Positions 1 through 64,000 of a stretch of 64,000 bases of DNA are shown here, in pieces (position 1 is the first letter of the stretch; each line of letters begins with the position of its first letter). The DNA is from an uncultured Thiotrichales bacterium (GTDB lineage: Bacteria > Pseudomonadota > Gammaproteobacteria > UWMA-0217), in NCBI GenBank assembly GCA_964614535.1, contig CAZTOZ010000023.1, forward strand, positions 81,552 to 145,551, read 5' to 3'. The notes under the pieces are model-generated. The model was given only the letters and a program-made list of their open reading frames with translations. It searched no databases and was not told the origin of the DNA. The position numbers were made by a program, and so were the translations under genes.

Positions 1-642
1 GTATTCATCGTCGACGACGACGACGCCGTCAGAGACTCGCTCCGATACCTGCTGGAATCCGCCGACCTGCGGGTCGAGGACTTCGCCAGCGCCGAGGAAT
101 TTCTCGAGGTCTACTCCCCCTACCGCGTCGGCTGTCTGCTGCTCGATATCCGCATGCCCGGCATGGGCGGAATGGAGTTGCTGGAGCGGCTCGCCGAGCG
201 CAAATTCTTCTTGCCGATCATCATCATCACCGGCCACGGCGACGTGAGCCTGGCGGTGCGGTCGATCAAGACCGGCGCATTCGACTTCATCGAGAAACCG
301 TTCAACACCGAGGATGTGCTGGCCCGCGTCAATGCCGGCATCGCGCTGGACAAGAAATACCGCTACGAGCGGCTGGCCTACGACGCGGTGGAGGCGCGCA
401 TCTCCAACCTGACGCCGCGGGAGAAGCAGGTGCTGGATCTGGTCATCAGCGACAACTCCAACAAGCAGATCGCGCAGACGCTGGGCGTCAGTATCAAGAC
501 GGTGGAGTTTCATCGGGCCCGGGTGATGGAGAAGATGCACGCCGATTCGTTGCTGCATCTGTCACAGATGGTGCGGGACGTGTTGCCGGTGCGCAAGGCC
601 GAGGCAGCGGACGAGACACCACCGCTCGATATGGCGCGTTGA
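1..642 (+). CDS. FixJ/LuxR-family two-component response regulator (5' end lies outside window)
   Basis: Frame 1 is open from nt 1. The translation has a receiver domain (LLLDIRMPGMGGMELL, IIIITGHGD) plus a C-terminal LuxR-type HTH (LTPREKQVLDLV...QIAQTLGVSIKTVEFHR). Confidence 0.85.
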   Translation, partial: VFIVDDDDAVRDSLRYLLESADLRVEDFASAEEFLEVYSPYRVGCLLLDIRMPGMGGMELLERLAERKFFLPIIIITGHGDVSLAVRSIKTGAFDFIEKPFNTEDVLARVNAGIALDKKYRYERLAYDAVEARISNLTPREKQVLDLVISDNSNKQIAQTLGVSIKTVEFHRARVMEKMHADSLLHLSQMVRDVLPVRKAEAADETPPLDMAR

Positions 643-675
643 GGACGGCGGACGGAATGGAACCGGGGGGGCGTG

Positions 676-1389
676 TCACCCGTCGATCGGGTGGTAGGCC
701 TTGAGGAACATCGTGAACGACGTCCCCTTCTCCACATGGGTGATCGTCACCGGCAGATAGTTCAACTCGGGGGCGAGACAGAGGCTGGTGCTGCGTTTCC
801 TACTGTGGCGCTCGACGCGGTATTCGACGCAGTCGAAACGGCCCGCCGGCGTGTCCACCCGGCGTTTCCCCACACGCTGGAATTCGAGCCGTTTCGAGCG
901 CCCCCGTTCGGCAATGTCGTAGCCGAAGCGCTCCCTGTCGAGTCCCGCGTCGCGCATCAGCGCAATCTCCACCGACGCGCGGTCCAGGGTGTTGGCGGGC
1001 ACCTGATAGTCGTAGTCCTTCTCTTTGTAACGCTCGACGATGCGATCGCCCTCGAGCAGCCGGATGGTGTTGCGCAGGCGCCGCTTGCCGTCGTCACGGA
1101 CGTAGCGGTAGCGATCCATCGTCAACCGGCCATCTTCGACGCGCCCCTCGCTGGTTTCGTTGATGACGTCCCGGCGAAACAGTGCCAGCAGCCCGCGGCT
1201 GCGTGTCTCCTTGTGGTAGCGATAGCGGTCGTTGTCGTAACGTAATGAGATTTTCACGTCACCCAGCGTCAGTCCCGCCTTTTTCACCGTATAGACGGCA
1301 GTGAACGCCGGCGGCAGCGACCGCGGGCCGGCCAGGGCGGGCAACAGCGTGGCGATGCCGAGCAGCAGGGTGAAGAAGATCCGTCTCAT
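676..1389 (-). CDS. DUF3108-like secreted protein
   Basis: Chosen start MRRIFFTLLLGIATLLPALAG is a signal peptide. The basic, Arg/Tyr-rich body is typical of DUF3108. The longer upstream ORF extension is GC-frame noise. Confidence 0.55.
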   Translation of the reverse strand: MRRIFFTLLLGIATLLPALAGPRSLPPAFTAVYTVKKAGLTLGDVKISLRYDNDRYRYHKETRSRGLLALFRRDVINETSEGRVEDGRLTMDRYRYVRDDGKRRLRNTIRLLEGDRIVERYKEKDYDYQVPANTLDRASVEIALMRDAGLDRERFGYDIAERGRSKRLEFQRVGKRRVDTPAGRFDCVEYRVERHSRKRSTSLCLAPELNYLPVTITHVEKGTSFTMFLKAYHPIDG

Positions 1390-1540
1390 GGGGTTTCCGG
1401 TTACCGATGTTGCCCGGCAGCTTGGTGACAGGCGAGTGAACGAACGATGAACGGGTTGGTGAGACAACGCGTTTTTCCGTCGTTGGCCAGGGCCGATCTT
1501 ATCATGAGCGATCCACATACCCGGAGCGGGGGAGATCACA

Positions 1541-3400
1541 ATGCAACACTTTCGATCCATTCTGCTGGTGGCGCTGCTGGCGTCGCTGCTGCCGCTGGCC
1601 GGTGCCAACCAGCTCAAACACCATCCGTCACCCTACCTGGCGTTGCACGGCGACGATCCGGTGGCATGGCTTCCCTGGGGCGCCGAGGCGCTAGAGAAGG
1701 CACGGAAGGAGAAGCGGCTGATCTTCGTCTCGGTGGGCTATTTCTCCTGCCACTGGTGCCATGTGATGCAGCGTGAATCGTTCTCCGACCCGGCCATCGC
1801 CGAGGTTCTCAACCGCCACTACGTCTCGATCAAGGTGGATCGCGAGCTGAATCCGGCACTCGACCGACGGCTGTTGGATTTCGTCCAGGCCACGAGCGGG
1901 CGGGGTGGCTGGCCGATGAATGTCTTTCTCACGCCCAGCGGTTATCCCATCGCCGGGCTCACCTATGCGCCACCAGGGCGTTTCAAGCGCATCATCGAGG
2001 ATCTTCAGCAACGCTGGCAGCGTGACCGGGATGAACTCGAGGCGGCCGCGCGCGATGTCGACCGGGAGCTGGCGGCGCGTCGTGCGCAACAGAACGCCAC
2101 CACCGACGCGCGGCCACCCGCCGCCCTGGCCGAGCCGCTTCGACAGGCACTGATGCAGGTCGCCGACCGGCTCAAGGGGGGGTTCGGCGATCAGGCCAAG
2201 TTTCCGTCGGTCCCCCAGCTCTGGGCGCTGATGATGCTTGCGCCCGATGCGGAAAGTGACGAATTCCTGCGGCTGACGCTGGATGTGATGGCGACCCACG
2301 GGCTGCACGACGCCGTCGGCGGCGGCTTTTTCCGCTATACCGTCGATCCCGACTGGGAGACGCCCCACTACGAGAAGATGCTCTATACCAACGCCTTGCT
2401 GGCCATGCTCTATTTCCGTGCGGCCGAACGCTTCGACGAGCCACGCTACCGCGACATCGCGCTCGAGACGCTGCGCTTCATGACACGGGAGATGACGGGC
2501 AGGGGTGGCGCCTTCATCGCCAGTCTCTCCGCCGTCGACGACGAGGGCATCGAGGGCGCCTACTATCTCTGGAGCCAGCAACAGCTGCGCCGCCATCTGA
2601 CCCCGCAGGAGATGGACCTCGTCAATGTCGGATGGGCGATGAATCGCTACGACGATGACGAGGTGGAGGTGTTGCCGTTGCAGCGGGTGGATGAAGAGTC
2701 ACTGGCCGAGCAGTTCGGCCTCGAGCCGGCGGAACTTGGTGTCAGAATGGAGCGGATCCGGCAGAAACTGCGGCAGGCGCGTGAGCGCAGCCGCAGCCTG
2801 CCACGGGACGACAAAAGGTTGGCGGCCTGGAACGGCATGGCGCTGGCGGCGCTGGCCGATGCCGCCGCGATGGACGAGCGCCTGCGGGCCCGGGGCAAGC
2901 GTGTGCGGCGCTTCATCGCCGAGACGCTGTGGAATGGCAGGGCGTTGTACCGGGCGGTCGATGCCGACGGTGGTGGCATCGGGCCGGGCGGGCTCGATGA
3001 CTATGCCTGGGCCGCGCTGGGTCTGCTGCGCTGGGCCGAGGCCAGTGGCGATGCGGCCGCCGCGCGACTGGGCCACGAGCTGGTGCAGCAGGGGTGGCGC
3101 CGTTTTCACGACGCCGATGGCTGGCGCGAGACCGAAGAGACGTTGTTGCCGGCGCCGATCCGCCAGCGTCACATACCCGATGGCGCGCTGCCGTCGGCCG
3201 AGGTGGTGTTGTTGCGAGCCACCGCGCTGAGCCTGCGGCACAAGACCGATCCCACGCTGCAACGCCGGCTCCGGCAGGTGCTGACGACGGCCACGCGGGC
3301 ATTGGAGGAATCCCTCTATTGGCATGGCACCCTGATTGCCTGGGCCCACGAGGCGGAAAAGCGACCACAGGTTAATTCCCAACGGGCCGGGGATGGCTAG
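1541..3400 (+). CDS. thioredoxin-domain protein, YyaL/DUF255 family (N-acylglucosamine-2-epimerase-like C-terminal domain)
   Basis: Signal peptide present. FSCHWCHVM thioredoxin-like motif and YyaL family-wide similarity over 619 aa. A GGGGGAG ribosome-binding site lies 6 nt upstream. Confidence 0.85.
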   Translation: MQHFRSILLVALLASLLPLAGANQLKHHPSPYLALHGDDPVAWLPWGAEALEKARKEKRLIFVSVGYFSCHWCHVMQRESFSDPAIAEVLNRHYVSIKVDRELNPALDRRLLDFVQATSGRGGWPMNVFLTPSGYPIAGLTYAPPGRFKRIIEDLQQRWQRDRDELEAAARDVDRELAARRAQQNATTDARPPAALAEPLRQALMQVADRLKGGFGDQAKFPSVPQLWALMMLAPDAESDEFLRLTLDVMATHGLHDAVGGGFFRYTVDPDWETPHYEKMLYTNALLAMLYFRAAERFDEPRYRDIALETLRFMTREMTGRGGAFIASLSAVDDEGIEGAYYLWSQQQLRRHLTPQEMDLVNVGWAMNRYDDDEVEVLPLQRVDEESLAEQFGLEPAELGVRMERIRQKLRQARERSRSLPRDDKRLAAWNGMALAALADAAAMDERLRARGKRVRRFIAETLWNGRALYRAVDADGGGIGPGGLDDYAWAALGLLRWAEASGDAAAARLGHELVQQGWRRFHDADGWRETEETLLPAPIRQRHIPDGALPSAEVVLLRATALSLRHKTDPTLQRRLRQVLTTATRALEESLYWHGTLIAWAHEAEKRPQVNSQRAGDG

Positions 3401-3413
3401 AATGCCCCATCGG

Positions 3414-3429
3414 CATGATATTTATCATG
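3414..3429. promoter_or_regulatory. AT-rich 7-2-7 palindrome CATGATAttTATCATG upstream of the hemerythrin-like gene (Fur-box-like)
   Basis: Perfect inverted repeat built from GATAAT-like hexamers, in the promoter region of the downstream gene. Confidence 0.25.
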
Positions 3430-3584
3430 ATTCCGGAGAATTACGGGGCAGGCTGTGGCGCTTCGGTCATGAGCGGGGTTCTACCCTGATTTCATTGGGC
3501 GTATATTCCGCTTGCCGGGCATCGGCGGGTGGGTTTGGCAGATCTGCCCGCCGCGCTGGTGATCAGAGAATGGAGGAAAAGAAT

Positions 3585-4019
3585 ATGGTCACTTTCGACT
3601 TGTTGAACGAACAGAACCACAAGATCTCGGAGCTCATCAACGTGCTCGACGTGTTGATCCGCGATCGCGCGTCGCTGGACAACCGGGTGGTCAGCGAAAT
3701 GTTCTTTCGCTTCGTCGATGCCGTCAAGGAGCACCTCGACCTCGAAGACAAGTCGGTCTATACCTGCCTCATCACCCATCGCGACAGCAACATCAACAAC
3801 ACCGCCAAGCTGTTCATGTCCGGCGCGTCCGAAATCCGCCGCATCTTCGACAAGTACGTGCGGAAATGGACCCGTCACAAGCGTCTGCACGTAGCCGATC
3901 ACGAGACGTTTCTGAAAGAGACCGAGGAGATGTTCGACTTCGTCCTCAACCGCGTCCAGGACGAGAGCGAGAAGCTCTACCCGCTGCTGCGCAAGATCGA
4001 GGATTGCGGGATCAAGTGA
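3585..4019 (+). CDS. hypothetical protein, possibly hemerythrin-like (HHE cation-binding) domain
   Basis: 144-aa ORF. A GGAGG ribosome-binding site sits 7 nt before the ATG. HxxxE spacing motifs are present (HKISE, EHLDLE, HVADHE). GC content is lower than in neighbouring genes. Confidence 0.4.
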   Translation: MVTFDLLNEQNHKISELINVLDVLIRDRASLDNRVVSEMFFRFVDAVKEHLDLEDKSVYTCLITHRDSNINNTAKLFMSGASEIRRIFDKYVRKWTRHKRLHVADHETFLKETEEMFDFVLNRVQDESEKLYPLLRKIEDCGIK

Positions 4020-4111
4020 GCGTCGCCGTCTTCACCGGGCGGCGGGCGGTTTCTCCCGGCCCGGTCTCGCGCCAGGGCACGGCCCGCGGCCGGTAGAAGA
4101 ATGCAACGCCA

Positions 4112-5062
4112 TCAGATCCCGAGGCGCTTGACCTCCAGCCCCTCTTTCAACCCTTCCAGCTGATCCGGGTCGAACAGCATCGTGCCCGGCTGGGTCACGG
4201 CGCCGCTGCCGCAGGCCAACCCCTGTAGCAACACCTCCTCGGCGGAGCGGCCATCGGCCAGTGCATCGAGCAGCCCCGCCACCATTGCGTCCCCCGCGCC
4301 GACGGAGCACATGATGCGGATCTTCGGTGCCGGCGCATAGAAGCTGTCCTCGTCGTTGACGAAGACGGCGCCTTCGGCCCCCATCGAGACACAGACGTTG
4401 GCGACGCCACCGCGCTGCAGCTGCCGCGCCTGCTTGGCAATCGATTCGATGGTCGGCAATGCCTTGCCGCTGGTGATCTCCAGTTCATAGACATTGGGCT
4501 TGATGAGATAGGGGCGCGTCTCGAGCGCGCTGATCAGCATGTCGTCCTTGGTGTCGATGACCACCTTCGCGCCCTGTTCACTGAGCTGGGCGCTGAGTTT
4601 GGCATAGAGGTCGGTTGGCACGCCGTTGGGCAGTGAGCCGGTGAGCACGCCGTACCCGTCGCCGGCGAGCTTGAGAAAGCGCCGGGTGATGGTGGCGATC
4701 TCGTCGCTACCGATGCTTTCGGGGGCGACGCCGCTGATCTTGAATTCGGTGGGCGGCCGACGCTGTTGAATGGTGCTGTTGATGCGGGTCTCGCCCTCGA
4801 CGGTGATGAACTCGGGGACGATGCCCTCCAGGCCGAGCAGGTGCTTGAGCATGGCACCACTCTCGCCGGCGAGGATGCAGCAGGTGTGGGCCTCCTTGCC
4901 GAGCCGCTTCAGCGCCCGTGAGACGTTGATGGCATTGCCACCGCAGTCGTAGCGGGCGTGTCGGGCCTTGGTCTTGCGAAATGGCACCAACTCCGAGACC
5001 AGATAGGAGAGGTCGATGGCGGGGTTGAGGGCCAGGGTCGCGATGGGCTTGTTGTCTGCCAT
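4112..5062 (-). CDS. PfkB-family sugar kinase (1-phosphofructokinase/tagatose-6-P kinase subfamily)
   Basis: Ribokinase-fold motifs (GGNAINVSRAL; C-terminal GAGDAMVAGLL). 316 aa, the typical size. Confidence 0.8.
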   Translation of the reverse strand: MADNKPIATLALNPAIDLSYLVSELVPFRKTKARHARYDCGGNAINVSRALKRLGKEAHTCCILAGESGAMLKHLLGLEGIVPEFITVEGETRINSTIQQRRPPTEFKISGVAPESIGSDEIATITRRFLKLAGDGYGVLTGSLPNGVPTDLYAKLSAQLSEQGAKVVIDTKDDMLISALETRPYLIKPNVYELEITSGKALPTIESIAKQARQLQRGGVANVCVSMGAEGAVFVNDEDSFYAPAPKIRIMCSVGAGDAMVAGLLDALADGRSAEEVLLQGLACGSGAVTQPGTMLFDPDQLEGLKEGLEVKRLGI

Positions 5063-5064
5063 GT

Positions 5065-6609
5065 TCAGAATCCCAGTGAGTGTTTTTTCAGGATGAGGCT
5101 GCGGCCGGTCATGTTCACCGGTTTGGACAACCCCAGCAGCTCCAGCACCGTCGGTGCGATGTCGGCGAGCCCCCGGCCGGTGCCGAGCTGGACGTCGCCG
5201 GCGCCGATCATCAACAGCGGCACCGGATAGGCGGTGTGCTGCGTGTGCGGCTCGCCGGTCAGGGGATCGACCATTTCGTCACAGTTTCCGTGATCGGCGG
5301 TCAGCAGGATACGGAAACCGTGTCTTTTTGCGGCCTCGATCACGCGATGCACCTGCACGTCCAGCGCCTCCACCGCCTTGACGACCGCATCGAGATCCGC
5401 CGTATGTCCGACCATGTCGCCATTGGCGAAGTTCACCAGCACGAAGTTGTATTTCTCGGTTTCGATGGCCTCGATCACACGATCGGCGACCTTCGGCGAA
5501 CTCATCTCCGGTTGTTGGTCGTAGGTGGCGACCTCGGGTGACGGTATCACCTCCCGATCCTCGCCGGGGAACGGTTTTTCCCAGCCCCCATTGAAAAAAT
5601 AGGTGACATGGGGGAATTTTTCAGTCTCGGCGCAGTGAAACTGCCGCATGCCGGCGTTGCTGATCACCTCCGCCAGCACTTTCTTCGGGTGGATCGGCGG
5701 GAACAGCACCGGAAACGGGAAGCGGGCGTTGTACTGGGTCAGGCAGGTGATCGGGCGCGGACCGATGTCGCCACGGTCGAAGTCGCTGAAATCCGGCAGG
5801 CCGATGGCGGCGGCGAGCTGCCGCGCGCGGTCGCTGCGAAAGTTGAAGAACAGCACATGCTCGTTCGCCTTGATCAGTGGCGGCTTGGGGTGGTCGATGA
5901 CGGTCGGTTTGAGGAATTCATCGGTTTCGCCGCGAGCGTAGGCGTTTTCGATCGCTTCGCGCGGCGTGTTGGCGCGTTCGCCCGATCCAAGTACGATGGC
6001 GCGCCAGGCGCGCTCGGTCCGCTCGCGGTGTTTGGCGCGATCCATCGCCCAGTATCGGCCGCAGACCGTGGCGATATGGCCGCTGCCGAGGCTCTCCAGT
6101 TTCTTCTCCAGTTGCTCCAGATAGCTCAGGGCCGATTTCGGCGGCGTGTCGCGGCCATCGGTGATCATGTGGATCACCGGCTCGACGCCCGCCTTGACGA
6201 TCAGCGGCAGCAGGTCGAGCAGGTGGGCGATGTGAGAATGGACACCACCGTCGGAGACCAGCCCGACCAGATGCAGTCGCGAGCCACTTTCGAGCAGCGC
6301 CTGCCAGTCGGGGTGTTTCTCCAGATCGCCGTCGTGAATCGCTTCCGCGACCCGGAGCAGCTCCTGTTCCAGCACCCGGCCGGCCCCCATGGTCAGATGG
6401 CCGACCTCGGAGTTGCCGAACTGTCCGTCCGGCAGGCCGACGGCATGCCCCGAGGCTTGCAGCAGCGTATGCGGATTGGTGGCGAAGTACTCATCCAGGT
6501 GGGGCGTGCGGGACTGCGCCCAGGCGTTGTACTTGCGGCTGGGATTGACGCCGAAGCCATCGAAGATGATGAGTAGTACCGAATTCGAATTCACTGCGTT
6601 TCCTGTCAT
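5065..6609 (-). CDS. gpmI: 2,3-bisphosphoglycerate-independent phosphoglycerate mutase
   Basis: Full-length iPGM similarity (N-terminal LLIIFDGFG, metal-binding DHG/ADHGN motifs). Lies 2 nt downstream of the pfkB-like gene, so co-transcription is likely. Confidence 0.95.
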   Translation of the reverse strand: MTGNAVNSNSVLLIIFDGFGVNPSRKYNAWAQSRTPHLDEYFATNPHTLLQASGHAVGLPDGQFGNSEVGHLTMGAGRVLEQELLRVAEAIHDGDLEKHPDWQALLESGSRLHLVGLVSDGGVHSHIAHLLDLLPLIVKAGVEPVIHMITDGRDTPPKSALSYLEQLEKKLESLGSGHIATVCGRYWAMDRAKHRERTERAWRAIVLGSGERANTPREAIENAYARGETDEFLKPTVIDHPKPPLIKANEHVLFFNFRSDRARQLAAAIGLPDFSDFDRGDIGPRPITCLTQYNARFPFPVLFPPIHPKKVLAEVISNAGMRQFHCAETEKFPHVTYFFNGGWEKPFPGEDREVIPSPEVATYDQQPEMSSPKVADRVIEAIETEKYNFVLVNFANGDMVGHTADLDAVVKAVEALDVQVHRVIEAAKRHGFRILLTADHGNCDEMVDPLTGEPHTQHTAYPVPLLMIGAGDVQLGTGRGLADIAPTVLELLGLSKPVNMTGRSLILKKHSLGF

Positions 6610-6803
6610 TTTATTGTCTGGCTATGGCTCTGCGGCTCGCTGCTGCAACAGCGTTTCCGGCCGGTGGAGCCTCTTGTTGTTGTCGAGGCCGTATCCGCCT
6701 CCTGAGTAGCGGCCATGGTGCGGTGCACCGCTGGTGCCGGCGGGAATCGCTCGCCCCGTCGGGAAGGGGGAGGAAACCCGGCGCCGGATAGGGCGAGAGG
6801 TTG

Positions 6804-7181
6804 TCAGTCGTCGCCGAGCAGATCCTTGAGGCCGGCGAATGGATTGTGCGTGGCACCCGGTTTCCGGGATGTGCCGTCGCCTGCACCGGAAGCGGCGGCG
6901 ATATGGTCTTCGTAGCGGGAGTGTTCGTTGTCGTGGCAATAGATGCAGAGCAACTCCCAGTTGCTGCCATCGGGCGGATTGTTGTCGTGATTGTGGTCGC
7001 GATGATGAACCGTCAGCTCCCGCAAGTTCTTGTGATCGAACGCCCGGCCACAACGTCCACAGACCCAGGGGTACATCTTGAGCGCCTGTTCGCGGTAGCC
7101 ACGTTCCCTGGCCTCCATCTCCTGCCGGGCCCGGGCCACGATCCGGGCGCGTTTCTCCTCCGCCGATTCGCCTGTTGTCAT
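6804..7181 (-). CDS. yajD: HNH-endonuclease-family protein YajD
   Basis: 125 aa. HNH core VHHRDHNHDNN...NWELLCIYCHDNEHSRYEDH. Start chosen at MTTGESAEEK, because the upstream ORF extension is non-coding-looking. Confidence 0.75.
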   Translation of the reverse strand: MTTGESAEEKRARIVARARQEMEARERGYREQALKMYPWVCGRCGRAFDHKNLRELTVHHRDHNHDNNPPDGSNWELLCIYCHDNEHSRYEDHIAAASGAGDGTSRKPGATHNPFAGLKDLLGDD

Positions 7182-7319
7182 CCCAACGGTTCCAATCGTG
7201 TGACACAGCCGACGATCATACTGGTTGACAGCGGTCGATTTCAATTGGCGCACCCCTCGCGGGGGTGGGGCCGATTGGTGCGGAAGCTGTGATGGATGGC
7301 AGGCGCAGTGATCCGGCAC

Positions 7320-7350
7320 AAAAAAACCCGGGCAGCCGACGCTGTCCGGG
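7320..7350 (-). terminator. rho-independent terminator (10-bp GC stem CCCGGACAGC/GCTGCCCGGG + T7) on minus strand
   Basis: Read directly from sequence. Located ~220 nt downstream of the amtB stop, between amtB and yajD. Confidence 0.6.
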
Positions 7351-7568
7351 TTGGAGGAATATGCCCGATGAATCTCTAGGCGTAGTGTGCTTGTTGTTAT
7401 TGTTGTAGCGCGCCGAGATTGTCGCGGATATCGGCATACCTGCCACGTACGCTGGTCACGCACTTTGCGTGGGCGGGACCGTGGACTGGCCCGGGTTGTG
7501 ACCGGTTCGGCAGCGCCGCTGTCGGCGCCACCCTCGCCAGGATTGCCCCATCTCATGGAGTCTCCGGG

Positions 7569-8873
7569 TCAGTGGATGTCGTAGCCGCGCTCCTCGTGGG
7601 CGGAGATGTCGAGACCTTCGGTCTCCTCTTCGGGGGAGATCCGCAGTCCGACCAGCAGGCCGACGATCTTCAGCAGTACCCAGCTGACCACAGCGGTATA
7701 GAGCAGTGTCGCCACGATGCCGATGACCTGCACCTTGAGCTGCGCCGGTATCGAGTCGATGCCGTCGGCGAAGCCCTGGCCACTGAACAGCCCCAGTTGG
7801 GTGGAGGCGAATATTCCGGCCAGAAAGGTGCCGAGTATGCCGCCGACACCGTGCACGGGAAAGACATCGAGCGAATCGTCGATCTTCAGCACGCGCTTGA
7901 TGAACATCGTTGCATTGAAGCAGACGAAACCGGCCAGCACGCCGATCACCAGCGCGGCCGCGGGACCGACGTAACCGGAAGCCGGCGTGATGGTGCCAAG
8001 CCCGGCCACCATGCCCGTGACGGTGCCCAGCACGGTCGGTTTCTTGAAGCGGATCCATTCGATGAACATCCAGGTCATGGCACCGGCGGCGGCGGAGATG
8101 TGGGTTACCAGCATCGCCATCGCCGCGTCGCCGTTGGCCGCCAGTGCGCTGCCGCCATTGAAGCCGAACCAGCCCACCCAGAGCATGCCGGCGCCGGTCA
8201 CCACCATGGTGAGGTTGTGCGGCATCATCGGTGTCTCGGGGAAGCCACGGCGCGGTCCGAGCACGATGGCAGCCACCAGTGCCGCGACACCGGCGGTGAT
8301 GTGGACGACGGTCCCGCCGGCGAAGTCCAGCAATCCCATTTCACCGAGCCAGCCGCCACCCCATACCCAGTGGGTCACCGGTGCATAGACCGCCAGCAAC
8401 CAAAGGCAGGAGAACAGCACGACGGCGCTGAACTTCATGCGTTCGGCGTAGCCGCCGACGACCAGCGCCGGGGTGATGATGGCGAACGTCATCTGGAACA
8501 GCACAAACAGCGATTCGGGAATGCCGCCCGAGAGCGTCTCTTCGCCGATGCCGGCGAACATCGCCTTCGACAGGCCGCCGACGAAGGCGTTGCCTGGCGC
8601 GAAGGAGAGGCTGTAACCGGCCACCAGCCACAGCACCGTGACCAGGCCGGCAATGACGAAGCACTGCATCAGAATCGACAGCACGTTCTTGCTCCGCACC
8701 AGCCCGCCGTAGAAGAGGGCGAGGCCGGGCAGGGTCATGAACAGTACCAGTGCGGTAGAGGTGAGGATCCAGGCGGTATCGCCGCCGTTGAGGGTTGCTT
8801 CGCCGGCGAACAGAACCCCGGGCAACAGCAGGCCGCCCAGAGCCATGGCGAAGCGTTGGGAAAACAGACGCAT
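7569..8873 (-). CDS. amtB: ammonium transporter
   Basis: 11-TM Amt family with signal peptide. Conserved motifs (DFAGGTVVHI, GAxAER-like) and a downstream position relative to glnK. Confidence 0.95.
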   Translation of the reverse strand: MRLFSQRFAMALGGLLLPGVLFAGEATLNGGDTAWILTSTALVLFMTLPGLALFYGGLVRSKNVLSILMQCFVIAGLVTVLWLVAGYSLSFAPGNAFVGGLSKAMFAGIGEETLSGGIPESLFVLFQMTFAIITPALVVGGYAERMKFSAVVLFSCLWLLAVYAPVTHWVWGGGWLGEMGLLDFAGGTVVHITAGVAALVAAIVLGPRRGFPETPMMPHNLTMVVTGAGMLWVGWFGFNGGSALAANGDAAMAMLVTHISAAAGAMTWMFIEWIRFKKPTVLGTVTGMVAGLGTITPASGYVGPAAALVIGVLAGFVCFNATMFIKRVLKIDDSLDVFPVHGVGGILGTFLAGIFASTQLGLFSGQGFADGIDSIPAQLKVQVIGIVATLLYTAVVSWVLLKIVGLLVGLRISPEEETEGLDISAHEERGYDIH

Positions 8874-8986
8874 GTTCAAGGGACTCTCCAGTCGGGTTGA
8901 GGTGTAGGCGTGTAGGGGAAACCATGAAATAGACGGCCGGGTCCGCGTTGGCGGCGGTGTGCCGGCGGGGTGCCTTCGGCGCCCGG

Positions 8987-9385
<399 letters not shown>

Positions 9386-9552
9386 TCACTACCCGACCCG
9401 GCCGGAAGCACGCTGGCTTCCGGCCCTGGCTGGTTTGCCGATGCGCCGAAATGCGCAGCGATGGCCGCCTCGACGGCGGCACCCGGAAACCGGATCGTCC
9501 AGCCGGCTGGCGCATTTACCGGCCGGCCGCCATCGAACCCTACGCAACGGGC

Positions 9553-10167
9553 TCATATGAACAGATTGACGTCCGCTTTCTGGGCGCGGGGCAGAAACGA
9601 CGCGGCGCCGACCCAGTCGCTCACTTCGTCGATGAAGTCCGCCTGATCCCAGCCGAACAGATCGACCGTCATCTGGCAGGCGATCATCTTCACGTCGGCC
9701 TCGATCGAGAGTTCGCGCAGCTGCTCGATGCTGGCGACCCCTTTTTTCTCGATCGTCTTTTTCATCATCGCGGTGGCCATCGACTCGAAGCCGGGGACGA
9801 TGGACATGATGGCGTTGGGTATCGACAGTTCCTTCTCCTGCAGCCACTGTGGCCCTTCGGGCATTTTCATCGGCATCGCCGGATTGCCGAGCGGGCTGAT
9901 CTTCAGATCGAGCTCCTTTTTCAGCAGCGCCAGGCCGTAGAAGGTGAAGAATATCGACACCTCCCAGCCCAGCGCCGCGGCGGTCGAGGCGAGAATGAAC
10001 GGCGGATAGGCCATGTCCAGCGTTCCCTTGGTGGCGATGATCGTCATCGATGGTTGGTGGGCCGCTGCCCGTTCGGCCATCTTCCGGTCGAATCTCTCGT
10101 CGAACCAGGCATCGAGGTCGTCGGGCAGGGTGGATTTGTCGGTCGAGGTGACTTCTGCGGTGCTCAT
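9553..10167 (-). CDS. DsrE/DsrF/DsrH-like (DsrE2-type) sulfur-relay family protein
   Basis: 205 aa from MSTAEV (GGAG ribosome-binding site). The motif TIIATKGTLD...FFTFYGLALL and a conserved Cys in KMIACQMTV fit the DrsE_2 family. Lies immediately downstream of a TusA gene. Confidence 0.55.
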   Translation of the reverse strand: MSTAEVTSTDKSTLPDDLDAWFDERFDRKMAERAAAHQPSMTIIATKGTLDMAYPPFILASTAAALGWEVSIFFTFYGLALLKKELDLKISPLGNPAMPMKMPEGPQWLQEKELSIPNAIMSIVPGFESMATAMMKKTIEKKGVASIEQLRELSIEADVKMIACQMTVDLFGWDQADFIDEVSDWVGAASFLPRAQKADVNLFI

Positions 10168-10177
10168 CGGGATCTCC

Positions 10178-10411
10178 TCACTGTTTGCGAATGACGAAAT
10201 GGAACGCGCCATCCTGTTCCATCGACTCGAGCAGGGCATGCCCGGTCTGTTGGCAGAACGAGCGGATGTCCTTGACCGAGCCGGGATCGGTGGCGACGAC
10301 CTTCAGCAAGGCGCCGCTGTCGAGCGCGGCGATGGCCTTTTTCGTCTTCAGAATCGGTAATGGGCAGTTGAGGCCGCTGGTGTCGAGGGTGGTTACGGTC
10401 GGTTGGTTCAT
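10178..10411 (-). CDS. tusA: TusA-family sulfurtransferase
   Basis: 77 aa with the canonical CPxP active-site motif (LNCPLPIL). Confidence 0.8.
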   Translation of the reverse strand: MNQPTVTTLDTSGLNCPLPILKTKKAIAALDSGALLKVVATDPGSVKDIRSFCQQTGHALLESMEQDGAFHFVIRKQ

Positions 10412-10587
10412 GGTGAATACCTCTCGGATGGGTTGGCTGACCGTACGGTCAAGCCGTGGGTGAAAAAAACCGGCCAGCCATGACCCGGCACGCCTGCTAT
10501 CGAACCGCAGGTGCAGGGGACTTGGACGACCGATCGGTCAAGCTGGTGGGTGCGGCGGGTGGGGTGGCTGGGCGACATCGTTCGGAT

Positions 10588-11196
10588 CTACTGCTGGCGT
10601 TCGATGCGGAGCGAGCGGAGCGCCGGCCCCAGGCGATGGATGAGCTCGGGGTCGTTCTGTGTCTTGGCGAGCAGAATCATCCCTTCGAGGTAGGCAAGCA
10701 TCGCCTCGGCGGTGCTGGTGGTGTCCAGGGGAGCGACGTCTCCTCGCTCCACCGCCTCCTCCAGTGCCTCGCGAAAGCGGTCGCGGGCCAGACGAAAGAA
10801 GGCCGACAGCCTGGCGCGCAACACCTCGTCCTTGGTGCTGACCTCCAGCGCGAGATTGCCAAACAGACACCCCGGCATGCGACCATCGGCATCCTTGCTC
10901 TGGCTGGCCTTCTGCCAGAAATAGGCGGCATCGACCAAGTAGTCGAACCGCTCCATCGGCGGCAGGGCAGGGTCGAAGGCCTCGGCGATGAAGCCGCTGG
11001 CCCAGTCGGCGGCGAACGCCTCGATGACCGTCAGCGCCAGGTCGCGCTTGGAAGGGAAGAAGTGGTAGAAACTCCCTTTCTGAATCTCTGCGGCGTCGCA
11101 GATCTCCTTGATGCCGACATCGGCATAGCTGCGCGAATGGAAGCGCTGCTTGGCCACTTCGATGATGCGTTCCCTGGTACCGACGGCGTGTTTCAT
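10588..11196 (-). CDS. TetR/AcrR-family transcriptional regulator
   Basis: N-terminal HTH (RERIIEVAKQRFHSRSYADVGIKEICDAAEIQKGSFYHFFPSKRDL). ATG at MKHAV preferred over the upstream GTG. Confidence 0.85.
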   Translation of the reverse strand: MKHAVGTRERIIEVAKQRFHSRSYADVGIKEICDAAEIQKGSFYHFFPSKRDLALTVIEAFAADWASGFIAEAFDPALPPMERFDYLVDAAYFWQKASQSKDADGRMPGCLFGNLALEVSTKDEVLRARLSAFFRLARDRFREALEEAVERGDVAPLDTTSTAEAMLAYLEGMILLAKTQNDPELIHRLGPALRSLRIERQQ

Positions 11197-11374
11197 GCCG
11201 TTCACTATGACTTGACCGGGCGGTCAAGTCAAGCGCGAAGCCTCTGCGGGCCGGCTGCCATGGAGGGGCCGGACCATCCGCTATCGGTTCACGCTGGACG
11301 GGTGTGCGCCGGTGGCACGGGCGGGGCAAAACAGCGATAATCCGCCGTTTCCACCGTTTTGGGAGTTCCACCCC

Positions 11375-12853
11375 ATGCAATTCATCGAAACCCGTGGCAA
11401 CGACGGGCAACGCCCCGAGCAGGTGAGCTTCTCGAGCGCCATTCTGTCGCCGATGTCCTCCTATGGCGGTATCTACTCGCCACGGCGGTTGCCGACGATG
11501 GGGGCGGGTTTCCTCGAACGGCATCTCGAGGCGGGGTACAAGACGCTGGCCCGTGACCTGCTGGCCTTGTTCGATATCGACATCGAGACAGAAGTGATCG
11601 ATGCGGCCCTGGATCTGTACGACCGTTTCGACGATCCCGCCAACCCCGCGCCGGTGACCAGGGTGCGTGACGGCCTCTACGTCAGCGAGTTGTGGCACGG
11701 GCCGACGCGGGCCTTCAAGGACATGGCGTTGCAGCCCTTCGGCTATCTGCTGGCGGCCTTGGCGCGGCAGCGCGACGAGCAGTATCTGATTCTCGCCGCC
11801 ACCAGCGGCGACACCGGGCCGGCCGCGCTGGAAACCTTCAAGAACCGCGACAACGTTCGGGTCGCCTGCCTCTATCCCGATGGCGGCACCTCCGATGTGC
11901 AGCGTCTGCAGATGGTCACCGAAGAAGCGCCGAATCTGAAGGTCATCGGCATCCACGGCGATTTCGACGACGCCCAGAGCGCGCTGAAGACATTACTTGG
12001 TTCCGAGCGTTTCAACGCCACGCTGCAACAGCAGGGGATTTCGCTGTCCGCCGCCAACTCCGTCAACTTCGGTCGCATCATCTTCCAGCTCATCTACCAT
12101 GTGCACAGCTACCTGGAGTTGGTGCGGCAGGGGGCGATCGAGCTGGGGGAGAAGGTCTACCTCGACGTACCCAGCGGCAACTTCGGCAATGCGCTGGGCG
12201 GCTACTACGCCATGAAGATGGGACTGCCGGTGGAGAAGATTCTCATCGCCTCCAACCGCAACAACGTGCTCACGCGGCTCATCAACGACGGGGAGTACGA
12301 CATGCGCGGCACGTCACTGGTCGCCACCACCTCGCCGGCCATGGACATCCTCAAATCCTCCAACGTGGAACGCATCCTGTTCGACTTCTATGGCGCCGGG
12401 CGTACCCGCGAGCTGATGCAGCAACTGGACGAGACGGGGTACTACCGGCTGACGGCGGACGAACTGGAGCGGCTGCAGGCCGTCTTCTCCGCCGACTATT
12501 GCAGTGACGAAGAGGGACTCGCCTATATCCGCCAGACCTTCGACGAAGACGGTTATCTGATGGATCCTCACACCGCCACCTGCTTCAAGGCGTGGGAGAC
12601 ACGGGCCGACCAGTCGATTCCGACCATCGCCTACTCGACCGCCGAGTGGACCAAGTTCTCGCCGACGATCGCCGCGGCCCTGACCGGGCAGGCGGGATTG
12701 AGCGACATCGAGGCGCTGGAGACGGTCGCCACCCGGGCCGGCATCGCCATTCCGCCGCAGATCGCCGCCCTGTTCGACAAGGAGATCGCACAGAAGACGG
12801 TCATCGACAAGGGGAGCATCGAGCAGGAGATCCTGCGTTTTCTCGACGCCTGA
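11375..12853 (+). CDS. thrC: threonine synthase (long form)
   Basis: Full-length ThrC similarity, including the PLP-Lys region (PTRAFKDMA). GGGAG ribosome-binding site 9 nt upstream of MQFIETRG. Confidence 0.9.
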   Translation: MQFIETRGNDGQRPEQVSFSSAILSPMSSYGGIYSPRRLPTMGAGFLERHLEAGYKTLARDLLALFDIDIETEVIDAALDLYDRFDDPANPAPVTRVRDGLYVSELWHGPTRAFKDMALQPFGYLLAALARQRDEQYLILAATSGDTGPAALETFKNRDNVRVACLYPDGGTSDVQRLQMVTEEAPNLKVIGIHGDFDDAQSALKTLLGSERFNATLQQQGISLSAANSVNFGRIIFQLIYHVHSYLELVRQGAIELGEKVYLDVPSGNFGNALGGYYAMKMGLPVEKILIASNRNNVLTRLINDGEYDMRGTSLVATTSPAMDILKSSNVERILFDFYGAGRTRELMQQLDETGYYRLTADELERLQAVFSADYCSDEEGLAYIRQTFDEDGYLMDPHTATCFKAWETRADQSIPTIAYSTAEWTKFSPTIAAALTGQAGLSDIEALETVATRAGIAIPPQIAALFDKEIAQKTVIDKGSIEQEILRFLDA

Positions 12854-12884
12854 GCAGGGCACCCGGCCAGGCCGATGGCGGGTC

Positions 12885-13442
12885 TCAGTAGAGCGCCCCG
12901 GCCTCCAGCAGCGCCTGCAGCGTCGGCGCGTCGCGATCCTTGGCGGAGAGAATCACCTGCTGACCATCTTCGATCGGCCAGGTGATGTTCAGTTCCGGGT
13001 CGTTCCAGCGCAGCTCGTAGGAGTCATCGGCGTGATAGTAGTCGGTGCATTTGTAGGCGAAGATCGCCGTCTGGCTGATGGTGTAGTAGGCGTGACCGAA
13101 GCCTTCCGGTACCCACAGCTGACGTTTGTTGTCCTCGGAGAGGATCGTGCCGACACTCTTGCCGAAGGTGGGGGAGTCGCGGCGCAGATCGACGGCGATG
13201 TCATAGACGCTGCCGACGACGGCCCGTACCAGCTTGCCCTGGGGATTCTTCAGCTGGTAGTGGATGCCTCGCAGCGTCCCTCGGGTGGAGTAGCTTTCGT
13301 TGTCCTGGACGAAGCGGACGTCCAGCCCCGCCTCATGGAGAGTGCGGTAGTTCCATGTCTCCATGAAATAGCCGCGGTCGTCGCGGAAGACCCGGGGCTG
13401 GATGATTTTGACCTCGGGAATCTCGGTATCGATCAGTTCCAT
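12885..13442 (-). CDS. rfbC: dTDP-4-dehydrorhamnose 3,5-epimerase
   Basis: RmlC cupin motifs (RGYFMETW, RGIHYQ, QLWVPEGFGHAY). Confidence 0.9.
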   Translation of the reverse strand: MELIDTEIPEVKIIQPRVFRDDRGYFMETWNYRTLHEAGLDVRFVQDNESYSTRGTLRGIHYQLKNPQGKLVRAVVGSVYDIAVDLRRDSPTFGKSVGTILSEDNKRQLWVPEGFGHAYYTISQTAIFAYKCTDYYHADDSYELRWNDPELNITWPIEDGQQVILSAKDRDAPTLQALLEAGALY

Positions 13443-14603
13443 CTAGGCAGCCTTTTCTTGTTGTTCCTTGAGCTTCATCACGATGTCCAGTGCCATCGAT
13501 TCGGGCAGATCCACATCGTCCCAAGTGAGGATTTCGCCAGCTTCGATATCACGGGTCAACACCGCGTTGGAGAGCAATCCGATGGGCACGTGCTTCTCCG
13601 GTGCCTCCGACAGCCGGGCCGCCTCGCCGCGCACCTCGAAGCCGCCGATGCCGCGCTTGATCGTCGTTCCTGCCTCGAGGTCGGTCTTGGCGATCGACAC
13701 CATGCCGATCGTCGGCGTCGGTGAATTGTTCAGCAGCACCGGCCCTCCGGCCATGACGCGGCGAATGGTCTTGACGATCTCGATGGCACAGAGGTGATAG
13801 TTGCGCATCAGGACGTAGTAGGGCCCCTCGCCCATCTTGATGTTGGCGAGCATCCCGCGTTCGGCCTCGTCGTGTTTGGCGGTGATGAAGACCCCCGGCG
13901 GCTGTCCCATCGAGACGATGAAATCGGCGATGGGCTGGCCCAGCTCGACGGCGATTTCCGCCAGCTGCTTGGCCGTCTCGGTGGTGTCGTCGGTGCGCGG
14001 CCCCTCCATGCCCTGTTTGGTGATGGTGGCGCCGAGCCCGTTGGCGATGAAGGCCTGTTCGAACTGGAGCTTGGTGCCGTCGGTGAACGAAGTGGTCTGG
14101 TCTAGGCTGAAGCCCTGCTTCTTCGACCAGAACTCCATGTCCTCCCGCGATGGGTTGTGGTTCAGATACCCCTTCATGTTGCCGTAGACCAGCGGCTCGA
14201 ACCCCATCTGCACGATGTCTTCGTGCAGCGCGGCGAGGCAGCCGGGCTGGTCGCCCTCGGCCTCGGTCAGATACCCCTTGTCGGCAAACCAGGAACCGGT
14301 GGTGACATGGAATTCGGTGTCCATCGTCACCACCGGCAGGCCGGCGGAGAAGGCCTTGTCGACCGCCACCGTGGCATTGAGCACGTCACCGCTGCATTCG
14401 AGGATCAGATCGGCGTTGTCGATCACCTGGTCGAGCGAATTGCTCAGTACCCCGGGCAGCGGATAGTCGTCGATGCTGTCGATGTCGCGCCGGGTGTAGG
14501 CACCGGTGATCCGCAGATCCGGGTGGTGGTTGACGATCAGCCGGGAGACGGCCCGGGCGATGAAGCCGGTGCCGATGATGCCGATGCGAGTGCTTGCTGT
14601 CAT
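13443..14603 (-). CDS. COG4091-type oxidoreductase (homoserine-dehydrogenase-like NAD-binding domain + C-terminal SAF domain)
   Basis: N-terminal Rossmann fold (RIGIIGTGFIARAV). The C-terminal ~70 aa look SAF-like. Start placed at MTASTR, where a GGAG ribosome-binding site sits 10 nt upstream. Confidence 0.65.
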   Translation of the reverse strand: MTASTRIGIIGTGFIARAVSRLIVNHHPDLRITGAYTRRDIDSIDDYPLPGVLSNSLDQVIDNADLILECSGDVLNATVAVDKAFSAGLPVVTMDTEFHVTTGSWFADKGYLTEAEGDQPGCLAALHEDIVQMGFEPLVYGNMKGYLNHNPSREDMEFWSKKQGFSLDQTTSFTDGTKLQFEQAFIANGLGATITKQGMEGPRTDDTTETAKQLAEIAVELGQPIADFIVSMGQPPGVFITAKHDEAERGMLANIKMGEGPYYVLMRNYHLCAIEIVKTIRRVMAGGPVLLNNSPTPTIGMVSIAKTDLEAGTTIKRGIGGFEVRGEAARLSEAPEKHVPIGLLSNAVLTRDIEAGEILTWDDVDLPESMALDIVMKLKEQQEKAA

Positions 14604-14691
14604 GCCGTGTTGCTCCATGATTGGTCGAGGGTGACCAGGGTCACCGTTGTTCTTCCCGATTGTAGTTGTTGTCCTTCGATGCGGTGGCCCG

Positions 14692-16173
14692 TCAGTAGGC
14701 CGTCTCGCCGGTGAACCCTTTGATGATGGTCATCAGAATGATCTTGATGTCGAGGAATATCGACCACTTGCGAATGTAGTCGATGTCGTAGATGACACGG
14801 CGCTGCATCTTGTCGAGGGAGTCGGTCTCGCCCCGCAGGCCGTTGACCTGGGCCCAGCCGGTGATCCCCGGCTTGATCTTGTGCCGCAGCATGTAGCCCC
14901 CGATGATGTTGCGGTAGGCCTCGTTGTGGGCCACCGCGTGCGGACGCGGGCCGACGATCGACATCGTCCCCATCAACACATTGATGAACTGGGGCAGTTC
15001 GTCCAGCGAGGTCCGGCGCAGATAGGCGCCGAAACGCGTCACCCGGGGATCGTCCTTCGTCACCTGACGGAAGTCGGTGCCATCCTCCAGCACCCGCATG
15101 GTGCGGAACTTCCACACCTTGATCGGCTTGCCGTCGAGCCCGTAGCGGGTCTGCTTGAAGATGATGGGGCCCTTGGAGGTGGCCTTGATGCCGATGGCGA
15201 TCAGAATCATCGGCACGGCGATGACGGTGAGGATCGCCAGCGAGAAGACGATGTCCTCGGTGCGCTTGACGACCCCTCGCAGGCCTGAGACCGGGTTTTC
15301 ATAGACGCTCACCGCCGGCACGCCATTGATGTCGACGATATGGGTGAAGTGGGTCTCCATCGAGTAGAAGTCGGGCACCACGTAGACCGCGACCATGGTG
15401 TTGGAGAGCATCCGGGTGATTTCCAGGATCTTGTGTTCCGCCCGCATCGGCATGGTGATGAAAACGACGTCGAACTCGCCTTTCTCTGCCGCTTTGACCA
15501 TGTCCTCGAAGGTGCCGTCCACCGGCAGCCCCTGTTTCAGGCGGCCCACGGCCTCCTGCTTGCGCCGGTTGATGATACGGCCGACGTGGTGGTAATCGAG
15601 GTGGGAGCGGTTGTCGTAGACGCCGACCAGCTCGTAGCCCACCCACGGGTTGTCCTCGATCTGGCTCTTGACGTGACGGCCGATCGGCCCGGCACCGGCG
15701 ATGGCGATGCGGCGGGTATTGATGCCGTGGGCCCGCAGAAAGCGCACCGACGCATTGAGCACGATCCGCACCAGCATGAACCCCAGGATCGAGATCACGA
15801 ACCAGGCCCCGGCCAGCACCCAGTCCAGGTGTTCGATACTCTGGTCGAAGATCAGGGCGATGATCAGCAGCGTCAGGCCGGTGAACATCCAGGCGAGGGT
15901 CGCCAATGCCACCATCCAGAAGCGGGACAGAAAGGTGTTGGTGATCTTCCAGTTCTGATAGACGTGGAAGAACTCGGCGTAGAACTGCATCAGCAGAATG
16001 GCCAGCAACGCGTAGAAGGCGTGGACGCGGATCCAGCCTTCCTCCGCGGTGCCGGTGATATTGACGGCGATGAACAGCGAGATGCCGATGGCGAGCGAGT
16101 CGAGCACCCGTGCCAGCAGCGACAGCGGATGTTGTGATGCCACGATCGGTGTTCTTGAGGAGAGCGTCTGCAT
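14692..16173 (-). CDS. undecaprenyl-phosphate sugar phosphotransferase (WbaP/WcaJ-type initiating glycosyltransferase)
   Basis: N-terminal TM helices, a CoA-binding-like middle domain, and the C-terminal bacterial sugar-transferase domain ([36 protein letters not shown]). Confidence 0.9.
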   Translation of the reverse strand: [493 protein letters not shown]

Positions 16174-16508
16174 GGTTGTTGGCGATCAGGGTTCCCGAGT
16201 CAGGCTCGTTGGTTGCTATTTTTGTTGTTGTTGTTCAGCCGGATGTTCCGATCCTTGGTCGACACGAACCATGTTGCGCTGGCAACGCACCGAGGCGTCT
16301 CACTCGCCAGAACCTGCCTGGTCGGTGTGCGGCATCTCCCTGTACCGTCTGCTCCTTGCGCGGCCGAATCGTTCGGGCCGGTCAGCGCTGCATTAGAGCA
16401 GAGCCCTACAAGCCGAGTATATAGGCTTGATCACAAAACCGGTCGGCCGCAGCCCCCAACCCACGGCGAAACCGCGTGGGGTGTGACGGGGTGAGGATTC
16501 CGGGTGGT

Positions 16509-16598
16509 GCCACGGGCGGCCAGCCCGGATATTGCACGAGAATACAGGATGTTGGGAGAATCTCGGCGAGACCGTTTGTTTGATTCGCCGAAAAGCAT
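16509..16598 (-). repeat. copy 1 of a ~90-nt conserved non-coding element (second copy at 42769-42860)
   Basis: About 80% identity over ~90 nt to the iscX-ndk intergenic region when read on the minus strand. Its translations differ in a non-synonymous-dominated way, so it is not protein-coding. Confidence 0.5.
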
Positions 16599-16634
16599 AG
16601 CGGTTTTTCCCAACGATCTTGTGAAAGATCCGGG

Positions 16635-17306
16635 CTAGGCGGAGGAGGGGTCGCCGAGAATGTCTTCCACTGGCTTGATGATGCCATGGCGCATCGCCAG
16701 TCGCACCAGCTCGGTGCTGTTGTGGACCTGCAGCTTGGCCTTGATCTGGGTGCTGTAGTTGGCGACTGTCTTGTAGCTGAGCGCCAGCTCCTTGGCCGCC
16801 TCGTGGGGCGACATCCCCTGTGCCAGCAGGCAGAAGATCTCGAACTCACGCGTCGTCAGACAGGCGAAGACGTCCTCGTCGCCGCGGGACTTGCGCAACG
16901 CCAGATTCTGCGCCAGCGCCTTGTCCAGGTAGGACTTGCCGGCGGCCACGGCGCGGACGCCATCGAGCATGACCTCGGGTGCGCAGTTCTTGGTGATATA
17001 GCCGAGCGCGCCGGCTTGCATCGCCTTCTCCACGAAGGCGATGTCGTCGTGCATGCTGAAGACCAGGATCGCGGCCGACTTGTCGCGTGCAATGATGCGG
17101 CGGATCGCCTCCATGCCGCCGATGCCCGGCAACGACAGATCCATGACGACGACGGTCGGATGCAGCTTGGCGAAATACTCGCAGGCCTGTTCGCCGCTTT
17201 CGGCCTCGGCCACCACCTCGATGTCGGGGGCGGTGTCGAGCAGGGAACGATACCCGGCGCGCACCACCGCATGATCGTCTACCAGCAGTACCTTGAGCTG
17301 TTTCAT
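16635..17306 (-). CDS. NarL/FixJ-family response regulator
   Basis: Receiver domain (KVLLVDDH...VVVMDLSLPG) plus LuxR HTH (LTTREFEIFCLLAQGMSPHEAAKELALSYKTVANY). Confidence 0.9.
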   Translation of the reverse strand: MKQLKVLLVDDHAVVRAGYRSLLDTAPDIEVVAEAESGEQACEYFAKLHPTVVVMDLSLPGIGGMEAIRRIIARDKSAAILVFSMHDDIAFVEKAMQAGALGYITKNCAPEVMLDGVRAVAAGKSYLDKALAQNLALRKSRGDEDVFACLTTREFEIFCLLAQGMSPHEAAKELALSYKTVANYSTQIKAKLQVHNSTELVRLAMRHGIIKPVEDILGDPSSA

Positions 17307-17321
17307 CGTCGCTCCTCTCGT

Positions 17322-18647
17322 TCAGGTTTCAGGAGATGCCGGAATGACGAGGTCGATCTTTACACCCCGTCCGGGCCGGCCTACAAGGGAGAGGCTCCCG
17401 TTACATGAGTCGGCGCGATTCTGCATCCCGGACAACCCCATTCCCAGCGGCCGGGTCTTCGGGTCGAATCCCTGGCCGTCGTCCTCGATGTGCAGGCTGA
17501 TGCGGCCATCGTCGCTGCGCTGCAGCAGGATGGTGACGTTCGATGCCCGGGCATGCTTGGCGATATTGGTCAGCGCCTCCTGCACGATACGATAGATGTG
17601 GATGCTCACGTCGTCGTCCAGATCCTCGAAACGGCCGTTGATCGACAGTGCCGTGAAGGTGTTCTCGTGGATACTGTTCCAGCCGTCGACCAGACGCTCG
17701 ATGGCGGTGACCAGCCCCAGCTCGTCGAGCACCACCGGCCGCAGGCGGTTCATCATGCCGCGCACCACCGAATACATGTGGTTGCAGATATCGGTGATGG
17801 CACCGGCCGCCGCACCATTCTCCGGACAGGCCCGGGTCAGCGACGCCGCCTGTGCCTTGATGGCGGTGATCGACTGCCCCAGCTCGTCGTGCAACTCCTG
17901 TGCCATGTGGCGCTGGTTCGCCTCCAGCATCTGCAGCATGCGGCGGCTCAGTGCCTTGTTCTCGGTCTTCTGCCGGTCCAGTACCGAGGCCATGTGGTTG
18001 AACTTCTGCGACAACTGGTTCAGCTCCGGCAGATCGAACGCCGGCAGCCGCGCCTTGTAGTCGCCGGCCTGGATGATGTCGAGGCCGGAGGAGATCTCGT
18101 TCACCGGGCGCAGCGCACGGCGCACGATCAGCCAGGTGAGGACGATGCTGATGGCCGTGAAGGTGCCGATCAGCAGCAGGATGGTGCGGGTGTCGCGCCA
18201 GACCCGGCCGATCTCGTGGCGCGGGTCGGGGGTGATGGTGATCTCCACCGGCGTGCCGCCGGCGCCGTCGAACTGACGGTGGTACGCCCTCAGCCCCGGT
18301 GTCACCATCTTCATGAACCACCACGGCGCGCTGCCCTGGTGGTGAGGATTGCTGATGGTGACCATCCGTGGTGCGGCGTAACCGACCTGGTTGATCGTCA
18401 GATTGAGGTCGCGGATGCTCTCGATCCGGCCGAGCTGCTCGACCAGCACGTCCATCGGGGTGCGCCCGCCGCTGGCCTGACTGCTGAGGAAGACGGCGGA
18501 CAACAGCTGCATCGTCACCTCGGCGTCGTTGTCCAGCTCGTTGGCGACGCTCACGCGGGCGTTCTTGATGACCAGCAGCGCGCCGGCCATCAGCATCGTG
18601 GCGACCACGGCCAGAATCAACAGCGTGATGCGGGTGGCGAGACTCAT
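17322..18647 (-). CDS. sensor histidine kinase (NarX-like, HisKA_3 family)
   Basis: Two TM helices flank a periplasmic domain. HAMP domain, H-box HDELGQSITAIK, and HATPase region (IVQEALTNIAKHA...DDGQGF). Confidence 0.85.
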   Translation of the reverse strand: MSLATRITLLILAVVATMLMAGALLVIKNARVSVANELDNDAEVTMQLLSAVFLSSQASGGRTPMDVLVEQLGRIESIRDLNLTINQVGYAAPRMVTISNPHHQGSAPWWFMKMVTPGLRAYHRQFDGAGGTPVEITITPDPRHEIGRVWRDTRTILLLIGTFTAISIVLTWLIVRRALRPVNEISSGLDIIQAGDYKARLPAFDLPELNQLSQKFNHMASVLDRQKTENKALSRRMLQMLEANQRHMAQELHDELGQSITAIKAQAASLTRACPENGAAAGAITDICNHMYSVVRGMMNRLRPVVLDELGLVTAIERLVDGWNSIHENTFTALSINGRFEDLDDDVSIHIYRIVQEALTNIAKHARASNVTILLQRSDDGRISLHIEDDGQGFDPKTRPLGMGLSGMQNRADSCNGSLSLVGRPGRGVKIDLVIPASPET

Positions 18648-18707
18648 GGCGACATTATGGCCGAGAGCGGCCGAATTCTCACCCTGCCCGGGCGCCGTCC
18701 AGGACGA

Positions 18708-18863
18708 TCACACCAGGCGCAGGAAACCGGCCGCCAGCAGCACCAGCATGGTCGCCGCGATCCCGAACAGCAGGTTGGACTGCCGCCGTTTCAGCGGCCG
18801 GATGGCCCAGGCGTACCAGGCCATGACCAGCGCCACGGCGAACAGGACGAACAGCAGCCGCAT
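18708..18863 (-). CDS. small hypothetical membrane protein (51 aa)
   Basis: Two hydrophobic helices (MRLLFVLFAVALVMAWYAW...LLFGIAATMLVLLAAGFL). Its ATG overlaps the ygfZ stop in an ATGA arrangement. Confidence 0.35.
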   Translation of the reverse strand: MRLLFVLFAVALVMAWYAWAIRPLKRRQSNLLFGIAATMLVLLAAGFLRLV

Positions 18864-19930
18864 CAGGTTTTCTTCTCTTTCGGTGGCGGAAAGTCGTAGG
18901 GTGGTGGCGTCACGCGACCGGCGGGGCCGTCGCGATCGCCCAGCAGAATCGGACCGTCGCCGTCCGCATAGTGGGTCTTCAGCACGGCCAGGCTCTCGAT
19001 GCCGCCATCGGGATGGTGTGCCGCCATGACGACATTGCCGACTGGCTGCTCCCCCTCGGTGGAGTAGAGCTTCGTGCCCGGTTCGGGCAGCGCCTCGATA
19101 TCGAAGTGGAGCCGGTACATGCGTCGCTTGGGCGCGCCGAGATAGTGCATGCGCGCCACCACCTCCTGACCGGTGTAGCAACCTTTCTGGAAGCTGACGC
19201 CACCGATGATCTCGTAGTTGATCATCTGCGGGACGAACAGTTCCCGGGTGCCGGCCGAGACGGTGGGTATTCCGGCAAGGATGTCCAGCAGCCGCCAGTT
19301 TTCGGCACCGACCGGTGCGCAGCGGACGTTCAGCGCGGTCCACAGCGAGGTCATCTCGTCCAGCTCGCCGAACATCTCGAAGCGGGGCAGAGGGCCGGGC
19401 ACCCGGATCACGGTGACGCCACCGAGGGTGGCCACCTCGTCGATCGCCCCGGGACAGCCACCGAGCGCCTGTTCCAGCTCCTCCACGGCGGTGGCGCCGG
19501 AGATGCCGAAGCGCACCAGCGCGTCGTTGCCATCCTCCAGCGTCACGTCGCTGCGCAGCACATACATGCGCAGGCGCTTGAGCGTCTCCTCCAGCAGATC
19601 GCAGGCCACCGTCATGTAGATGGTCCGATCGCGGCGGAACAGGCGAAAAGTGGCCAGCGCCCGACCTTTCGGCGTGCAGAACGCCGCCAGTCGGGAGTGG
19701 CCGGCATCGACGGTGCGGACGTCGGCGGTGAGCTGCCCCTGCAGGAACGTCTCCATGTCGTCGCCATAGGCCTGAAGAAGGCCGACATGCGAGAGATCGC
19801 AGATGACGGTGCCGCCGAGGGTGGCGCGGCGCTCCCGCTCGACATTGCCGAAGCTGGCCACTTCGTGCTCGTTGTCATCGGCAAATTCGGCGCCGCTATC
19901 GATCAGTAGCTCTTTCCATTCAGGTTTCAT
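18863..19930 (-). CDS. ygfZ: tRNA-modifying folate-binding protein YgfZ
   Basis: GcvT-like fold with the conserved C-terminal KGCYTGQE motif. Confidence 0.85.
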   Translation of the reverse strand: MKPEWKELLIDSGAEFADDNEHEVASFGNVERERRATLGGTVICDLSHVGLLQAYGDDMETFLQGQLTADVRTVDAGHSRLAAFCTPKGRALATFRLFRRDRTIYMTVACDLLEETLKRLRMYVLRSDVTLEDGNDALVRFGISGATAVEELEQALGGCPGAIDEVATLGGVTVIRVPGPLPRFEMFGELDEMTSLWTALNVRCAPVGAENWRLLDILAGIPTVSAGTRELFVPQMINYEIIGGVSFQKGCYTGQEVVARMHYLGAPKRRMYRLHFDIEALPEPGTKLYSTEGEQPVGNVVMAAHHPDGGIESLAVLKTHYADGDGPILLGDRDGPAGRVTPPPYDFPPPKEKKT

Positions 19931-20124
19931 AGTGGTTGTTCGTTTCTCTTTGGTGGTTGTGGTCGTCGGCTGGCCCCGGTGCGGGGCGTTGAAAAATGGG
20001 AAAATGGCCGGATCGTAGTCCTGACAACGGTGGACGGGCCATTGACAAAGATGCGGATACTTTACCCCAACTCAAGCGCCGGCGCAGAGTGCCGCCGACG
20101 GGGCGGGGGCGTACCGGCGCCAGC

Positions 20125-20547
20125 GTGAGCATACGCCCGCCGACGCTGAAACTGCGCCCGTCGCGGGCGATGGGCGTGTGGCGCATCGCCACCCATCTGC
20201 TGGCGGCGGCCGCCATCGCGCTGGCGAGGCTGCCAACACCGCTGGCCGCCATGCTGCTGCTGGTCGTCGCCGCCAGTCTGTGGCTCGGGTTGCGGCGTGA
20301 GCAGCGGCGCGGACGCTGGGTATTGACGCCGTTGACCGCGGACGACTGGCATCTGCGTTACCACGACCGGGAGGAGCGCGGCAGGGTGTGCGGGGGACGG
20401 GTCTTCCGCCACCTGGTGACGCTCCGTTTCCGCGTCGAGGGAAGGCGGTGGCCGCGCACCATCGCCATTGCCGCCGACGCCGTTCCGGCCGACGTCCATC
20501 GCCGTCTGCGTGCCTGGCTCAACCTGCGGGAGGGGGATCGCCAATGA
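20125..20547 (+). CDS. ygfX: YgfX/CptA-like inner-membrane protein
   Basis: Two TM helices followed by a basic Arg/Trp-rich tail. The N-terminal pattern LRPSRAMGVWRIATHLL parallels E. coli YgfX LRVSWRAQWLSLLIHGL. The start is uncertain: GTG at 20125 or ATG at 20170. Confidence 0.5.
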   Translation: MSIRPPTLKLRPSRAMGVWRIATHLLAAAAIALARLPTPLAAMLLLVVAASLWLGLRREQRRGRWVLTPLTADDWHLRYHDREERGRVCGGRVFRHLVTLRFRVEGRRWPRTIAIAADAVPADVHRRLRAWLNLREGDRQ

Positions 20548-21998
20548 AACGCTGGATCGACCATCTGCTCGAGACCGATCCCGAACAACGGCTGACGAGC
20601 TGGCTGTTCCTGCGCCTGCTCGCCATCGTCTACTTCGTCGCCTTCGCCTCGCTGTCGGTGCAGATCGTCGGGCTGGTCGGGCCGGACGGCATCCTGCCCT
20701 TCACCGAAGCGGCCAGGGTGGGCTACGAACGCTTCGGTCACGACGCCTGGTGGATGTTCCCGACGCTGTTCTGGATCGACGCCAGCGATGCCGCGCTGCA
20801 TGGCGCCACCTTCGCCGGGATGCTGCTGTCGCTGTCGCTGCTGTTCGGCTTCTATCCGCGCTTCTGCCTGACGCTGATGTTCGTGCTCTACCTGTCACTG
20901 CTGACGGCGGGGCAGACGTTTCTCACTTTCCAGTGGGACATCCTGCTGCTCGAGACGGGGTTCTTCGCCATCTTTCTCGCCGCCAACCCGAGCCGGCTGG
21001 TGATCTTCTTCTTCCACTGGCTGCTGTTCCGGCTGCGTTTCCTCTCCGGCCTGTCGAAAATCCTCAGCGGGGATCCGGTCTGGGCCAATCTGACGACACT
21101 CGACTACTACTTCGAGACCCAGCCGCTGCCCCATATCGGCTCCTGGTATGCGCACCATCTGCCAGAGGCGGTGCACCGTTTCGGTACCGGCTTCACGCTG
21201 TTCGCCGAGTTGATCGTGCCGTTCTTCATCTTCATGCCGCGGCCGTTCCGTATCGTCGCGGCGATCGTCACCACGCTGCTGCAGCTGGTCATCATCGCCA
21301 CCAGCAACCACAACTGGATCAACATCCTGACCATCGTGCTCTGCCTCTTTCTGCTCGACGACCGCATCGTCGGCCGACTGATGCCGAAGAACCTCGTGCG
21401 TTCGATTCTTGCCGCGACGCCACGCGTCGACCGGCGCTGGGGCGGCGCCCTGCTGCTGGGTGGGCTGCTGGTCTTCTCCACCAGCCTGCTGTCGATCCAT
21501 GCCCGCGTCATCGGCCAGATACCGCCGCCGTCGGTTGCTTTCGTCGCCGACGTGGTGCGTCACTACGGACTCGGCCATGTCTATCACGTCTTCCCGACGA
21601 TGCAGACCGAACGCCAGGAGCTGGAGATCGTCGGCTCCAACGACGGCAAGCGATGGCTGGCATACCGCTTTCGTTACAAGCCGGGGCCGCTCGATCGGCC
21701 ACCCCGGTTCAACGTGCCGCACCAGCCACGGCTCGACTGGCAGATGTGGTTTCTGCCACCGCAGTTCCCCGATCAGCTGGAGTGGTTCGACCGCTTCATG
21801 GGCAAAATCGCCGCCGGCGAGAAAAAGGTGCTGGCGCTGCTCGATGAAAACCCCTTCCCGGACCGGCCGCCAAGATATCTGCGTGTCCGCGTCTGGCGCT
21901 ACCACTTCACCACGCCGGAAGAACGGCGCCGCACCGGACAGTGGTGGAAGCGGGAGTTCCTCGGCTACTTTCCCCATACGCCGCCACGCCGGCCGTAG
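20544..21998 (+). CDS. lipase maturation factor (LMF1-like, DUF1222) family membrane protein
   Basis: Polytopic membrane protein with LMF family-wide similarity (LSGLSKILSGDPVWANLTTLDYYFETQPLP). Its ATG overlaps the ygfX stop in an ATGA arrangement. Confidence 0.8.
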   Translation: MKRWIDHLLETDPEQRLTSWLFLRLLAIVYFVAFASLSVQIVGLVGPDGILPFTEAARVGYERFGHDAWWMFPTLFWIDASDAALHGATFAGMLLSLSLLFGFYPRFCLTLMFVLYLSLLTAGQTFLTFQWDILLLETGFFAIFLAANPSRLVIFFFHWLLFRLRFLSGLSKILSGDPVWANLTTLDYYFETQPLPHIGSWYAHHLPEAVHRFGTGFTLFAELIVPFFIFMPRPFRIVAAIVTTLLQLVIIATSNHNWINILTIVLCLFLLDDRIVGRLMPKNLVRSILAATPRVDRRWGGALLLGGLLVFSTSLLSIHARVIGQIPPPSVAFVADVVRHYGLGHVYHVFPTMQTERQELEIVGSNDGKRWLAYRFRYKPGPLDRPPRFNVPHQPRLDWQMWFLPPQFPDQLEWFDRFMGKIAAGEKKVLALLDENPFPDRPPRYLRVRVWRYHFTTPEERRRTGQWWKREFLGYFPHTPPRRP

Positions 21999-22043
21999 CC
22001 GTCGGCACCTTGAAATCGCCGCCCTCAACCGCAGCTTTTCGAT

Positions 22044-22916
22044 ATGGGCGAGCAACGGCGAGACAGCAATCTCCTTGATGATCCGCTCTGGGTCGAACAG
22101 GTGGGTGATGGACCGGTGGTGGCCACCGCGATCCATGCCGGGCACGAAGTGCGGCGTGATCTGTTGCCACTGCTGGCGATCGACGAATCGACCCGGGCGC
22201 GGGAGGAAGATCCCTATACCGACGCGCTGGTCAAGGTGGTGCCGTCCTGGATTGCGTTCAAACGTTCCCGCTTCGAGGTGGATCTCAACCGGCCGAAGAA
22301 CGAAGCGGTCTATCTCTCGCCGGAGATGGCCTGGGGGTTGCACGTCTGGAAAAAACCGCTCGATGAAACCGAGATCGAACGCTCGCTGGAGGAGTACGAC
22401 GCCTTCTATGACGAACTCTATCGACTGCTGAAGAAGATCGAACGGCGGTATGGCTGTTTCGTCGTCTTCGACCTGCACAGCTACAACCATCGCCGCCGGG
22501 GACCACATGCGCCACCGGAGGATCCCGCTGGCAATCCCGATGTCAATGTGGGCACCGGTTCACTGGATCACAAGCGTTGTGGTGCGGTGGTAAGGCGGTT
22601 CATCGAGGATCTGCGCAACTACGATTTTCTCGGTCACCATCTCGATGTGCGGGAGAACGTCAAGTTCAAGGGGCGTCAGCTGGCCGAATGGATCCACCGG
22701 AAATTCCCCGATACGGCCTGTGTCCTGGCCATCGAATTCAAGAAATTCTTCATGGACGAGTGGACCGGTGTGGCCGACATCGATCAGGTGGTGGAGATTC
22801 GCAAGGCGCTGCAGGCAACGCTGCCCGGCATCGTCGAGACCCTGCACCGGATCCCGCAGTGCCAGAAAAAACGGCATGAGACGCCCCCCGGGAGCAGCGG
22901 CGATGCAGCGCGTTGA
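22044..22916 (+). CDS. N-formylglutamate amidohydrolase (FGase) family protein
   Basis: FGase-family similarity (VATAIHAGHEVR...DLHSY). The first gene of a conserved triad. Confidence 0.8.
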   Translation: MGEQRRDSNLLDDPLWVEQVGDGPVVATAIHAGHEVRRDLLPLLAIDESTRAREEDPYTDALVKVVPSWIAFKRSRFEVDLNRPKNEAVYLSPEMAWGLHVWKKPLDETEIERSLEEYDAFYDELYRLLKKIERRYGCFVVFDLHSYNHRRRGPHAPPEDPAGNPDVNVGTGSLDHKRCGAVVRRFIEDLRNYDFLGHHLDVRENVKFKGRQLAEWIHRKFPDTACVLAIEFKKFFMDEWTGVADIDQVVEIRKALQATLPGIVETLHRIPQCQKKRHETPPGSSGDAAR

Positions 22917-24744
22917 TGCACTGGCCGACCGGGTCATCGAAACGCTCGACAATGGCGAGCCGGTGGATCTTGCCTTGCCCGGTGGTGGCCGGCTGCACAT
23001 CGACCGTCCCCTGCCTTTTCTCTGCATCCACCGTAATGAAGAGGGTGCCGCCGACGACGTCACGGCCGCGCTGGTGGCTACCCAGTCGGCCTGGATGGTG
23101 GTGCCGGCGCCAGCAGCGCCCGAGGCATTGCTGAGTGCGCTGGCGGACTACCAACAGGCGCGGTTTGGCGCCTGCCTGTTGCTGGAGCTGTGGGCTGCCC
23201 CGCACGATGACGAGCAGTTGCCCGATCACGCCTTTTGCATCGTTGCGCCACAACGGCATCCGCCCCGGGAGGTGATCGACGAGCTGGAGAGTGCCCTCGT
23301 CAAGGTGACGATTCATCGCCGTACCCCCCGTATCGAGGTGGCCTACCGGCAGCGAGTGTCGCCCCCGGGATTGCCGCCATTGCCGGCAGGCGGGCCATGT
23401 CGGCGGCTCGGACTGGAGGTGAGTCCAGTCTATCGGGATCCCGAAAGCGGCGAGGTCTTCACCTTTGCGATGCGCGTTTTCCGGCAACGGCTCAATACGG
23501 CGCTCAAGCGCGCTTTCTACCGTTTTTCTCAGTGCTGCACACGGCATCGGCCCGCCCATTTCCATGCCCTCGGGCCGCGCTCGATCACGCCGGCGGTCAA
23601 GGCGGTCGATGCCCGGCTTGCCGAGATCAGCGAACGATTCGATCTGTTGCTGCACGTCACCCCGGTCAATGTGGCGCAGGCCTGGGCGGCATTCCAGGCG
23701 AGCCGCTTCGAGCAGGCCCCTGAATTTCTCTACCGCCCACGCACCATCGATCCCGACAGGATGAAACGGGCCCTCTACCAGATCGAGATGGAGAGCATCG
23801 AGGATCCCACGCTGGCCGATATCTTCCGTGCCAAGCGTGATGAACTGGATCGTCAGATCACGCTGGTGGCAGACCGCAATACTCCCCGCTTTCTGCTCGG
23901 CAGCCGGCAACTGTTCCCCGACCCCTCGACGGGGTTGATCGAACAGGCGCGACGGATTCTCGAGATGCCGCCCGCCAGCGAGCCGGAAGGGGGGGACGAG
24001 CGGCTCGACGCCAACGCTTTCGCCGCCCTGGCCGAAGCCGAGATGGCCCGGTACCGGGCTCGCGATCCCGACTTCGCCAGCCGGGTGGAGGTACGCGACG
24101 ATATCGCCGGTATCATGGTCTCCCACGGTAATTTTCTGATCGGTGCCCAGGCGACGGTGGCCCGCGCCAGGGTCGATGCCGCACTCGCCCACGAAATCGG
24201 GACCCATGTGCTGACCTGGCACAACGGCGGCAAGCAGCCGCTGCGGGAGTTGCGTAGCGGCATGGCCGACTATGAGGGGCTGCAGGAAGGGCTGGCGGTG
24301 TTGTCGGAGTTTCTCGTCGGTCAGCTCGATCGTGGCAGGATGCGGCAACTGGCAGCCCGGGTGCTCGCGGTGCAGATGATCTGTGCGGGCGCCAGCTTCA
24401 TCGATGCCTTTCGCCAGCTGCATCGGGGCTGGCAGTTTACGGCCAGGGATGCCTTCATGATCACCATGCGGGTCTGGCGGGGCGGGGGATATACCAAGGA
24501 TGTGATCTATCTGCGCGGGCTGGCGGATTTGCTCGACCATCTCGGCCGTGGGGGGGCGCTCGAGAACCTCTGGCTCGGCAAACTGGCGCAGCAGCGCCTG
24601 TCGCTGATCGATGAGCTGCGCTGGCGCGGGATCCTCCGGCCGCCGGCGCTGATACCCGCTTTCCTCGACGATCCGCGAACCGCCTCGCGTATCCGGCGTC
24701 TCGCAAAAGGGCTGTTGGTCAGTGATTTGTTGCCTGCGCAATGA
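22903..24744 (+). CDS. flavohemoglobin-expression-modulating QEGLA-motif protein (DUF1704, putative Tyr/Phe-carboxypeptidase-like)
   Basis: Contains the diagnostic EGLQEGLA motif and HEIGTHV (HExxH-like). Starts at an ATG with a GGAG ribosome-binding site 8 nt upstream, overlapping the FGase-gene end by 14 nt in another frame. Confidence 0.85.
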   Translation: MQRVDALADRVIETLDNGEPVDLALPGGGRLHIDRPLPFLCIHRNEEGAADDVTAALVATQSAWMVVPAPAAPEALLSALADYQQARFGACLLLELWAAPHDDEQLPDHAFCIVAPQRHPPREVIDELESALVKVTIHRRTPRIEVAYRQRVSPPGLPPLPAGGPCRRLGLEVSPVYRDPESGEVFTFAMRVFRQRLNTALKRAFYRFSQCCTRHRPAHFHALGPRSITPAVKAVDARLAEISERFDLLLHVTPVNVAQAWAAFQASRFEQAPEFLYRPRTIDPDRMKRALYQIEMESIEDPTLADIFRAKRDELDRQITLVADRNTPRFLLGSRQLFPDPSTGLIEQARRILEMPPASEPEGGDERLDANAFAALAEAEMARYRARDPDFASRVEVRDDIAGIMVSHGNFLIGAQATVARARVDAALAHEIGTHVLTWHNGGKQPLRELRSGMADYEGLQEGLAVLSEFLVGQLDRGRMRQLAARVLAVQMICAGASFIDAFRQLHRGWQFTARDAFMITMRVWRGGGYTKDVIYLRGLADLLDHLGRGGALENLWLGKLAQQRLSLIDELRWRGILRPPALIPAFLDDPRTASRIRRLAKGLLVSDLLPAQ

Positions 24745-24781
24745 CCGCCCGCATCAGCGGGCTTGAAACGGAGAAAGCACC

Positions 24782-25846
24782 ATGCGGATCGGCATCATCG
24801 TCAACAGCCTGTTCACCGAGAAGGCGAGCTACACCACCACGTCGCTCGCAATGACCGCGGCCAATCTGGGACACGAGGTGTGGTACATCGACGTGGACGC
24901 CTTCGCCCTGCGGCCGGACGACCACAGCTGGGCCCACGCCTGGCCGGTGCCGGCCGAACGCCACCGCAAACCCGCGACGTTCCTTGCGGCGATGTGGCGG
25001 CAGGCGCCGGGAACACGGCGTGAGATCGACCTGCATGCGCTGGACGTGCTGATGCCACGCAACGACCCCAGCCAGGACGCCATCAGCCGTCCCTGGGCAC
25101 GCACGGCCGCCATCAACTTCACCCGTCTGGCGCGGCGTGCCGGCGTATTGGTGCTCAACGACCCCGACGGGCTCGACCTTGGCCTGACGAAACTCTATAT
25201 GGAGTATTTCCCCGAGTCGGTACGGCCCCGGACACTGGTGACGCGAGACAAGGACGAGGCAAAGGATTTCATTGCCGGGCAGGGGGGGTATGCCGTACTC
25301 AAGCCGCTGGCCGGCTCGGGCGGGCAGAGCGTTTTTCTGGTGCGCCCCCACGACACGCCCAATATCAACCAGATGCTCGATGCGGTGGCACGGGACAACT
25401 ACTTCATCGTCCAGGAATATCTGCGCGATGCCATCCATGGCGACACCCGCCTCTTCCTGCTCAATGGCGAGCCGTTTCAGGTCGAGGGGCGCTATGCCGC
25501 ACTGCATCGCCGCCGTCGCAGTGGCGATGCCGACATGCGCAGCAACCTCACCGCTGGTGCCGAGGCCGCCCCTGCCAAGGTGGATGCCGGCATGCTTGGG
25601 CTGGCCCGACAGACCAGTGAGCGTCTCAAGGAAGATGGCATTTTCCTTGCCGGTCTCGATATCGTTGGCGACAAGATCATGGAGATCAATGTCCAGACAC
25701 CCGGCGGCCTGCCAGCGGCCGAGAAGTTCGAGGGCGTGCCATTCACGACGGCGTTGCTCGAAGCGATCGAACGCAAACTGCCCTATCGGGGAAAACTGGA
25801 GAACAAAGCGCTGGCGGTATTCGATCCGCTCGTCCAGGCACCGTGA
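24782..25846 (+). CDS. GshB/RimK-like ATP-grasp ligase (alpha-L-glutamate-ligase-related)
   Basis: ATP-grasp motifs (GYAVLKPLAGSGGQSVFLV, EINVQTPGG). GGAG ribosome-binding site upstream. Confidence 0.85.
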   Translation: MRIGIIVNSLFTEKASYTTTSLAMTAANLGHEVWYIDVDAFALRPDDHSWAHAWPVPAERHRKPATFLAAMWRQAPGTRREIDLHALDVLMPRNDPSQDAISRPWARTAAINFTRLARRAGVLVLNDPDGLDLGLTKLYMEYFPESVRPRTLVTRDKDEAKDFIAGQGGYAVLKPLAGSGGQSVFLVRPHDTPNINQMLDAVARDNYFIVQEYLRDAIHGDTRLFLLNGEPFQVEGRYAALHRRRRSGDADMRSNLTAGAEAAPAKVDAGMLGLARQTSERLKEDGIFLAGLDIVGDKIMEINVQTPGGLPAAEKFEGVPFTTALLEAIERKLPYRGKLENKALAVFDPLVQAP

Positions 25847-25871
25847 GCAGGACGGGCCGGCGACCCCGCGA

Positions 25872-26495
25872 TCATCGCCGACCGGCCAGCGGCAGCGGGG
25901 CGCTGAAATGGCGTCCCCGGCATTTGATGATGTCGACCCTGTCCGGTGGCAGCAGCCGCAGCCGTAGCGCGGCGGGGGAGTGTTGTCGGCGGGCATCGGC
26001 GTGACGCAACAGAAAACCGCAGGCGTCGCCGGCCTCGGCCGCCAGTTGCAGGCGTCGCAGGGCCTTGGTGGTGATGGCGGGGGCGGGCCAGGCAAGCACG
26101 GCCCGGCAATGGCCGGCGCGCAGCGTCTGCTCCAGTGCCCACTCGTCGTCGCCCCGGTTGCGCGGTGCAATCACGACGAGCCGGGTGAGATCGACACCGG
26201 CTTGTTGTAATGCGGGTGCGTAGGGCGGCCAGGGCGGGGCCACGAGGGCGACATGGTGGCGCTGTCGTGTCAGCCGGCGCAGGGCCGGCAGCAGCAGTTG
26301 CCACTCCCCCTGGCCGGGATGGTCGTGGAGGATCTCGGTCAGCGCGCCCCGCGGCCAACCCCCGTCGGGGAGTCGGGCATCGAGGTTGGGATGGCCGCTG
26401 GGCAGACCGTTGGCGCTGCCGGGGCGGGCCTGGTGAAAATCATGGTCGCGGCCACGCCAGATACCGGGCTGGCGAAGCAGCTCATGCAGGCTCAT
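25872..26495 (-). CDS. imuA: SOS-regulated ImuA/SulA-like protein
   Basis: RecA-fold-like motifs typical of the ImuA/SulA superfamily (GALTEIL...GQGEWQLLLPALRRL). The start overlaps the lexA 3' end by 14 nt. Confidence 0.6.
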   Translation of the reverse strand: MSLHELLRQPGIWRGRDHDFHQARPGSANGLPSGHPNLDARLPDGGWPRGALTEILHDHPGQGEWQLLLPALRRLTRQRHHVALVAPPWPPYAPALQQAGVDLTRLVVIAPRNRGDDEWALEQTLRAGHCRAVLAWPAPAITTKALRRLQLAAEAGDACGFLLRHADARRQHSPAALRLRLLPPDRVDIIKCRGRHFSAPLPLAGRR

Positions 26496-27096
26496 TGCGG
26501 ATGACGCCGACGACGATCCCTTCGATGCCGAAATCGATATTGGCCGCGCTGACGATGATCGGCTTGTAGGCCGGATTCTCCGGTAGCAGACGGATCTGCT
26601 TGGGCGTGATGCGAAGCCGCTTGACGGTGACCTCGCCATCGATACGGGCGACGACGATCTGGCCGTGCTCGGCATGCGCCGTCTTGTGGATCGCCAGCAG
26701 ATCGCCGTCGAAGATGCCGGCGTCGATCATGCTGTCGCCGTGGACACGCAGCAGATAGTCGGCCGGCGGCTGGAACAGCCGCGGATCCACCTCGTAGTAG
26801 TCCTCGATGAACTCCGCGGCGAGGATCGGCTCGCCCGCCGCCACCCGGCCGACCATCGGCAAGCCGGTGGGCTCGGACGCTTCCCCTTCGATCAGGCGGA
26901 TACCGCGGGAGGTGCCGGACAGCAGCTCGATCACCCCTTTCTTCTCCAGCGCCTGGAGGTGTTTTTCCGCCGCATAGGTGGAGCGGAAACCGAAATGGTC
27001 GGCGATCTCGGCCCGGGTGGGGGGCATGCCGGTCTTCTTCTGGTGACGGCGGATCAGACGGAGGATTTCACGCTGGCGGGGGGTCAGGGATCGCAT
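26482..27096 (-). CDS. lexA: LexA repressor
   Basis: Full-length LexA. N-terminal winged HTH, cleavage site VAAGEP, and S24 peptidase Ser/Lys motifs (GDSM...VKRL). Confidence 0.95.
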   Translation of the reverse strand: MRSLTPRQREILRLIRRHQKKTGMPPTRAEIADHFGFRSTYAAEKHLQALEKKGVIELLSGTSRGIRLIEGEASEPTGLPMVGRVAAGEPILAAEFIEDYYEVDPRLFQPPADYLLRVHGDSMIDAGIFDGDLLAIHKTAHAEHGQIVVARIDGEVTVKRLRITPKQIRLLPENPAYKPIIVSAANIDFGIEGIVVGVIRNEPA

Positions 27097-27454
27097 GCTG
27101 TCTTCCTGTCGTGTTCTGTCGGGGTGCTCATTTTGTCACCTCTATGGAAACGATGCAATTCTCCCCTGTTCCACCACGGGCGCGGATGGGCGGTCTCTTC
27201 CGGCATCCTGCTATACTCCGGACAGCGCACGGCCCCTGCCGGGCATGTTGCCGGCAACGTTCCGCCGGGTTGCGGCAGCCGTTTTCGATGGCGTGTTGCA
27301 TCGGGTATCCGACGACGCTCGATCACCCTTGCCGGGAGAAGATTCGGTAACCCGTGAAAATCGATAGGGCGACCAATACCGCCGCTGCATCGGGAACCCG
27401 GATCCACGTCCGTGGTCCAATGCGCGAAACCGCTTTTTGGGGGCAACAACGACG

Positions 27455-28345
27455 ATGAGCAGACTTCCCGCCGCCACGCTGGCGCTACTGATGATCCTGA
27501 TCGTGACCATGGTGCTGACCATCAACACGGTCGAGCGGGTGCGTGATTTCGAGAAGACCCAGTACGAGATCCAGGAGACGGTGGTCAATGGCGCGGCCTA
27601 CGCGGCGGCCAAGCACATTCTGCAGACCAAGAAGATGGTGGCACTGTTCGCCGACGAGTACCGCGACATGATCACCCGTCTGGCCATCTATCCCCAGGAC
27701 GAATACACCCTGTCCGCGCTGCGCCAGCGCCTCCACGAGCGTTTCGACAACGTCTTCGCCTTCACCATCGCCACGCCGGAGGGGCTGCCGGTGCTCTCCG
27801 ACATCGAGACGAAAGTGGGGGCGGTCTGTCAGCGTGATCTGACCGAATTTTCCGAGCGGGTGGCCAAAGGGCAGTCGCTGCGAAACAACAACCGCCTGGT
27901 CATCCATCCCAATCCAGTGGGTTATCACTACGACGTGATGGTGCCATTCGACGTCGGCGGGGTGGCACGGATCTTTTTCGTCAGCTTCTACCCGACCCAT
28001 CTGGCCGAGATCGCCGCCACCCACGCACCGCCCGGCCACAAGCTCTATTTCCTCCACATCGACAAACCGGGACTCATCGAGATCGGTGCCGAAGGCGCGC
28101 GGGACGTACTGGGGCGTGATATCCACCTCACCGAGGAGGAGCAGCGGCTGGCCAAGGCGATGAAACCGATTCTCGGCAGCAAATGGATGCTGGTCGATGT
28201 CCCCGATTCCTCCCTGGTGGCGGAGTACAAGCGCCGTCTCTGGACCGAGGTGGGGATCATCATTGCCTTCGTCGCCCTGATCAGCCTGATCATGATGATG
28301 TACATGGTCCGGCTCTGCCGTCAGTGTGACCGCCGTTGTCAATAG
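27455..28345 (+). CDS. membrane protein with periplasmic sensor-like domain and no output domain
   Basis: N-terminal TM (LALLMILIVTMVLTI), a ~240-aa extracytoplasmic domain, a second TM (VGIIIAFVALISLIMMMYMV), and a short Cys-rich tail CRQCDRRCQ. Divergent from lexA. Confidence 0.55.
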   Translation: MSRLPAATLALLMILIVTMVLTINTVERVRDFEKTQYEIQETVVNGAAYAAAKHILQTKKMVALFADEYRDMITRLAIYPQDEYTLSALRQRLHERFDNVFAFTIATPEGLPVLSDIETKVGAVCQRDLTEFSERVAKGQSLRNNNRLVIHPNPVGYHYDVMVPFDVGGVARIFFVSFYPTHLAEIAATHAPPGHKLYFLHIDKPGLIEIGAEGARDVLGRDIHLTEEEQRLAKAMKPILGSKWMLVDVPDSSLVAEYKRRLWTEVGIIIAFVALISLIMMMYMVRLCRQCDRRCQ

Positions 28346-28481
28346 AGGCGGCCCCTCCGCCTTCTTCTTGCAAAGCTTCGTAAATTTCCGGTTCCAACTC
28401 GTTGAATTTCCCCGTCGATGCCCTATTTTTCGAGAGGAAAGTCCATAAACGGGGAAAATCCCGGCAGGGACGGTTCTTTAT

Positions 28482-28497
28482 TGTGATGGTTGTCACA
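28482..28497. promoter_or_regulatory. CRP/Vfr-family consensus site TGTGA-N6-TCACA
   Basis: Perfect half-sites (TGTGAtggttgTCACA) in a lower-GC intergenic stretch, ~80 nt upstream of a small ORF. Confidence 0.4.
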
Positions 28498-28577
28498 GAA
28501 AAATGTCGGAACAACAACCATCCTGATTCTCAAGGAGAGCCACCCTGCATGACAAGGTTCGATTAGAGGTGAAGAGC

Positions 28578-28673
28578 ATGGAAACCAGGAAGAGTTCCGT
28601 TGTGAAAGTGAACATGGACAGGGTATTGGGCCTGTTGCTGCTGCTGGCGGCGTTGCTGATGCTGCGGTACTGA
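28578..28673 (+). CDS. putative 31-aa hydrophobic small protein (METRKSSVVKVNMDRVLGLLLLLAALLMLRY)
   Basis: GAGGTG ribosome-binding site 6 nt upstream of the ATG. A single predicted TM helix. An intrinsic terminator follows ~60 nt downstream. Confidence 0.3.
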   Translation: METRKSSVVKVNMDRVLGLLLLLAALLMLRY

Positions 28674-28736
28674 CAGCAACGGATCCGGAACGTTTTTCAG
28701 CCTTGTCGCAGGGAAGCGACTTTTTTGTTCTCATAA

Positions 28737-28766
28737 AAGCCCGCCCCGGTGGCGGGCTTTTTCTTT
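28737..28766 (+). terminator. rho-independent terminator (GCCCGCCccggtGGCGGGC + TTTTTCTTT)
   Basis: Stem-loop plus T-tract, read directly from sequence. Confidence 0.6.
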
Positions 28767-29119
28767 GCATCGCGCCGACCGCCGCCGATCCCGTCGCGCG
28801 GGAATGGTCCTCGGCGGATCGTGCTGTCCCGGTGAGGCCGTCGTTTCACCGGATCGCTGAAAACAAGACCCAATACATTGATTTGCCGTGCGCATGGTGA
28901 GAGGTTGGCAGGGCGCATGGCGTCCCCGACACCGCCATGCGGTCTCCAAGAAATCTCAGCGGTCATTTTGTTCGATTCACCCGCGACCCTGGCGACGCCC
29001 ATGCGTTGCGGCGGGACGGGCGAATCGACGCACCGCGCTGTTGTCGACCGATTGCGGTCACATGGGGCATTACGGGTCGGGCCATGCCGATAACCCGCTG
29101 AATCAACGGGCGTTCTCCG

Positions 29120-30091
29120 ATGAAGGAAAAACTCAGAGTCCGCACGGCCATCGTGCTGCGCACCACCACGGGCGTCTCCCTGGAGGCCGCGCGGCTGGCG
29201 CTGTTCAATGCCCTGCTGGCGCGTCGCTACGACCAGCCGCTGGTGCTGCGGATCGACAATCCGATGGACGACGATGGCGCCGGCACCGAGGCCATGCTGG
29301 ACGATCTGCGCTGGCTGGGGGTGGAGTGGACGGCGGGCCCCGATGTCGGTGGTGAACACGCCCCCTATCTCCGCTCACACCGCAGCAGCATCTACGCCGC
29401 TTTCTACGTCAAACTGATCGAGATGGGGCGCGCCTACCCCTGTTTCTGCACCGAGCGGGAACTGGAGGCCATGCGCCGTGCCCAGATCGCGTCCGGCATT
29501 ACGCCGCACTACGCCGGTGGCTGCAACCGGCTGAACCGGCAGGGGCGCCAGCACCGCATCGACAAGGGCCTGCCCGCCGTGCTGCGGTTCGCCATCCGCC
29601 GGGACTGGCGTTGCCACTACGACGACCTGCTGCTGGGACAGTACCACTGCGGCCCCGACGAGGTGGGGGATTTCGTGATCCGTGGACGCAACGGGGATGC
29701 GCAGCGGGTATTCACTACCACGGTGGACGATGCGCTGTTTGGTGTCACCCACCGCTTCCGTGGCATCGACGAACGCCAGCAGGTGCCGCAACAACTGGCG
29801 CTGGCCGATGCGCTGGGTTTGCCGTTGCCACTCTACGGACATCTGCCGCGGCTGCTGCCGGCGGCGTCGGAACAAGACGGCCTGCCCACGCTGACCTCGC
29901 TGCGCCGGGCGGGCTACCGACCGGAGGCGGTGCTGAACCATCTGGCCCGGCTCGGACACCGTTACGACAGCGAGCTGGTGCTGGACTTCGACGAGCTGGC
30001 CCGCCAGTTCCGCCTCTCCCGCCTCTGCGAGGAGCCGGTGTTCCACCGCCGTGAACGGCTCGACGCCTGGCAGGCGGCGGTCACCGCCTGA
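29120..30091 (+). CDS. glutamyl-tRNA synthetase catalytic-domain paralog (GluQRS-like) with degenerate HIGH and KMSKS motifs
   Basis: Aligns to the GluRS N-terminus (VLRIDNPMDD vs VLRIEDTDLE; CxC zinc knuckle YPCFCTERELEAM; THRFRGIDE vs THVIRGEDH). The HIGH motif is SLEA, and the KMSKS position reads LTSLRR. No anticodon-binding domain is present. Confidence 0.75.
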   Translation: MKEKLRVRTAIVLRTTTGVSLEAARLALFNALLARRYDQPLVLRIDNPMDDDGAGTEAMLDDLRWLGVEWTAGPDVGGEHAPYLRSHRSSIYAAFYVKLIEMGRAYPCFCTERELEAMRRAQIASGITPHYAGGCNRLNRQGRQHRIDKGLPAVLRFAIRRDWRCHYDDLLLGQYHCGPDEVGDFVIRGRNGDAQRVFTTTVDDALFGVTHRFRGIDERQQVPQQLALADALGLPLPLYGHLPRLLPAASEQDGLPTLTSLRRAGYRPEAVLNHLARLGHRYDSELVLDFDELARQFRLSRLCEEPVFHRRERLDAWQAAVTA

Positions 30092-30183
30092 CCGCCACCG
30101 GACGGCATTTTGCCAGCGCGGCTCTCAGGCCGGCCTGATTCCCGTTACAATAACGCCTTTTTCGCCCAAACCCGGCCCGCACC

Positions 30184-31842
<1,659 letters not shown>

Positions 31843-31849
31843 GCGACGG

Positions 31850-31965
31850 TGGGGTATTCACCCCCTCCCTGGCCCTCCCCCTGGGAGGGGGAGGGAAGCC
31901 CCTTCTCCCCGAGGGGAGAAGGTTGGGAAGAGGGGGAGGATCCTATGCCGGTCCCCCCCTGCGTT
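31850..31965. repeat. cluster of 3-4 GC-rich hairpins (REP-like) in a convergent intergenic region
   Basis: GGGGTattcACCCC, CCCTCCCCCtgggaGGGGGAGGG, CCTTCTCCCcgagGGGAGAAGG, AGGGGGAGG...CCTCCCCCT-like. Lies between the glnS stop and the udg stop. Confidence 0.5.
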
Positions 31966-32577
31966 CTAGGCCACGATGGCCCGATAGGCCGGATGGGCCG
32001 CGATCAATGCCAACGCATCCTGCAATAAGCCCTTGCCCGGTTCGGTCACATGCCAGGTGGAGGCGCCGGAGGGGTGGGGCAGCGGGATGAAGTCCACCGG
32101 CCGGCCATCACATTCGATGCGGTGCCGCTGACCGATCACCGTCTTCAACGTGTCGACGGCCATGAAGCGGCCGATCGCGAGCTTGCCGACGGGGATGATC
32201 AATTCAGGCCGGAGAATCTCGATCTCGCCGTCGAGCCATTGCCGGCAGCGGGCGATTTCGTCGCGATCGGGTACCCGATCGCCGCCCCGGGGTTTCTTGC
32301 CGGGGAAGCAGCGGCAGACGGCGCTCATATAGACGCGCTGGCGGAACCGTGGCTCGTCGAGACCGATCTGCGAAAACCATCGAAACAGTGTCTTGCCCGC
32401 GGTCCAGGCAAAGGGGCGACGGTGCTCGATCTCCTTTTCTCCCGGCGCCTGGCCCACCAGCAGCAGCTTCGATGCCACCGCTTCCCCGTGCACTGGCGGC
32501 CCGTGCATCTTCGGGCAGGCGCGACAGGCCTCGAGGCGTTCTTGTAGCCGTCGCAACCGCTGTTGCGTCGTCGCCAC
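31966..32577 (-). CDS. uracil-DNA glycosylase, family 4
   Basis: Fe-S Cys motif CRACPKM, the GQAPGEKE active-site region, and HPSGAS near the C-terminus. GTG start. Confidence 0.85.
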   Translation of the reverse strand: MATTQQRLRRLQERLEACRACPKMHGPPVHGEAVASKLLLVGQAPGEKEIEHRRPFAWTAGKTLFRWFSQIGLDEPRFRQRVYMSAVCRCFPGKKPRGGDRVPDRDEIARCRQWLDGEIEILRPELIIPVGKLAIGRFMAVDTLKTVIGQRHRIECDGRPVDFIPLPHPSGASTWHVTEPGKGLLQDALALIAAHPAYRAIVA

Positions 32578-32580
32578 GTC

Positions 32581-33261
32581 TCAGCCGCCAGTGTTGCAGG
32601 CCTTGGCGGCGCGTTTGATCAGTTCGAGCTGTGGCGCGGCGAAGGCGGTGGAGCGGCCGGCCTGTTCCAGCCGGCCGAGCAGGTTGGTGGCGTCGTCGAG
32701 GATGGCCTCGCACTGCGCTGTGGAGAAGAGCGTCAGCGCATGCTCGACCAGTTTCGGGTGTTCGGACAACAGCGTGGCTGCCAGTTCGTCCGGCGCGATC
32801 GGGGAGTTCTCGGCCAGCAGATCGGCAGCCAGTGGATTGGAGAGGGTGGTGTAGTGGGCCGCGCGGGCGTTGTCCTCGTCCTGCAGCGTCGCGATCGCCA
32901 CCGGGTCGTTTTCGGCGTTCTTGTAGATGGCCTGCATCATCGGTGCCATCAGCTTGGCGATGGCATCGTGGATCGGGGTCAGATCACCGGGCAGCGTGGC
33001 GCTGGCCTCGAAGGCCTGGTCCAGCCGCGTCTTCAGGTCGAGCACCACCTGGGTGTCGGCCTGTGGCTCGAGCGCGGCGATCTCTCCCACCAGCGTCTCG
33101 AAATCGGCGAGGAAGGCGTCGTAGTCGGCCTCGTCCGCCTGGCGGGCCGTCTCGACCGCCTCGGCCGTGACGCTGTCGAAGTCGTCGAACAGCGGATTGT
33201 TGTATTTGCGTTTCAGATGTCGTTCGCGTGCGCCGGGGCGGGCGCTGAAGGGAATGCTCAT
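32581..33261 (-). CDS. hypothetical acidic protein (226 aa)
   Basis: ORF with coding-like composition from MSIPFSARPG, adjacent to pdxH and udg on the same strand. No family was recognised. Confidence 0.5.
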   Translation of the reverse strand: MSIPFSARPGARERHLKRKYNNPLFDDFDSVTAEAVETARQADEADYDAFLADFETLVGEIAALEPQADTQVVLDLKTRLDQAFEASATLPGDLTPIHDAIAKLMAPMMQAIYKNAENDPVAIATLQDEDNARAAHYTTLSNPLAADLLAENSPIAPDELAATLLSEHPKLVEHALTLFSTAQCEAILDDATNLLGRLEQAGRSTAFAAPQLELIKRAAKACNTGG

Positions 33262-33295
33262 CGTCGGTTTTCTTCCGGTTGTATCAACGGGGTTG

Positions 33296-33930
33296 TCAGG
33301 GTGCCAGGCGCACGATCTCCCAGCCATCCTCGCGACGCCGATATTCGAAGCGGTCATGCAGCCGATTCGGCCGTCCCTGCCAGAATTCCACCGTTTCCGG
33401 CACCACACGGTAACCGCCCCAGAAATCGGGCAGCGGCACATGACCCTCGCCAAAGCGGCGCTTCATTTCGTCGAGTTTCAGCTCCAGTATCCTGCGGCCG
33501 CTGATGACCTCGCTCTGGTTGGAGACCCAGGCGCCAAGCTGGCTGCCGCGGGGACGGGTGAGAAAGTACTTGAGCGATTCGGCGGTCGATATCCTTTCGG
33601 CCCGGCCGCTGATCTCCACCTGCCGCTCCAGGGCGGTCCACGGAAACAGCAGGCAGACGCTGGGGTTGGCGTCGATCTCCCGCGCCTTCTGACTGCGATA
33701 GTTGGTGTAGAAGACGAAACCCTGGTGGTCGAAGGTCTTGAGCAGCACCGTCCGCAACGATGGCCTGCAATCGGGCGAGACGGTGGCCAGGGTCATGGCG
33801 TTCGGATCGGTGATCCCCGCCGTCGTGGCCTGTTGGAACCAGCGCTCGAACTGCGTCACCGGGTCGGTGGAGAGATCCCGCCGATGCAGCCCCCCGCGGG
33901 TGTACTCACGCCGGTAGTCGCCGATGTCCA

Positions 33931-33931
<1 letters not shown>
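33296..33931 (-). CDS. pdxH: pyridoxamine 5'-phosphate oxidase
   Basis: PNPOx motifs ([44 protein letters not shown]). ATGA overlap with the pgm stop. Confidence 0.9.
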
Positions 33932-35637
<1,706 letters not shown>

Positions 35638-35651
35638 TTAAGCTTTTTTAC

Positions 35652-36134
35652 ATGAGATGGCCCGACGTTTGTCATATTTGCGAAAGCCCCCGTCCAGGCA
35701 GTTTTTCGGCGCTGATGGAGATGTACGAACAGAACTACATCCGCCTGCGTTGCCTCTGCCCGGAGATCCGCCGGCTCGATGGCCACCACGTCTCGAGGGT
35801 GCCCGGCGCCCACGATCTGCATCTGATCGTTCAGGAGCAGGCGCGACATACCACCACGGTCAAGCTCACCTATATGATGGACGATGGGGCGTTACGACCC
35901 GACGTGGTGCTGCGGATCTATCACGATGCGTTGCAGGCGGAAGTCCTCAGCCGCCGCTGCCAGCTCAATGGCGCGCTGATGCGGGCGGAACGCAGCCCGA
36001 CACAGGCGGCGCTGGCCTGTCGCTGGAGGATCAACCGCTTTCTCTACAAATGGCTCAACTACGTGGGCCGGCAGGGACACGGCTTTCGTGACCGGGTGTC
36101 ACGACACTGCGAATGCGTACTCTGCGAGGCCTGA
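35652..36134 (+). CDS. DUF1249 (YqiB-like) protein
   Basis: Family pattern (FSALMEMYEQNYIRL...ALACRWRINRFLYKWLNY). Confidence 0.65.
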   Translation: MRWPDVCHICESPRPGSFSALMEMYEQNYIRLRCLCPEIRRLDGHHVSRVPGAHDLHLIVQEQARHTTTVKLTYMMDDGALRPDVVLRIYHDALQAEVLSRRCQLNGALMRAERSPTQAALACRWRINRFLYKWLNYVGRQGHGFRDRVSRHCECVLCEA

Positions 36135-36143
36135 GGAACCACG

Positions 36144-36839
36144 ATGGCTGAAATGCTCGTCACCGGCGCCAACCGGGGCATCGGCCTCGAACTGGCGCGA
36201 CAATACGTCGCCGACGGCTGGCGGGTGCACGCCTGCTGCCGGCGGCCCGAACAGGCACCGGCGTTGCAAGCACTGGCGCAAGCTCACCCCGGGCAACTGC
36301 GGATCCACCCGCTGGAGGTGACCGACGACGCCCAGATCGAGGCGCTGGCCGAGCGCCTCGATGGCCGTCCCATCGATATCCTGTTCAACAACGCCGGCGT
36401 CTATGGCCAGGCCGACGCCTGGTTTGGCAATACCCGCCGCGACGACTGGCTGGCGGCCCTGAACGTCAACACCATCTCGCCGATGAAGGTGATGGAGGCG
36501 CTGGTGGACAACGTTGCCGCCAGCGAGCGCCGGATCATCGCCACGCTGAGCAGCAAGATGGGCAGCATGGCCGACAACCGTTCCGGCGGAAGCTACGTCT
36601 ATCGCTCCACCAAAGCGGCGCTCAACGCCGTCATGGTCAGCGCCGCCCACGACCTCAGGCCGCGCGGCATCAGCGCGGTCGTGCTCCATCCCGGCTGGGT
36701 GCGGACCGACATGGGCGGCCCCAACGGCGAGCTGTCGGTGAGCGAGTCGGTCGATGCCATGCGGCGGATCCTCGCCGGGGTGACAGTCGACGATGCCGGC
36801 AGCTTCTATGAGATCGACGGATCGATCATTCCGTGGTAA
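36144..36839 (+). CDS. short-chain dehydrogenase/reductase (C-factor/CsgA-like SDR)
   Basis: TGANRGIG cofactor motif, NNAG, catalytic YRSTK. Confidence 0.85.
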   Translation: MAEMLVTGANRGIGLELARQYVADGWRVHACCRRPEQAPALQALAQAHPGQLRIHPLEVTDDAQIEALAERLDGRPIDILFNNAGVYGQADAWFGNTRRDDWLAALNVNTISPMKVMEALVDNVAASERRIIATLSSKMGSMADNRSGGSYVYRSTKAALNAVMVSAAHDLRPRGISAVVLHPGWVRTDMGGPNGELSVSESVDAMRRILAGVTVDDAGSFYEIDGSIIPW

Positions 36840-36942
36840 GCATGGCGCCCCGATGCCAGCAGCGACCGCCCGAGCCGGGGCGGAAGGCAGATGAGTGGCG
36901 GCATCGACTGTGCTATAAATCAGCGATCACTGATATTTATTC

Positions 36943-36972
36943 TTGACTGTTTTACTCGGGAATTGCTAGACT
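36943..36972 (+). promoter_or_regulatory. isc operon promoter (TTGACT-N17/18-TAGACT) with embedded TTTACTCGGGAAT motif resembling the enterobacterial IscR autoregulatory operator
   Basis: -35/-10 hexamers with 17-18 nt spacing, ~55 nt upstream of the iscR ATG. A CCAGAC-N10-GTCTGG inverted repeat lies just downstream at ~36976-36997. Confidence 0.5.
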
Positions 36973-37026
36973 CAGTCCAGACATACATTCGGGTCTGGTC
37001 TGAATGCACTACCGAGGAGTAGAATC

Positions 37027-37503
37027 ATGAAGCTATCAACCAAAGGACGTTATGCCGTAACGGCAATGATGGACCTGGCGATCCACGATCGCGAGGGTCC
37101 GGTGACACTGGCAGACATCTCGCAGACACAGGGCATCTCCCTATCCTACCTCGAACAACTCTTCGCCAAGCTGCGCAAGCGCGGCCTGGTCGAAGGGGTG
37201 CGTGGTCCCGGCGGTGGCTACCGTCTGGCGCGGATGCCCCACCAGATCACGGTGGCGGAGATCATCACCGCGGTGGACGAGAACGTCGACGTCATGCGCT
37301 GCCACGGCGATGGCAACTGTCAGGACGGCGAACGCTGCCTGACCCATGAGCTGTGGTCGGAACTGAGTCAGCGGCTGTACGATTTTCTCGACGGCATCAC
37401 GCTGGATCAATTCGTCGAGCGCCCGGAGATCCGCGAGATCGCCCGCCGTCAGGACGAGGAGGCCAAACGCATGAATTTCGTCTTTCCGCGTCCCGCAGCC
37501 TGA
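37027..37503 (+). CDS. iscR: Fe-S cluster assembly transcriptional regulator IscR
   Basis: Rrf2 HTH ([18 protein letters not shown]) and the three cluster-ligand Cys (C92/C98/C104). GAGGAG ribosome-binding site. Confidence 0.95.
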
Positions 37504-37519
37504 TTTCAGGAGAAACCCC

Positions 37520-38740
37520 ATGTCCGTAAAACTCCCGATCTATCTGGATTACAGCGCAACCACGCCAGTGGACGAGCGTGTCGCCGAAAAGATGAGTGAG
37601 TGTCTGACCATCGATGGCGTGTTCGGTAATCCGGCATCGCGCAGCCACGCCTTCGGCTGGGCCGCCGATGAGCGCGTGGAGAATGCCCGTCGCCAGGTGG
37701 CCGAGCTGGTCAATGCCGATCCCAAGGAGATCGTCTGGACCAGCGGCGCCACCGAGAGCGACAACCTCGCCTTGAAAGGCGCGGCGCATTTCTACCGCAA
37801 GCGGGGGCAGCACATCATCACCTGCAAGACCGAACACAAGGCGGTGCTCGACACCTGTCGCCAGCTGGAGCGCGAAGGTTACGAAGTGACCTATCTCGAC
37901 CCGCAGGAGAACGGCCTGATCGATCTGGCCACGCTCGAGGCGGCGATGCGCGACGACACCATTCTCGTCTCGATCATGCATGTCAACAACGAGATCGGCG
38001 TCATCCAGGACATCGAGGCCATCGGCGAACTCTGCCGCGACCGTGGCATCCTCTATCACGTCGATGCCGCCCAGAGCGCCGGCAAGGTGCCGATCGACCT
38101 ACAGAAGCTCAAGGTCGACCTGATGAGCTTCTCGGCGCACAAGATCTATGGGCCCAAGGGCGTCGGCGCTCTCTACGTGCGGCGCCGGCCACGGGTGCGG
38201 ATCGAGGCGCAGATGCACGGGGGCGGGCATGAACGCGGCATGCGTTCCGGCACGCTGGCGACACACCAGTGCGTCGGCATGGGCGAGGCCTTCCGCATCG
38301 CCGGCGAAGAGATGGCGAGTGAGAACGAGCGGATTCTCAATCTGCGCAAGCGGCTCTGGGAAGGCTTCAAGGACATGGAGGAGGTCTATCTCAACGGTGA
38401 CGAGGAGCGCCGCGTGGCCGGCAATCTCAACGTCAGCTTCAATTTCGTCGAGGGCGAGAGCCTGATCATGGCGTTGAAGGATCTGGCGGTATCGAGCGGC
38501 TCGGCCTGCACCTCGGCCTCGCTGGAGCCCAGCTACGTGCTGCGCGCCATCGGCCGTGACGATGAGCTGGCCCATTCGTCGATCCGCTTTTCCATCGGTC
38601 GCTACACCACGGCCGAGGAGATCGAATACACGATCCAGAAAGTGCGCGATGCCATTGGAAAACTCCGTGATCTGTCCCCACTGTGGGAGATGTATCAGGA
38701 TGGTATCGATCTCAAGTCGATCCAGTGGGCGGCGCACTGA
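37520..38740 (+). CDS. iscS: cysteine desulfurase IscS
   Basis: PLP-Lys ([12 protein letters not shown]), active-site [17 protein letters not shown], and full-length similarity. Confidence 0.97.
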
Positions 38741-38800
38741 CGTCTTCGCCCGGTTCTGTCGCCGGGACGACGACCACAACGCATTCAGAGGTGTACGAAA

Positions 38801-39190
38801 ATGGCATACAGTGAAAAGGTCATCGACCATTACGAGAATCCGCGCAACGTCGGCGTGCTGGACAAGGACGCCGACGACGTCGGCACCGGCATGGTCGGCG
38901 CGCCCGCCTGTGGCGACGTCATGCGGCTGCAGATCAAGGTCAACGACGATGGCGTCATCGAGGACGCCAAGTTCAAGACCTACGGCTGCGGCAGCGCCAT
39001 CGCCTCCAGCAGCCTGCTGACCGAGTGGGTCAAGGGGAAGACCCTGGAGGAGGCGGCGCAGATCAAGAATTCCGACATTGCCGAAGAGCTGGCCTTGCCC
39101 CCGGTCAAGGTTCACTGCTCCGTTTTGGCGGAAGATGCGATCAAGGCCGCCATCGAGGACTATCAGGGCAAGCGCAAGCGGGATGCCTGA
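38801..39190 (+). CDS. iscU: Fe-S cluster scaffold IscU
   Basis: Three Cys (GAPACGD, GCGSAIASS, HCSVLAEDA) and the LPPVK motif. Confidence 0.97.
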   Translation: MAYSEKVIDHYENPRNVGVLDKDADDVGTGMVGAPACGDVMRLQIKVNDDGVIEDAKFKTYGCGSAIASSSLLTEWVKGKTLEEAAQIKNSDIAEELALPPVKVHCSVLAEDAIKAAIEDYQGKRKRDA

Positions 39191-39211
39191 ACGGCCATAG
39201 CCAAGAGAGGT

Positions 39212-39541
39212 GTGATCATGGCGATTACCTTGACCGACGCGGCCGCCGACCGCGTCAGGAACTTCCTCGAAAAGCGCGGTTCGGGCATCGGCCTGCGGCT
39301 CGGGGTCAAGACCACCGGTTGCTCGGGGATGGCCTATGTGCTGGAGTTTGCCGACCAGGTGGAGCCGCAGGATACGGTCTTCGAGGACAAGGGCGTCAAG
39401 ATCATCGTCGATCCGAAGAGCCTGACCTACCTCGACGGCACCGAGCTGGATTTCGCCCGCGAGGGGCTCAATGAGGGTTTCAAGTTCAACAACCCGAACG
39501 AGGCCGATCGCTGTGGGTGCGGAGAGAGCTTCACCGTCTGA
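39212..39541 (+). CDS. iscA: iron-sulfur cluster insertion protein IscA
   Basis: A-type carrier, C-terminal CGCGESF. Confidence 0.95.
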
Positions 39542-39565
39542 TCGCAGCCCGACCGCACCCAGCCC

Positions 39566-39598
39566 GAAAAAAGCCGGCCCGAGCCGGCTTTTTTCTTC
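39566..39598 (+). terminator. intra-operon stem-loop + T-tract between iscA and hscB (AGCCGGCccgaGCCGGCT TTTTTC)
   Basis: Read directly from sequence. Likely a partial terminator or attenuator. Confidence 0.5.
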
Positions 39599-39618
39599 CA
39601 ACGCATTCGAGTCAAGCC

Positions 39619-40161
39619 ATGCCGATTGATCTGACCGACAACTATTTCGCGCTGTTCTCACTACCGGTGGCCTTCGACATCGACCTGGCCGAGTTGGGCG
39701 AGCGGTATCGCGCACTGCAACAGGCGGTGCATCCCGACCGTTTTGCCGCCGCCGACGCGCAGGCGCAGCGTGCCTCGGTGCAGCACACCACCCACCTCAA
39801 CGAGGCCTACGAGACGCTCAAGGATCCGCTGCGACGCGGCTTCTACATGCTCAAGCTCAAGGGCGTCGGTTCCGACCATCACGATTACACCACGGCCGAC
39901 GGCACCTTCCTGATGCAGCAACTGGCCCACCGCGAGGCGCTGGAGGAGATTCCCCGGCAGGACGACCCGTTCGCCGCGCTGGATCGCCTGCGGGACACCG
40001 TCGAGGCCGAGGAGCAGGCGCAGATGGCGGCCTTCCGCGATGCCTGGGCGGTGGCCGACTACGAGGCCGCCAACGACGCCCTGACCAAGGTGATGTTCAT
40101 CCGCCGGCTGCAACAACAGCTCGACGAAACCGAAGAACAGCTCGAAGAGACATTGGATTGA
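39619..40161 (+). CDS. hscB: co-chaperone HscB
   Basis: J-domain HPD motif (QQAVHPDRF) plus a C-terminal helical domain. Confidence 0.9.
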
Positions 40162-40163
40162 CG

Positions 40164-42038
40164 ATGGCACTACTGCAGATCTCCGAACCTGGCATGTCCA
40201 CCGCGCCCCATCAGCGCAAGCTGGCGGCGGGCATCGACCTCGGCACCACCAATTCGCTGGTGGCCTCGGTCCGCAGCGGCGTGGCCGAGACGCTGCCCGA
40301 TGAACAGGGACGGCACCTGCTGCCGTCGGTGGTCCACTACCGCGAAGACGGGCCGCCGCTGGTGGGCTACGAGGCGCTGCAACGGGCCAGTGACGATCCG
40401 CTGAACACCATTGCGTCGGTCAAACGACTGATGGGGCGTGGCGTCGAGGATCTGAAGCGACTCGGCGGCCAGCTCTCCTACCGCATCGCCGAAGGCGAGG
40501 GCCATGTTCCACGCATCGTCACCGCCGCCGGGGAGAAGACGGCGGTCGAGGTCTCGGCCGACATACTCAAGGCGCTGAGGGATCGCGCCGAGGCCACGCT
40601 GGGAGGCGAGCTGGAGGGGGTGGTCATCACCGTCCCCGCCTATTTCGACGATGCCCAGCGGCAGGCAACCAAGGATGCGGCCAGGCTGGCGGGGCTCGAG
40701 GTGCTGCGGCTGCTCAATGAGCCCACCGCAGCGGCGGTCGCCTATGGGCTGGAGAGCGGCGACGAAGGGGTGATCGCGGTCTACGACCTCGGTGGTGGCA
40801 CGTTCGATATATCGATCCTCCGGCTCCACAAGGGGGTTTTCGAGGTGCTGGCCACCGGAGGCGACTCGGCGCTCGGTGGCGACGACCTCGATCACGCCAT
40901 CGCCGAATGGCTGCTGCAATCCCTCGGCATCGAATCGTCCGACGATCACCGCCTGATGCGGCAGCTGATGACGGCGGCCCGCCAGGCAAAGGAGGCTCTT
41001 ACCACCGGCGAGGCGACCACCATCGAGATCACGCTGCCCGACGGCACAACCTGGCGGACCGAGCTGACGCGCGCGCGCTTCGACGAGCTGGTGCGACCAC
41101 TGGTCCGCAAGACCACCAGCGCCTGCCGCCGCGTGCTGCGCGACGCCGGCATCGACAAGGCGGCAGTGCGCGAGGTGGTGATGGTCGGCGGTTCGACGCG
41201 GGTACCCCTGGTGCGGCAGATGGTGGGCGAGTTCTTCGGTCGTGAACCGCTGGTGAGCATCGACCCCGACAAAGTGGTCGCCGTCGGCGCCGCGATTCAA
41301 GCGGACGTGCTGGTCGGCAACAAACCCGATGGTGACCTGTTGCTGCTCGATGTCATCCCGCTGTCGCTCGGGATCGAGACGATGGGCGGGCTGGTGGAGA
41401 AGATCATCCCCCGCAACACCACCATTCCGGTGGCCCGCGCCCAGGAGTTCACCACCTACAAGGATGGTCAGACGGCGATGGCGATCCACGTCGTCCAGGG
41501 CGAGCGGGAACTGGTCGCCGACAATCGCTCGCTGGCCCGTTTCGAGCTGCGCGGGATCCCGCCGATGGTCGCCGGCGCGGCCCGGATCCGCGTCACCTTC
41601 CAGGTGGATGCCGACGGCCTGCTCAATGTCTCCGCGCGCGAGGAGACCAGCGGCGTCGAGGCGTCGATCACGATCAAGCCCTCCTACGGCCTGTCGGACG
41701 AGGAGATCGAAACGATGCTGCGCGATTCGATGGAGCACGCCGCCGAAGACATGGCCGCCCGGATGCTGCGGGAGCAGCAGGTGGAGGCCGACCGGGTCAT
41801 CGAGGCGCTCGACGCGGCGCTGGCCAAGGATGGCGACGAACTGCTGACGGCACAGGAGAAGGCCGCAATCCTCGACGCCCGTCAGCAGCTCATCGAGGCT
41901 CGCCAGGGCAGCGACACCGCCGCGATCAAGGCGGCCATCAAAACCGTCGAGAAACGCGCCGAAACCTACGTGGAGCGACGCATGAACAGCAATATCCGCC
42001 AGGCGATGGCGGGTCACAACGTCGAGGAATTCGAGTAA
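40164..42038 (+). CDS. hscA: chaperone HscA (Hsc66)
   Basis: Hsp70 ATPase motifs ([17 protein letters not shown]). Confidence 0.95.
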
Positions 42039-42045
42039 ACACACC

Positions 42046-42384
42046 ATGCCGAAACTGATCTTTCTGCCGCACGAGGAACTCTGCCCCGAGGGGGCCGTCA
42101 TCGAAGCCGAGCCCGGCACCACCATCTGCGATGCAGCGCTGGCGCACGGCATCGAGATTGAACACGCCTGCGAGAAGTCCTGCGCCTGCACCACCTGCCA
42201 CGTCTACGTGCGGGAGGGGTTCGACTCGTTGAACGAAGCCAGTGACGACGAGGAGGACATGCTCGACAAGGCCTGGGGCGTCGATCCCGACTCCCGGCTG
42301 AGCTGTCAGGCGGTGGTCGACCACGAGGATCTGGTGGTCGAGATCCCCAAATACACGATCAATCAGGTATCCGAAAACCATTGA
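42046..42384 (+). CDS. fdx: [2Fe-2S] ferredoxin of the ISC system
   Basis: Cys ligands CEKSCACTTCH...C, with adrenodoxin-type spacing. Confidence 0.95.
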   Translation: MPKLIFLPHEELCPEGAVIEAEPGTTICDAALAHGIEIEHACEKSCACTTCHVYVREGFDSLNEASDDEEDMLDKAWGVDPDSRLSCQAVVDHEDLVVEIPKYTINQVSENH

Positions 42385-42400
42385 CGGAGGAGGTGACACG

Positions 42401-42601
42401 ATGGGGCTGAAATGGACCGATACGCTCGATATCGCCATCGCGCTGGACGAGGCGCATCCGGACGTCGATCCGCTGACGGTCAACTTCGTCGATCTGCGCA
42501 ACTGGATCCTCGGACTCGACGACTTCGATGACGACCCGGAACACTCCGGCGAACGCATCCTCGAGGCGGTGCAGATGGCCTGGATCGACGAGCGGAGCTA
42601 A
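42401..42601 (+). CDS. iscX: Fe-S assembly protein IscX (YfhJ)
   Basis: 66 aa, acidic. MGLKWTDTLDIAIAL...FVDLRNWI matches the IscX family. Confidence 0.9.
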   Translation: MGLKWTDTLDIAIALDEAHPDVDPLTVNFVDLRNWILGLDDFDDDPEHSGERILEAVQMAWIDERS

Positions 42602-42768
42602 ACCGAATATTTCACGAAAACGGAGAAATCCGCGTAACACGCTGATTCATATTGCTTTTCCGGAGTATCGGTAAAGCGCGAGGTGGCACCAGCATCGCCA
42701 TGCGGTGATTGGAAGAACCTCAAGTGGCCCCTTCTTGTCCGATCCACCTGTAACGCATGGCGACGGCC

Positions 42769-42860
42769 ATGCTTTGCGGCGAATCGAACCAATGGCCTCG
42801 CCGAGATCCTCTCAATATCCTGCATTCTCATGAAACCATCGGGCCAACGCCCGTTTGCCT
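42769..42860 (+). repeat. copy 2 of the ~90-nt conserved non-coding element (pairs with 16509-16598)
   Basis: ATGCTTTGCGGCGAATCGAACCAATGGCCTCGCCGAGATCCTCTCAATATCCTGCATTCTCATG... It is followed by a sigma70-like promoter TTGCCT-N17-TAGAAT ~100 nt before ndk. Confidence 0.5.
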
Positions 42861-42967
42861 GTACCGCTCGCGGCCAGTAGAATCCGCTCACTTTCGAATA
42901 TCCTCGCAAACCCGCGGCCAAGGCGGGTTTGTGTTATTTTGTCCACCTGAAAATACTGGAGTTTTTC

Positions 42968-43399
42968 ATGGCGATCGAACGCACCATTTCCATCATCAAG
43001 CCCGACGCAGTAGCCAAGAACGTCATCGGCGACATCTACCGCCGTTTCGAGGAGGCCGGTCTCCGCATCGTCGCCGCCAAGATGAAGCATCTGAGCCGCC
43101 GCGAGGCGGAGGGCTTCTACGCCGTTCACAAGGAGCGTCCGTTCTTCAACGACCTGGTCGAGTTCATGACCTCCGGGCCGGTGATGATCCAGGTGCTCGA
43201 AGGCGAGAACGCCATTGCCAGAAACCGCGAGCTGATGGGGGCCACCAACCCGGCCGAGGCCGCGCCGGGCACGATTCGCGCCGATCACGCCTCCACCATC
43301 GACGAGAACGCCGTCCACGGTTCCGACGCGCCGGAGACGGCAGCCACCGAGATCGCCTATTTCTTTTCCGAGATAGAGATCTGCCCCCGCACGCGCTGA
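42968..43399 (+). CDS. ndk: nucleoside diphosphate kinase
   Basis: NDK motifs ([17 protein letters not shown]). GGAG ribosome-binding site 7 nt upstream. Confidence 0.95.
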
Positions 43400-43428
43400 A
43401 CCCGGGGGAAACCCTGCTGGAGCCTCAT

Positions 43429-44535
43429 TTGGATACGCCGGAGAAGAAGGTCAATCTGCTGGATTTCGCCCCCGAGGGGCTGACCGCCTGGTTCCGTGAA
43501 CTGGGCGAGCCGGCCTTTCGCGCCCAACAGCTCTTCAAGTGGATGCACCAGCAGGGGGTCAGCGACTTCGCCCGGATGACCAATATCAGCAAGGCATTGC
43601 GGGCGCGTCTGGCCGACATCGCCCAGATCCGGGGCCCGGAGATCGTCATGGAGCAACCCTCCAGCGATGGCACCCGCAAATGGTTGCTGCGCCTCGATGA
43701 CGGTCAGTGCATCGAGGCGGTCTTCATTCCCGAGTCCGGTCGCGGCACGCTCTGCGTCTCGTCACAGGTGGGCTGCGCGCTGGACTGCACCTTCTGCTCC
43801 ACCGCGCGGCAGGGGTTCAACCGCAACCTCGCGGTACACGAGATCATCGGCCAGCTCTGGTCGATCGAACACCGGTTGCGGGAGGCGTCGGGCGGCGAAC
43901 GGGTCGTCAGCAACGTGGTGATGATGGGCATGGGCGAGCCACTGGCCAACTACGACAACGTCGTCGCCGCGCTGAAGATCATGCTCGACGACAACGCTTA
44001 CGGGCTGTCGAAACGGCGGGTCACGTTGAGTACCTCCGGCGTGGTGCCGGCCTTGGACCGGCTCGGCACCGAAGTCGACGTGGCGCTGGCCGTCTCGCTG
44101 CACGCGCCCAACGATGCACTGCGCGACCAGCTGGTGCCACTGAACCGGAAGTACCCGATCGCCGAGCTGCTGGCGGCCTGCAAGCGCTTTCTCGATCACA
44201 AGGCGCAGCGCGACCGGGTGACGATCGAATACGTCATGCTCGACGGCGTCAACGACAGCCCCGAGCACGCCCACGAACTGGCCCGGCTGCTGCGCGGCCT
44301 GCCGTCGAAGGTCAATCTCATCCCCTTCAATCCGTTCCCGGAGACCCGCTATCGGCGTTCACCGCCAGCGGCGATCGACCGCTTTCGGGACATCCTCTAC
44401 CGCCAGGGGATCAACACCATCACCCGCAAGACCCGGGGCGACGACATCGATGCCGCCTGCGGCCAGCTGGCTGGCAAGGTCAACGACCGCAGCCGCCGCA
44501 GGATCCACTTCGCTCGCATAGAGCACGCCTCATGA
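43429..44535 (+). CDS. rlmN: 23S rRNA/tRNA m2A methyltransferase RlmN (radical SAM)
   Basis: Radical-SAM motif ([17 protein letters not shown]) and C-terminal Cys. The start is uncertain: TTG at 43429 with a GGAG ribosome-binding site 7 nt upstream; no in-frame ATG precedes the conserved KVNLLD. Confidence 0.85.
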
Positions 44536-45272
44536 CAGCCGCCCGTTCGCTTCTGTTGATCGTATCGATACTGCTGGCGACCGCTTGCGTCGGCCCCGGC
44601 AAGCCGACGGTGGACAAGGCCCAGGTGGCCGAGCTCAACACCCGTCTCGGCCTGGAGTATCTGGAGCAGGGGCGGCTCGATCTGGCGCGGGTGAAACTGG
44701 AGCGCGCACGGCAGGCACAACCCCATTCGGCCGAGGTCAACTGGGCCAACGCGATGCTCTATGAAAAGCTCGGCGACATGGAAAAGGCCGAAACCTTTTT
44801 CCGCCGTGCCATGCGGGCCGATCCGACATCGGCCGAGGCACACAACAACTTTGGCGCCTTTCTCTGCCGCCAGGGGCGCATCGAGGAGGGGCTCGGGCAC
44901 TTCGAGAAAGCGGCTGCCGATCCGCTCTATCCAACGCCCGAGTATGCGCTGGCCAACGCCGGCCTCTGTCTGCTCGAGGCTGGCGACGAAACCCGGGCGG
45001 AGGTCTACTTCCGCAAGGCGCTGGACAGAAATCCACGCTATGCCTCGGCGCTCTACCAGATGGCGCTGCTCACTTACCGGCAGAAGCGCTATCTGGCATC
45101 GCGGGCATTCCGCGAGCGCCTCGCCAATGTGTTGAAAAAGCCGCAACCGAAGGTGTTGTGGCTCTGCGTCGTCACCGAGCGGGCCATGAGCAACTATGAC
45201 GAAGCGGACCGCTGTGAGAAAACCCTGAAAACCCGGTTCCCCGAATCGGACGAAGCCTCATCACTCTACTGA
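44532..45272 (+). CDS. pilW: type IV pilus biogenesis/stability TPR lipoprotein PilW (PilF)
   Basis: Lipobox LLATAC and TPR repeats. ATGA overlap with the rlmN stop. Confidence 0.8.
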
Positions 45273-46246
45273 TGGAAGACAACGGCAACAGCTTTGGCAC
45301 GCTCTTCCGCGAGGCGCGCGAACAGGCCGGACGTCAGCTCGGCGACATCGCCGCCGAACTGCACATCAATGCCGCCCATCTGCGCGCACTGGAGGAGGAG
45401 TCCTTCGAGCGCCTTCCCAGCCACTCTTTTGCGCGGGGCTACATTCGTGCCTATGCACGCGCCCTCGAAACCGACCCGGAACCGCTGCTCAAGGCCTATC
45501 TACGTGCCGCACCGCCAAGCGAGGAGTGGCATGCCAGCAAGCCGCTGGACGAGGAGATCGAGCCGTCCCGGCTGCCGCTGGTGATCGGCACCGCCGTGGT
45601 CGTGGCCACGATGGTCGCGCTGTTCGTCACTTGGTTCCTCGGCAGCGGCTATCTCGACAAGGAGCCGACGGTCGTCGATGCGCCGGCGGTGACGCCGGTG
45701 ACGGCAGAGGCCGGCGCGCCACCCGTCAGCACGATCGCTTCGCCCGCCGGAGCCGATGAACCGGCGATCGACGAGACACCCGAGCTGTCGGCCGGACGCG
45801 TGCCCGACGAGACGGAGCCGGTGGCGAAGCAACATTCACCGGAAGAACCGGAAGGGGCAGCAGACGACACCACGACGGCATCGTCCCCCACCACCACCGA
45901 GACCGCATCACTGGAGAGCCAGCGCAAGACGACGCAACACCCGACGGCCGACCCCGCCGCCCCCGACCCGATTCGCGCGCCGGCGGGGGACGACCGGCTG
46001 GAGATCACGCTCGACGGCGACTCCTGGGTGGTCGTCAAGGACGCCAATCATCGCCAGTTGATGTATGGTCTCTACCGCAAGGGCGCCAGCAAGACACTGA
46101 TCGGCGAAGCGCCGTTCCAGGTGTTTCTCGGCAACGCCCCGGCGGTGACGCTCAAGGCCGATGGCAAGCCGTTCGATCCCTCCGGGTTCGTGCGTTCCAA
46201 CAAGACGGCCCGTTTCACCGTACCCAATCCGACAACCGGCAACTAG
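45272..46246 (+). CDS. rodZ: cytoskeleton protein RodZ
   Basis: N-terminal XRE HTH, single TM, a Pro/Thr/Ala-rich linker, and a C-terminal DUF4115 (LEITLDGDSWVVVKDANHR). Confidence 0.85.
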   Translation: MEDNGNSFGTLFREAREQAGRQLGDIAAELHINAAHLRALEEESFERLPSHSFARGYIRAYARALETDPEPLLKAYLRAAPPSEEWHASKPLDEEIEPSRLPLVIGTAVVVATMVALFVTWFLGSGYLDKEPTVVDAPAVTPVTAEAGAPPVSTIASPAGADEPAIDETPELSAGRVPDETEPVAKQHSPEEPEGAADDTTTASSPTTTETASLESQRKTTQHPTADPAAPDPIRAPAGDDRLEITLDGDSWVVVKDANHRQLMYGLYRKGASKTLIGEAPFQVFLGNAPAVTLKADGKPFDPSGFVRSNKTARFTVPNPTTGN

Positions 46247-47512
46247 ATGGCAACACAGATTCAATCGATACGCGGGATGCACGACATCCTGCCGGACCAG
46301 AGCGGCCGGTGGCATGCGCTGGAGCGGCGCGCCCGCGCGGTGCTCGAACGCTATGGCTACCGCGAGATCCGCACCCCGATCGTCGAGAAGACCGAGCTGT
46401 TCAAGCGGTCGATCGGCGAGGTGACCGACATCGTCGAAAAGGAGATGTACAGCTTCGACGACCGCAATGGCGACAGCCTCAGCCTGCGGCCCGAGGGCAC
46501 CGCCAGCTGCGTCCGCGCCGGCATCCAGCACGGGCTGTTCCACAACCAGCAGCAGCGGCTCTGGTATCAGGGCCCGATGTTTCGCCACGAACGGCCACAG
46601 AAGGGGCGCTACCGCCAGTTTCACCAGATCGGGGTCGAGACCTTCGGCTTCGCCGGCCCCGACATCGAGGCCGAACTGATCGCGCTGTCGAAGCGGCTCT
46701 GGGACGAACTCGGCATCGGCGCGGTGACGCTGGAGATCAACACCCTCGGCACCCCCGAGAGCCGCCAGGCCTATCGCGACACGCTGGTGGCCTTCTACCG
46801 TGACCACTACGAGCGGCTAGACGACGACAGCCGCCGTCGCCTGGAGACCAATCCGCTGCGGATCCTCGACAGCAAGCACCCCGACGTGGTGGCGCTCAAT
46901 GCCGACGCACCGTTGCTGCACGATCACCTCGACGACGCCTCGAAGGCCCATTTCGATACGCTCCGCGCGCTGCTCGACGACATCGGCATCGCCTACGTCC
47001 ACAACCCCCATCTGGTCCGCGGACTCGACTACTATGCCCACACCGTCTTCGAGTGGACCACGACGGCACTGGGCGCCCAGGGCACCGTCTGCGCCGGCGG
47101 GCGTTACGACGGACTGGTCACCCAGCTCGGCGGCAGGCCGACACCGGCCGCCGGGTTCGCGATGGGCGTCGAGCGGCTGCTGGAGCTGATCCACGTCACC
47201 GGCGGCGAAACGCCGGGCTATCACCCCGATGCCTATCTGGTGCTGGCCGGCGAGGCGGCCCAACGGCAGGGATTCACACTGGCCGAACGGCTGCGCGACG
47301 ATCTGCCGGCGCTGAAGTTGCAGATCAACGTCGGTGGCGGCAGCTTCAAGTCGCAGATGAAACGCGCCGACAAGAGCGGCGCCGTGGTGGCGCTGATCGT
47401 CGGTGACGACGAACTGGCCGCCGGCACCATCACCGTCAAACCGCTGCGTGATCGCGAGGCCGCGCAGCAAACCGTATCCTACGACGAAGCACTCGGCTTG
47501 CTGCGTGCCTAG
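46247..47512 (+). CDS. hisS: histidyl-tRNA synthetase
   Basis: Class II motifs ([19 protein letters not shown]) and full-length similarity. Confidence 0.95.
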
Positions 47513-47534
47513 CCGCTGAACCGGAGAGAGGGAA

Positions 47535-48185
47535 ATGACCGACTACGTAACCGACGAACAACGGGTTGAGGAACTCAAGAAGTGGTGGAAGGAGAACGGC
47601 AACTACCTGATCGGGGGCGTCGTGCTGGGGCTCGCCATCCTGTTCGGCTGGAACGGGTGGAAGGACTACAAGGAGAACCGCGCGCGCGCCGCCTCGGGTC
47701 TCTATACCCAGCTGGAGCAGGTCGTCGCCGCCGGAGACGCCGACAAGGCGCGGGTGTTGCACGGGCAACTGGTCGGCGACTATGCCGCCACCCCCTACGC
47801 GGCCGCCGCCGAAATGACGATGGCACGGCTGGCCGTGATGCGGGACGATCTCGACACCGCGGCGCTGAACCTGCGTAGCGCCATCGAACTGGCCGATCAG
47901 CAGGCCATCCGCGAACTGGCCGAGCTGCGGCTGGCCTATGTGCTGACGGCCGCCGGCAAGCCGGACGAGGCGCTGGCCATTCTCGATCGCGACTGGAATG
48001 CCGCCTGGACGTCGCTGCGCGAGGAGCTGCGTGGGGACGCCTATGTGGCCCAGGGGCGGCTCGATGCCGCGCGCCAGGCCTACGACAAGGCGCTGCTGAC
48101 GGCCGCCGGCCCGGCCAGCTATCTGCAACTCAAGCGCGCTGCACTCGGCACCGCCGACACCGCTGCCGCGGAGGAGGCTTCTTGA
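47535..48185 (+). CDS. yfgM: YfgM-family membrane-anchored TPR-like protein (ancillary SecYEG subunit)
   Basis: The N-terminal pattern EQRVEELKKWWKENGNYLIGGVVLGLAILFGWNGW is typical of YfgM. Sits between hisS and bamB. Confidence 0.75.
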   Translation: MTDYVTDEQRVEELKKWWKENGNYLIGGVVLGLAILFGWNGWKDYKENRARAASGLYTQLEQVVAAGDADKARVLHGQLVGDYAATPYAAAAEMTMARLAVMRDDLDTAALNLRSAIELADQQAIRELAELRLAYVLTAAGKPDEALAILDRDWNAAWTSLREELRGDAYVAQGRLDAARQAYDKALLTAAGPASYLQLKRAALGTADTAAAEEAS

Positions 48186-49321
48186 AACGCTTTGTTCTGA
48201 TCCTGCTGGCCGGTTGGCTGCTGGCCGGCTGCGCCGGCACCGACAACGTCGCGCCGCCGACGGCGCTGCAACCGATCGACGCCACACTGACGGTGAAAAA
48301 GCGGTGGTCGCACGATACGGGCAAGGGGGAGGGCGGCTACTTCCAGCGGTTGCGTCCTCATGTCGAGGGCGACCGCATCTTCGTCGTCAGTCAGGCCGGG
48401 GAACTCTCGGCCTGGGATCGTGACGGCAAGCCACTGTGGAAGACCAACCTCTCGCCGGGGATCACCGCCGGCGTCAACGGCGGCGGCAACACCGTCGCCG
48501 TCGGCAACGAGGAGCGCGAAGTGATCGCCGTCGATGCCGACAGCGGCGAGGTCCGCTGGCGGCAACGGCTCGGCAGCATCGTCACGGCGCTGTCGCCGGT
48601 GCGCGACGGTGTGCTCGTCGCCCGCAGCGGCGACGGCTATATCGTTGGTCTCGATGCCGCCACTGGCGAGATCCTGTGGAAGATCAACCGCAGCGTGCCG
48701 GCATTGTCGCTCCACGGCCAGAGCGAACCGCTGCTGGCCGGCGGCGCCGTGCTGGTGGGGCTGGACAACGGCCGCCTGTTGTTGGCATCGGCGCGCAACG
48801 GCAATGTCGCCTGGGAGAAGGTCGTCGCCATCCCGAAGGGGCGGAGCGAGATCGAGCGGATGGTGGACATCGACGGCCCGCTGGCGCTGCGCGGCGCCAT
48901 CGTCTTCGTCGTCAGCTACCACGGCAAGGTGGCGGCCATCGACGCCCGCAGCGGCAAGACGCTGTGGATGCGCGACGCCTCCTCGGTCACCGGTGTCACC
49001 GAAGCCGGTGGCCGCGTGCTCTACAGCGATGAGGACAGCGTGGTCTGGTCGCTCGATGCCGGTAGCGGCGTGCCGGTATGGAAACAGGAAGCCCTCAAGT
49101 TCCGGCGGCTCACCCGCCCGGTCGTCATCGGCGATCACGTCGTGGTCGGCGACTACGAAGGCTATCTCCACTGGCTCGACGCCGCGACCGGCAGGATCGT
49201 CGCCCGCAGCCGTGCCAGCAGCAGTGCAATTCTGGCGGCGCCGGTGGTGGCCGGCGACCGGCTCTATGTGCTCGCCAGCGATGGCAAGCTCAGCGCCTGG
49301 GAGATTGCGTCACCCCGATGA
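48182..49321 (+). CDS. bamB: outer-membrane protein assembly factor BamB
   Basis: Lipobox LLAGC, PQQ-like beta-propeller repeats. TTG start overlapping the yfgM stop. Confidence 0.9.
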
Positions 49322-50706
49322 GCACCGTCATCGCCCTGGTCGGCCGCCCCAATGTCGGCAAGTCCACGCTGTTCAACCAGCTCACCCGTTCCCGTGACGC
49401 CATCGTCGCCGACTTCCCCGGCCTGACGCGCGACCGCCAGTACGGCTTCGGCAAACTCGGCGGCCGCTATCTGGTCATCGACACCGGCGGGGTGGGCGAG
49501 GAGAGCGCGCAGATCGACGAGCTGATGTCGGCCCAGACCTGGCAGGGAATCGAGGAGGCCGACCGGGTGGTCTGGCTGCTCGATGCCCGCGCCGGCCTCA
49601 CCCCCGGCGACGAAGCCATTGCCGAACGGCTGCGGCGCGCCGGCAAACCGGTGTTCCTGGCCGTCAACAAGACCGACGGGCTCGACGCCGAACAGGCGCT
49701 GGCGGAATTCCACGGCCTCGGTTTCTCCACCCCGCTGCCCATTGCGGCGGCGCACGGGCGTGGTCTGCTGAAACTGATGGAGGTGGTGCTGGCGGACAGC
49801 GACGCCCTCGACCCGGCGACGACGCCAGACGAGGAGGAGCGGGCCGGTATCCGCATCGCCTTCGTCGGCCGGCCCAACGTGGGCAAATCGACACTGCTCA
49901 ACCGGATGCTCGGGGAGCAGCGCGTCGTCGTCAGCGACCTGCCGGGCACGACCCGGGACAGCATCGCCGTCCCCTTCGAGCGCGACGGCCAGCGCTACAC
50001 GCTGATCGACACGGCCGGGGTGCGCCGCCGTGGCAGGGTGAAGGAGACGGTGGAGAAGTTCAGCATCGTCAAGACGCTGGCCTCCATCGACGCGGCCGAT
50101 GTCGTGCTGCACCTGATCGACAGCCAGGAGGGCATCACCGACCAGGATGTCAGCCTGATCGGCCTGTCGGTCAACGCCGGCAAGTCGGTCATCGTCTGTC
50201 TCAACAAATGGGACGGCCTCGGTGAACAGCAGCGCAAGCAGCTCAAACAGGACTATGGCCGCCGCCTCGCTTTTCTCGACTTCGCCGAACACTTCACCAT
50301 CTCGGCGCTGCATGGTACCGGTGTCGGCCTGCTGTTCGACGCCGTGCGGCGGGCCTGGCGTTCCGCCACCGTCGATATCTCCACGACCCGGATGACGCAG
50401 CTGCTGGAGATGGCCGTGGCCCGCCACCAACCCCCGCTGGTTCGGGGGCGTCGCATCAAACTGCGTTATGCCCACCAGGGCGGGCGCCGGCCGCCGGTGA
50501 TCGTCATCCATGGCAACCAGACCGAGCAGGTGCCGGCCGCCTACAAGCGTTACCTGGAGAACTTCTTTCGCAAGCAGCTCAAGCTGGTGGGCACACCGAT
50601 CCGGCTGGAGTTCAAGACCACCAAGAACCCCTATGCCGGGCGCAAGCCACGCAAACCGGCCAGTGGCGCACCGTCCCGCCGGGAACACCGGCGGCGCCGG
50701 CGTTGA
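49318..50706 (+). CDS. der: ribosome-biogenesis GTPase Der (EngA)
   Basis: Two tandem GTPase domains (GRPNVGKST x2) plus a KH-like C-terminus. ATGA overlap with the bamB stop. Confidence 0.95.
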
Positions 50707-50876
50707 GCCTTGCTGGCCGCGAGCGGATCACGACGATCCGGCCGGGGTCAGGCCTCCCCAGCCCCAGACCCGCGGTGAGGCAGGGGGCATCGTAGCGCGA
50801 TGCAGCGTGGCAGGGTTCTCGCCCTCCCGGTGGTTTGCCGGCACAATCTCCGTCGTCTTCCGACCGCATCATGCCC

Positions 50877-51857
50877 ATGTCTCTGCTCGAACCGCTCGTC
50901 ATCGGCCCCTGCCGGCTGGAGAACAATCTGATCCTGGCGCCGATGGCGGGCGTCACCGACCTGCCGTTTCGCAACCTCTGTCGCCGCCTCGGGGCGGGCA
51001 TGGCCGTCTCCGAGATGGTGCATGCCAGCCCGCGGCTGCGCGGCAGCGGCAAAAGCCGGCAACGTCTCGACCACACGGGGGAGCTGGCACCGGTGGTGGT
51101 GCAGATCCTCGGCAACGAGCCGTCGGCGATGGCCGAGGCAGCCCGTTACAACGTCGCGCGCGGCGCGCAGATCATCGACATCAACATGGGTTGTCCGGCG
51201 AAGAAGGTCTGTCGCAAGGCGGCCGGCTCGGCGTTGCTGGCCGACGAGGCGTTGGTGGGGCGGATTCTGACGGCCGTGGTTGCGGCGGTCGAGGCGCCGG
51301 TGACGCTGAAGATCCGTACCGGCACCGATCCCGATCGTCGCAATGCCTTGCGAATCGCCCGGATCGCGGAACAGTGCGGTATCGCTCTGTTGACGATTCA
51401 CGGCCGCACGCGCGCCGACCGCTTCGACGGCGCGGCCGAATACGACACCATCGCCGAGGTCTGTGCCGCGTCGTCGTTGCCGGTGATCGCCAATGGCGAC
51501 ATCACCAGTGCGCAAAAGGCCGAGGCAGTGCTGCGCCATACCGGTGCCGCCGGGGTGATGATCGGCCGCGCCGCCCAGGGCAATCCGTGGATATTCCGGG
51601 AGATCGCCGCCTGGCTGAGTGATGGCGAGACGATGGCACCACCGACGGCCGAGGAGCGGCGGGCGGTGTTGCTCGGACATCTCGAGGCGCTCTACCGCTT
51701 CTACGGCGTCGTCCAGGGCGTGCGGATCGCGCGCAAGCACATCGGCTGGTATCTGGCGGGGCTGCCCGGCGGCGGGGAGATGGTGCGGCAGGTCAACCGC
51801 ATCGACGATCATCACCGGCAGTTCGCGCAGGTGGCGGCGTTTCTGGGGGATTATTGA
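50877..51857 (+). CDS. dusB: tRNA-dihydrouridine synthase B
   Basis: The DUS TIM-barrel motif (LAPMAGVTD, DINMGCP, LTIHGRTR). Start placed at MSLLEP by analogy with DusB N-termini, but it could be 6-42 nt upstream. Confidence 0.88.
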   Translation: MSLLEPLVIGPCRLENNLILAPMAGVTDLPFRNLCRRLGAGMAVSEMVHASPRLRGSGKSRQRLDHTGELAPVVVQILGNEPSAMAEAARYNVARGAQIIDINMGCPAKKVCRKAAGSALLADEALVGRILTAVVAAVEAPVTLKIRTGTDPDRRNALRIARIAEQCGIALLTIHGRTRADRFDGAAEYDTIAEVCAASSLPVIANGDITSAQKAEAVLRHTGAAGVMIGRAAQGNPWIFREIAAWLSDGETMAPPTAEERRAVLLGHLEALYRFYGVVQGVRIARKHIGWYLAGLPGGGEMVRQVNRIDDHHRQFAQVAAFLGDY

Positions 51858-52042
51858 CAGCGTCGCGGCGCGGCGTGAAAGCAGCTGTCCAGCGCCGACT
51901 GGAAGGCCGGCCGGATGCCGGCCGACAGCAACGCGATCACCAGGCTGTAACCCAGCGTGCCCAGCTCCTCCCGCTGCCGGATCAGGCCGGACAGCAGCTC
52001 TCGGGTGCGTTGCAGTTCATCGGGGTCGTGTCGTTCCATCAT
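51851..52042 (-). CDS. small hypothetical protein (63 aa) with C-terminal hydrophobic segment
   Basis: ORF MMERHDPDELQRTRELLSGLIRQREELGTLGYSLVIALLSAGIRPAF... Its stop overlaps the dusB stop convergently. Weak call. Confidence 0.25.
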   Translation of the reverse strand: MMERHDPDELQRTRELLSGLIRQREELGTLGYSLVIALLSAGIRPAFQSALDSCFHAAPRRCQ

Positions 52043-52173
52043 CGTTGGCCCTCGGGTTGAGTCTGTCTGGCATCGGGGCGCCTTCCGGGAACTCCCGCGC
52101 CAGCCACCGGATTTTCGACGTTCGTGGGTCTTTCGGCGTAAAATCCTGCGTCCCTTCACTTCAACTATAGCAA

Positions 52174-53061
52174 ATGAGCCAGGCGCCCAACGTCATCAAG
52201 CGTGGTCTTCCCTACGTCCACGATCTCGACACCGAACAGCTGCTGGCGCTGCAGCGGGAAGCGGCCGAGCGGCACGGACTGGAGGTCGTCTTCCGCGACC
52301 CGGCGCAGGCGATGCCGGCGGGACCGGAGATGGTGGTCATTCCGCAGGGCATGTTCGAAATGGGCGCGCCGCCCGAGGAGTTCGGCTACATGCCGGAGGA
52401 GGGGCCGCAGCACTATGTGGGCATCGACCGGGACTTTGCGCTGGGCCGCTACGTGGTGACGGCCGACGAGTTCGCCGTGTTCCAGCGCGAAACGGGGTAT
52501 CGGCCACGTCCCGAGCTGATCTGGGCGAAGGAGGATCATCCGGTGATCAACATCCGCATCGAGGTGGCCGAACGCTACTGCCGGTGGCTCAGCGAGCAGA
52601 CGGGGCGACGCTACCGCCTGCCCACCGAGGCGGAGTGGGAATATGCTGCCCGGGCGGGTTCGCTGACGCCGTTCTCGCTCGGCGAATCGGTCACCTGCAG
52701 AGAGGTACACTTCAACGCGGCCTTTCCCTACGAGGAGGCCCGGCAGGAGAAGCGCTGGTTCATGCCGCGCTGTTTTCCGATGCCGAAGGCCATCCGTGTC
52801 GGCAGCAAGCCACCCAATCTCTGGGGTCTCCACGAGGTCCACGGCAACGTCTGGGAGATGACCGAGACGCCGTGGTCCAACTCCCACCACGACAACCGCC
52901 GCGATGGCCGCTCCCGCGACCTTTCCAGCGACTGGATCGTGACCAAGGGGGGCTCCTGGTTCGATGCCGCCATCTGGTCACGCAGTGCCGCCCGCAAGCC
53001 ACGGCTACGGGACGAGCTGGACGTCAATCTCGGCTTCCGGCTGCTGCGCGAACTCGACTGA
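52174..53061 (+). CDS. formylglycine-generating-enzyme (SUMF1/EgtB-like) family protein
   Basis: FGE-sulfatase domain hallmarks (RLPTEAEWEYAARAG, GNVWEMT, KGGSWF). Confidence 0.85.
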   Translation: MSQAPNVIKRGLPYVHDLDTEQLLALQREAAERHGLEVVFRDPAQAMPAGPEMVVIPQGMFEMGAPPEEFGYMPEEGPQHYVGIDRDFALGRYVVTADEFAVFQRETGYRPRPELIWAKEDHPVINIRIEVAERYCRWLSEQTGRRYRLPTEAEWEYAARAGSLTPFSLGESVTCREVHFNAAFPYEEARQEKRWFMPRCFPMPKAIRVGSKPPNLWGLHEVHGNVWEMTETPWSNSHHDNRRDGRSRDLSSDWIVTKGGSWFDAAIWSRSAARKPRLRDELDVNLGFRLLRELD

Positions 53062-53154
53062 CGGTGGCATCCATCGGGAAGAAAGCCGATTGCAATTCGG
53101 CGCCGTCGGGGCTATTGGTAAAGCAATAACAACAGCACGACGGCGGGGCACATC

Positions 53155-54819
53155 GTGGAAAGAATCTGGCTGAAGAACTATCCTCCCGGCATCCCGGCCG
53201 AGATCGACCCCGACAAGTACCGGAACATACCCGAGATCTTTGCACACAGCGTTTCGCGGTTCGCCTCGCTGCCGGCCTGGTCCAATCTGGGGCGAACACT
53301 GCGCTTCGCCGAGCTCGATCGACTGTCACGGGATTTCGCCGCCTGGCTGGTGGCCGAGGCAGGGTTACAGCCGGGTCAGCGGGTGGCGCTGATGATGCCC
53401 AACCTGCTGCAGTATCCGGTGGCCCTGTTCGGCGTGCTGCGGGCCGGGCTGGTCGTCGTCAATGTCAATCCGCTCTATACCGCGCGGGAGCTGGAACATC
53501 AGCTCAAGGACTCCGGCGCCAGCGCCATCGTCATTCTCGAAAACTTTGCCGACAAGCTGGCGGCGGTGATCGACCGCACCGCGGTCGAGACGGTGGTGAC
53601 CACCCAGGTGGGTGATCTGGCGGGCTTTCCCAAATCAGCGCTGGTCAATTTCGTCGTCAAGCGGGTGAAGCGGATGGTGCCACCCTTCTCACTGCCGGGG
53701 CGGACCACCTTTCCCGCGGTGCTGCGGGCCGGCCGGAGACGGCCGTTCACCGATGCCTCCCCGGCGCCGGAGGAGACCGCCTTTCTCCAGTACACCGGCG
53801 GCACCACCGGCGTGGCCAAGGGGGCGGAGCTGACACACCGCAACATGGTGGCGAACATGCTTCAGGCCGGGGTCTGGGCCTCGGCGAAGATGAACGAGGG
53901 GGAGGAGGTCTTCATCGCCGCGCTGCCGCTCTACCACATCTTCGCGCTGACGGCGAACCTGCTCTACGGGCTGGAGATCGGCGCGAAGAACGTCCTCATC
54001 ACCAATCCCCGCGATTTCTCCGGCTTCGTCAAAACCTTGGCCGCGGAGCGTTTCACCTTCATGACCGGCGTCAACACGCTGTTCAACGCCCTGCTCGAAA
54101 CCCCCGGTTTCGACGACCTCGATTTTTCGGCTTTCAAGGTGACGCTGGGCGGTGGCATGGCGGTCCAGCAGCCGGTGGCGGCACGCTGGAAGAAGGTCAC
54201 CGGGGTCAACATCACCGAAGCCTACGGCCTGACCGAGACCGCGCCGGCGGTCTGCATCAACCCGCTGGATCTCGACCACTTCAACGGCATGATCGGCCTG
54301 CCGTTGCCCTCCACCGAGGTGGAGGTCCGTGACCCCGACGGCCGTCCACTGCCAACCGGAGAGCGGGGCGAGCTGTGGATTCGCGGCCCGCAGGTGATGA
54401 AGGGCTACTGGAACCGGCCCGAGGAGACGGCCAACGTTTTCGACGCCGACGGCTGGCTGCGCACCGGCGACGTCGCCATCATCGACGACGAGGGGTACGT
54501 GAAGATCGTCGACCGGCTCAAGGACATGATCAACGTCTCCGGTTTCAACGTCTTCGCCAACGAGATCGAAGAGGTGATCGCGGCTCATCCGAAAGTGCTG
54601 GAGGTGGGGGTGGTCGGCGTGCCGGACGAACACTCGGGTGAAGCGGTCAAGGCCTTCGTCGTGAAAAAGGATGCGTCACTGACCGAGCAGGAACTGAAAG
54701 ACTACTGCCATGAACGGCTGACCGCCTACAAATGCCCCAAGGCAGTCGCCTTTCTGGAGGAGCTGCCGAAGACCAACGTCGGCAAGGTATTGCGCCGCGC
54801 GCTGCGGGCGCTGGGCTGA
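53155..54819 (+). CDS. fadD: long-chain-fatty-acid--CoA ligase
   Basis: AMP-binding motif (YTGGTTGVAKGA) and the FACS signature region. N-terminus matches E. coli FadD (WLNRYP). GTG start. Confidence 0.9.
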   Translation: MERIWLKNYPPGIPAEIDPDKYRNIPEIFAHSVSRFASLPAWSNLGRTLRFAELDRLSRDFAAWLVAEAGLQPGQRVALMMPNLLQYPVALFGVLRAGLVVVNVNPLYTARELEHQLKDSGASAIVILENFADKLAAVIDRTAVETVVTTQVGDLAGFPKSALVNFVVKRVKRMVPPFSLPGRTTFPAVLRAGRRRPFTDASPAPEETAFLQYTGGTTGVAKGAELTHRNMVANMLQAGVWASAKMNEGEEVFIAALPLYHIFALTANLLYGLEIGAKNVLITNPRDFSGFVKTLAAERFTFMTGVNTLFNALLETPGFDDLDFSAFKVTLGGGMAVQQPVAARWKKVTGVNITEAYGLTETAPAVCINPLDLDHFNGMIGLPLPSTEVEVRDPDGRPLPTGERGELWIRGPQVMKGYWNRPEETANVFDADGWLRTGDVAIIDDEGYVKIVDRLKDMINVSGFNVFANEIEEVIAAHPKVLEVGVVGVPDEHSGEAVKAFVVKKDASLTEQELKDYCHERLTAYKCPKAVAFLEELPKTNVGKVLRRALRALG

Positions 54820-54914
54820 CCCCGATCCGGCATCGGCCTTCCCGTCCCGGGAAATACCCCCCGGGGCGGGGACAGGCTATGATATGCCGCCTCCGGAACC
54901 TGGATTCTTCGACC

Positions 54915-56807
54915 ATGAGCAGCAGCTACAACGCCGCCGACATCGAGGTGCTGAGCGGCCTCGAGCCGGTGCGCAAACGCCCCGGCATGTACACCGACAC
55001 CACCCGTCCCAACCATCTGGCGCAGGAGGTGATCGACAACAGCGTGGACGAGGCCATCGCCGGCCATGCCAGACGCATCGACGTGGTGCTGCACAAGGAT
55101 GGCTCGCTGACGGTGGCCGACGACGGCCGTGGGATGCCGGTGGACATCCATCCGGAGAAGGGCCGTCCGGGGGTCGAGGTGATCCTCTCCACGCTGCATG
55201 CCGGTGGCAAGTTCTCCAACAAGAACTACCAATTCTCGGGTGGTCTGCACGGTGTCGGCGTCTCGGTGGTCAATGCACTGTCGAAACATCTGGAGATCTG
55301 GGTCAAGCGCGATGGCAAGGAGTACAACATCGCATTCGGCGGTGGTGAGCTGGTGTCGCCGCTGGAGGTGGTGGGCAGTGTTGGCAAGCGCAATACCGGC
55401 ACCACCCTGCGCTTCTGGCCCGATCCGCAATATTTCGATTCGGCGAAGTTCTCGGTGCGTCAGCTCAAGCATGTGCTGCGCGCCAAGGCGGTGCTCTGCC
55501 CAGGGCTGCATATCACCTTCGAGGACGAGACCACCGGGGAGAAGCTGGAGTGGCACTACGAGGATGGTCTGGTGGACTATCTGCTCGAAGCCATCGGCGA
55601 TGCGCCACGACTGCCGGAGAGGCCGTTCACCGGCTCGATGGAGGGGGAGAGCGACGCGGTGGCGTGGGCGCTGTCCTGGCTACCCGAAGGGGGGGAGGCG
55701 GTCACCGAGAGCTATGTCAATCTGATCCCCACCCCCCAGGGTGGCACCCATGTGAACGGGCTGCGCACCGGGCTGACCGAGGCGGTGCGGGAATTCTGCG
55801 AGTATCGCAACCTGTTGCCCCGCGGCGTCAAGCTGGCGCCCGACGACGTCTGGGAGCGCTTGAGCTTCATCCTGTCGGTCAAGCTGGCCGATCCGCAGTT
55901 TGCCGGCCAGACCAAGGAACGGCTGTCGTCGCGGGAAGCGGCCGCGTTCGTCTCCGGCGTGATCAAGGACGCCTTCTCGGTCTATCTGAACCAGCATGTG
56001 AGCATAGGCGAGCAGATCGCCCAGCTCGCGATCGACAATGCCCAGCGACGTCAGCGGGCCGGCAAGAAGGTGGTGCGGAAAAAGGTCACCAGCGGCCCGG
56101 CGCTGCCCGGCAAGCTGGCCGACTGCACGCTGCAGGACCTGTCGCGTACCGAGCTGTTTCTGGTGGAAGGGGATTCCGCCGGCGGCTCGGCCAAGCAGGC
56201 GCGGGATCGCGAATTCCAGGCGATCATGCCGCTGCGGGGCAAGATTCTGAACACCTGGGAGGTCGACGCCGACCAGGTGCTCGCATCCCAGGAGATTCAC
56301 GATATCTCGGTCGCCATCGGCGTCGAACCGGGATCGGGTGATCTCAAGGGGCTTCGCTACGGCAAAGTCTGTATTCTGGCCGATGCCGACTCCGACGGCC
56401 TGCACATCGCCACCCTGATCTGCGCGCTCTTCTTTCGTCATTTCCGGCCGCTGGTCGAGGCCGGACACGTCTATGTCGCCATGCCGCCGCTGTATCGCAT
56501 CGACGTCGGCAAGGAGAAGTTCTATGCGCTGGACGATGCCGAGCGCGACGGCATTCTCAACCGCCTGCAGGCAGAGAAGAAGAAAGGCAAGATCACGGTC
56601 ACCCGCTTCAAAGGGCTGGGGGAGATGAATCCGTTGCAGTTGCGGGAAACGACGATGGCGCCGGAGACCCGCCGCCTGATCCGCCTGACGATCGACGAAG
56701 AGCACGAGACCTCGAAGACCATGGACATGCTGCTGGCAAAGAAACGCGCCGCCGACCGCAAACAGTGGCTGGAGGCCAGCGGCGATCTGGCCGAAGTGGT
56801 GCCGTAG
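54915..56807 (+). CDS. parE: DNA topoisomerase IV subunit B
   Basis: GHKL ATPase and TOPRIM domains (LVEGDSAGGSAKQARD). At ~630 aa it lacks the GyrB-specific insert. Confidence 0.9.
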   Translation: MSSSYNAADIEVLSGLEPVRKRPGMYTDTTRPNHLAQEVIDNSVDEAIAGHARRIDVVLHKDGSLTVADDGRGMPVDIHPEKGRPGVEVILSTLHAGGKFSNKNYQFSGGLHGVGVSVVNALSKHLEIWVKRDGKEYNIAFGGGELVSPLEVVGSVGKRNTGTTLRFWPDPQYFDSAKFSVRQLKHVLRAKAVLCPGLHITFEDETTGEKLEWHYEDGLVDYLLEAIGDAPRLPERPFTGSMEGESDAVAWALSWLPEGGEAVTESYVNLIPTPQGGTHVNGLRTGLTEAVREFCEYRNLLPRGVKLAPDDVWERLSFILSVKLADPQFAGQTKERLSSREAAAFVSGVIKDAFSVYLNQHVSIGEQIAQLAIDNAQRRQRAGKKVVRKKVTSGPALPGKLADCTLQDLSRTELFLVEGDSAGGSAKQARDREFQAIMPLRGKILNTWEVDADQVLASQEIHDISVAIGVEPGSGDLKGLRYGKVCILADADSDGLHIATLICALFFRHFRPLVEAGHVYVAMPPLYRIDVGKEKFYALDDAERDGILNRLQAEKKKGKITVTRFKGLGEMNPLQLRETTMAPETRRLIRLTIDEEHETSKTMDMLLAKKRAADRKQWLEASGDLAEVVP

Positions 56808-56815
56808 ACTCCGCG

Positions 56816-58033
56816 CTACGGGCCGTTGCCGTAGCGGCGCTCGACGTAGCGTTCGACGATCGCCTGAAACTCGACGGCGATGTTGTCGCCCTTGAGCGTG
56901 ACATCCTTTTGTCCGTCGATGTAGACCGGCGCCACCGGCCGCTCTCCGGTACCGGGCAGGCTGATGCCAATGTCGGCCTGCTTGCTCTCGCCGGGACCGT
57001 TGACCACGCAACCCATGACCGCCACGCTCATGTTCTCGACACCGGGATAACGGCTGCGCCAGTCCGGCATCTTCTCCCGCAGGTAGTGCTGGATGTCGGC
57101 CGCGAGCCGCTGGAAATAGTCACTGGTGGTGCGGCCGCAACCGGGGCAGGAGACCACGGCCGGGGTGAAGGCCCGTAGCTCCAGCGCCTGCAGAATCTGC
57201 TGTGCGACCACCACCTCCTCGGTACGCGAGCCACCCGGCTCGGGCGTCAGCGAGATGCGGATGGTGTCGCCGATACCCTCTTGCAGCAGAATCGAGAGCG
57301 CCGCCGTGGAGGCGACGATCCCCTTGCTGCCCATGCCCGCCTCGGTCAGGCCGAGATGGAGCGCATAGTCACACTGGCTGGCCAGCGCCCGATAGACGGT
57401 GATCAGATCCTGCACTCCGCTCATCTTGCAGGAGAGGACGATATGGTCGCCGGGCAGCCCCAGTTCCTCCGCCTTGCGCGCGCTGGAGAGCGCCGATTCG
57501 ATCAGTGCCTCGTGCGTGACTTCGTCGAGCGCCTTCGGCTGGGCTCGGGCGGCGTTCTCATCGAGCTTCTCCGCCAGGATCTGTTGGTCCAACGATCCCC
57601 AGTTGACGCCGATGCGCACCGGCTTGTCGTATCGGCAGGCAAACTCGATCATCTGGGCGAACTGTTCGTCGCGTTTCTTGCCACGGCCCACATTGCCCGG
57701 ATTGATCCGGTACTTGGCCAACGCCTCGGCACAGGCGGGATATTTCGCCAGCAGTTTGTGGCCGTTGAAGTGAAAGTCGCCGACCAGCGGCGTGTAGCAC
57801 CCCATCTTCGCCATCCGCTCGCGGATCTGGGGTACCGCGGCCGCCGATGCCTCGTTGTTGACGGTGATACGCACCAGCTCCGAACCGGCGTTGGCCAGTT
57901 CCGCCACCTGTGCGGCGGTACGAATGGGGTCGGCGGTATCGGTGCTGGTCATCGACTGCACCACGATCGGCGCATCACCGCCAATGGTGACCCCGCCGAC
58001 ATCGACGGGACGGGTTTTGTGTCTGTTGTGCAT
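56816..58033 (-). CDS. ispG: 4-hydroxy-3-methylbut-2-enyl diphosphate synthase (flavodoxin)
   Basis: Full-length GcpE. The C-terminal Fe-S Cys motif is CPGCGRT...[10 protein letters not shown]. Confidence 0.95.
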
Positions 58034-58123
58034 GATGGATTGGCAGTCGCTGGCGACTGATCGACGGGAAAGCGCGGATTATAGCGAAGTGATGCCAGCG
58101 GGGCAGTGGTGATTCCCGAACGA

Positions 58124-58159
58124 CACCAAAAAGAAAAGGCCCGCGAATGCGGGCCTTTT
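58124..58159 (-). terminator. rho-independent terminator for the Gly/Tyr-rich gene (GGCCCGCattcGCGGGCC + TTTTCTTTTT on minus strand)
   Basis: Stem-loop and T-tract, read directly from sequence. Confidence 0.6.
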
Positions 58160-58188
58160 CCACGTGCCTTGCGGCGAGTAAGCGATGC

Positions 58189-59022
58189 TTACTTGCCTTC
58201 GGCCTTTGCAGCCGGCTTCGGCGCTTCGGCAGCCGCTTTCTTGGACTGGGCTTCGAACGCCTGGCGCTGGGCCTGCATCTGCTTCTGGAACTCGGCGAAG
58301 GCCTTCTGCTGGGCTTCCATGGCAGCCTTACGCTGGGCCTGCATCTGCTGCATCATCGCGCTGTTGTCGGGACGCGCGGGACGCTGAGGCATCTGCATGG
58401 CAGGACGCTGGGGCGGTGCCATCATCGGCGCGGGGGCGGCAGCCTGCCCCGCTGCGGCAGGTGCGGCTGCGGGCGCAGCAGCAGGTGCGACCGGAGCCGG
58501 TGCCCAGCCGTAGCCACGGCCGTAGTACGGACGACCGTAGTAGTTGTCGCCGGACCAGTTCTGGTAGCCGTCACCATAACCGTAGCCGCTGCCATAACCG
58601 TCGCCATAACCGCTGCCATAGCCGTCACCGTAACCGTAGCCGCTGCCATAGCCGTCGCCATAACCGCTGCCATAACCGTCACCGTAACCGCTGCCATAGC
58701 CATGACCACGACCCTTGCCACGGCCACGAGCCTTGCCGGAGATGCTCAGGTTGAAGGAACCATCGACATCACCATCGACATCGCCGTCGGTGTAACCGGA
58801 ACCATAGCCGCTGCCGCGGGAAGTGCCGTAACCGGAACCGTAGCCGCGGGTGTCGCCATAGCCGTAACCACGGGTATCGCCATAGCCATAGCCACGGGTA
58901 TCGCCGTAGCCGTAGCCGCGACCATCGCCCCAGCCGGAGCCATCATCGAACCAGTCGCCAGCGACGGCGGCGGAAGTGGAAACTGCGATTGCAGCTGCAA
59001 GTGCAAGCTTGGTGTATTTCAT
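58189..59022 (-). CDS. secreted Gly/Tyr-repeat low-complexity protein, sulfur-globule-protein-like (Sgp-like)
   Basis: Signal peptide MKYTKLALAAAIAVSTSAAVA. Tandem GYGDTR and GYGSGYGDGY repeats, then an Ala/Pro/Gln/Met-rich tail. GAGGA ribosome-binding site. A dedicated terminator follows. The ORF-finder TTG extension was not used. Confidence 0.7.
   Translation of the reverse strand: MKYTKLALAAAIAVSTSAAVAGDWFDDGSGWGDGRGYGYGDTRGYGYGDTRGYGYGDTRGYGSGYGTSRGSGYGSGYTDGDVDGDVDGSFNLSISGKARGRGKGRGHGYGSGYGDGYGSGYGDGYGSGYGYGDGYGSGYGDGYGSGYGYGDGYQNWSGDNYYGRPYYGRGYGWAPAPVAPAAAPAAAPAAAGQAAAPAPMMAPPQRPAMQMPQRPARPDNSAMMQQMQAQRKAAMEAQQKAFAEFQKQMQAQRQAFEAQSKKAAAEAPKPAAKAEGK
58556..58930. repeat. in-frame tandem nucleotide repeats (18-24-nt units) encoding the GYG repeats
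   Basis: Visible periodicity (ccgtagccgctgccataaccgtcgccataaccgctgccatagcc...). This is a coding repeat, not a CRISPR array. Confidence 0.6.
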
Positions 59023-59926
59023 TACGATGTCCTCGTATTTTTGAACAAAAGAAGGTTGTTGTTGGTAACTCAAGAGTCGCGGCGGGGATTCCTCTCCGTC
59101 AGTCCGTTGACAACCCGGTTGCCGTTCCTCGAGCGTTGCATAAGTATATTCTAATATATCGAATTTAGTAAACCCGATACCGGCTCCCGCTTGATGTATC
59201 TCAAGCTTTTTAAGTCACTGGTTATCAAGGAGATTTCCTCTAAAACCACGACAGCCGACGGCTGCTTTAGGGTAACCCCTAGTGAAATACAAATTCACTT
59301 TTCGCCGCGGCCAAACCGTGGCCCTCGTGACCCACGTGCCACGGTTCGGGAGGGAACCAAAAGCATTGCCGGGAATCAGTATCCTGAGCGGACGTCATCG
59401 TCCTGCCGTTGGATAAAACGTTGGCGGGGAGGCGTCGGCAACAGCCGTGTCGCCCACATGGCCTCCCTGCCGGGTGTCGATTCCTGAAGGGTGGATACCC
59501 CATCGCTCGGTCGCGGATAGTAGGGGCGACGGGCATGGCCGGCAACGACAAGACGACGTATCCGTCATCTGAGCAAGATGAACGGTACCCTGGTACTGCC
59601 ACCAGTGACCGTGGTTCAAAGCCCGGGCGTCGGAGACAGGAGACACGAGGATGTGCAACCGTTCCAGGCGCCAAGAAGGGATTAGTGGTATGATTCGCAC
59701 GACAAGATGTCATTTTCCCATCCGAATGGAAACAACTGTTTACGATGCAATACAGTAGTACGCAGTAAAATACGCCGCGAATCCAGGCCGGGTCGCTTCC
59801 CGGTTTGTGAAAACATCTGTAATTTCAACATCATGGAACGGAGCCGGAGGGAGCCGGCGGTGTATTTGACAATATAATGAACGGGCACAAAGCCCCAATT
59901 CCCGTCGCAGGGGGAGACTGAGAGCC

Positions 59927-60679
59927 TTGAGAATAGCCTACCTAGAAGACGACCCGGACCAGGCGCGCCTGAGCCGCCTCTGGCTCGAAGACGCCGGTCA
60001 CCAGGTAACTTGTTTCGAGACGGGGCGCGAGCTGGTGCGAGTGCTGCGTTCCGAGAGCTTCGACCTGTTGGTGCTGGACTGGATGGTGCCCGATATGTCC
60101 GGCATCGAGGTACTCGACTGGACACGCAGCCATTACGACTGGAACGTGCCGGTACTGTTCTGCTCCCAGCGGGGCAGTGAGGAGGACATCGTCCGCGCGC
60201 TCGAAGCCGGTGCCGACGACTACATGGAAAAGCCGCTCAGCCAGCGGGAACTGATCGCACGCGTCGGCGCGTTACAACGCCGCATGCTGTTGGGCAGAAG
60301 CAACTCGCAATCGCTGGAGTTCACGCCATACACCATCGACCTCGCCAACCGTACCATCGCATTGGACGGCATACCGATCGAACTCACCCAGAAGGAGTAC
60401 GATCTGGCGGTCTTCCTGTTCAAGAACCTTGGGCGAGCGATCTCTCGCGGTCATATCCTCGACACGGTCTGGGGCATGTCCCCCGATCTCAACACCCGAA
60501 CCGTCGATACGCACATCAGCCGACTGCGCAAGAAACTCCGGCTGGGGCCGGAAACCGGGTGGGTACTCACCTCCATCTATCAGCACGGCTACCGTCTCGA
60601 CCAGATCGACAAGCAGGTCTCCTCCGGTGGTGGCATGAGCAGTGCAGCGGAAATGCAGGACGCTGGCAACGCCGGCTGA
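59927..60679 (+). CDS. OmpR-family response regulator
   Basis: Receiver domain (DLLVLDWMVPDMSG) and a winged-helix output domain (ELTQKEYDLAVFLFKNLGRAISR...YRL). TTG start with a GGGGAG ribosome-binding site 10 nt upstream. Confidence 0.85.
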   Translation: MRIAYLEDDPDQARLSRLWLEDAGHQVTCFETGRELVRVLRSESFDLLVLDWMVPDMSGIEVLDWTRSHYDWNVPVLFCSQRGSEEDIVRALEAGADDYMEKPLSQRELIARVGALQRRMLLGRSNSQSLEFTPYTIDLANRTIALDGIPIELTQKEYDLAVFLFKNLGRAISRGHILDTVWGMSPDLNTRTVDTHISRLRKKLRLGPETGWVLTSIYQHGYRLDQIDKQVSSGGGMSSAAEMQDAGNAG

Positions 60680-60830
60680 TCGGACCCGTCTCTCGGGCGA
60701 ACCCTGATATCACGGCCATACTCTTTGCGTCGCATGGTGCTGGCAGGTGCCAACGCCATGTGACGGGCACGGCGAGTCGCCGGTCCTGACGTAGTAGAAT
60801 AGGGGGCCTACAGCTTCTGACGGTGATCCC

Positions 60831-61346
60831 ATGACATCCGAATCCGACCTGCGTGACCTGGCACCGACGACGCCCTCCCGAGACCCTGCGGGCGGTGTCC
60901 CATCCCCCACCGCCGACGACCAGATTCTGGCCGAAGTGCGTGAAATTCTCATCGGCCCGCAACTGCGCGCGCTCGACGAGCGCTTTGGGCGTGTCGAAAA
61001 GATGGTGCTGACGCACAACAGCCGGCTGCTCAAGTTACTCGACCGCCGGATCACCGTCGTCGAGGAGCTGGTGAAGAGCCGGATCAGCAGATTGCAGGAG
61101 AAGCTCGATGCCCAGGATCACGCCATCGACGATCTCGACACCCGGCTGCTCGATCAGAGCCGGGCTCTGCGCGCCGAGTTCGATGCCCTGGACGCCTCGC
61201 TGAAGCAACAACTGTCGGCACTGCAAGCCACTCTCGATGCCGAGACCGCGGCGCTGCGCGAAGGTGCCCGCAGTCACGACAGGGATCTGGCGAAGCTGTT
61301 CCAGGAAATGGCCGCCCGGCTGCTCGATGGCAACCCCGACCGATGA
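60831..61346 (+). CDS. coiled-coil hypothetical protein (171 aa)
   Basis: Heptad-rich sequence (EELVKSRISRLQEKLDAQDHAIDDLDTRLLDQSRALRAEFDALDASLKQQLSALQATLD). Confidence 0.6.
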   Translation: MTSESDLRDLAPTTPSRDPAGGVPSPTADDQILAEVREILIGPQLRALDERFGRVEKMVLTHNSRLLKLLDRRITVVEELVKSRISRLQEKLDAQDHAIDDLDTRLLDQSRALRAEFDALDASLKQQLSALQATLDAETAALREGARSHDRDLAKLFQEMAARLLDGNPDR

Positions 61347-62857
61347 CCACCTCGTCCGACCTGAAAAAGCTGCAGTCACTGCTGTTCGGGCCACAGCAGG
61401 AGAGGCTCGACACGCTGGCCGCGCGGCTGAATGATCCGGAACAGCGCGCCGACGACGTCGCCGACGTCATCGTCGACGCGTTGCAGCGCACGCCCAACAA
61501 GGAAAACCTCTCCCGCGTCATATCGGAACCCACGACCGAAGCGATCCGTCTCTCCATCCAACGCGACAGTAAGCACGTAGCCGGCATCCTCTATCCGGCG
61601 GTACTGCCGGCCATCCGCAAATCCATCGAGCAGACGATGCAGAACTTCATGGAGGGCATCGATCTGCTGGTGAAACAGCAGTTCTCGATCGACTCGCTGA
61701 AATGGCGGTTCGAGTCCCTGCGGACCGGCGTGCCTTTTCACGAGATCATGCTACGCAACCTGCTGCGTTACCAGGTCGAGCAGCTCTTTCTGATCCATCG
61801 TGAAAGTGGGCTGTTGATCGAGCATGTCTCTTGCTCGGAGGAGATTGGCAGGGACCAGGATGCCGTCTCCGCGATGCTGACGGCGATCGAATCGTTCGTT
61901 CGGGAATCGTTCGCCGACGAGAACGACGCCGACGACCGGCTCGACCGCGTCACCGTGGGTGACCGCATCGTCTATCTGGAGCACGGCCCCCATGCCATCG
62001 TCGCCAGCGTGGTTCGGGGCGTGGCGACACCGGCCTATCGGGAAAAGCTGAAACAGATCAACGAGGAGGTGCATGCCGCCTACAGCCGGCAGCTGCGTTA
62101 TTTTTCCGGCAGGGAAGGGGACATCGATGGTCTGAAAAACCTGCTGTCGCAAGGGCTGGCCCGTGAATTCCAGGTCCAGGAGAAGCGCAGCGAAGAACAA
62201 AAGGCAAGACGGCTCAAAATGCTCGGCGGATCAATGGCCGCGGCTCTGCTGCTGGTGGCCGGCTACCTCGCTTGGGGGGCCTGGGAAAAATCCCGCGTCA
62301 ACCGGCTGATGGACCAGCTCACCCAGCGGGACGGCATCGTCACCACGCGCCTCGACAAGCACAATGGCCGGTGGCGAATCAGCGGCCTCAGGGATCCGGC
62401 GGCCATTCCGCCCGACGACATCGTTACGCGACTCGGCCTCGACGACGACGTCCAACTGCAATTCGAGCCCTACCTCTCCCTCTCCCCGGCGGTGGTGATC
62501 GAACGCGCCCGAAAAAAATTGAACATTCCGGCCACGGTGACGTCTGAACTGGAAGGGGAGACGCTGCGGCTGTCGGGGCCCGCCCCGCTGGACTGGTATC
62601 TGTCGCTGCCACGGACCGGCGGGTTACCGCCAGGCAGCGCCCGCCTCGCCCCCTCCGGCCTAGAACTCGATCCCGATGAAGTCAGGGCACTGCTGGCGGC
62701 GCGTCTGCCCGGGATCGAACCGGTTGAGATTCACCGCAACACACAAGGCATACTGGAAATCAGGATCGGTAGCGACGTCGCGGCGGAGAAGGCCGCCGCC
62801 ATCGAACGGCTCGCAACCATGCTGGCGCCGCGGGCAAAAATCATCATCTCGGGCTGA
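61343..62857 (+). CDS. membrane protein with cytoplasmic roadblock/LC7 (MglB-like) domain and C-terminal periplasmic BON-like repeats
   Basis: ATGA overlap with the upstream gene. Residues ~150-230 fit the roadblock pattern (ESGLLIEHVS...DAVSAMLTAIESF...RVTVGDRIVYLEHGPHAIVASVVRG). A single TM (MAAALLLVAGYLAWGAW) is present. Confidence 0.55.
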   Translation: MTTSSDLKKLQSLLFGPQQERLDTLAARLNDPEQRADDVADVIVDALQRTPNKENLSRVISEPTTEAIRLSIQRDSKHVAGILYPAVLPAIRKSIEQTMQNFMEGIDLLVKQQFSIDSLKWRFESLRTGVPFHEIMLRNLLRYQVEQLFLIHRESGLLIEHVSCSEEIGRDQDAVSAMLTAIESFVRESFADENDADDRLDRVTVGDRIVYLEHGPHAIVASVVRGVATPAYREKLKQINEEVHAAYSRQLRYFSGREGDIDGLKNLLSQGLAREFQVQEKRSEEQKARRLKMLGGSMAAALLLVAGYLAWGAWEKSRVNRLMDQLTQRDGIVTTRLDKHNGRWRISGLRDPAAIPPDDIVTRLGLDDDVQLQFEPYLSLSPAVVIERARKKLNIPATVTSELEGETLRLSGPAPLDWYLSLPRTGGLPPGSARLAPSGLELDPDEVRALLAARLPGIEPVEIHRNTQGILEIRIGSDVAAEKAAAIERLATMLAPRAKIIISG

Positions 62858-62860
62858 ACC

Positions 62861-63355
62861 ATGATCTCTTACCGCAAGAAAATCTGTCTGATCGGCGATT
62901 TTGCCGTCGGCAAGACGAGCCTGGTCCGGCGATACGTCGATCATGTCTTTTCCGAAGACTACATGACCACCGTCGGCGTCAGCATCGTCACCCGTGAGGT
63001 ACAACTGGATCGCAATGCCCGGGTCAAACTGGTCATCTGGGACATCGCCGGCGCCGACAAACTGACGACCGTCTCCCGCGCCTATCTGGCGGGCGCCAAC
63101 GGCTATATCCTGGTGGCCGACGGCACGCGCCGGCAGACGCTGGAAACCGCGATGGAACTGGAAAAGGCGGCCAATGCCGCGCTGAACCATCCCCGTAGCA
63201 TCAAGCTGATCAACAAGCACGATCTGGCCGATGCCTGGGAGGCCGACGACCAGGATGGCTTGGCCGACTGGCAAATAACCAGCGCCAAATCGGGAGAAGG
63301 GGTGGAGCAGGCATTTCTCACGTTGGCCCGTCGCTTTCTGGACGATGCTCGATAA
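62861..63355 (+). CDS. Ras-like small GTPase (MglA/Rup-type)
   Basis: G1 GDFAVGKTS, G2 Thr in YMTTVG, G3 WDIAGAD (no Gln after DxxG), G4 NKHD, G5 SAK. Confidence 0.8.
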   Translation: MISYRKKICLIGDFAVGKTSLVRRYVDHVFSEDYMTTVGVSIVTREVQLDRNARVKLVIWDIAGADKLTTVSRAYLAGANGYILVADGTRRQTLETAMELEKAANAALNHPRSIKLINKHDLADAWEADDQDGLADWQITSAKSGEGVEQAFLTLARRFLDDAR

Positions 63356-64000
63356 CTGCTTTCATCCATTGCTGGCGGCCCGGTACCATCCCGCCATGCT
63401 CGAAGTGGACCGCAACGGCAGCCTGCGGCGCTGGAGCGGCGATCTCGGCTGGTACGGCCTGGCACCCCGCACCGAAATGATCGGCACACCGGCGGAAGAT
63501 CTCCTGCCGGTCATTATCGGACTGGATCTCGATACCGCGCAGACGCTGCCGCTCGTCCAGCTTCCCGGCGGGCAGCCGGCGGATATCGTCATCGAGCCCG
63601 ATGCCAACGGCGACGGCAGCCGTATCTTTCTGCTGGCGGCACAGGAAACCCACGACACGATTCAGCCGGTCCAACAGCACAGCCACGAAATCACGCTGCT
63701 CTATCAGAAACTGCAGTCGCTGTCCGAACAACTGCAACAAAAAAATATCGAGCTGGAGCACGCCATCGATGCGCGCAACCAGTTCATCTCCGGCGTATCG
63801 CACGAATTCCGCACACCGATCACCACGATCCTTGGCCATTGCGACCTGCTCGCCTCCTACTGCACGAAGGGGGACGACGACATTCAAAACAGCTTTCAGG
63901 CCATCGACAAAAACGCAAAATACCTGCTGGCCCTCATCGACAACCTGTTGGAGCAGGGCGAGATCAGCGCCAAACGGCTGGTCATCACACCGGCCCCCCT
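63345..64000 (+). CDS. cytoplasmic sensor histidine kinase (3' end outside window)
   Basis: HisKA H-box (ISGVSHEFRTPITTILG) after a ~150-aa N-terminal domain with no TM. The start overlaps the GTPase gene end by 11 nt, and the frame stays open to nt 64000. Confidence 0.8.
   Translation, partial: MLDNCFHPLLAARYHPAMLEVDRNGSLRRWSGDLGWYGLAPRTEMIGTPAEDLLPVIIGLDLDTAQTLPLVQLPGGQPADIVIEPDANGDGSRIFLLAAQETHDTIQPVQQHSHEITLLYQKLQSLSEQLQQKNIELEHAIDARNQFISGVSHEFRTPITTILGHCDLLASYCTKGDDDIQNSFQAIDKNAKYLLALIDNLLEQGEISAKRLVITPAP

Follow-up and report, generated by a model that had tools for sequence, protein, structure and literature searches.

A probable family of MITE-type inverted-repeat elements in intergenic DNA of a sulfur-oxidizer-like gammaproteobacterium

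INTRODUCTION

In reviews, the miniature inverted-repeat (MITE-type) elements of bacteria are described as small, palindromic sequences that lie in intergenic DNA or 3' of open reading frames (ORFs) and that form length variants by internal insertion (PMC10969869, PMC3184786, PMC2229807). For example, the Correia/NEMIS elements of Neisseria, QMITE of Coxiella, and IS5-derived elements are noncoding, measure 100 to 250 bp, carry terminal inverted repeats (TIRs), and often lie 3' of ORFs. They also occur as size variants that differ by indels, form long hairpins if transcribed, and differ in presence or absence between related genomes (PMC10969869, PMC3184786). The element described here resembles them in all of these respects. 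However, it has no sequence similarity to the described families in the collections searched, and its target duplication is putative.

The 127-bp imperfect palindromes of enterobacteria, ERIC/IRU, which also exist as longer variants with internal inserts, are a second point of comparison. Similarly, the short form of the present element is an imperfect palindrome of ~120 bp, lies between genes and is probably cotranscribed, and the longer copies carry an internal insert at a fixed position, whereas the host belongs to a different clade and the sequences are not homologous. ERIC copies that lie at the 3' ends of Yersinia genes alter mRNA decay, and an effect at the RNA level has also been reported for Correia elements in Neisseria (PMC10969869). 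For IS5, the target is YTAR, and insertion produces a 4-bp duplication (PMC5009759). REP units consist of a stem-loop with a 6- to 13-bp stem that adjoins a terminal GTAG or CGTC tag, and the G is conserved in >90% of the GTAG REPs (PMC3733652).

Here, a repeated intergenic element was analyzed in the window, a 64-kb stretch of DNA from an uncultured sulfur-oxidizer-like gammaproteobacterium of hydrothermal or marine metagenomes. Judging from sequence comparison, the element probably represents a new family of nonautonomous MITE-type elements in this host.

RESULTS AND DISCUSSION

The repeated sequence is noncoding and larger than first recognized

An earlier note on this DNA had pointed out two similar stretches of ~90 nt, one at positions 16509 to 16598 on the minus strand (copy A) and one at 42769 to 42860 on the plus strand (copy B). 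Both are present, and they are ~79 to 80% identical. From ATGCTTT onward, 56 of 70 positions agree in an ungapped comparison, and BLAST aligned the copies with 79.3% identity over 82 nt (E = 1e-16). A degenerate 31-mer taken from the alignment matched the window twice, at A and at B, against 0.00 matches expected from 100 shuffles. The gene setting was also as reported. Copy A sits in a 461-nt spacer, downstream of a gene for a NarL/GacA-family response regulator (16635 to 17306, minus strand) and upstream of a gene for a WcaJ/WbaP-family priming (undecaprenyl-phosphate sugar) phosphotransferase (14692 to 16173, minus strand). Copy B lies between iscX (42401 to 42601) and ndk (42968 to 43399).

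The claim that the element is noncoding was upheld by the substitution pattern, the indels, and the lack of a Pfam match. When the ATG frame was read, 2 of the first 10 differences between A and B were synonymous, and no frame on either strand was convincingly conserved between the two copies. Small ORFs overlapping the copies gave no Pfam match even at E ≤ 1. A coding remnant was considered for the forward +1 frame, in which 16 of 23 residues are identical; it was rejected given the indels against a third copy (copy C, described below), several of which are not multiples of three between B and C, the absence of a synonymous bias, and the Pfam result.

The homology of the 90-nt unit is real, but this unit is only the interior of a larger one, which measures 119 nt in A and 250 nt in B. 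Conversely, the last ~12 nt of the original alignment (CGCCCGT..GC) do not belong to the element; they are flanking sequence and are also found at an empty site in the closest relative. Two copies were not the full number either, since a third, more diverged one lies at ~28834 to 29076 on the plus strand. The similarity detected by BLAST ends at the ends of the element. A and B are not similar in their flanking genes and are therefore not part of a larger segmental duplication, a possibility that the earlier note had named as one that would undo its reading.

Copy A is an imperfect palindrome bounded by inverted repeats

Copy A is the complete short form, an imperfect palindrome of 119 nt (16520 to 16638, minus strand) when the outer tetranucleotides CTAG...CTGG are counted. 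Its first four bases contain the TAG (16637 to 16635) that terminates the response-regulator gene. The left TIR, CGCCTAGCCCGGATCTTTCACAAGA (16617 to 16641, minus strand), holds a motif common to the left ends of B and C and to the ends in two related species, L017 and L018. The right TIR, TCTCGTGCAATATCCGGGCTGGCCG (16517 to 16541, minus strand), is complementary to the left arm at 20 of 25 positions. These 25-nt repeats gave an inverted-repeat score of 15, compared with 6.9 ± 1.15 for shuffled sequence, and none of 500 shuffles reached it. CCGCC flanks A on both sides, which may be due to chance.

In the predicted structure, a 129-nt segment containing A forms one nested hairpin with an energy of -49.2 kcal/mol (z = -5.3, 0 of 200 shuffles). 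Folding of the complementary strand is just as good (z = -4.8), as expected of a palindrome in the DNA and not of a strand-specific RNA. The inverted repeat CGGCGA...TCGCCG, already recognized in the earlier note, was confirmed by the fold and by pattern search as CGGCGA-N19-TCGCCG (16560 to 16590, minus strand), and it forms the tip, or apical hairpin, of the long hairpin. An IHF site in the apical loop was considered and rejected because, by inspection, the site does not fit WATCAANNNNTTR. The direct ATCCT repeats that had been noted are present but trivial, with two in B and one in A.

Copies B and C are long forms of the same element

Copy B is a long form of 250 nt (42598 to 42847, plus strand), delimited by the breakpoints in the closest relative, by the terminal motifs, and by the 79% core identity to A. 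Within the iscX-ndk spacer, it begins at the iscX stop codon (CTAA) and stops 7 nt short of the ndk -35 box. The core and right terminus (42766 to 42847, plus strand) were part of the original alignment, minus its last ~12 nt. Upstream of the core lies an internal segment of ~125 nt (42641 to 42765, plus strand), recognized from the alignment of B with C, the inverted repeats, and the folds, which is present in B and C and missing from A. When this segment was left out of B, A and B could be aligned from end to end with a global score of 52, compared with -15.4 ± 4.8 in shuffles (z = 14), and with 90 of 127 positions identical (71%). In addition, the reverse complement of the right end of A matches the left end of B to a degree not reached in 1,000 shuffles.

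Within B, the GCCATGC hairpin arms occur repeatedly in the internal segment, which also holds the left arm of a second internal palindrome, centered on GACG (42762 to 42765). This second palindrome is shared by B and C, and one of its arms is the beginning of the core. The hairpin GCATGGC-GACG-GCCATGC with its TTT (42752 to 42775) exists as described earlier, but it lies inside element B and not at its 5' edge. An attenuator formed by alternative pairing of the GCCATGC arms of B (1:2, 2:3, and 3:4) was considered and rejected, because B has a poor U-tract and C does not keep the arrangement. A partial internal duplication in B (42648 to 42670 against the start of the core) was not significant.

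Copy C is a degenerate long form of ~243 nt (~28834 to 29076, plus strand), with secure homology to B over 28912 to 29064. It came to light when the entire B spacer was compared with the window by sensitive BLAST, with 64% identity over 157 nt, and its local alignment with B scored 38, compared with 10.6 ± 1.4 in shuffles (z ~20). It shares with B the core, weakly, plus ~90 nt upstream of the core. Its outer limits are inferred from the left-end motif TTTCACCGGATCGCTGAAAACAA (28843 to 28866) and a weak match at the right end. The left-end motif of A, CCG.AT.TTTCAC, recurs at the left ends of B (5 of 1,000 shuffles) and C (10 of 1,000 shuffles). The intergenic region that holds C is unrelated to those of A and B and precedes a truncated GltX/GluQRS-like gene (29120 to 30091).

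From the sequence, A is the short form and B and C are long forms of one element. They differ in how well their ends pair. The termini of B are complementary at 13 of 21 positions, and no significant inverted repeat of its own was found in C by shuffle-tested inverted-repeat scoring. In neither B nor C do the termini close the structure, and their folds are no better than those of shuffled sequence (z = -2.4 and -1.2, respectively).

The iscX-ndk site is empty in related species

Homologues of Ndk led to five related uncultured gammaproteobacteria, the nearest named genomes being Thiotrichales, Thiolapillus, and Sedimenticola MAGs. Their flanking genes have 85, 83, 77, 74, and 69% nucleotide identity to the window, and L016, at 85% in the flanks, is the closest. 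In four relatives, the iscX-ndk spacer measures 121, 543, 400, and 150 nt, compared with 366 nt in the window; in the fifth, ndk has a different upstream neighbor. In the 121-nt spacer of L016, the iscX stop codon runs straight into CCGCCGTTTGCC, and exactly the sequence at window positions 42604 to 42847 is missing. The breakpoints coincide with the terminal motifs of B. The element is likewise absent from the iscX-ndk site of L017, L018, and L020. This comparison of filled and empty sites is one between species (74 to 85% identity) and not within a population, and the empty site of L016 could in principle be the result of a precise deletion.

What all five relatives keep is the ndk-proximal part of the spacer, including the TTGCC(T)-17-TAGAAT promoter and the ribosome-binding site. 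In all relatives, the ndk leader also keeps an 11-bp hairpin unchanged, GCAAACCCGCG...CGCGGGTTTG, with a T-run after it. Upstream of the ndk -35 box, the sequence differs in each lineage. Since the promoter and the leader hairpin are kept in relatives without the element, both belong to ndk. Thus, the sigma-70 promoter TTGCCT-17-TAGAAT (42855 to 42883) that had been placed at the 3' side of B is real, but it lies outside the element.

Downstream of the regulator, the relatives do not keep the synteny, so that no empty site could be defined for copy A. In L021 to L024, other genes are found downstream of the regulator and the element is absent from that region.

A shared regulatory site or an RNA gene explains the copies poorly

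These comparisons bear on two of the options that had been offered for the repeat. As a shared cis-regulatory module, CGGCGA-N19-TCGCCG would be bound by a transcription factor, perhaps the adjacent NarL/GacA-family regulator, and would coregulate the priming transferase for exopolysaccharide (EPS), ndk, and the GltX-like gene. All three copies are oriented as their downstream gene, although one orientation in three of three copies would arise by chance with a probability of 1 in 4. Only 7 nt separate the end of B from the ndk -35 box, which puts the palindrome near positions -85 to -115 relative to the likely start site, and A adjoins a response-regulator gene. Ndk is functionally linked to polysaccharide synthesis in Pseudomonas, which also speaks for a module of this kind. 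However, the distances to the start codon vary widely (346 nt for A, 120 nt for B, and ~45 nt for C), and the palindrome is degraded in C. The relatives have the same ndk promoter and leader without the element, and L021 to L024 lack it downstream of the regulator. Moreover, 80% identity over 82 nt, together with shared termini 100 nt away, far exceeds what a binding site needs. A regulatory module is therefore considered very unlikely.

More improbable still is that the copies are small RNA genes of one family, or a structured RNA leader, and are transcribed in the direction of the downstream genes. The intergenic location and the hairpins would suit an RNA, the strong fold of A would suit it as well, and a weak match to the Rfam family rnk_pseudo adjoins B. 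This match scored 22.7 bits, compared with a gathering score of 55, and falls in the conserved ndk leader, beyond the element. The other weak match of the scan, COG3860 (E = 0.31), is also outside the element. No Rfam family was found in the whole window at gathering thresholds, and nothing was found inside the element when both spacers were scanned at E ≤ 10. Neither A nor C is accompanied by a promoter or terminator of its own, and B contains neither. The opposite strand of A folds just as well, B and C have no global fold in common with A, the copies are separated by a 125-nt indel, and the orthologous sites in the relatives are without the element.

By the yardstick that the earlier note itself had proposed, namely conservation in related genomes and a transcription signal, both readings fall short: the element is not conserved in the relatives, and the copies hold no transcription signal of their own. 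Of its three suggestions, a small RNA, a cis-regulatory module, and a miniature repeat family, only the last is supported. It is supported by the TIRs, the short/long relation of A and B, the third copy, the empty site, and elements with the same termini in relatives.

Similar termini bracket different interiors in other species

In L017, a 95-nt element (9464 to 9558) directly follows iscX and has a perfect 20-nt TIR, CTAGCCGGCATTTCTCACCA; its DNA fold has a z score of -6.8. A second, partial copy in L017, at 18119 and 8.6 kb away, begins with TTAACCCGGATTTCTCAC, which resembles the left end of A, CTAGCCCGGATCTTTCAC, and is identical at 50 of 52 positions over the first half. In L018, a solo end, GTAGCCCGCATTTCTCAC, was found at position 28. 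The ends of the elements can be summarized by the motif NTAR-CCCGGAT.TT.TCAC.

In global alignment, A and the L017 element scored above all 1,000 shuffles (z = 4.7 to 5.2), through their termini only. For the interiors, the comparison with the L017 element was significant neither for A (z = 0.9) nor for B (z = 2.4). The agreement between the window termini and those of L017 and L018 is modest, at 14 of 18 positions, and pairwise local tests were marginal (21 to 79 of 1,000 shuffles). Taken at the level of sequence, the termini of the window elements are probably homologous to those of L017 and L018. Conserved ends with variable interiors are expected if a trans-acting transposase recognizes the ends.

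Similarity of this kind might also have arisen by nonmobile duplication, that is, by ectopic recombination or gene conversion between intergenic regions without transposition. The low visible copy number (in the 64-kb window), the age of the copies, and the lack of a transposase in view are compatible with such a process. The boundaries are nevertheless discrete and equal the inverted-repeat termini in A and the indel breakpoints in B, and the same termini bracket different interiors in other species. We regard nonmobile duplication as highly improbable, and a MITE-type family remains the preferred reading.

When ~180 kb was scanned with a position weight matrix (PWM) of the eight ends, no additional end scored above chance. 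A match at 10477 was rejected as a further terminus, as it is the tail of a terminator.

The outer tetranucleotides fit a possible YTAR target

The outermost four bases are CTAG at the left end of A, CTAA at the left end of B, CTAG at both ends of the L017 element, TTAA in the second L017 copy, and GTAG in L018. They recur as direct repeats at the other end: CTAG..CTGG in A (3 of 4 positions), CTAA..CCAA in B (3 of 4), and CTAG..CTAG in the L017 element (4 of 4). Thus, the outer tetranucleotides fit a 4-bp duplication of YTAR, as a lead only, because CTAG is self-complementary and could be part of the inverted repeat, and because the right-hand tetranucleotides of A and B each contain a mismatch. 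In having outer CTAG, CTAA, or TTAA sequences that recur in direct orientation at the other end (A, B, and L017), the elements resemble the IS5 family. Unlike in the IS5 family, neither an IS5-like transposase nor an IS5-like terminal sequence was found for them. A YTAR target, in which TAG and TAA are contained, would account for the position of A and B directly over the TAG and TAA stop codons, respectively, of the genes upstream.

The same tetranucleotides could also be read as tags of a REPIN/BIME-like doublet, in which two inverted REP-type units form a hairpin pair mobilized by a tyrosine (HUH/Y1) RAYT/TIRYT transposase and not by a DDE enzyme. REPINs are inverted doublets with the tags outside, lie downstream of ORFs, and have conserved ends and a variable spacer (PMC3116915, PMC3733652), and the present elements are similar in each of these points. 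In particular, A and the L017 element are inverted doublets with long hairpins, tag-like tetranucleotides on the outside (HH), and arms ~60 to 70 bp apart. The left end of A by itself looks like a tag followed by a stem, a TCAC loop, and a stem, and one L018 end starts with GTAG. REPs lie mostly downstream of ORFs and are also found in related sulfur oxidizers (Thioalkalivibrio), and simple TIR families flank some of the RAYT-like genes (PMC3733652, PMC3116915).

The element termini, however, are not stem-loops. Only one of the eight is self-complementary (the left end of A, -5.3 kcal/mol), and the other seven do not fold alone. The tags are mostly CTAG, CTAA, or TTAA; GTAG is found at one of the eight ends, and the first tag base is C or T at six of the eight. 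There is also no sequence match to the REP, BIME, or ERIC sequences of Escherichia coli: blastn (word size 11) of A and B against 5,426 complete E. coli genomes returned no match, and hence no ERIC/REP/BIME homology. A REPIN-type origin, also in the variant of a TIR family mobilized by a Y1 transposase, is accordingly judged unlikely, and the MITE-type reading is retained.

The family is not found in the large collections searched

The exact core pattern was searched in 185,579 species genomes and in a metagenome collection, where it gave only chance matches in unrelated sequence and matches in the window's own population. For a family so diverged, an exact pattern is too strict, and the family is either narrow or too diverged for such a pattern. 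The terminus pattern had two chance matches in viral contigs, without partner ends, and the plasmid collection contained no match to the element. The window lies at the right end of its 145-kb contig, and no further copy was found in ~3 kb beyond the window. Related loci amounting to ~180 kb, like the 64-kb window itself, contained neither a transposase gene nor a longer element with these ends, and the element showed neither an outward promoter nor an IHF site. The core sequence TTCGATTCGCC resembled a T-arm, and a tRNA or tmRNA remnant or att site was therefore considered; ARAGORN found nothing.

A MITE-type family as the best explanation

The copies have five of the features by which MITEs are defined. 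Their lengths (119, 250, and ~243 nt) lie within the MITE size of about 50 to 500 bp, they are noncoding, and three of them are dispersed over unrelated intergenic regions within 64 kb. Sites filled in one genome are empty in others, and clear TIRs are found in A and in the L017 element. As the best reading, the element is an ordinary kind of accessory or junk DNA and not a new RNA gene or regulatory switch.

How such a family might have spread can be outlined as follows. A transposase supplied in trans would recognize the conserved termini, and insertion would take place into intergenic DNA, apparently at YTAR and possibly with duplication of YTAR. After insertion, the copies would decay by point mutation and internal indels, as suggested by the identities of 80% between A and B and 64% between B and C. 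The likeliest effect, if there is any, is a speculative one: by analogy with ERIC and Correia elements, a cotranscribed copy might fold as a long hairpin in the 3' untranslated region or in intercistronic RNA and alter mRNA processing or stability. The hairpin of A (-49 kcal/mol) starts at the upstream stop codon.

A bolder extension is that a clade-wide set of palindromic elements lands on stop codons through YTAR, so that a strong hairpin is systematically placed between cistrons or at the 3' end of the mRNA from the upstream gene, and that some copies, such as A between the two-component system and the EPS priming transferase and B between the isc operon and ndk, have been co-opted as RNA-stability or polarity elements or as sites bound by the adjacent NarL/GacA-type regulator. 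We consider this quite unlikely. If targeting of YTAR and stop codons and an effect of the 3' hairpin are both true, the elements would reshape operon boundaries; even so, no new principle would be involved.

For annotation, the MITE-type reading keeps the repeat from being taken for a small RNA or a regulon motif, and it sets the element apart from the neighboring ndk promoter and leader hairpin, which are the truly conserved parts. It also adds an undescribed MITE-type family, with termini that appear to be conserved across several uncultured vent/marine sulfur-oxidizer-like species. In this clade, the iscX-ndk spacer is a hot spot of insertion.

The divergence of the copies (64 to 80% identity) suggests that they are old, and recent mobility is not indicated. 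By exact-protein look-ups, the window's own population was recovered in several marine/vent metagenomes, in which the spacers are ~100% identical. Strain-level variation inside A is confined to the apical loop.

Conservation of the ndk promoter and leader

For the region directly upstream of ndk, cross-species comparison revealed a conserved segment at positions 42855-42967 (plus strand) of the window. Its counterparts in related uncultured gammaproteobacteria lie at 9884-10000 in L016, 9925-10000 in L017, 9887-10000 in L018, 6960-7061 in L019, and 9877-10000 in L020, and the region is conserved even though nucleotide identity between these species is just 69 to 85%. The conserved region contains the ndk promoter, TTGCC(T)-17-TAGAAT, and an invariant 11-bp hairpin (GCAAACCCGCG..CGCGGGTTTG) with a variable loop, followed by a T-run. 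This hairpin and T-run are terminator-like and are placed between the promoter and the ribosome-binding site. The stem was identical in all species compared and, since it never varies, it provides no covariation evidence. The region looks like an attenuator-type leader or, alternatively, the terminator of the isc operon lying within the ndk leader. In Rfam, the leader matched the Pseudomonas rnk leader weakly, at a subthreshold 22.7 bits versus a gathering score of 55. The name rnk stands for "regulator of nucleoside diphosphate kinase."

Insertions in the iscX-ndk spacer

Within this clade, the spacer between iscX and ndk is a hot spot for insertions. In L018 (spacer at 9601-10000), a tRNA-Gly(CCC) gene occupies 9631-9704 on the opposite strand. 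In L017 (9458-10000), several perfect palindromes, e.g., CCTCTGAACAATTCATCCCTGAATTGTCAGAGG and GGAAAGTCTGATTTGATCAGACTTTCC, were found in addition to its 95-nt TIR element, and the ndk promoter was shifted approximately 400 nt upstream.

Variation in and around copy A

Within the population of the window, the sole substitutions inside copy A of the inverted-repeat (probably MITE-type) element were two adjacent apical-loop bases (AATCAAAC versus AATCGCAC), at 16577-16578 (minus strand) in the window compared with 3726-3727 in L004 and with L005; L004 and L005 are two other samples of this population. Such loop-confined variation is consistent with the stems of copy A being constrained, or merely evolving more slowly. 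The pentamer CCGCC is present on either side of copy A (16638-16642 and 16515-16519, minus strand), and it occurs once in the L016 iscX-ndk site that is empty of copy B. With a genomic GC content of 64%, these flanks could be due to chance; otherwise they could be a target duplication alternative to the 4-bp YTAR model.

An (AAC)n tract lies at 16218-16236 (minus strand) in the 461-nt spacer that also holds copy A. The start codon of the EPS priming phosphotransferase gene follows approximately 45 to 60 nt downstream of it. L004 and L005 differ from the window in the length of this tract by a single AAC unit, the only indel in the spacer. The tract could be slippage-prone and affect how the polysaccharide gene is expressed. 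In Rfam, the COG3860 RNA motif matched weakly at 16256-16319 on the plus strand (16.3 bits versus a gathering score of 42.5; E value, 0.31), in antisense orientation to the WcaJ-like gene's long leader. This match is probably a chance one.

Gene downstream of copy C

Downstream of copy C, the gene at 29120-30091 (plus strand) encodes a 323-amino-acid product whose match to glutamate-tRNA ligase is confined to the catalytic half. It scores below the curated cutoffs for both GltX (190 versus 290 bits) and GluQRS (118 versus 250 bits) and is therefore a divergent GluQRS-like paralogue.

What the first reader, a model, noticed from the sequence alone, without database searches (positions are those of the whole stretch)
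22044..25846. Conserved but functionally uncharacterised triad: FGase-like amidohydrolase + QEGLA/DUF1704 protein + GshB-like ATP-grasp ligase
The three consecutive genes overlap or are near-abutting. They encode an N-formylglutamate-amidohydrolase-family hydrolase, a 613-aa QEGLA-motif protein (a putative Tyr/Phe-carboxypeptidase-like fold with HEIGTH), and a glutathione-synthetase-like ATP-grasp ligase. Database family descriptions report the QEGLA protein and the alpha-L-glutamate-ligase homolog as co-occurring. Together they look like a peptide/gamma-glutamyl ligate-and-trim pathway whose substrate is not established.
Basis: established knowledge. Interest (0 to 1): 0.5.

Follow-up and report, generated by a model that had tools for sequence, protein, structure and literature searches.

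The report
Conserved ligase plus two trimming hydrolases
Three tightly packed genes (an ATP-dependent amino-acid ligase, a MATCAP-type carboxypeptidase and a formylglutamate-amidohydrolase-like enzyme) form a unit kept together in bacteria of at least 15 phyla; its substrate is unknown, and it resembles the enzyme set that adds and removes amino acids on tubulin tails in animals.

Summary
Three same-strand genes lie at 22044-22916 (FGase family), 22903-24744 (613-aa QEGLA/MATCAP protein with HEIGTH and QEGLA motifs) and 24782-25846 (GshB-like ATP-grasp ligase). They have a 14-nt overlap and a 37-nt gap.

The triad is not a chance neighbourhood. Of the 80 best related loci from species genomes of at least 15 phyla, 70 carry all three genes and 63 keep the order FGase-QEGLA-ligase directly adjacent. 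No fourth gene is conserved. FGase-QEGLA fusion proteins exist.

New here: the unannotated N-terminal 230 residues of the QEGLA protein are a degenerate FGase-like domain that has lost the metal-binding His. All three enzymes proper keep their catalytic residues.

The ligase fails the NCBIfam cut-offs for glutathione synthase, and the FGase fails the HutG cut-off. The public label "glutathione synthase" is therefore unsupported.

The only functional data found are from Photobacterium damselae, where an adjacent ligase/QEGLA pair is induced 38- and 27-fold at low salinity.

Best reading: a cytoplasmic ligate-and-trim module for a C-terminal, probably glutamate-type, residue on an acidic peptide or oligo-glutamate. 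The substrate is inferred, not shown. It is a new variant of the ATP-grasp-ligase-plus-peptidase kind.

The parts
22044..22916 (+). FGase-family (M14-like fold) amidohydrolase, 290 aa, predicted to be active
   Evidence: PF05013 E 3e-25. The AF2 model matches 2q7s (N-formylglutamate amidohydrolase) at E 4.5e-9 and 2odf at 1e-6. H31, E54-E55-D56, R76/D80/N82/R83 (SRFEVDLNR), H145 (DLHSY) and E231 are conserved across phyla. It is not HutG: TIGR02017 scores 20 bits against a cut-off of 279.
22903..24744 (+). Long-form QEGLA protein, 613 aa: N-terminal pseudo-FGase domain plus C-terminal MATCAP-type metallocarboxypeptidase domain
22903..23598 (+). N-terminal domain (about residues 1-232): degenerate FGase-like alpha/beta domain, probably catalytically dead, with no Pfam model
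23689..24690 (+). MATCAP (PF08014, formerly DUF1704) gluzincin carboxypeptidase domain
24190..24207 (+). HEIGTH = the HExxxH metal-binding and catalytic motif
   Evidence: Position. H-E-x-G-[TVI]-H is present in all loci. HExxxH is the motif of TMCP1/MATCAP (PMC10499314).
24283..24297 (+). QEGLA motif; its Glu matches the 'EEG' third metal ligand of TMCP/MATCAP
   Evidence: Position. QEG[LI]A is present in all loci. The EEG motif is described in PMC10499314. The equivalence is my inference from the alignment.
24782..25846 (+). GshB-like ATP-grasp amidoligase, 354 aa, predicted to be active; not a validated glutathione synthase
   Evidence: PF02955 E 4.6e-41 and PF02951 E 2.4e-11. The profile matches E. 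coli GshB 1gsa at E 2.8e-50 over the full length, and RimK at 5e-14. The small loop GSGG, D221/R223, R243, R253-S254-N255 and D293/E301/N303 are conserved. It scores below the cut-off of every NCBIfam GshB model.

Best explanation
The three genes are one co-translated cytoplasmic enzyme module. It adds and removes a C-terminal amino acid on a carboxylate-bearing, probably acidic, small peptide or oligo-glutamate.

Proposed steps:
1. The GshB/RimK-type ATP-grasp ligase activates a substrate carboxylate as an acyl-phosphate and adds an amino acid. Glutamate is the most likely one.
2. The MATCAP-type domain (HExxxH plus the Glu of QEGLA) removes C-terminal residues from the longer product. Its eukaryotic relatives do this on Glu-rich tubulin tails.
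3. The FGase-type amidohydrolase cleaves the last N-acyl-amino-acid or dipeptide bond, which a carboxypeptidase handles poorly. This is analogous to N-formyl-Glu being split into formate and Glu.
4. The degenerate FGase-like N-domain of the QEGLA protein docks the active FGase or binds the substrate's free carboxylate.

A likely physiological role is buffering or remodelling of the glutamate/peptide pool during osmotic shifts.

Shown: gene structure, family membership, intact catalytic residues, conservation of the triad, the fusions, and the pseudo-FGase domain.
Inferred: the identity of the substrate and of the added residue, complex formation, and the osmotic role.
For: Triad conservation:
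- 70 of 77 assessable loci carry all three genes; 63 are collinear. About 20 of the 53 measured QEGLA-ligase junctions overlap by 4 nt.
- No other gene is conserved.
- FGase-QEGLA fusions exist: P0092/P0104 at 891 aa and L008.
- Independent Pfam-annotated gene calls confirm the triad.

Enzyme properties:
- Catalytic residues are intact in all three enzymes.
- The ligase is nearest to GshB and then RimK, both of which extend a C-terminal carboxylate.
- The MATCAP family removes C-terminal Tyr and Glu and acts as a deglutamylase (PMC10499314).
- The FGase fold is confirmed.
- The pseudo-FGase domain is supported by three methods.
- None of the three N-termini looks like a signal peptide by eye.

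Physiology:
- In P. damselae the adjacent ligase (RS17020) and 660-aa QEGLA protein (RS17025) are induced 38- and 27-fold at 1% versus 3.5% NaCl, and RimK 52-fold (PMC10308900).
- Precedents exist: RimK/RimB, and RloABC, which is needed for hypo-osmotic tolerance (PMC11957051).
Against: - There are no biochemical data for any member.
- Co-expressing a ligase with hydrolases that reverse it looks futile unless the enzymes act in sequence or are regulated.
- The ligase is much closer to GshB (acceptor Gly, donor a dipeptide) than to the glutamate ligase RimK.
- The osmotic link rests on one transcriptome, in a relative that has only the ligase-QEGLA pair.
- The FGase model is of moderate quality (pLDDT 66.6).
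- The assignment of the metal ligands is by analogy to M14 enzymes.
- Seven loci lack the FGase gene, so it is not strictly obligatory.
Confidence: 0.42

Rival explanations
1. The module is a protein-tagging cycle. The ligase adds one or more residues to the C-terminal tail of a specific protein encoded elsewhere, as RimK does on ribosomal protein S6 and TTL/TTLL do on tubulin. The MATCAP domain and the M14-like FGase enzyme remove them.
For: - MATCAP/TMCP enzymes act on protein tails and deglutamylate.
- RimK/RimB is a bacterial precedent, and its substrate is likewise not encoded nearby.
- The ligase matches RimK at E 5e-14.
- The FGase fold is related to M14 carboxypeptidases, the fold class of the tubulin deglutamylases (CCPs; from my own knowledge).
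Against: - The ligase is far closer to the small-molecule enzyme GshB, including its N-terminal substrate domain.
- Known FGase-family enzymes act on small N-acyl amino acids.
- No candidate substrate gene is conserved nearby.
- By fold, the MATCAP domain is also related to the oligopeptide-acting M32 and DUF885 enzymes.
Confidence: 0.2
2. The ligase is a genuine glutathione synthase, or makes a thiol-tripeptide analogue. The two hydrolases turn over glutathione-related peptides.
For: - The best solved relative is E. coli GshB, 2.8e-50 over the full length.
- The best NCBIfam hit is NF009110 'glutathione synthetase'.
- All annotation pipelines name it glutathione synthase.
Against: - It scores below every curated cut-off: NF009110 355 against 408, NF003573 177 against 272, TIGR01380 167.5 against 299.
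- No gshA was seen among the conserved neighbours or in the window genes scanned.
- The subfamily is tied to QEGLA and FGase in Chloroflexota, Planctomycetota, Bacteroidota and others. Glutathione is not typical of these phyla (from my own knowledge).
- Glutathione turnover is not known to use these hydrolases.
Confidence: 0.12
3. The module is a salvage or remodelling pathway. The hydrolases trim an imported or recycled peptide-like compound and the ligase re-attaches a different residue. This would resemble LdcA/MpaA/Mpl in murein-peptide recycling, so the enzymes act consecutively rather than antagonistically.
For: - Translational coupling and the fusions suggest stoichiometric, cooperating enzymes.
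- The set of a carboxypeptidase, an M14-like amidase and a ligase mirrors the murein recycling logic (from my own knowledge).
Against: No transporter or cell-wall gene is conserved next to the triad. There is no direct evidence.
Confidence: 0.12
4. The association has an ordinary explanation. Either the FGase is HutG of histidine utilisation, or the QEGLA protein is a regulator of flavohaemoglobin expression, as its NCBI name suggests.
For: The Pfam name of PF05013 points to HutG. The NCBIfam name of TIGR02421 derives from P. aeruginosa PA3697 affecting fhp (PMC8070244).
Against: - TIGR02017 (HutG) scores 20 bits against a cut-off of 279.
- There are no hut genes in the window or in the 80 loci.
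- The QEGLA protein is a metallopeptidase fold with invariant catalytic residues and no DNA-binding domain.
Confidence: 0.03

Closest known systems
RimK-RimB (and RloABC) ATP-grasp glutamate ligase plus peptidase modules of Proteobacteria
   Same: An operon couples an ATP-grasp ligase that extends a C-terminal carboxylate with a peptidase that removes the added residues. Both systems are cytoplasmic, and both are linked to low-osmolarity responses.
   Different: The peptidases here are a MATCAP-type gluzincin and an FGase/M14-like amidohydrolase, not a retropepsin-like RimB/RloA. The ligase is GshB-like: TIGR00768 (RimK family) scores 69 bits against a cut-off of 143, and there is no TIGR02291 hit. 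There is no transglutaminase-7TM partner. The taxonomic range is much wider.
Eukaryotic tubulin tail enzymes: TTL/TTLL (ATP-grasp ligases), MATCAP/TMCP1-2 (PF08014) and CCP deglutamylases (M14)
   Different: - Identity to MATCAP is only 21-22%.
- Bacteria have no tubulin substrate.
- The ligase does not detect TTL by sequence.
- The bacterial protein has an extra pseudo-FGase N-domain that human MATCAP structures lack.
- In bacteria the enzymes are operon-encoded.
Glutathione synthetase GshB (E. coli, PDB 1GSA)
   Same: The two-domain architecture matches over the full length, and the ATP/Mg and loop residues are conserved.
   Different: It fails all curated GshB cut-offs. Single-sequence search does not align the N-terminal 76 residues. 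The genomic partners are hydrolases, not gshA.
N-formylglutamate amidohydrolase HutG / PF05013 structures 2Q7S and 2ODF
   Same: The fold and the SRxxxDxNR / DxH motifs match.
   Different: The subfamily is very divergent. There is no PDB hit by sequence even with a profile at E<=1, and the HutG equivalog scores 20 against 279. There is no hut context.

Membership tests
MATCAP / DUF1704 (PF08014; TIGR02421 QEGLA) | Sequence match above the curated thresholds | tested here: met
   PF08014 scores 292.8 bits against a cut-off of 27. TIGR02421 scores 339.1 against 338.65, which it barely passes, and the model covers only residues 236-597.
MATCAP / DUF1704 (PF08014; TIGR02421 QEGLA) | HExxxH motif plus a downstream Glu (EEG/QEG) as metal ligands, and the MATCAP fold | tested here: met
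MATCAP / DUF1704 (PF08014; TIGR02421 QEGLA) | Carboxypeptidase activity on a C-terminal Tyr/Glu tail | not testable with these tools
   This needs an enzyme assay.
Glutathione synthase GshB (TIGR01380 / NF003573 / NF009110) | Score above the equivalog or subfamily cut-off | tested here: not met
   167.5 against 299.05, 177.1 against 272, and 355.3 against 408.
Glutathione synthase GshB (TIGR01380 / NF003573 / NF009110) | ATP-grasp catalytic machinery (Lys/Gly-rich loop, Mg ligands, Arg residues) | tested here: met
   LKPLxGSGG, GDxR, R243, R253-S-N and D293/E301/N303 are invariant in 24-71 orthologues.
Glutathione synthase GshB (TIGR01380 / NF003573 / NF009110) | Works with gshA and makes gamma-Glu-Cys-Gly | tested here: inconclusive
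   No gshA was seen in the window genes scanned or among the conserved neighbours. Whole genomes were not available.
RimK-family alpha-L-glutamate ligase (TIGR00768; TIGR02291 relative) | Score above the family cut-off | tested here: not met
   TIGR00768 scores 69.3 against 143.4, NF007764 scores 33.7 against 331, and TIGR02291 is not among the hits at E<=0.01.
N-formylglutamate amidohydrolase HutG (TIGR02017) within PF05013 | Pfam family membership and fold | tested here: met
   PF05013 scores 90.1 bits against a cut-off of 28.9. Foldseek finds 2q7s at E 4.5e-9.
N-formylglutamate amidohydrolase HutG (TIGR02017) within PF05013 | HutG equivalog score and a hut operon context | tested here: not met
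   20.2 bits against a cut-off of 278.75. There are no hut genes nearby or in the 80 loci.
ATP-grasp ligase + peptidase 'ligate-and-trim' modules (RimK/RimB type) | Conserved operonic linkage of a ligase with one or more peptidases | tested here: met
   The ligase is present in 77 of 80 loci and the FGase in 70 of 80. Overlapping stop and start codons and fusion proteins support the linkage.
ATP-grasp ligase + peptidase 'ligate-and-trim' modules (RimK/RimB type) | The peptidase reverses the ligase's product | not testable with these tools
   This needs biochemistry.

The most novel reading that the evidence does not exclude
The triad is a bacterial, reversible C-terminal amino-acid tagging system for proteins. 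It would be a prokaryotic counterpart, and possibly the evolutionary source, of the eukaryotic tubulin tyrosination/glutamylation toolkit.
Probability: 0.15. Interest if true: 0.8.

Novelty: new variant of a known kind. Interest (0 to 1): 0.55.

Why it matters
- Thousands of database proteins in this subfamily are labelled 'glutathione synthase', 'N-formylglutamate amidohydrolase' or 'flavohemoglobin expression-modulating protein'. The evidence here indicates that they work together on something else, so these labels mislead metabolic reconstructions.
- The module is spread over at least 15 phyla, which implies a general function that is still unknown.
- It is the bacterial context of the MATCAP/TMCP family, whose eukaryotic members were recognised as tubulin detyrosinases and deglutamylases only in 2022-2023. 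A ligase-carboxypeptidase pairing in bacteria gives a testable route to the origin and ancestral substrate of that family.
- The pseudo-FGase domain predicts an enzyme/pseudo-enzyme partnership that can be tested directly.

Tried and rejected
1. **LMF1-family gene as a fourth member.** It lies upstream on the same strand (20544-21998), 45 nt before the FGase gene. tblastn finds it in 0 of 80 related loci, so it is rejected.
2. **Any conserved fourth gene or substrate gene.** I clustered all ORFs of at least 60 aa from the 80 loci against each other. The next most frequent families are NtrC-type regulators (15 loci) and MscS channels (12 loci), at scattered positions. The window has no room for a small precursor ORF at the edges of the triad.
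3. **Promoter and terminator scan of 19800-26800.** It was not informative: 0 promoter-like sites, and terminator-like sites at the background rate.
4. **PDB sequence searches with the FGase.** Neither the single sequence nor the profile gave a hit. Only the fold search worked.
6. **Look-up of P0001.** No record was found. The contig was recovered through the ligase instead.
7. **Iyer et al. 2009 amidoligase survey (PMC3268129).** It may already list this neighbourhood, but it is not held in the library, so prior description could not be checked.
8. **Literature searches.** DUF1704, QEGLA, MATCAP with bacteria, and PA3697 gave no functional study of the bacterial proteins.
9. **HutG and true-GshB readings.** Both are rejected on the curated cut-offs.
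Full report
**1. The observation**

- Gene 1 (22044-22916, 290 aa) matches Pfam PF05013 (FGase) at E 3e-25.
- Gene 2, read from the ATG at 22903, is 613 aa. It matches PF08014 at E 4.6e-87 over residues 263-596. This family was formerly DUF1704 and is now named MATCAP. The protein just passes NCBIfam TIGR02421, 'QEGLA motif protein', at 339.1 against 338.65 bits.
- Gene 3 (24782-25846, 354 aa) has both glutathione-synthetase domains, PF02951 and PF02955.
- HEIGTH lies at residues 430-435 and QEGLA at 461-465.
- Genes 1 and 2 overlap by 14 nt. Genes 2 and 3 are 37 nt apart, with a GGAG before the ATG.
- An identical 145-kb public contig carries independent gene calls with exactly these products, 290, 613 and 354 aa.

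**2. Is the triad more than a chance neighbourhood?**

I aligned 21 homologues of the QEGLA protein (A1) and scanned one genome per species (GTDB). At least 586 stretches encode a relative, and the 80 best loci were kept. Going by the record titles, they come from at least 15 phyla:

- Gamma- and Alphaproteobacteria
- Myxococcota
- Acidobacteriota
- Calditrichota
- Planctomycetota
- Chloroflexota
- Bacteroidota, including cultured Pontibacter species
- Gemmatimonadota
- Verrucomicrobiota
- Kiritimatiellia
- Lentisphaerota
- Armatimonadota
- Thermodesulfobacteriota
- Ignavibacteriales
- Obscuribacterales

tblastn with the window's proteins gave these counts:

- The ligase is present in 77 of 80 loci and the FGase in 70 of 80.
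- Three of the ten loci without an FGase hit have no upstream flank, so 70 of 77 assessable loci hold all three genes.
- 63 loci keep the order FGase, QEGLA, ligase with the genes directly adjacent.
- Three loci have the order QEGLA, ligase, FGase.
- Four loci have an insertion or an inverted ligase.
- Five loci have only QEGLA and the ligase.
- Two loci have QEGLA alone.

About 20 of the 53 measured QEGLA-ligase junctions are 4-nt overlaps. Clustering all ORFs of the 80 loci found no other conserved gene. The LMF1-family membrane protein gene that precedes the triad in this window occurs in none of the 80 loci.

Fusion proteins exist. P0092 and P0104 (891 aa) carry PF05013 plus PF08014. P0104 is followed by a third gene. 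Its N-terminal part is 61% identical to the window's FGase. The ORF in L008 is also fused.

The result holds from the other two sides as well. An 847-kb contig with precomputed Pfam annotation shows FGase, MATCAP and GSH-S in a housekeeping region.

It is clearly not met.

**3. Anatomy of the proteins**

Two sequence tests agree with this assignment.

- hhalign of the N-domain columns against the FGase alignment gives E 0.019 over 189 columns. It pairs GRLHIDRxLPF with SRFEVDLNR, FGAxLLLELW with GxFVVxDLHSY, and LGLEVxPVYRDxxTGE with VLAIEFKKFFMDEWTG.
- BLASTP of the window's FGase against fusion protein P0104 gives a second hit on its N-domain, E 0.003, pairing YGCFVVFDLHS with YGAFLLFELWS.

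The metal-binding His of 'DLH' is replaced by Trp. No His is conserved in the domain, and this holds in almost all of the 80 loci, including those without an FGase gene. A profile of the domain finds only 810 cluster representatives among 1.84 billion. The full-length hits are 615-660 aa with the domain at the N-terminus, and no canonical FGase is pulled in.

I conclude that long-form QEGLA proteins are a degenerate, probably inactive FGase paralogue joined to a MATCAP domain. I did not find this described in the searchable literature.

*FGase.* The model is moderate (pLDDT 66.6), but Foldseek finds 2q7s (E 4.5e-9), 2odf, and then M14 carboxypeptidases. The following residues are conserved across phyla:

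- H31
- E54-E55-D56
- R76, D80, N82 and R83
- H145 and Y147
- E204
- E231, K233 and K234

By analogy to M14 enzymes, these fit a His/acid/His metal site, a general base, and Arg residues that hold a free carboxylate. This mapping is my inference. Among the nearest relatives the FGase is the best conserved of the three proteins: 84-86% identity, against 77-81% for the ligase and 61-63% for QEGLA.

*Ligase.* The profile of 24 orthologues matches E. coli GshB (1gsa) at E 2.8e-50 over the full length, and RimK at 5e-14. The following are conserved:

- the small loop LKPLxGSGG
- GDxR
- R243
- R253-S254-N255 in the large loop
- the Mg ligands D293, E301 and N303

All three enzymes therefore look catalytically competent. 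None has an N-terminus that looks like a signal peptide by eye, which suggests they are cytoplasmic.

**4. What it is not**

- The ligase scores below the cut-off of every curated glutathione-synthase model: TIGR01380 167.5 against 299, NF003573 177 against 272, NF009110 355 against 408. It also scores below the RimK-family models.
- The FGase scores 20 bits on the HutG equivalog against a cut-off of 279.
- No hut or gshA genes are present among the window genes I scanned or among the conserved neighbours.
- The QEGLA protein is named 'flavohemoglobin expression-modulating' after a genetic effect of P. aeruginosa PA3697 on fhp (cited in PMC8070244). Its fold and invariant catalytic residues are those of a peptidase.
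- Every pipeline name seen for the ligase homologues is 'glutathione synthase'. That name is not supported by the curated thresholds.

**5. Functional clues from the literature**

- Eukaryotic TMCP1/MATCAP and TMCP2 use HExxxH plus a Glu in an 'EEG' motif. They remove C-terminal Tyr and then Glu from acidic tubulin tails, and they are efficient deglutamylases. Their eukaryotic distribution is patchy (PMC10499314).
- In Photobacterium damselae, adjacent and overlapping genes were induced 38-fold and 27-fold at 1% versus 3.5% NaCl. They are RS17020 ('glutathione synthase', 342 aa) and RS17025 (QEGLA protein, 660 aa, the long form). RimK was induced 52-fold (PMC10308900).
- RimK/RimB and RloABC are bacterial operons that pair an ATP-grasp glutamate ligase with a peptidase that cleaves Glu stretches. 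The rlo system is needed for hypo-osmotic tolerance (PMC11957051).

I found no biochemical study of any bacterial PF08014 protein. The 2009 amidoligase survey by Iyer et al. may mention this neighbourhood, but it is not held in the library.

**6. Most likely mechanism**

The module is a cytoplasmic ligate-and-trim unit that works on a C-terminal residue.

1. The ligase activates a carboxylate and adds an amino acid. Glutamate is the best guess. It fits the deglutamylase activity of the MATCAP family, the N-acyl-Glu chemistry of FGase, and the link between glutamate and osmotic state.
2. The MATCAP domain removes C-terminal residues from longer products.
3. The FGase-type enzyme splits the remaining N-acyl-amino-acid or dipeptide bond.
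4. The pseudo-FGase domain docks the FGase or binds the substrate's carboxylate. The fusions and the retained RxxxD(R) motif suggest this.

My confidence that the three act on one substrate class is high, about 0.8. My confidence in the specific picture, a small acidic peptide or oligo-Glu with glutamate or osmotic homeostasis as the role, is about 0.4.

The main rivals are:
- a protein C-terminal tagging cycle (0.2)
- true glutathione or thiol-peptide metabolism (0.12)
- a salvage or remodelling pathway (0.12)
- the literal database names (0.03)

**7. Novelty and verdict**

The kind of system, an ATP-grasp amidoligase with a cognate peptidase, is known. This triad is a distinct and uncharacterised variant. 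It combines a GshB-like ligase, a MATCAP-type carboxypeptidase carrying a pseudo-FGase domain, and an active FGase-type amidohydrolase, and it is conserved across at least 15 phyla.

The parallel with the tubulin toolkit is striking: TTL/TTLL ligases, MATCAP/TMCP, and the M14 CCP enzymes. At present it is only an analogy.

Interest is moderate, at 0.55.

Noticed in passing
window 20544-21998 (+), with 20170-20547 (+) and 18863-19930 (-): A bacterial homologue of the eukaryotic lipase maturation factor (PF06762 + PF25179, 484 aa) lies 45 nt upstream of the triad on the same strand. A CptA/YgfX-like gene precedes it, and a divergent YgfZ-like GCV_T gene lies further upstream. None of the 80 related loci has the LMF1 gene next to the triad. 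Its function in bacteria is unknown.
   Followed up: partly
window 25872-26675 (-) and 26482-27096 (-): A lexA gene (LexA_DNA_bind + Peptidase_S24) and a weak SulA-like ORF (E 4.5e-4, below the Pfam cut-off) converge on the end of the ligase gene. Only 25 nt separate the stop codons. I did not look for a LexA box near the triad.
   Followed up: no
window 29120-30091 (+) and 30184-31842 (+): A truncated class-I Glu/Gln tRNA-synthetase paralogue with the catalytic domain only (GluQ-RS-like, 323 aa) sits directly upstream of a full-length GlnRS.
   Followed up: no
homologues of window 24782-25846: Every source name given to the 120 best ligase homologues is 'glutathione synthase/synthetase', although the window protein fails all curated GshB cut-offs. 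This looks like systematic over-annotation of a whole subfamily.
   Followed up: partly
L009 (JAIVTC010000162.1): A contig binned as 'Candidatus Bathyarchaeota archaeon' carries the full triad at 48-55% identity to the gammaproteobacterial proteins. It is probably a mis-binned bacterial contig rather than an archaeal occurrence.
   Followed up: no
L010, L031, L061, L077, L079; L045, L058: A minority of loci lack the FGase gene, or lack both partners, within 8-kb flanks. Their QEGLA N-domain is still the degenerate form. It was not checked whether the missing genes lie elsewhere in those genomes. P. damselae also has only the ligase-QEGLA pair, in the order ligase then QEGLA.
   Followed up: partly
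window 22044-22916 versus 22903-24744: Among the closest relatives the FGase is much better conserved (84-86% identity) than the QEGLA protein encoded next to it (61-63%), with the ligase in between at 77-81%. I have no explanation for this.
   Followed up: no

Follow-up and report, generated by a model that had tools for sequence, protein, structure and literature searches.

The Correia elements of Neisseria (CREE/NEMIS) are non-coding units of about 100-160 bp that are bounded by inverted repeats of about 25 bp and occur in long and short variants set apart by an internal segment. Their flanks are of the TA type; they insert beside genes, with which they are co-transcribed to give long hairpins. 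Integron attC sites, which measure 57-141 bp, are likewise imperfect palindromes; they are situated immediately 3' of ORFs and fold in a strand-specific manner. The repeat units of enterobacteria combine terminal inverted repeats and stable stem-loops with a terminal TA and duplication of a TA target, and they can be fused to ORFs at the 3' end (PMC2759123). ERIC/IRU (RU-1, 127 bp), RU-2 and RU-3 are imperfect palindromes in transcribed intergenic regions whose size variants stem from internal indels, and units of the ERIC/IRU type that are fused to the 3' end of an ORF supply its last codons together with the stop codon (PMC2759123). PMC3733652 describes the RAYT-mobilised REP, BIME and REPIN sequences as short, species-specific extragenic palindromes that are often located just past stop codons and for which roles in mRNA stabilisation and termination have been proposed; REPs are defined there by a length of 20-40 nt, GTAG or CGTC as the head and the presence of a RAYT gene.

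Here we describe a repeat in the genome of an uncultured gammaproteobacterium with a G+C content of 64%, one copy of which is inserted between iscX and ndk; 'the window' denotes throughout the whole stretch of DNA that was analysed, 64,000 nt in length. The repeat most probably belongs to a hitherto undescribed family of mobile elements that are small, non-coding and non-autonomous (MITE-like, in the style of Correia, ERIC and RUP). It resembles the Correia elements in being non-coding, in its inverted repeats of ~25 nt, its long and short variants, its TA-type flanks, its position next to genes and its expected co-transcription into a long hairpin, and differs from them in sequence, to which it bears no similarity, in its uncultured G+C-rich gammaproteobacterial host, in a long form of ~250 nt and in that no IHF site or internal promoter was identified. 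The likeness to ERIC and the RU elements extends to the fusion with ORF 3' ends, which recurs in one copy (L121, see below) and at the stop codons of iscX and of a response-regulator gene. However, there is again no sequence similarity, and while ERIC spans many enterobacterial genera, the new family was found in a single species-level lineage and is missing from the sister of that lineage. With REP, BIME and REPIN sequences the new elements have in common that they are species-specific palindromes outside genes, close behind stop codons. Membership of the REP/REPIN class was considered and rejected: the palindrome is 125-250 nt long, the terminal tetranucleotide is CTAG-like, no RAYT gene is seen in the window and no Y1 transposase occurs among the ORFs scanned. 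Like attC sites, the new elements are imperfect palindromes 3' of ORFs with strand-asymmetric folding, but they show no R''/R' core consensus, cassette array or nearby integrase and are dispersed among housekeeping operons.

The iscX-ndk spacer

The genes hscA, fdx, iscX, ndk and rlmN follow one another in the window, and iscX, which ends in a TAA codon (42599-42601), is separated from ndk by a spacer of 367 nt (42602-42968; 366 bp in the first-pass annotation). That annotation had singled out an element at 42769-42860 as the partner of a second one at 16509-16598. The partnership is borne out by a repeat search of the window, in which 42763-42844 (+) matches 16523-16604 (-) over 82 nt, the two arms being 79% complementary, making this the longest inverted pair in the window (the runner-up measures 56 nt at 71%), and by blastn, which aligns the two copies over 73 nt at 82.2% identity (E ~1e-15). 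Three pairs pass an E-value threshold of 1e-3 when the window is compared with itself by blastn. One is a tandem repeat in coding sequence near 58.6 kb, another is a match of 28 nt between the coding regions 22923-22950 and 41786-41813 (E 5e-4), and the third, formed by copies 1 and 2, is the sole dispersed non-coding repeat in the window at this threshold.

The extent of the element had to be redrawn. Homology to copy 1 covers 42763 to ~42848, and the last ~12 nt of the original interval (42849-42860) are not part of the element; in the alignment they are flanking DNA common to the sister lineage and contain a -35 hexamer. The 90-nt unit is moreover only a part of what was inserted, since the full insertion occupies 42602-42848 and copy 1 really occupies 16517-16641 (Table 1). 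The promoter-like sequence TTGCCT-N17-TAGAAT reported just downstream was recovered there by a consensus scan, with the right end of the element ~6 nt upstream of its -35 hexamer. The element is thus correctly placed 3' of iscX, in the sense orientation, and next to the ndk promoter-like site; the regulatory function that had been attached to this placement is unsupported.

Between this promoter-like site and ndk, and equally outside the element, lies a G+C-rich hairpin whose stem (CAAACCCGC/GCGGGTTTG) is kept, as judged by alignment, in the window, in the sister contig L113 and in the outgroups L132 and L134. Its loops vary (GGCCAAG, GATTCGT, CTTG and CCTG), and a T-rich run follows the stem. 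An Rfam match to rnk_pseudo, the Pseudomonas rnk leader, falls on this hairpin only and scores 22.7 bits against a gathering score of 55. The hairpin is probably either the terminator of the isc operon or an ndk leader or attenuator. Because the promoter-like site is upstream of it in both the window and the sister, the hairpin would be contained within the ndk 5' leader.

Table 1. Positions of the element copies, their parts and the neighbouring features (window coordinates unless another contig is named)
Feature	Position	Strand	Evidence
Copy 2, long form, whole lineage-specific insertion, ~247 nt	42602..42848	+	sister alignment; outgroup spacers
Copy 2, left end/left terminal inverted repeat (ACCGAATATTTCACGAAAACGG...)	42602..42637	+	homologous to left ends of copy 1, copy 3 and L121
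Internal module, ~125 nt, long forms only (copies 2 and 3)	42637..42761	+	nhmmer; local alignment
Copy 2, core and right terminal inverted repeat (element of the first-pass annotation)	42763..42848	+	identity to copy 1 and L121
Copy 1, short form, ~125 nt	16517..16641	-	inverted repeats; single-hairpin fold
Copy 3 (c3), decayed long form, ~255 nt	28838..29092	+	colinear with left end and internal module of copy 2
Copy 4 (L121), ~90 nt	L121 4822-4912, contig Ga0256914_1008547		metagenome pattern scan
iscX (upstream gene)	42401..42601	+	Pfam PF04384 on identical protein
ndk (downstream gene)	42969..43399	+	PF00334 NDK on same gene in L001; ORF list
Sigma-70-like promoter TTGCCT-N17-TAGAAT, outside element	42855..42883	+	consensus scan; both hexamers identical in sister
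G+C-rich hairpin and T-run upstream of ndk, outside element	42905..42940	+	terminator scan

Copies and their anatomy

Four copies are documented, three of them in the 64 kb of the window and the fourth on a contig (L121) from the same metagenome as a contig with an identical copy 2; L121 is of the same species as the window. A high copy number of the family is an extrapolation from these four. Their contexts are unrelated. Besides the copy between iscX and ndk, copy 1 has the stop codon of a gene for a NarL-family response regulator (16635-17306, -) on one side and a gene for a sugar transferase (14692-16173, -) on the other, c3 is located upstream of a truncated glutamyl-tRNA-synthetase-like gene (29120-30091), and L121 sits in the gap of ~70 nt that separates two convergent genes, one of the DUF3293 family and aroE.

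The copies are modular. The short form (~125 nt) consists of terminal inverted repeats enclosing a core with an inner CGGCGA/TCGCCG hairpin, and the long form (~250 nt) has in addition the internal module, which in copy 2 contains a 10-bp stem (42695-42704/42754-42763). The core of copy 2 is 82% identical to 16532-16604 (-) and 90% identical over 41 nt to L121 4856-4896, L121 having lost 26 nt of the core through an internal deletion. The relationship of c3 to the long form is supported by an nhmmer profile of the internal module ('Mid'), which matches 28874-28996 with an E-value of 2.5e-31, and by a local alignment with copy 2 that scores 54 compared to a maximum of 28 in 692 control windows.

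The terminal inverted repeats of the intact copies are 23-28 nt long and of the AGCCCGGATMTTTCAC type (consensus roughly AGCCCGGATMTTTCACRAGA..., ~25 nt), and the ends of the element read (C)TAGCCCGGAT...ATCCGGGCTAG. They match at 20 of 25 positions in copy 1 (16517-16541/16617-16641), a score that none of 500 shuffles reaches, and at 20 of 28 in L121 (reached by two of 500). In copy 2, where ACCGAATATTTCACGAAAAC pairs with ATTCTCATGAAACCATCGG, the 16 matches in 23 positions are of marginal significance, 13 of 500 shuffles reaching the score; no inverted repeats are detectable in c3. Left ends are mutually homologous across the copies and so are right ends, and the left-end profile weakly matches the right ends in reverse orientation. 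An origin of the left half of copy 2 as an inverted duplicate of its core was rejected (DNA score 18; shuffles mean 14.5, maximum 25).

All four copies are oriented as the gene upstream of them and either start 0-3 nt from its stop codon or overlap it; copies 1 and 2 accordingly share one orientation relative to their flanking genes. The left inverted repeat of copy 1 overlaps the TAG stop (16635-16637) of the response-regulator gene, and that of L121 holds the last three codons and the stop of the upstream ORF, while the aroE stop codon forms part of the CTAG at the right end of L121. The tetranucleotides that flank the copies on the left and right are CTAG/CTGG (copy 1), CTAA/CCAA (copy 2) and CGAG/CTAG (L121), the members of each pair differing by one base. 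TA- or CTAG-like flanks are thus seen at three of the six intact termini and the other three are one substitution away, a pattern that fits a decayed TA or YTAR duplication and equally well the palindromic outer bases of the inverted repeats.

Folded as a whole, copy 2 forms one long imperfect palindrome (sense strand -83.5 kcal/mol, z -2.2; antisense strand -109 kcal/mol, z -4.6) and copy 1 a single hairpin (sense -49.2 kcal/mol, z -5.2; antisense -55.4 kcal/mol, z -4.7); c3 shows no excess folding (z -1.1). The interval of ~100 nt in the first-pass annotation yields only weak and inconsistent structures when folded alone (z -0.5 to -1.9), and the structure became apparent only with the true ends in place. 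The antisense strand is the more stable one in each of the three intact copies, by 5-26 kcal/mol, and is richer in G.U pairs, with 17 versus 7 on the sense strand of 42602-42848, and 6 versus 2 and 6 versus 1 in 16517-16641 and L121 4822-4912, respectively. A simple DNA-transposon model leaves this antisense excess unexplained. It may have been inherited from one founder copy, or it may reflect strand-specific selection on an RNA or single-stranded-DNA hairpin. That the element has been selected to fold on one strand, and is not a plain cut-and-paste MITE, strikes us as a long shot. If it were so, the element could move or act in single-stranded form, as a DNA or RNA hairpin directed to CTAG/TAA sites near stop codons, by an HUH/Y1- or integrase-like route, or alternatively it could have been exapted as an antisense or 3'-end RNA structure.

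Filled and empty sites

Named relatives of the IscX protein are few and include Thiohalobacter and Sedimenticola. Contigs that encode an identical IscX come from near-identical strains and are uninformative for the comparison, which was made with a sister lineage whose IscX is 94% identical (three NCBI MAGs and one Logan contig, L112-L115) and with two outgroups (IscX 85%). The sister has the order hscB-hscA-fdx-iscX-ndk-rlmN, the same as the window, and the gene order is likewise kept in the two outgroups. Its iscX-ndk spacer measures 121 nt and those of the two outgroups 101 nt and ~79 nt, as against 367 nt in the window, and no trace of the element is found in any of the three. In the alignment the iscX stop codon of the sister is followed within 7 nt by the TTTGCCTGTACC...CCAGTAGAAT promoter and then by the same hairpin; the window has ~246 extra nt at 42602-42848, beyond which promoter and hairpin align again, so that the junction between filled and empty site is located to within ~3 nt.

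The short spacers of the sister and both outgroups indicate that a short spacer is ancestral and that the element as first described is the right-hand third of a lineage-specific insertion. It had been called conserved, which is true of its repetition inside the genome and untrue between lineages, the sister and the two outgroups being without it. Since the sister retains gene order, promoter hexamers and hairpin without the element, expression of ndk-rlmN should be independent of it; on the sequence comparison, the predicted ndk promoter predates the insertion and works without the element in the sister lineage.

The other two copies in the window are missing from the sister as well. The orthologue of the copy-1 response regulator is 88% identical and resides in the same kinase-regulator operon, and downstream of it come 258 nt of spacer, free of the element, and then a HIT-family gene. 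At the third site the glutamyl-tRNA-synthetase-like orthologue is 82% identical and is preceded by a spacer ~105 nt shorter than that of the window. The module profiles detect no family member in this region, which contains a different 170-nt insertion of its own; the alignment here is ambiguous. All three window copies are therefore polymorphic for presence and absence at orthologous sites, with an imprecise junction in the case of c3.

Two further observations arose from this comparison. Synteny with the sister breaks exactly at the 3' end of the copy-1 regulator gene, a cluster of sugar-transferase and polysaccharide genes following in the window and the HIT-family gene in the sister, so that copy 1 marks the boundary of a rearrangement or island. 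The insertion of ~170 nt that is confined to the sister (L137 9664-9830, also in L135 and L136) and absent from the orthologous place in the window consists of four consecutive A+T-rich, near-perfect hairpins (e.g. GGAACCTCTGATTTGATCAGAGGTTCC) after a 31-codon ORF. A stretch with 72% identity to it occurs at another locus of the sister (L129 5601-5678) as a partial match, and these sequences suggest a different repeat family in the sister lineage.

Searches for relatives and for function

Rfam matched no family anywhere in the window at gathering thresholds. Relaxed to E<=10 at the loci of copies 1 and 2, its only match in the vicinity was the rnk_pseudo model mentioned above, off the element, and CsrB, CsrC and RsmX/Y/Z were not matched. 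Promoter and terminator scans of these two loci found neither a conserved promoter nor a conserved terminator in the shared sequence. An intrinsic (Rho-independent) terminator was rejected, as the element has no terminator match at either locus and is not followed by a U-tract. So was a small protein: one frame is open in copies 1, 2 and L121, yet there is no codon periodicity. Aligned without gaps over 73 nt, copies 1 and 2 differ by 13 substitutions that are spread 5/4/4 by codon position in every frame, and nearly all of them would be non-synonymous in the shared open frame. The lack of periodicity and the mostly non-synonymous changes mark the element as non-coding.

The exact pattern CGGCGAATCN{8,14}CTCGCCGAGAT occurs at 108 loci in 185,579 species genomes, all of them chance matches confined to the pattern, suggesting either that the family is very narrow or that a representative genome of the species is absent or divergent. 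A metagenome scan with GCCGAGATNCTCNCAANATCCTG returned four matches, two real (copy 2 and L121) and two by chance, and the plasmid collection and viral contigs contain no match to the family. Three module profiles run with nhmmer revealed no additional member in the window and, in 171 kb of fetched loci, none outside the same-species contigs; the source genome was covered by the window plus ~2 kb at each end. A Pfam scan of the 27 distinct ORFs of the window detected no transposase, integrase or Y1 transposase domain, and neither a parent insertion sequence nor a transposase whose inverted repeats match turned up among these ORFs, the plasmids or the viral contigs.

A probable mobile repeat and its alternatives

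The MITE-like reading draws on several properties taken together: the copies are small (below ~500 bp; sizes in Table 1) and non-coding, have when intact terminal inverted repeats and TA/CTAG-like flanks and fold over their whole length into a hairpin, come in modular variants, are dispersed in multiple copies, and alternate with empty orthologous sites. The enterobacterial repeat units described in PMC2759123 display this set of properties too. The lack of a transposase domain among the window ORFs fits a non-autonomous element. The copies would have been inserted by a transposase supplied in trans at a TA/CTAG-like target. In a G+C-rich genome such sites would be found mostly at TAA and TAG stop codons, and a preference for a TA-containing target would explain the position of the copies, which start at the stop codon of the gene before them or overlap with it. 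Copy 2 would have gone in behind the iscX stop codon and ahead of an ndk promoter that was already there, and it is expected to be within the transcribed 3' UTR of the isc operon, where it would fold into a long hairpin. The element is thus probably carried along in the isc 3' UTR, with its end a short way ahead of the ndk promoter, and it is plausible that this is a passive outcome of where it inserted. Should it affect mRNA stability, read-through or the ndk promoter, this would be incidental to the insertion and not the reason for the sequence, and a regulatory role is possible in that capacity only.

The position of the copies directly behind stop codons is also what would be expected if the hairpin at the end of isc had been exapted as part of a 3' UTR, be it as an mRNA stabiliser, an RNase III or RNase E site or a partial terminator or insulator, perhaps releasing a 3'-UTR-derived RNA, which was one of the suggestions of the first-pass annotation. 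The shared orientation of four out of four copies, 0-3 nt from a stop codon or overlapping it, and the stability of the copy-1 sense RNA speak for such a role, and effects of this kind are reported for REP, ERIC and Correia elements (PMC2759123 and PMC3733652). The orientation, however, would arise by chance about once in 16 times, sense folds are worse than antisense folds in every intact copy, the U-tract is missing, and the conserved 42905-42940 hairpin with its T-run already resembles an isc terminator, while the sister and the outgroups manage without the element altogether; we therefore hold exaptation to be unlikely, though not far-fetched. The other earlier suggestion was an influence on ndk-rlmN. 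The element ends so close to the -35 hexamer that it replaces the DNA at about -40 to -60, where it could supply an activating or repressing site, protein-binding or UP-like, for TTGCCT-N17-TAGAAT. Yet the sister has the same hexamers with iscX coding sequence directly upstream, copy 1 is ~350 nt from the next start codon, L121 is situated between convergent genes and the copies have no downstream gene function in common, all of which makes a cis-regulatory module highly improbable.

Reading the antisense strand instead, one finds CAGGAU and GAGGAU/GGGAGA motifs, a better fold than on the sense strand and, beside copy 1, a NarL-family regulator whose homologues are labelled 'UvrY' by JGI, as might befit small RNAs that form a family and act in trans, such as decoys of the Csr/Rsm type with AGGA/GGA motifs. 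There are only about two GGA motifs per copy, though, and no Rfam family, CsrB/CsrC/RsmX/Y/Z included, matches even at E<=10. The copies have no promoter or terminator in common, and an antisense promoter for copy 2 would need to be inside the ndk promoter region that the sister also possesses. The regulator itself is in an operon with its own HAMP/HisKA_3 kinase (16635-18647, -), unlike GacA/UvrY, and its sister orthologue has no element beside it. We regard such decoys as scarcely credible, and the absence of a conserved promoter or terminator of its own, together with the location of L121 between convergent genes, weighs in general against the element being a dedicated sRNA gene or ndk regulator. 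There is, finally, a slender chance that the element is a substrate for single-strand recombination or transposition, resembling either the attC site of an integron or a palindrome-associated element of the IS200/IS605 type that an HUH/Y1 enzyme mobilises. Imperfect palindromes that follow stop codons directly and are oriented with the ORF recall attC sites, the G.U pairing is strand-asymmetric, and a CTAG-like tetranucleotide precedes the element. Against this, the ends are by inspection unlike the R''/R' core sites of attC (RYYYAAC...GTTRRRY), the copies form no cassette array but occur singly in the company of isc/ndk, two-component, bio/aro and tRNA-synthetase genes, the domain scan returned no integrase or Y1 transposase, and the asymmetry may go back to one founder copy; an integron attC site proper was rejected on the first two of these grounds.

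Other sequences in the window

Several other sequences in the window deserve mention. Upstream of the sugar-transferase gene, a TATATA box in the spacer is enclosed by a perfect inverted repeat of 6 bp, CAAGCC-N9-GGCTTG (16408-16428), which could be a regulator-binding site or promoter element. A degenerate tandem repeat with a 12-nt period (GTAGCC/GTAACC/GCTGCC units) occupies 58541-58924 within a coding region and probably specifies, on the minus strand, a protein of low complexity that is rich in Gly and Tyr. The neighbouring ORFs 20388-21998 and 22645-24744 match Pfam families that are mostly eukaryotic, namely the lipase maturation factor (LMF1, LMF1_C; E 1.6e-52) and the microtubule-associated tyrosine carboxypeptidase MATCAP (E 6e-87). 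A very short hydrophobic ORF at 28614-28673 (MDRVLGLLLLLAALLMLRY) is kept in the sister (L137 9564-9659) and may specify a leader peptide or small membrane protein. Behind it, and ahead of the truncated glutamyl-tRNA-synthetase-like gene, comes a strong terminator that looks bidirectional (28740-28770).

Significance

What had been read as a conserved regulatory RNA on the strength of two intergenic look-alikes is better understood as copies of a lineage-specific selfish repeat, and the element should not be annotated as an sRNA or as a riboregulator of ndk or isc. The repeats constitute a new MITE-like family in an uncultured, probably sulfur-oxidising gammaproteobacterium, for which the iscX-ndk locus provides a clean pair of filled and empty sites at near-base resolution. 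Repeats of this kind are useful as strain markers and can break metagenome assemblies. The family would also illustrate how, in G+C-rich genomes, elements that target TA accumulate at stop codons and can come to supply the last codons of genes.

Follow-up and report, generated by a model that had tools for sequence, protein, structure and literature searches.

What is encoded by the Gly/Tyr-rich reading frame at positions 58189 to 59022, and does its resemblance to sulfur-globule proteins (Sgps) reflect membership of that family? The stretch of DNA that was analysed, referred to here as the window, comprises 64,000 nucleotides from an uncultured Thiotrichales bacterium (GCA_964614535.1, CAZTOZ010000023.1:81552-145551). 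A first-pass annotation made from the sequence had read the gene as encoding a secreted tandem-repeat protein similar to sulfur-globule envelope proteins. To our knowledge, the envelopes of sulfur globules are among the least understood of bacterial inclusions. We know of no Sgp structure and no assembly mechanism, nor of any recognised conserved domain beyond one short Pfam profile, which was built from purple sulfur bacteria. We show here that the gene product is an exported, largely disordered Gly/Tyr-rich protein that carries Sgp motifs together with an added helix. It is probable that the gene is a long-form member of the Sgp family, and that its product coats sulfur globules in the periplasm.

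The gene and its flanking signals

The reading frame lies on the minus strand and begins with an ATG at 59022..59020. Its features are:

58189..59022, minus strand: coding sequence for an Sgp-like precursor of 277 aa, with its stop codon (translation; relatives with the same architecture)
59030..59034, minus strand: Shine-Dalgarno sequence GAGGA, 7 nt 5' of the ATG (direct sequence reading)
59143..59172, minus strand: promoter-like site TTTACT-18 nt-TATACT (consensus match only, and composition profile)
58132..58161, minus strand: intrinsic terminator with a 13-bp G+C-rich stem, a 4-nt loop and a T-run, 27 nt past the stop

The ORF boundaries of the first-pass annotation stand, and its length of 278 aa is corrected to 277 aa plus the stop codon. 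Is this frame a real gene? The window is 64% G+C and long overlapping ORFs are present on both strands, so the frame might be a spurious product of repetitive, G+C-rich sequence, or the overlapping plus-strand ORF 58147..59154 might be the real gene. However, the minus-strand frame has a strong ribosome-binding site and encodes a signal peptide, its repeat periods are multiples of three, and the terminator lies on the same strand. The identical 277-aa gene was also called by JGI on an independent metagenome contig (metagenome 3300028908, contig Ga0256914_1012685), a contig of 50-200 kb carries it as well, and the same architecture is encoded by relatives from organisms with 37-53% G+C. By contrast, the plus-strand ORF yields a featureless low-complexity translation. 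There is almost no chance that the frame is an artefact of either kind.

The gene had been described as monocistronic with its own terminator, which agrees with the strong terminator formed by the 13-bp stem and T-run at 58161..58132 and with the promoter-like site upstream. The latter sits in an AT-rich patch (GC 0.39-0.46), and its position implies a putative 5' UTR of about 110-120 nt. The upstream non-coding region, previously given as 850 bp, in fact measures 904 bp (59023..59926); no protein-like ORF and no Rfam match were found in it, and Rfam gave no match within or around the gene. Signs of RNA structure are seen in this gap, at 59250-59720. In comparison with the other genes of the window, codon usage is shifted to CGT (11 of 15 Arg codons), GGT and GCT/GCA. 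A skew to CGT, GGT and GCT is typical of abundant proteins and of translational selection in Gammaproteobacteria, and the codon bias of the gene would fit high expression.

Parts of the protein

The precursor can be divided into the following parts, read from the N-terminus:

58960..59022, minus strand: Sec-type signal peptide, residues 1-21, predicted cleavage after A-V-A (sequence rules; model helix 4-17)
58924..58959, minus strand: N-terminal motif GDWFDDGSGWGD conserved in Sgps, residues 22-33 (FDDGSGWGD recurs unchanged in the Sgps of Beggiatoa leptomitoformis and Thioflexithrix)
58765..58923, minus strand: repeat block 1, residues 34-86, with GYGYGDTR about four times, then GYGSGYG and GDVD (Tandem Repeats Finder)
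58702..58764, minus strand: family core motif DGSFNLSISGKARGRGKGRGH, residues 87-107 (hhalign against Beggiatoaceae Sgps; kept in alignment A1)
58543..58701, minus strand: repeat block 2, residues 108-160, of the GYGSGYGDGY type (Tandem Repeats Finder)
58423..58800, minus strand: match region of Pfam SGP (PF17228), residues 75-200, scored alone (36.4 bits, cut-off 26.7)
58363..58542, minus strand: Tyr/Arg-rich YYGRPYYGRGYGW, then an Ala/Pro stretch, then a Met/Pro/Gln linker, residues 161-220 (translation; low pLDDT)
58228..58362, minus strand: Gln/Ala/Lys/Met-rich alpha-helix, residues 221-265 (AlphaFold2; tail similarity to P0160, P0130 and P0131)

The protein is rich in Gly (21.7%), Ala (16.2%) and Tyr (10.5%). 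Its mature form has a mass of about 26.5 kDa and a GRAVY of -0.99, and is therefore not hydrophobic. The signal peptide was assigned by sequence rules: MKYTKLALAAAIAVSTSAAVA, which is followed by GDW, has Lys2 and Lys5 in a basic n-region, a hydrophobic core and A-V-A at -3/-1, and on reading the sequence neither a twin-Arg motif nor a lipobox Cys is seen. AlphaFold2 places a helix at residues 4-17. The Sec signal peptide of the first-pass annotation is thus borne out. The 9-mer FDDGSGWGD occupies residues 25-33, and the core motif includes FNLSISGKARG at residues 90-100 (FNLSISGKARGRG at residues 90-102); repeat block 1 is placed between the two motifs.

Three tandem arrays were delimited with Tandem Repeats Finder. 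The first has a period of 24 nt repeated 4.4 times (58838-58942, unit GYGYGDTR), the second a period of 54 nt repeated 2.3 times with 95% matches (58568-58690, an 18-aa GYG unit, GYGSGYGDGYGSGYGYGD), and the third a period of 12 nt repeated twice (58759-58782, unit GDVD). All three periods are multiples of three, and so the arrays are in frame. The GYGDTR and GYGSGYGDGY repeats reported earlier correspond to the 24-nt and 54-nt arrays.

Residues 26-196 are predicted to be disordered (AlphaFold2 pLDDT below 50). In the linker, prolines occur at regular spacing (APAPVAPAAAPAAAPAAA...PPQRPAMQMPQRPARP, residues 174-218). The sole ordered element of the mature protein in the AlphaFold2 model is a helix at residues 220-266, with a pLDDT of 95-98 when a nine-sequence alignment was used and of about 81-94 (means of 10-residue blocks) with the single sequence. 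An Ala/Pro/Gln/Met-rich low-complexity tail with a helical segment had been noted before, and the model agrees with it. At the heptad a/d positions, Met and Phe make up 46%, against 31 +/- 6% in shuffles (p about 0.025), a weak signal. The hydrophobic moment of the tail helix is like that of shuffles (p about 0.19), with no significant amphipathicity, and therefore an amphipathic membrane-binding helix, which was considered for the tail, is not claimed.

Membership of the Sgp family

Which signals distinguish an Sgp from any other Gly/Tyr-rich protein? Three published Sgp sequences of Beggiatoaceae, of 134-152 aa, were available for comparison: ALG67575.1 of B. leptomitoformis D-402, EIJ43877.1 of B. 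alba and OUD13142.1 of Thioflexithrix (supplement, PMC7356093). ALG67575.1 was detected by mass spectrometry and is induced 10-fold by thiosulfate, and a strain in which a transposon interrupts its gene is unable to form globules.

Composition-adjusted BLASTP against P0042 and P0002 gave nothing significant, and so the case rests on motif, order of parts and profiles in a low-complexity protein. BLASTP was replaced by shuffle-calibrated Smith-Waterman alignment and profile methods. Plain database searches were dominated by unrelated cytoplasmic GYG-repeat proteins, and order-sensitive tests were used for this reason.

The SgpA, SgpB and SgpC proteins of Allochromatium vinosum are the basis of Pfam SGP (PF17228), for which the gathering cut-off is 26.7 bits. 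The full-length protein scores 21.7 bits (E 3.8e-4), below the cut-off, because of its repeat expansions and the composition correction. Residues 75-200 alone, a natural fragment, score 36.4 bits (E 9.8e-9). Removing repeat block 1 lifts the score; with the tail removed as well it is 32.8 bits, and after collapsing both repeat blocks it is 46.8 bits. Among the published Beggiatoaceae proteins, the full-length B. leptomitoformis Sgp lies just above the cut-off (27.7 bits), and the B. alba (22.7 bits) and Thioflexithrix (21.4 bits) Sgps are below it. NCBIfam offers no model for Sgps; the verified Sgp of Beggiatoa, too, obtains no match there. Matches to Pfam TrAA12 and to keratin-type families fell below their cut-offs and were rejected as compositional.

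Smith-Waterman alignments with the three published Sgps gave z-scores of 5.3-5.6, and none of 300 composition-preserving shuffles reached the score. The alignments are collinear: they include the motif, continue across the GY repeats and extend into the Ala/Pro end. With hhalign, the long family matched the Beggiatoaceae Sgps at 96% probability (E 4e-9) at the core motif F-N-[LM]-S-[IM]-x-G. Two motifs of the Beggiatoaceae type are present, FDDGSGWGD and D-F-[NS]-[ML]-S-[MI]-x-G followed by R-G. The resemblance to Sgps that had been proposed from the sequence thus exceeds what composition would give, and a comparison by profile HMM, which had been suggested as a check, points the same way. It had also been considered that the closest homologs might be cell-wall or biofilm-matrix proteins; the true homologs are other Sgp-like proteins.

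Could the resemblance nevertheless be convergence of low-complexity composition in an unrelated, disordered periplasmic protein? The non-significant result of composition-corrected BLASTP, the full-length Pfam score under the cut-off and the fact that most database matches are clearly unrelated GYG-repeat proteins would all agree with such an origin. However, order-dependent signals outlast composition-preserving shuffles, and the natural fragment 75-200 exceeds the Pfam cut-off. In addition, an exact 9-residue motif and a second motif of 7-13 residues are found in the same order and at the same position from the signal peptide as in verified Sgps. Convergence is accordingly considered improbable, and common descent with the Sgps is the reading adopted below.

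Relatives and the conserved tail

Two kinds of search had little resolving power. A word-indexed search with the full-length protein was swamped by unrelated GYG-repeat proteins, and a scan of metagenome DNA was saturated by GYGYGDGY, with a 41-codon match in the GY-repeat region of a 1.4-kb contig taken as uninformative. The dominant matches (such as P0003, P0005, P0008, P0012 and P0020) show N-terminal GYG repeats, no signal peptide and neither of the two Sgp motifs. Such cytoplasmic GYG-repeat proteins carry a globular domain (...FAHG...W-H-x-x-LTGSC-x-x-GR...) that is absent from the window protein. The likeness is confined to the GYGSGYGDGY repeats, and the idea that the window protein belongs with them was rejected.

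A word-indexed search with the N-terminal 115 aa recovered only four true relatives, which were fragmentary. When 1.84 billion representatives were searched exhaustively with phmmer, 233 matches at E <= 1e-3 were obtained, and the 150 listed among these were screened for the order of parts. The whole order is kept in the matches that have both a signal peptide and the core motif. Among these 150 of 233 matches, relatives with the same order are P0130, P0131, P0147, P0160, P0174, P0185, P0246 and P0267. P0130 (E 9e-13) aligns over residues 1-263, and P0131 has an E-value of 2e-12. The N-terminal peptide is similar in all relatives. Several of them score on Pfam SGP, and P0267 passes the cut-off (36.9 bits) and also has a helical tail. 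The relatives are found on metagenome contigs of at most 2.1 kb, in hosts of 37-53% G+C, and one comes from a hydrothermal-vent metagenome. As they are singletons on short metagenome contigs, none has experimental support.

Is the tail also shared? A Gln/Lys/Ala/Glu/Met-rich C-terminal segment like residues 221-265 is found in P0130, P0131, P0147, P0160, P0185 and P0267. The similarity of the tails goes beyond composition for P0160 (z 5.05), P0130 (z 4.0) and P0131 (z 3.6), and does not for P0147, P0185 and P0267. When the tail alone (residues 161-277) was used in a word-indexed protein search, no protein was found at E <= 0.01. On these sequence comparisons, the predicted tail helix is conserved as a module in a small subfamily of long Sgp-like proteins.

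Neither the long-variant nature of the protein nor the conservation of its helical module appears in the first-pass annotation. In the literature searched, no description of an Sgp that combines a head and a helix was found; key reviews lay outside its scope, and an earlier description is possible.

Comparison with characterised Sgps

The B. leptomitoformis, B. alba and Thioflexithrix Sgps resemble the window protein in having a Sec-type signal peptide, with FDDGSGWGD after the cleavage site. The common parts continue with F-N-[LM]-S-[IM]-x-G ... R-G, then Gly/Tyr repeats and a Tyr/Ala/Pro-rich end, and the Ala/Pro-rich stretch of the window protein has its parallel there. Pfam SGP scores are in the same range, and the three published proteins come from sulfur bacteria of the Thiotrichales/Beggiatoaceae group, as the window protein probably does. 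In the Beggiatoaceae Sgps, however, the two motifs are contiguous (FDDGSGWGDFNMSMGGGGRGYGR) and lie directly past the signal peptide, whereas in the window protein they are separated by about 55 residues of (GYGYGDTR)n, GYGSGYG and GDVD. The 277-aa precursor further differs in its expanded GYG block and in an added spacer of about 45 residues and a 45-residue helix; the three published proteins stop at the Ala/Pro stretch and have no tail.

SgpA and SgpB (CV1 and CV2) and SgpC (CV3) of A. vinosum, a member of the Chromatiaceae, are likewise exported, repetitive and Gly/Tyr-rich, and their genes are monocistronic with a promoter and a terminator. They were compared with the window protein via the Pfam model PF17228 only, over residues 75-200. 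Published sgp genes are described as monocistronic, each with its own promoter and rho-independent terminator (PMC10386293). SgpA, SgpB and SgpC have been reported at 11-13 kDa or 10.5 kDa, and 8.5-8.7 kDa has been given for the small Sgps from A. vinosum and from Thiocapsa. Proteins of the size of the A. vinosum SgpA/B/C (8.5-13 kDa) would leave no room for a tail of this kind. At 26.5 kDa, the mature window protein is about twice the usual size, against 8.5-15 kDa in characterised Sgps. The A. vinosum Sgps have been described as extremely hydrophobic, from which the window protein, with its GRAVY of -0.99, differs.

A different parallel to the tail is offered by SgpD (Alvin_2515, UniProt D3RP35) of A. 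vinosum, a globule-bound protein with a Sec signal peptide, spaced prolines in its centre and confidently predicted long alpha-helices (PMC10386293). Its gene adjoins a two-component regulator gene, and by BLAST the protein is almost confined to Chromatiaceae (PMC10386293). The window protein resembles it in its proline-spaced linker and long helix, and its gene likewise has a regulator gene beside it, which is divergent and of the OmpR type. Unlike the window protein, SgpD has no Gly/Tyr SGP head, and the likeness, for which SgpD was taken from its description, is architectural only.

The literature likens Sgps to keratins and plant cell-wall proteins. Keratin-associated proteins and plant glycine-rich cell-wall proteins have a Gly/Tyr repeat composition in common with the window protein; the Pfam matches to KRTAP and Keratin_2_head are weak and far under their cut-offs, and they reflect composition, not homology. 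From the characterised Sgps compared, the window protein is set apart by its size, the repeat insertion between the motifs and the linker-plus-helix tail.

Host and genomic context

Does the host store sulfur? The product of the downstream ispG gene is closest to that of uncultured Thiotrichales (82%), followed by Thiothrix and Thiolinea (75-76%), and on its sequence the host is placed in Thiotrichales. Thiothrix belongs to those genera in which sulfur globules with an envelope are known. Two sulfur-trafficking genes are found elsewhere in the window:

9553..10239: DsrE2-type protein (PF13686, E 6e-51)
10178..10411: TusA (PF01206, E 2.9e-26)

Both had been pointed out in the first-pass annotation, in which an absence of sulfur-oxidation or sulfur-storage genes from the genome was held to count against the proposal; with tusA and dsrE2 present, such an absence is not seen. 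No sox, dsr, sqr or fccAB genes were seen in the annotated parts of the 64-kb window, and sulfur storage is therefore deduced from taxonomy and from tusA and dsrE2. Most of the other annotated genes have housekeeping or regulatory functions, and the role of a few is unclear. Only one Sgp-like ORF is present in the window. The Thiotrichales affiliation and the tusA-dsrE2 pair are compatible with sulfur storage by the host.

Gene order gives no further indication. At 80 genome loci around ispG homologs, no Gly/Tyr-rich ORF and no tblastn match to the window protein was found nearby, and synteny is likewise lacking for the parE and response-regulator genes that adjoin the Sgp-like gene. The absence of synteny in 80 related genomes indicates that the position of the gene is lineage-specific and uninformative on function.

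A possible role in the globule envelope

How might such a protein act? We infer that it is located on sulfur globules. The precursor would be exported to the periplasm, where the head would associate with itself through many Tyr, Arg and Asp contacts and coat nascent, hydrophobic zero-valent sulfur, giving a thin protein envelope. Such an envelope would keep the stored sulfur apart from the periplasm and yet available, as with SgpA/B/C of Allochromatium and the 15-kDa Sgp of Beggiatoa. The helical tail would most likely link the proteins of the coat laterally, in the manner of a coiled coil, or bind a partner. Stored sulfur could later be passed to a cytoplasmic oxidation route via TusA and DsrE2, whose genes also lie in the window. 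Changes in copy number are conceivable for the near-identical DNA repeats.

A bolder proposal is that these proteins form an unrecognised modular subfamily of Sgps, in which an SGP head is joined through a proline-spaced linker to a long helix of the coiled-coil type. They would combine coat formation of the SgpA/B type with scaffolding or docking like that of SgpD, and expansion of the repeats, whose units are 95% identical, would tune coat thickness or globule size. We put this forward tentatively, and consider it possible but doubtful.

Alternatively, an Sgp homolog might have taken on another structural role outside the cytoplasm, in a sheath, a holdfast, a biofilm matrix or some other inclusion-associated scaffold, and the helix and the repeats would then mirror this change. 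In favour of it, the protein has about double the usual size and two additions not seen in the characterised Sgps compared, and genes for sulfur-oxidation enzymes were not found in the annotated parts of the window. Secreted Gly/Tyr-rich proteins widely serve as structural materials, as the weak keratin-associated Pfam matches illustrate. Against such a change of role, the protein retains an intact SGP domain and intact copies of the two family motifs, and P0267 joins the tail to a canonical SGP domain. The hydrothermal-vent origin of one relative, the Thiotrichales affiliation and the tusA-dsrE2 pair also suit sulfur storage. A new role of this kind is unlikely, though less so than convergence, and a coat protein of sulfur globules remains the preferred reading.

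Implications for the Sgp family

The understanding of sulfur storage itself is left unchanged by a long Sgp variant, which in this respect is a modest curiosity. For work on the envelope, the sharp transition from a disordered Gly/Tyr head to a confidently predicted helix would offer a starting point for tagging, for truncation and for assembly in vitro. Such genes are missed by current profiles: at full length, the Pfam cut-off is reached neither by the window protein nor by the Sgps of B. alba and Thioflexithrix. The motifs FDDGSGWGD and F-N-[LM]-S-[IM]-x-G, which the window protein has in common with verified Beggiatoaceae Sgps, could improve the detection of sgp genes, and the practical gain would be a better annotation of sulfur storage capacity in metagenomes.

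The region upstream of the sgp-like gene

What lies between the sgp-like gene and the divergently transcribed regulator gene? The features of this region are as follows.

59023..59926: gap between the two genes, 904 bp
59245..59720: core of the gap, with normal G+C
59265..59251, minus strand: terminator-like hairpin, immediately upstream of the sgp promoter-like site

Both ends of the gap are AT-rich. Read on the minus strand, the core has a more stable predicted fold than any of 100 shuffled sequences (z -3.67); the plus strand has a z of -2.40. An Rfam search of the 904 bp returned no match, and no protein-like ORF was found in them. A small RNA that has escaped annotation may be encoded here, or the region may act as a long leader with a regulatory role.

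The gene cluster on the far side of the gap adjoins the sgp-like gene and is transcribed divergently from it, occupying positions 59927..64000.

Genes of the divergent cluster
59927-60679: OmpR-type response regulator
60831-61346: 171-aa protein of coiled-coil appearance
61343-62857: 504-aa protein without a Pfam family
62861-63355: Ras-family small GTPase (PF00071, E 4.6e-26)
continuing past the window end: HisKA histidine kinase

A Ras-like GTPase inside a two-component operon is unusual. The proximity of the sgp-like gene to an OmpR-type regulator gene has a parallel in Allochromatium vinosum, where sgpD likewise adjoins a two-component regulator gene.

Other gene clusters in the window

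The tusA-dsrE2 gene pair lies on the minus strand at 9553..10411, with a TetR-family regulator gene upstream and no rhodanese gene adjacent to it. Because the dsrE2 ORF as listed overlaps tusA and its Pfam match begins only at residue 62, translation of dsrE2 probably starts at an internal Met close to 10167.

Judging from N-terminal ORF sequences, the stretch at 37027..42601 appears to be an isc iron-sulfur cluster operon with its full gene set (iscR, iscS, iscU, iscA, hscB, hscA, fdx, and iscX). It is followed by rlmN, which was confirmed by Pfam, then by a rodZ-like gene and hisS. The gene found downstream of the sgp-like gene, ispG, is absent from this isc/hisS cluster, as it is in the other gammaproteobacterial relatives examined.

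Three adjoining plus-strand genes at 20388..25846 are bacterial homologs of families typical of eukaryotes.

20388-21998, plus strand: lipase maturation factor (LMF1 and LMF1_C)
22645-24744, plus strand: MATCAP-type tyrosine carboxypeptidase domain (E 6e-87)
24782-25846, plus strand: glutathione-synthetase/RimK-type ATP-grasp ligase

The adjacency of the carboxypeptidase and ligase genes suggests a pair for the ligation and trimming of peptide tails.

Assembly of sgp-like genes

Nearly all relatives of the sgp-like gene are found on short metagenome contigs of 0.7-2.1 kb (L083-L089), and several of their gene calls appear to be broken or chimeric. Among these metagenomic proteins, the P0130 call continues into an HMGL-like domain, while in P0002, P0121, and P0122 the frame is lost past the GDMDGD repeat. 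Evidently, repeat-rich sgp genes fragment assemblies; therefore, such genes would be under-counted in metagenome surveys.
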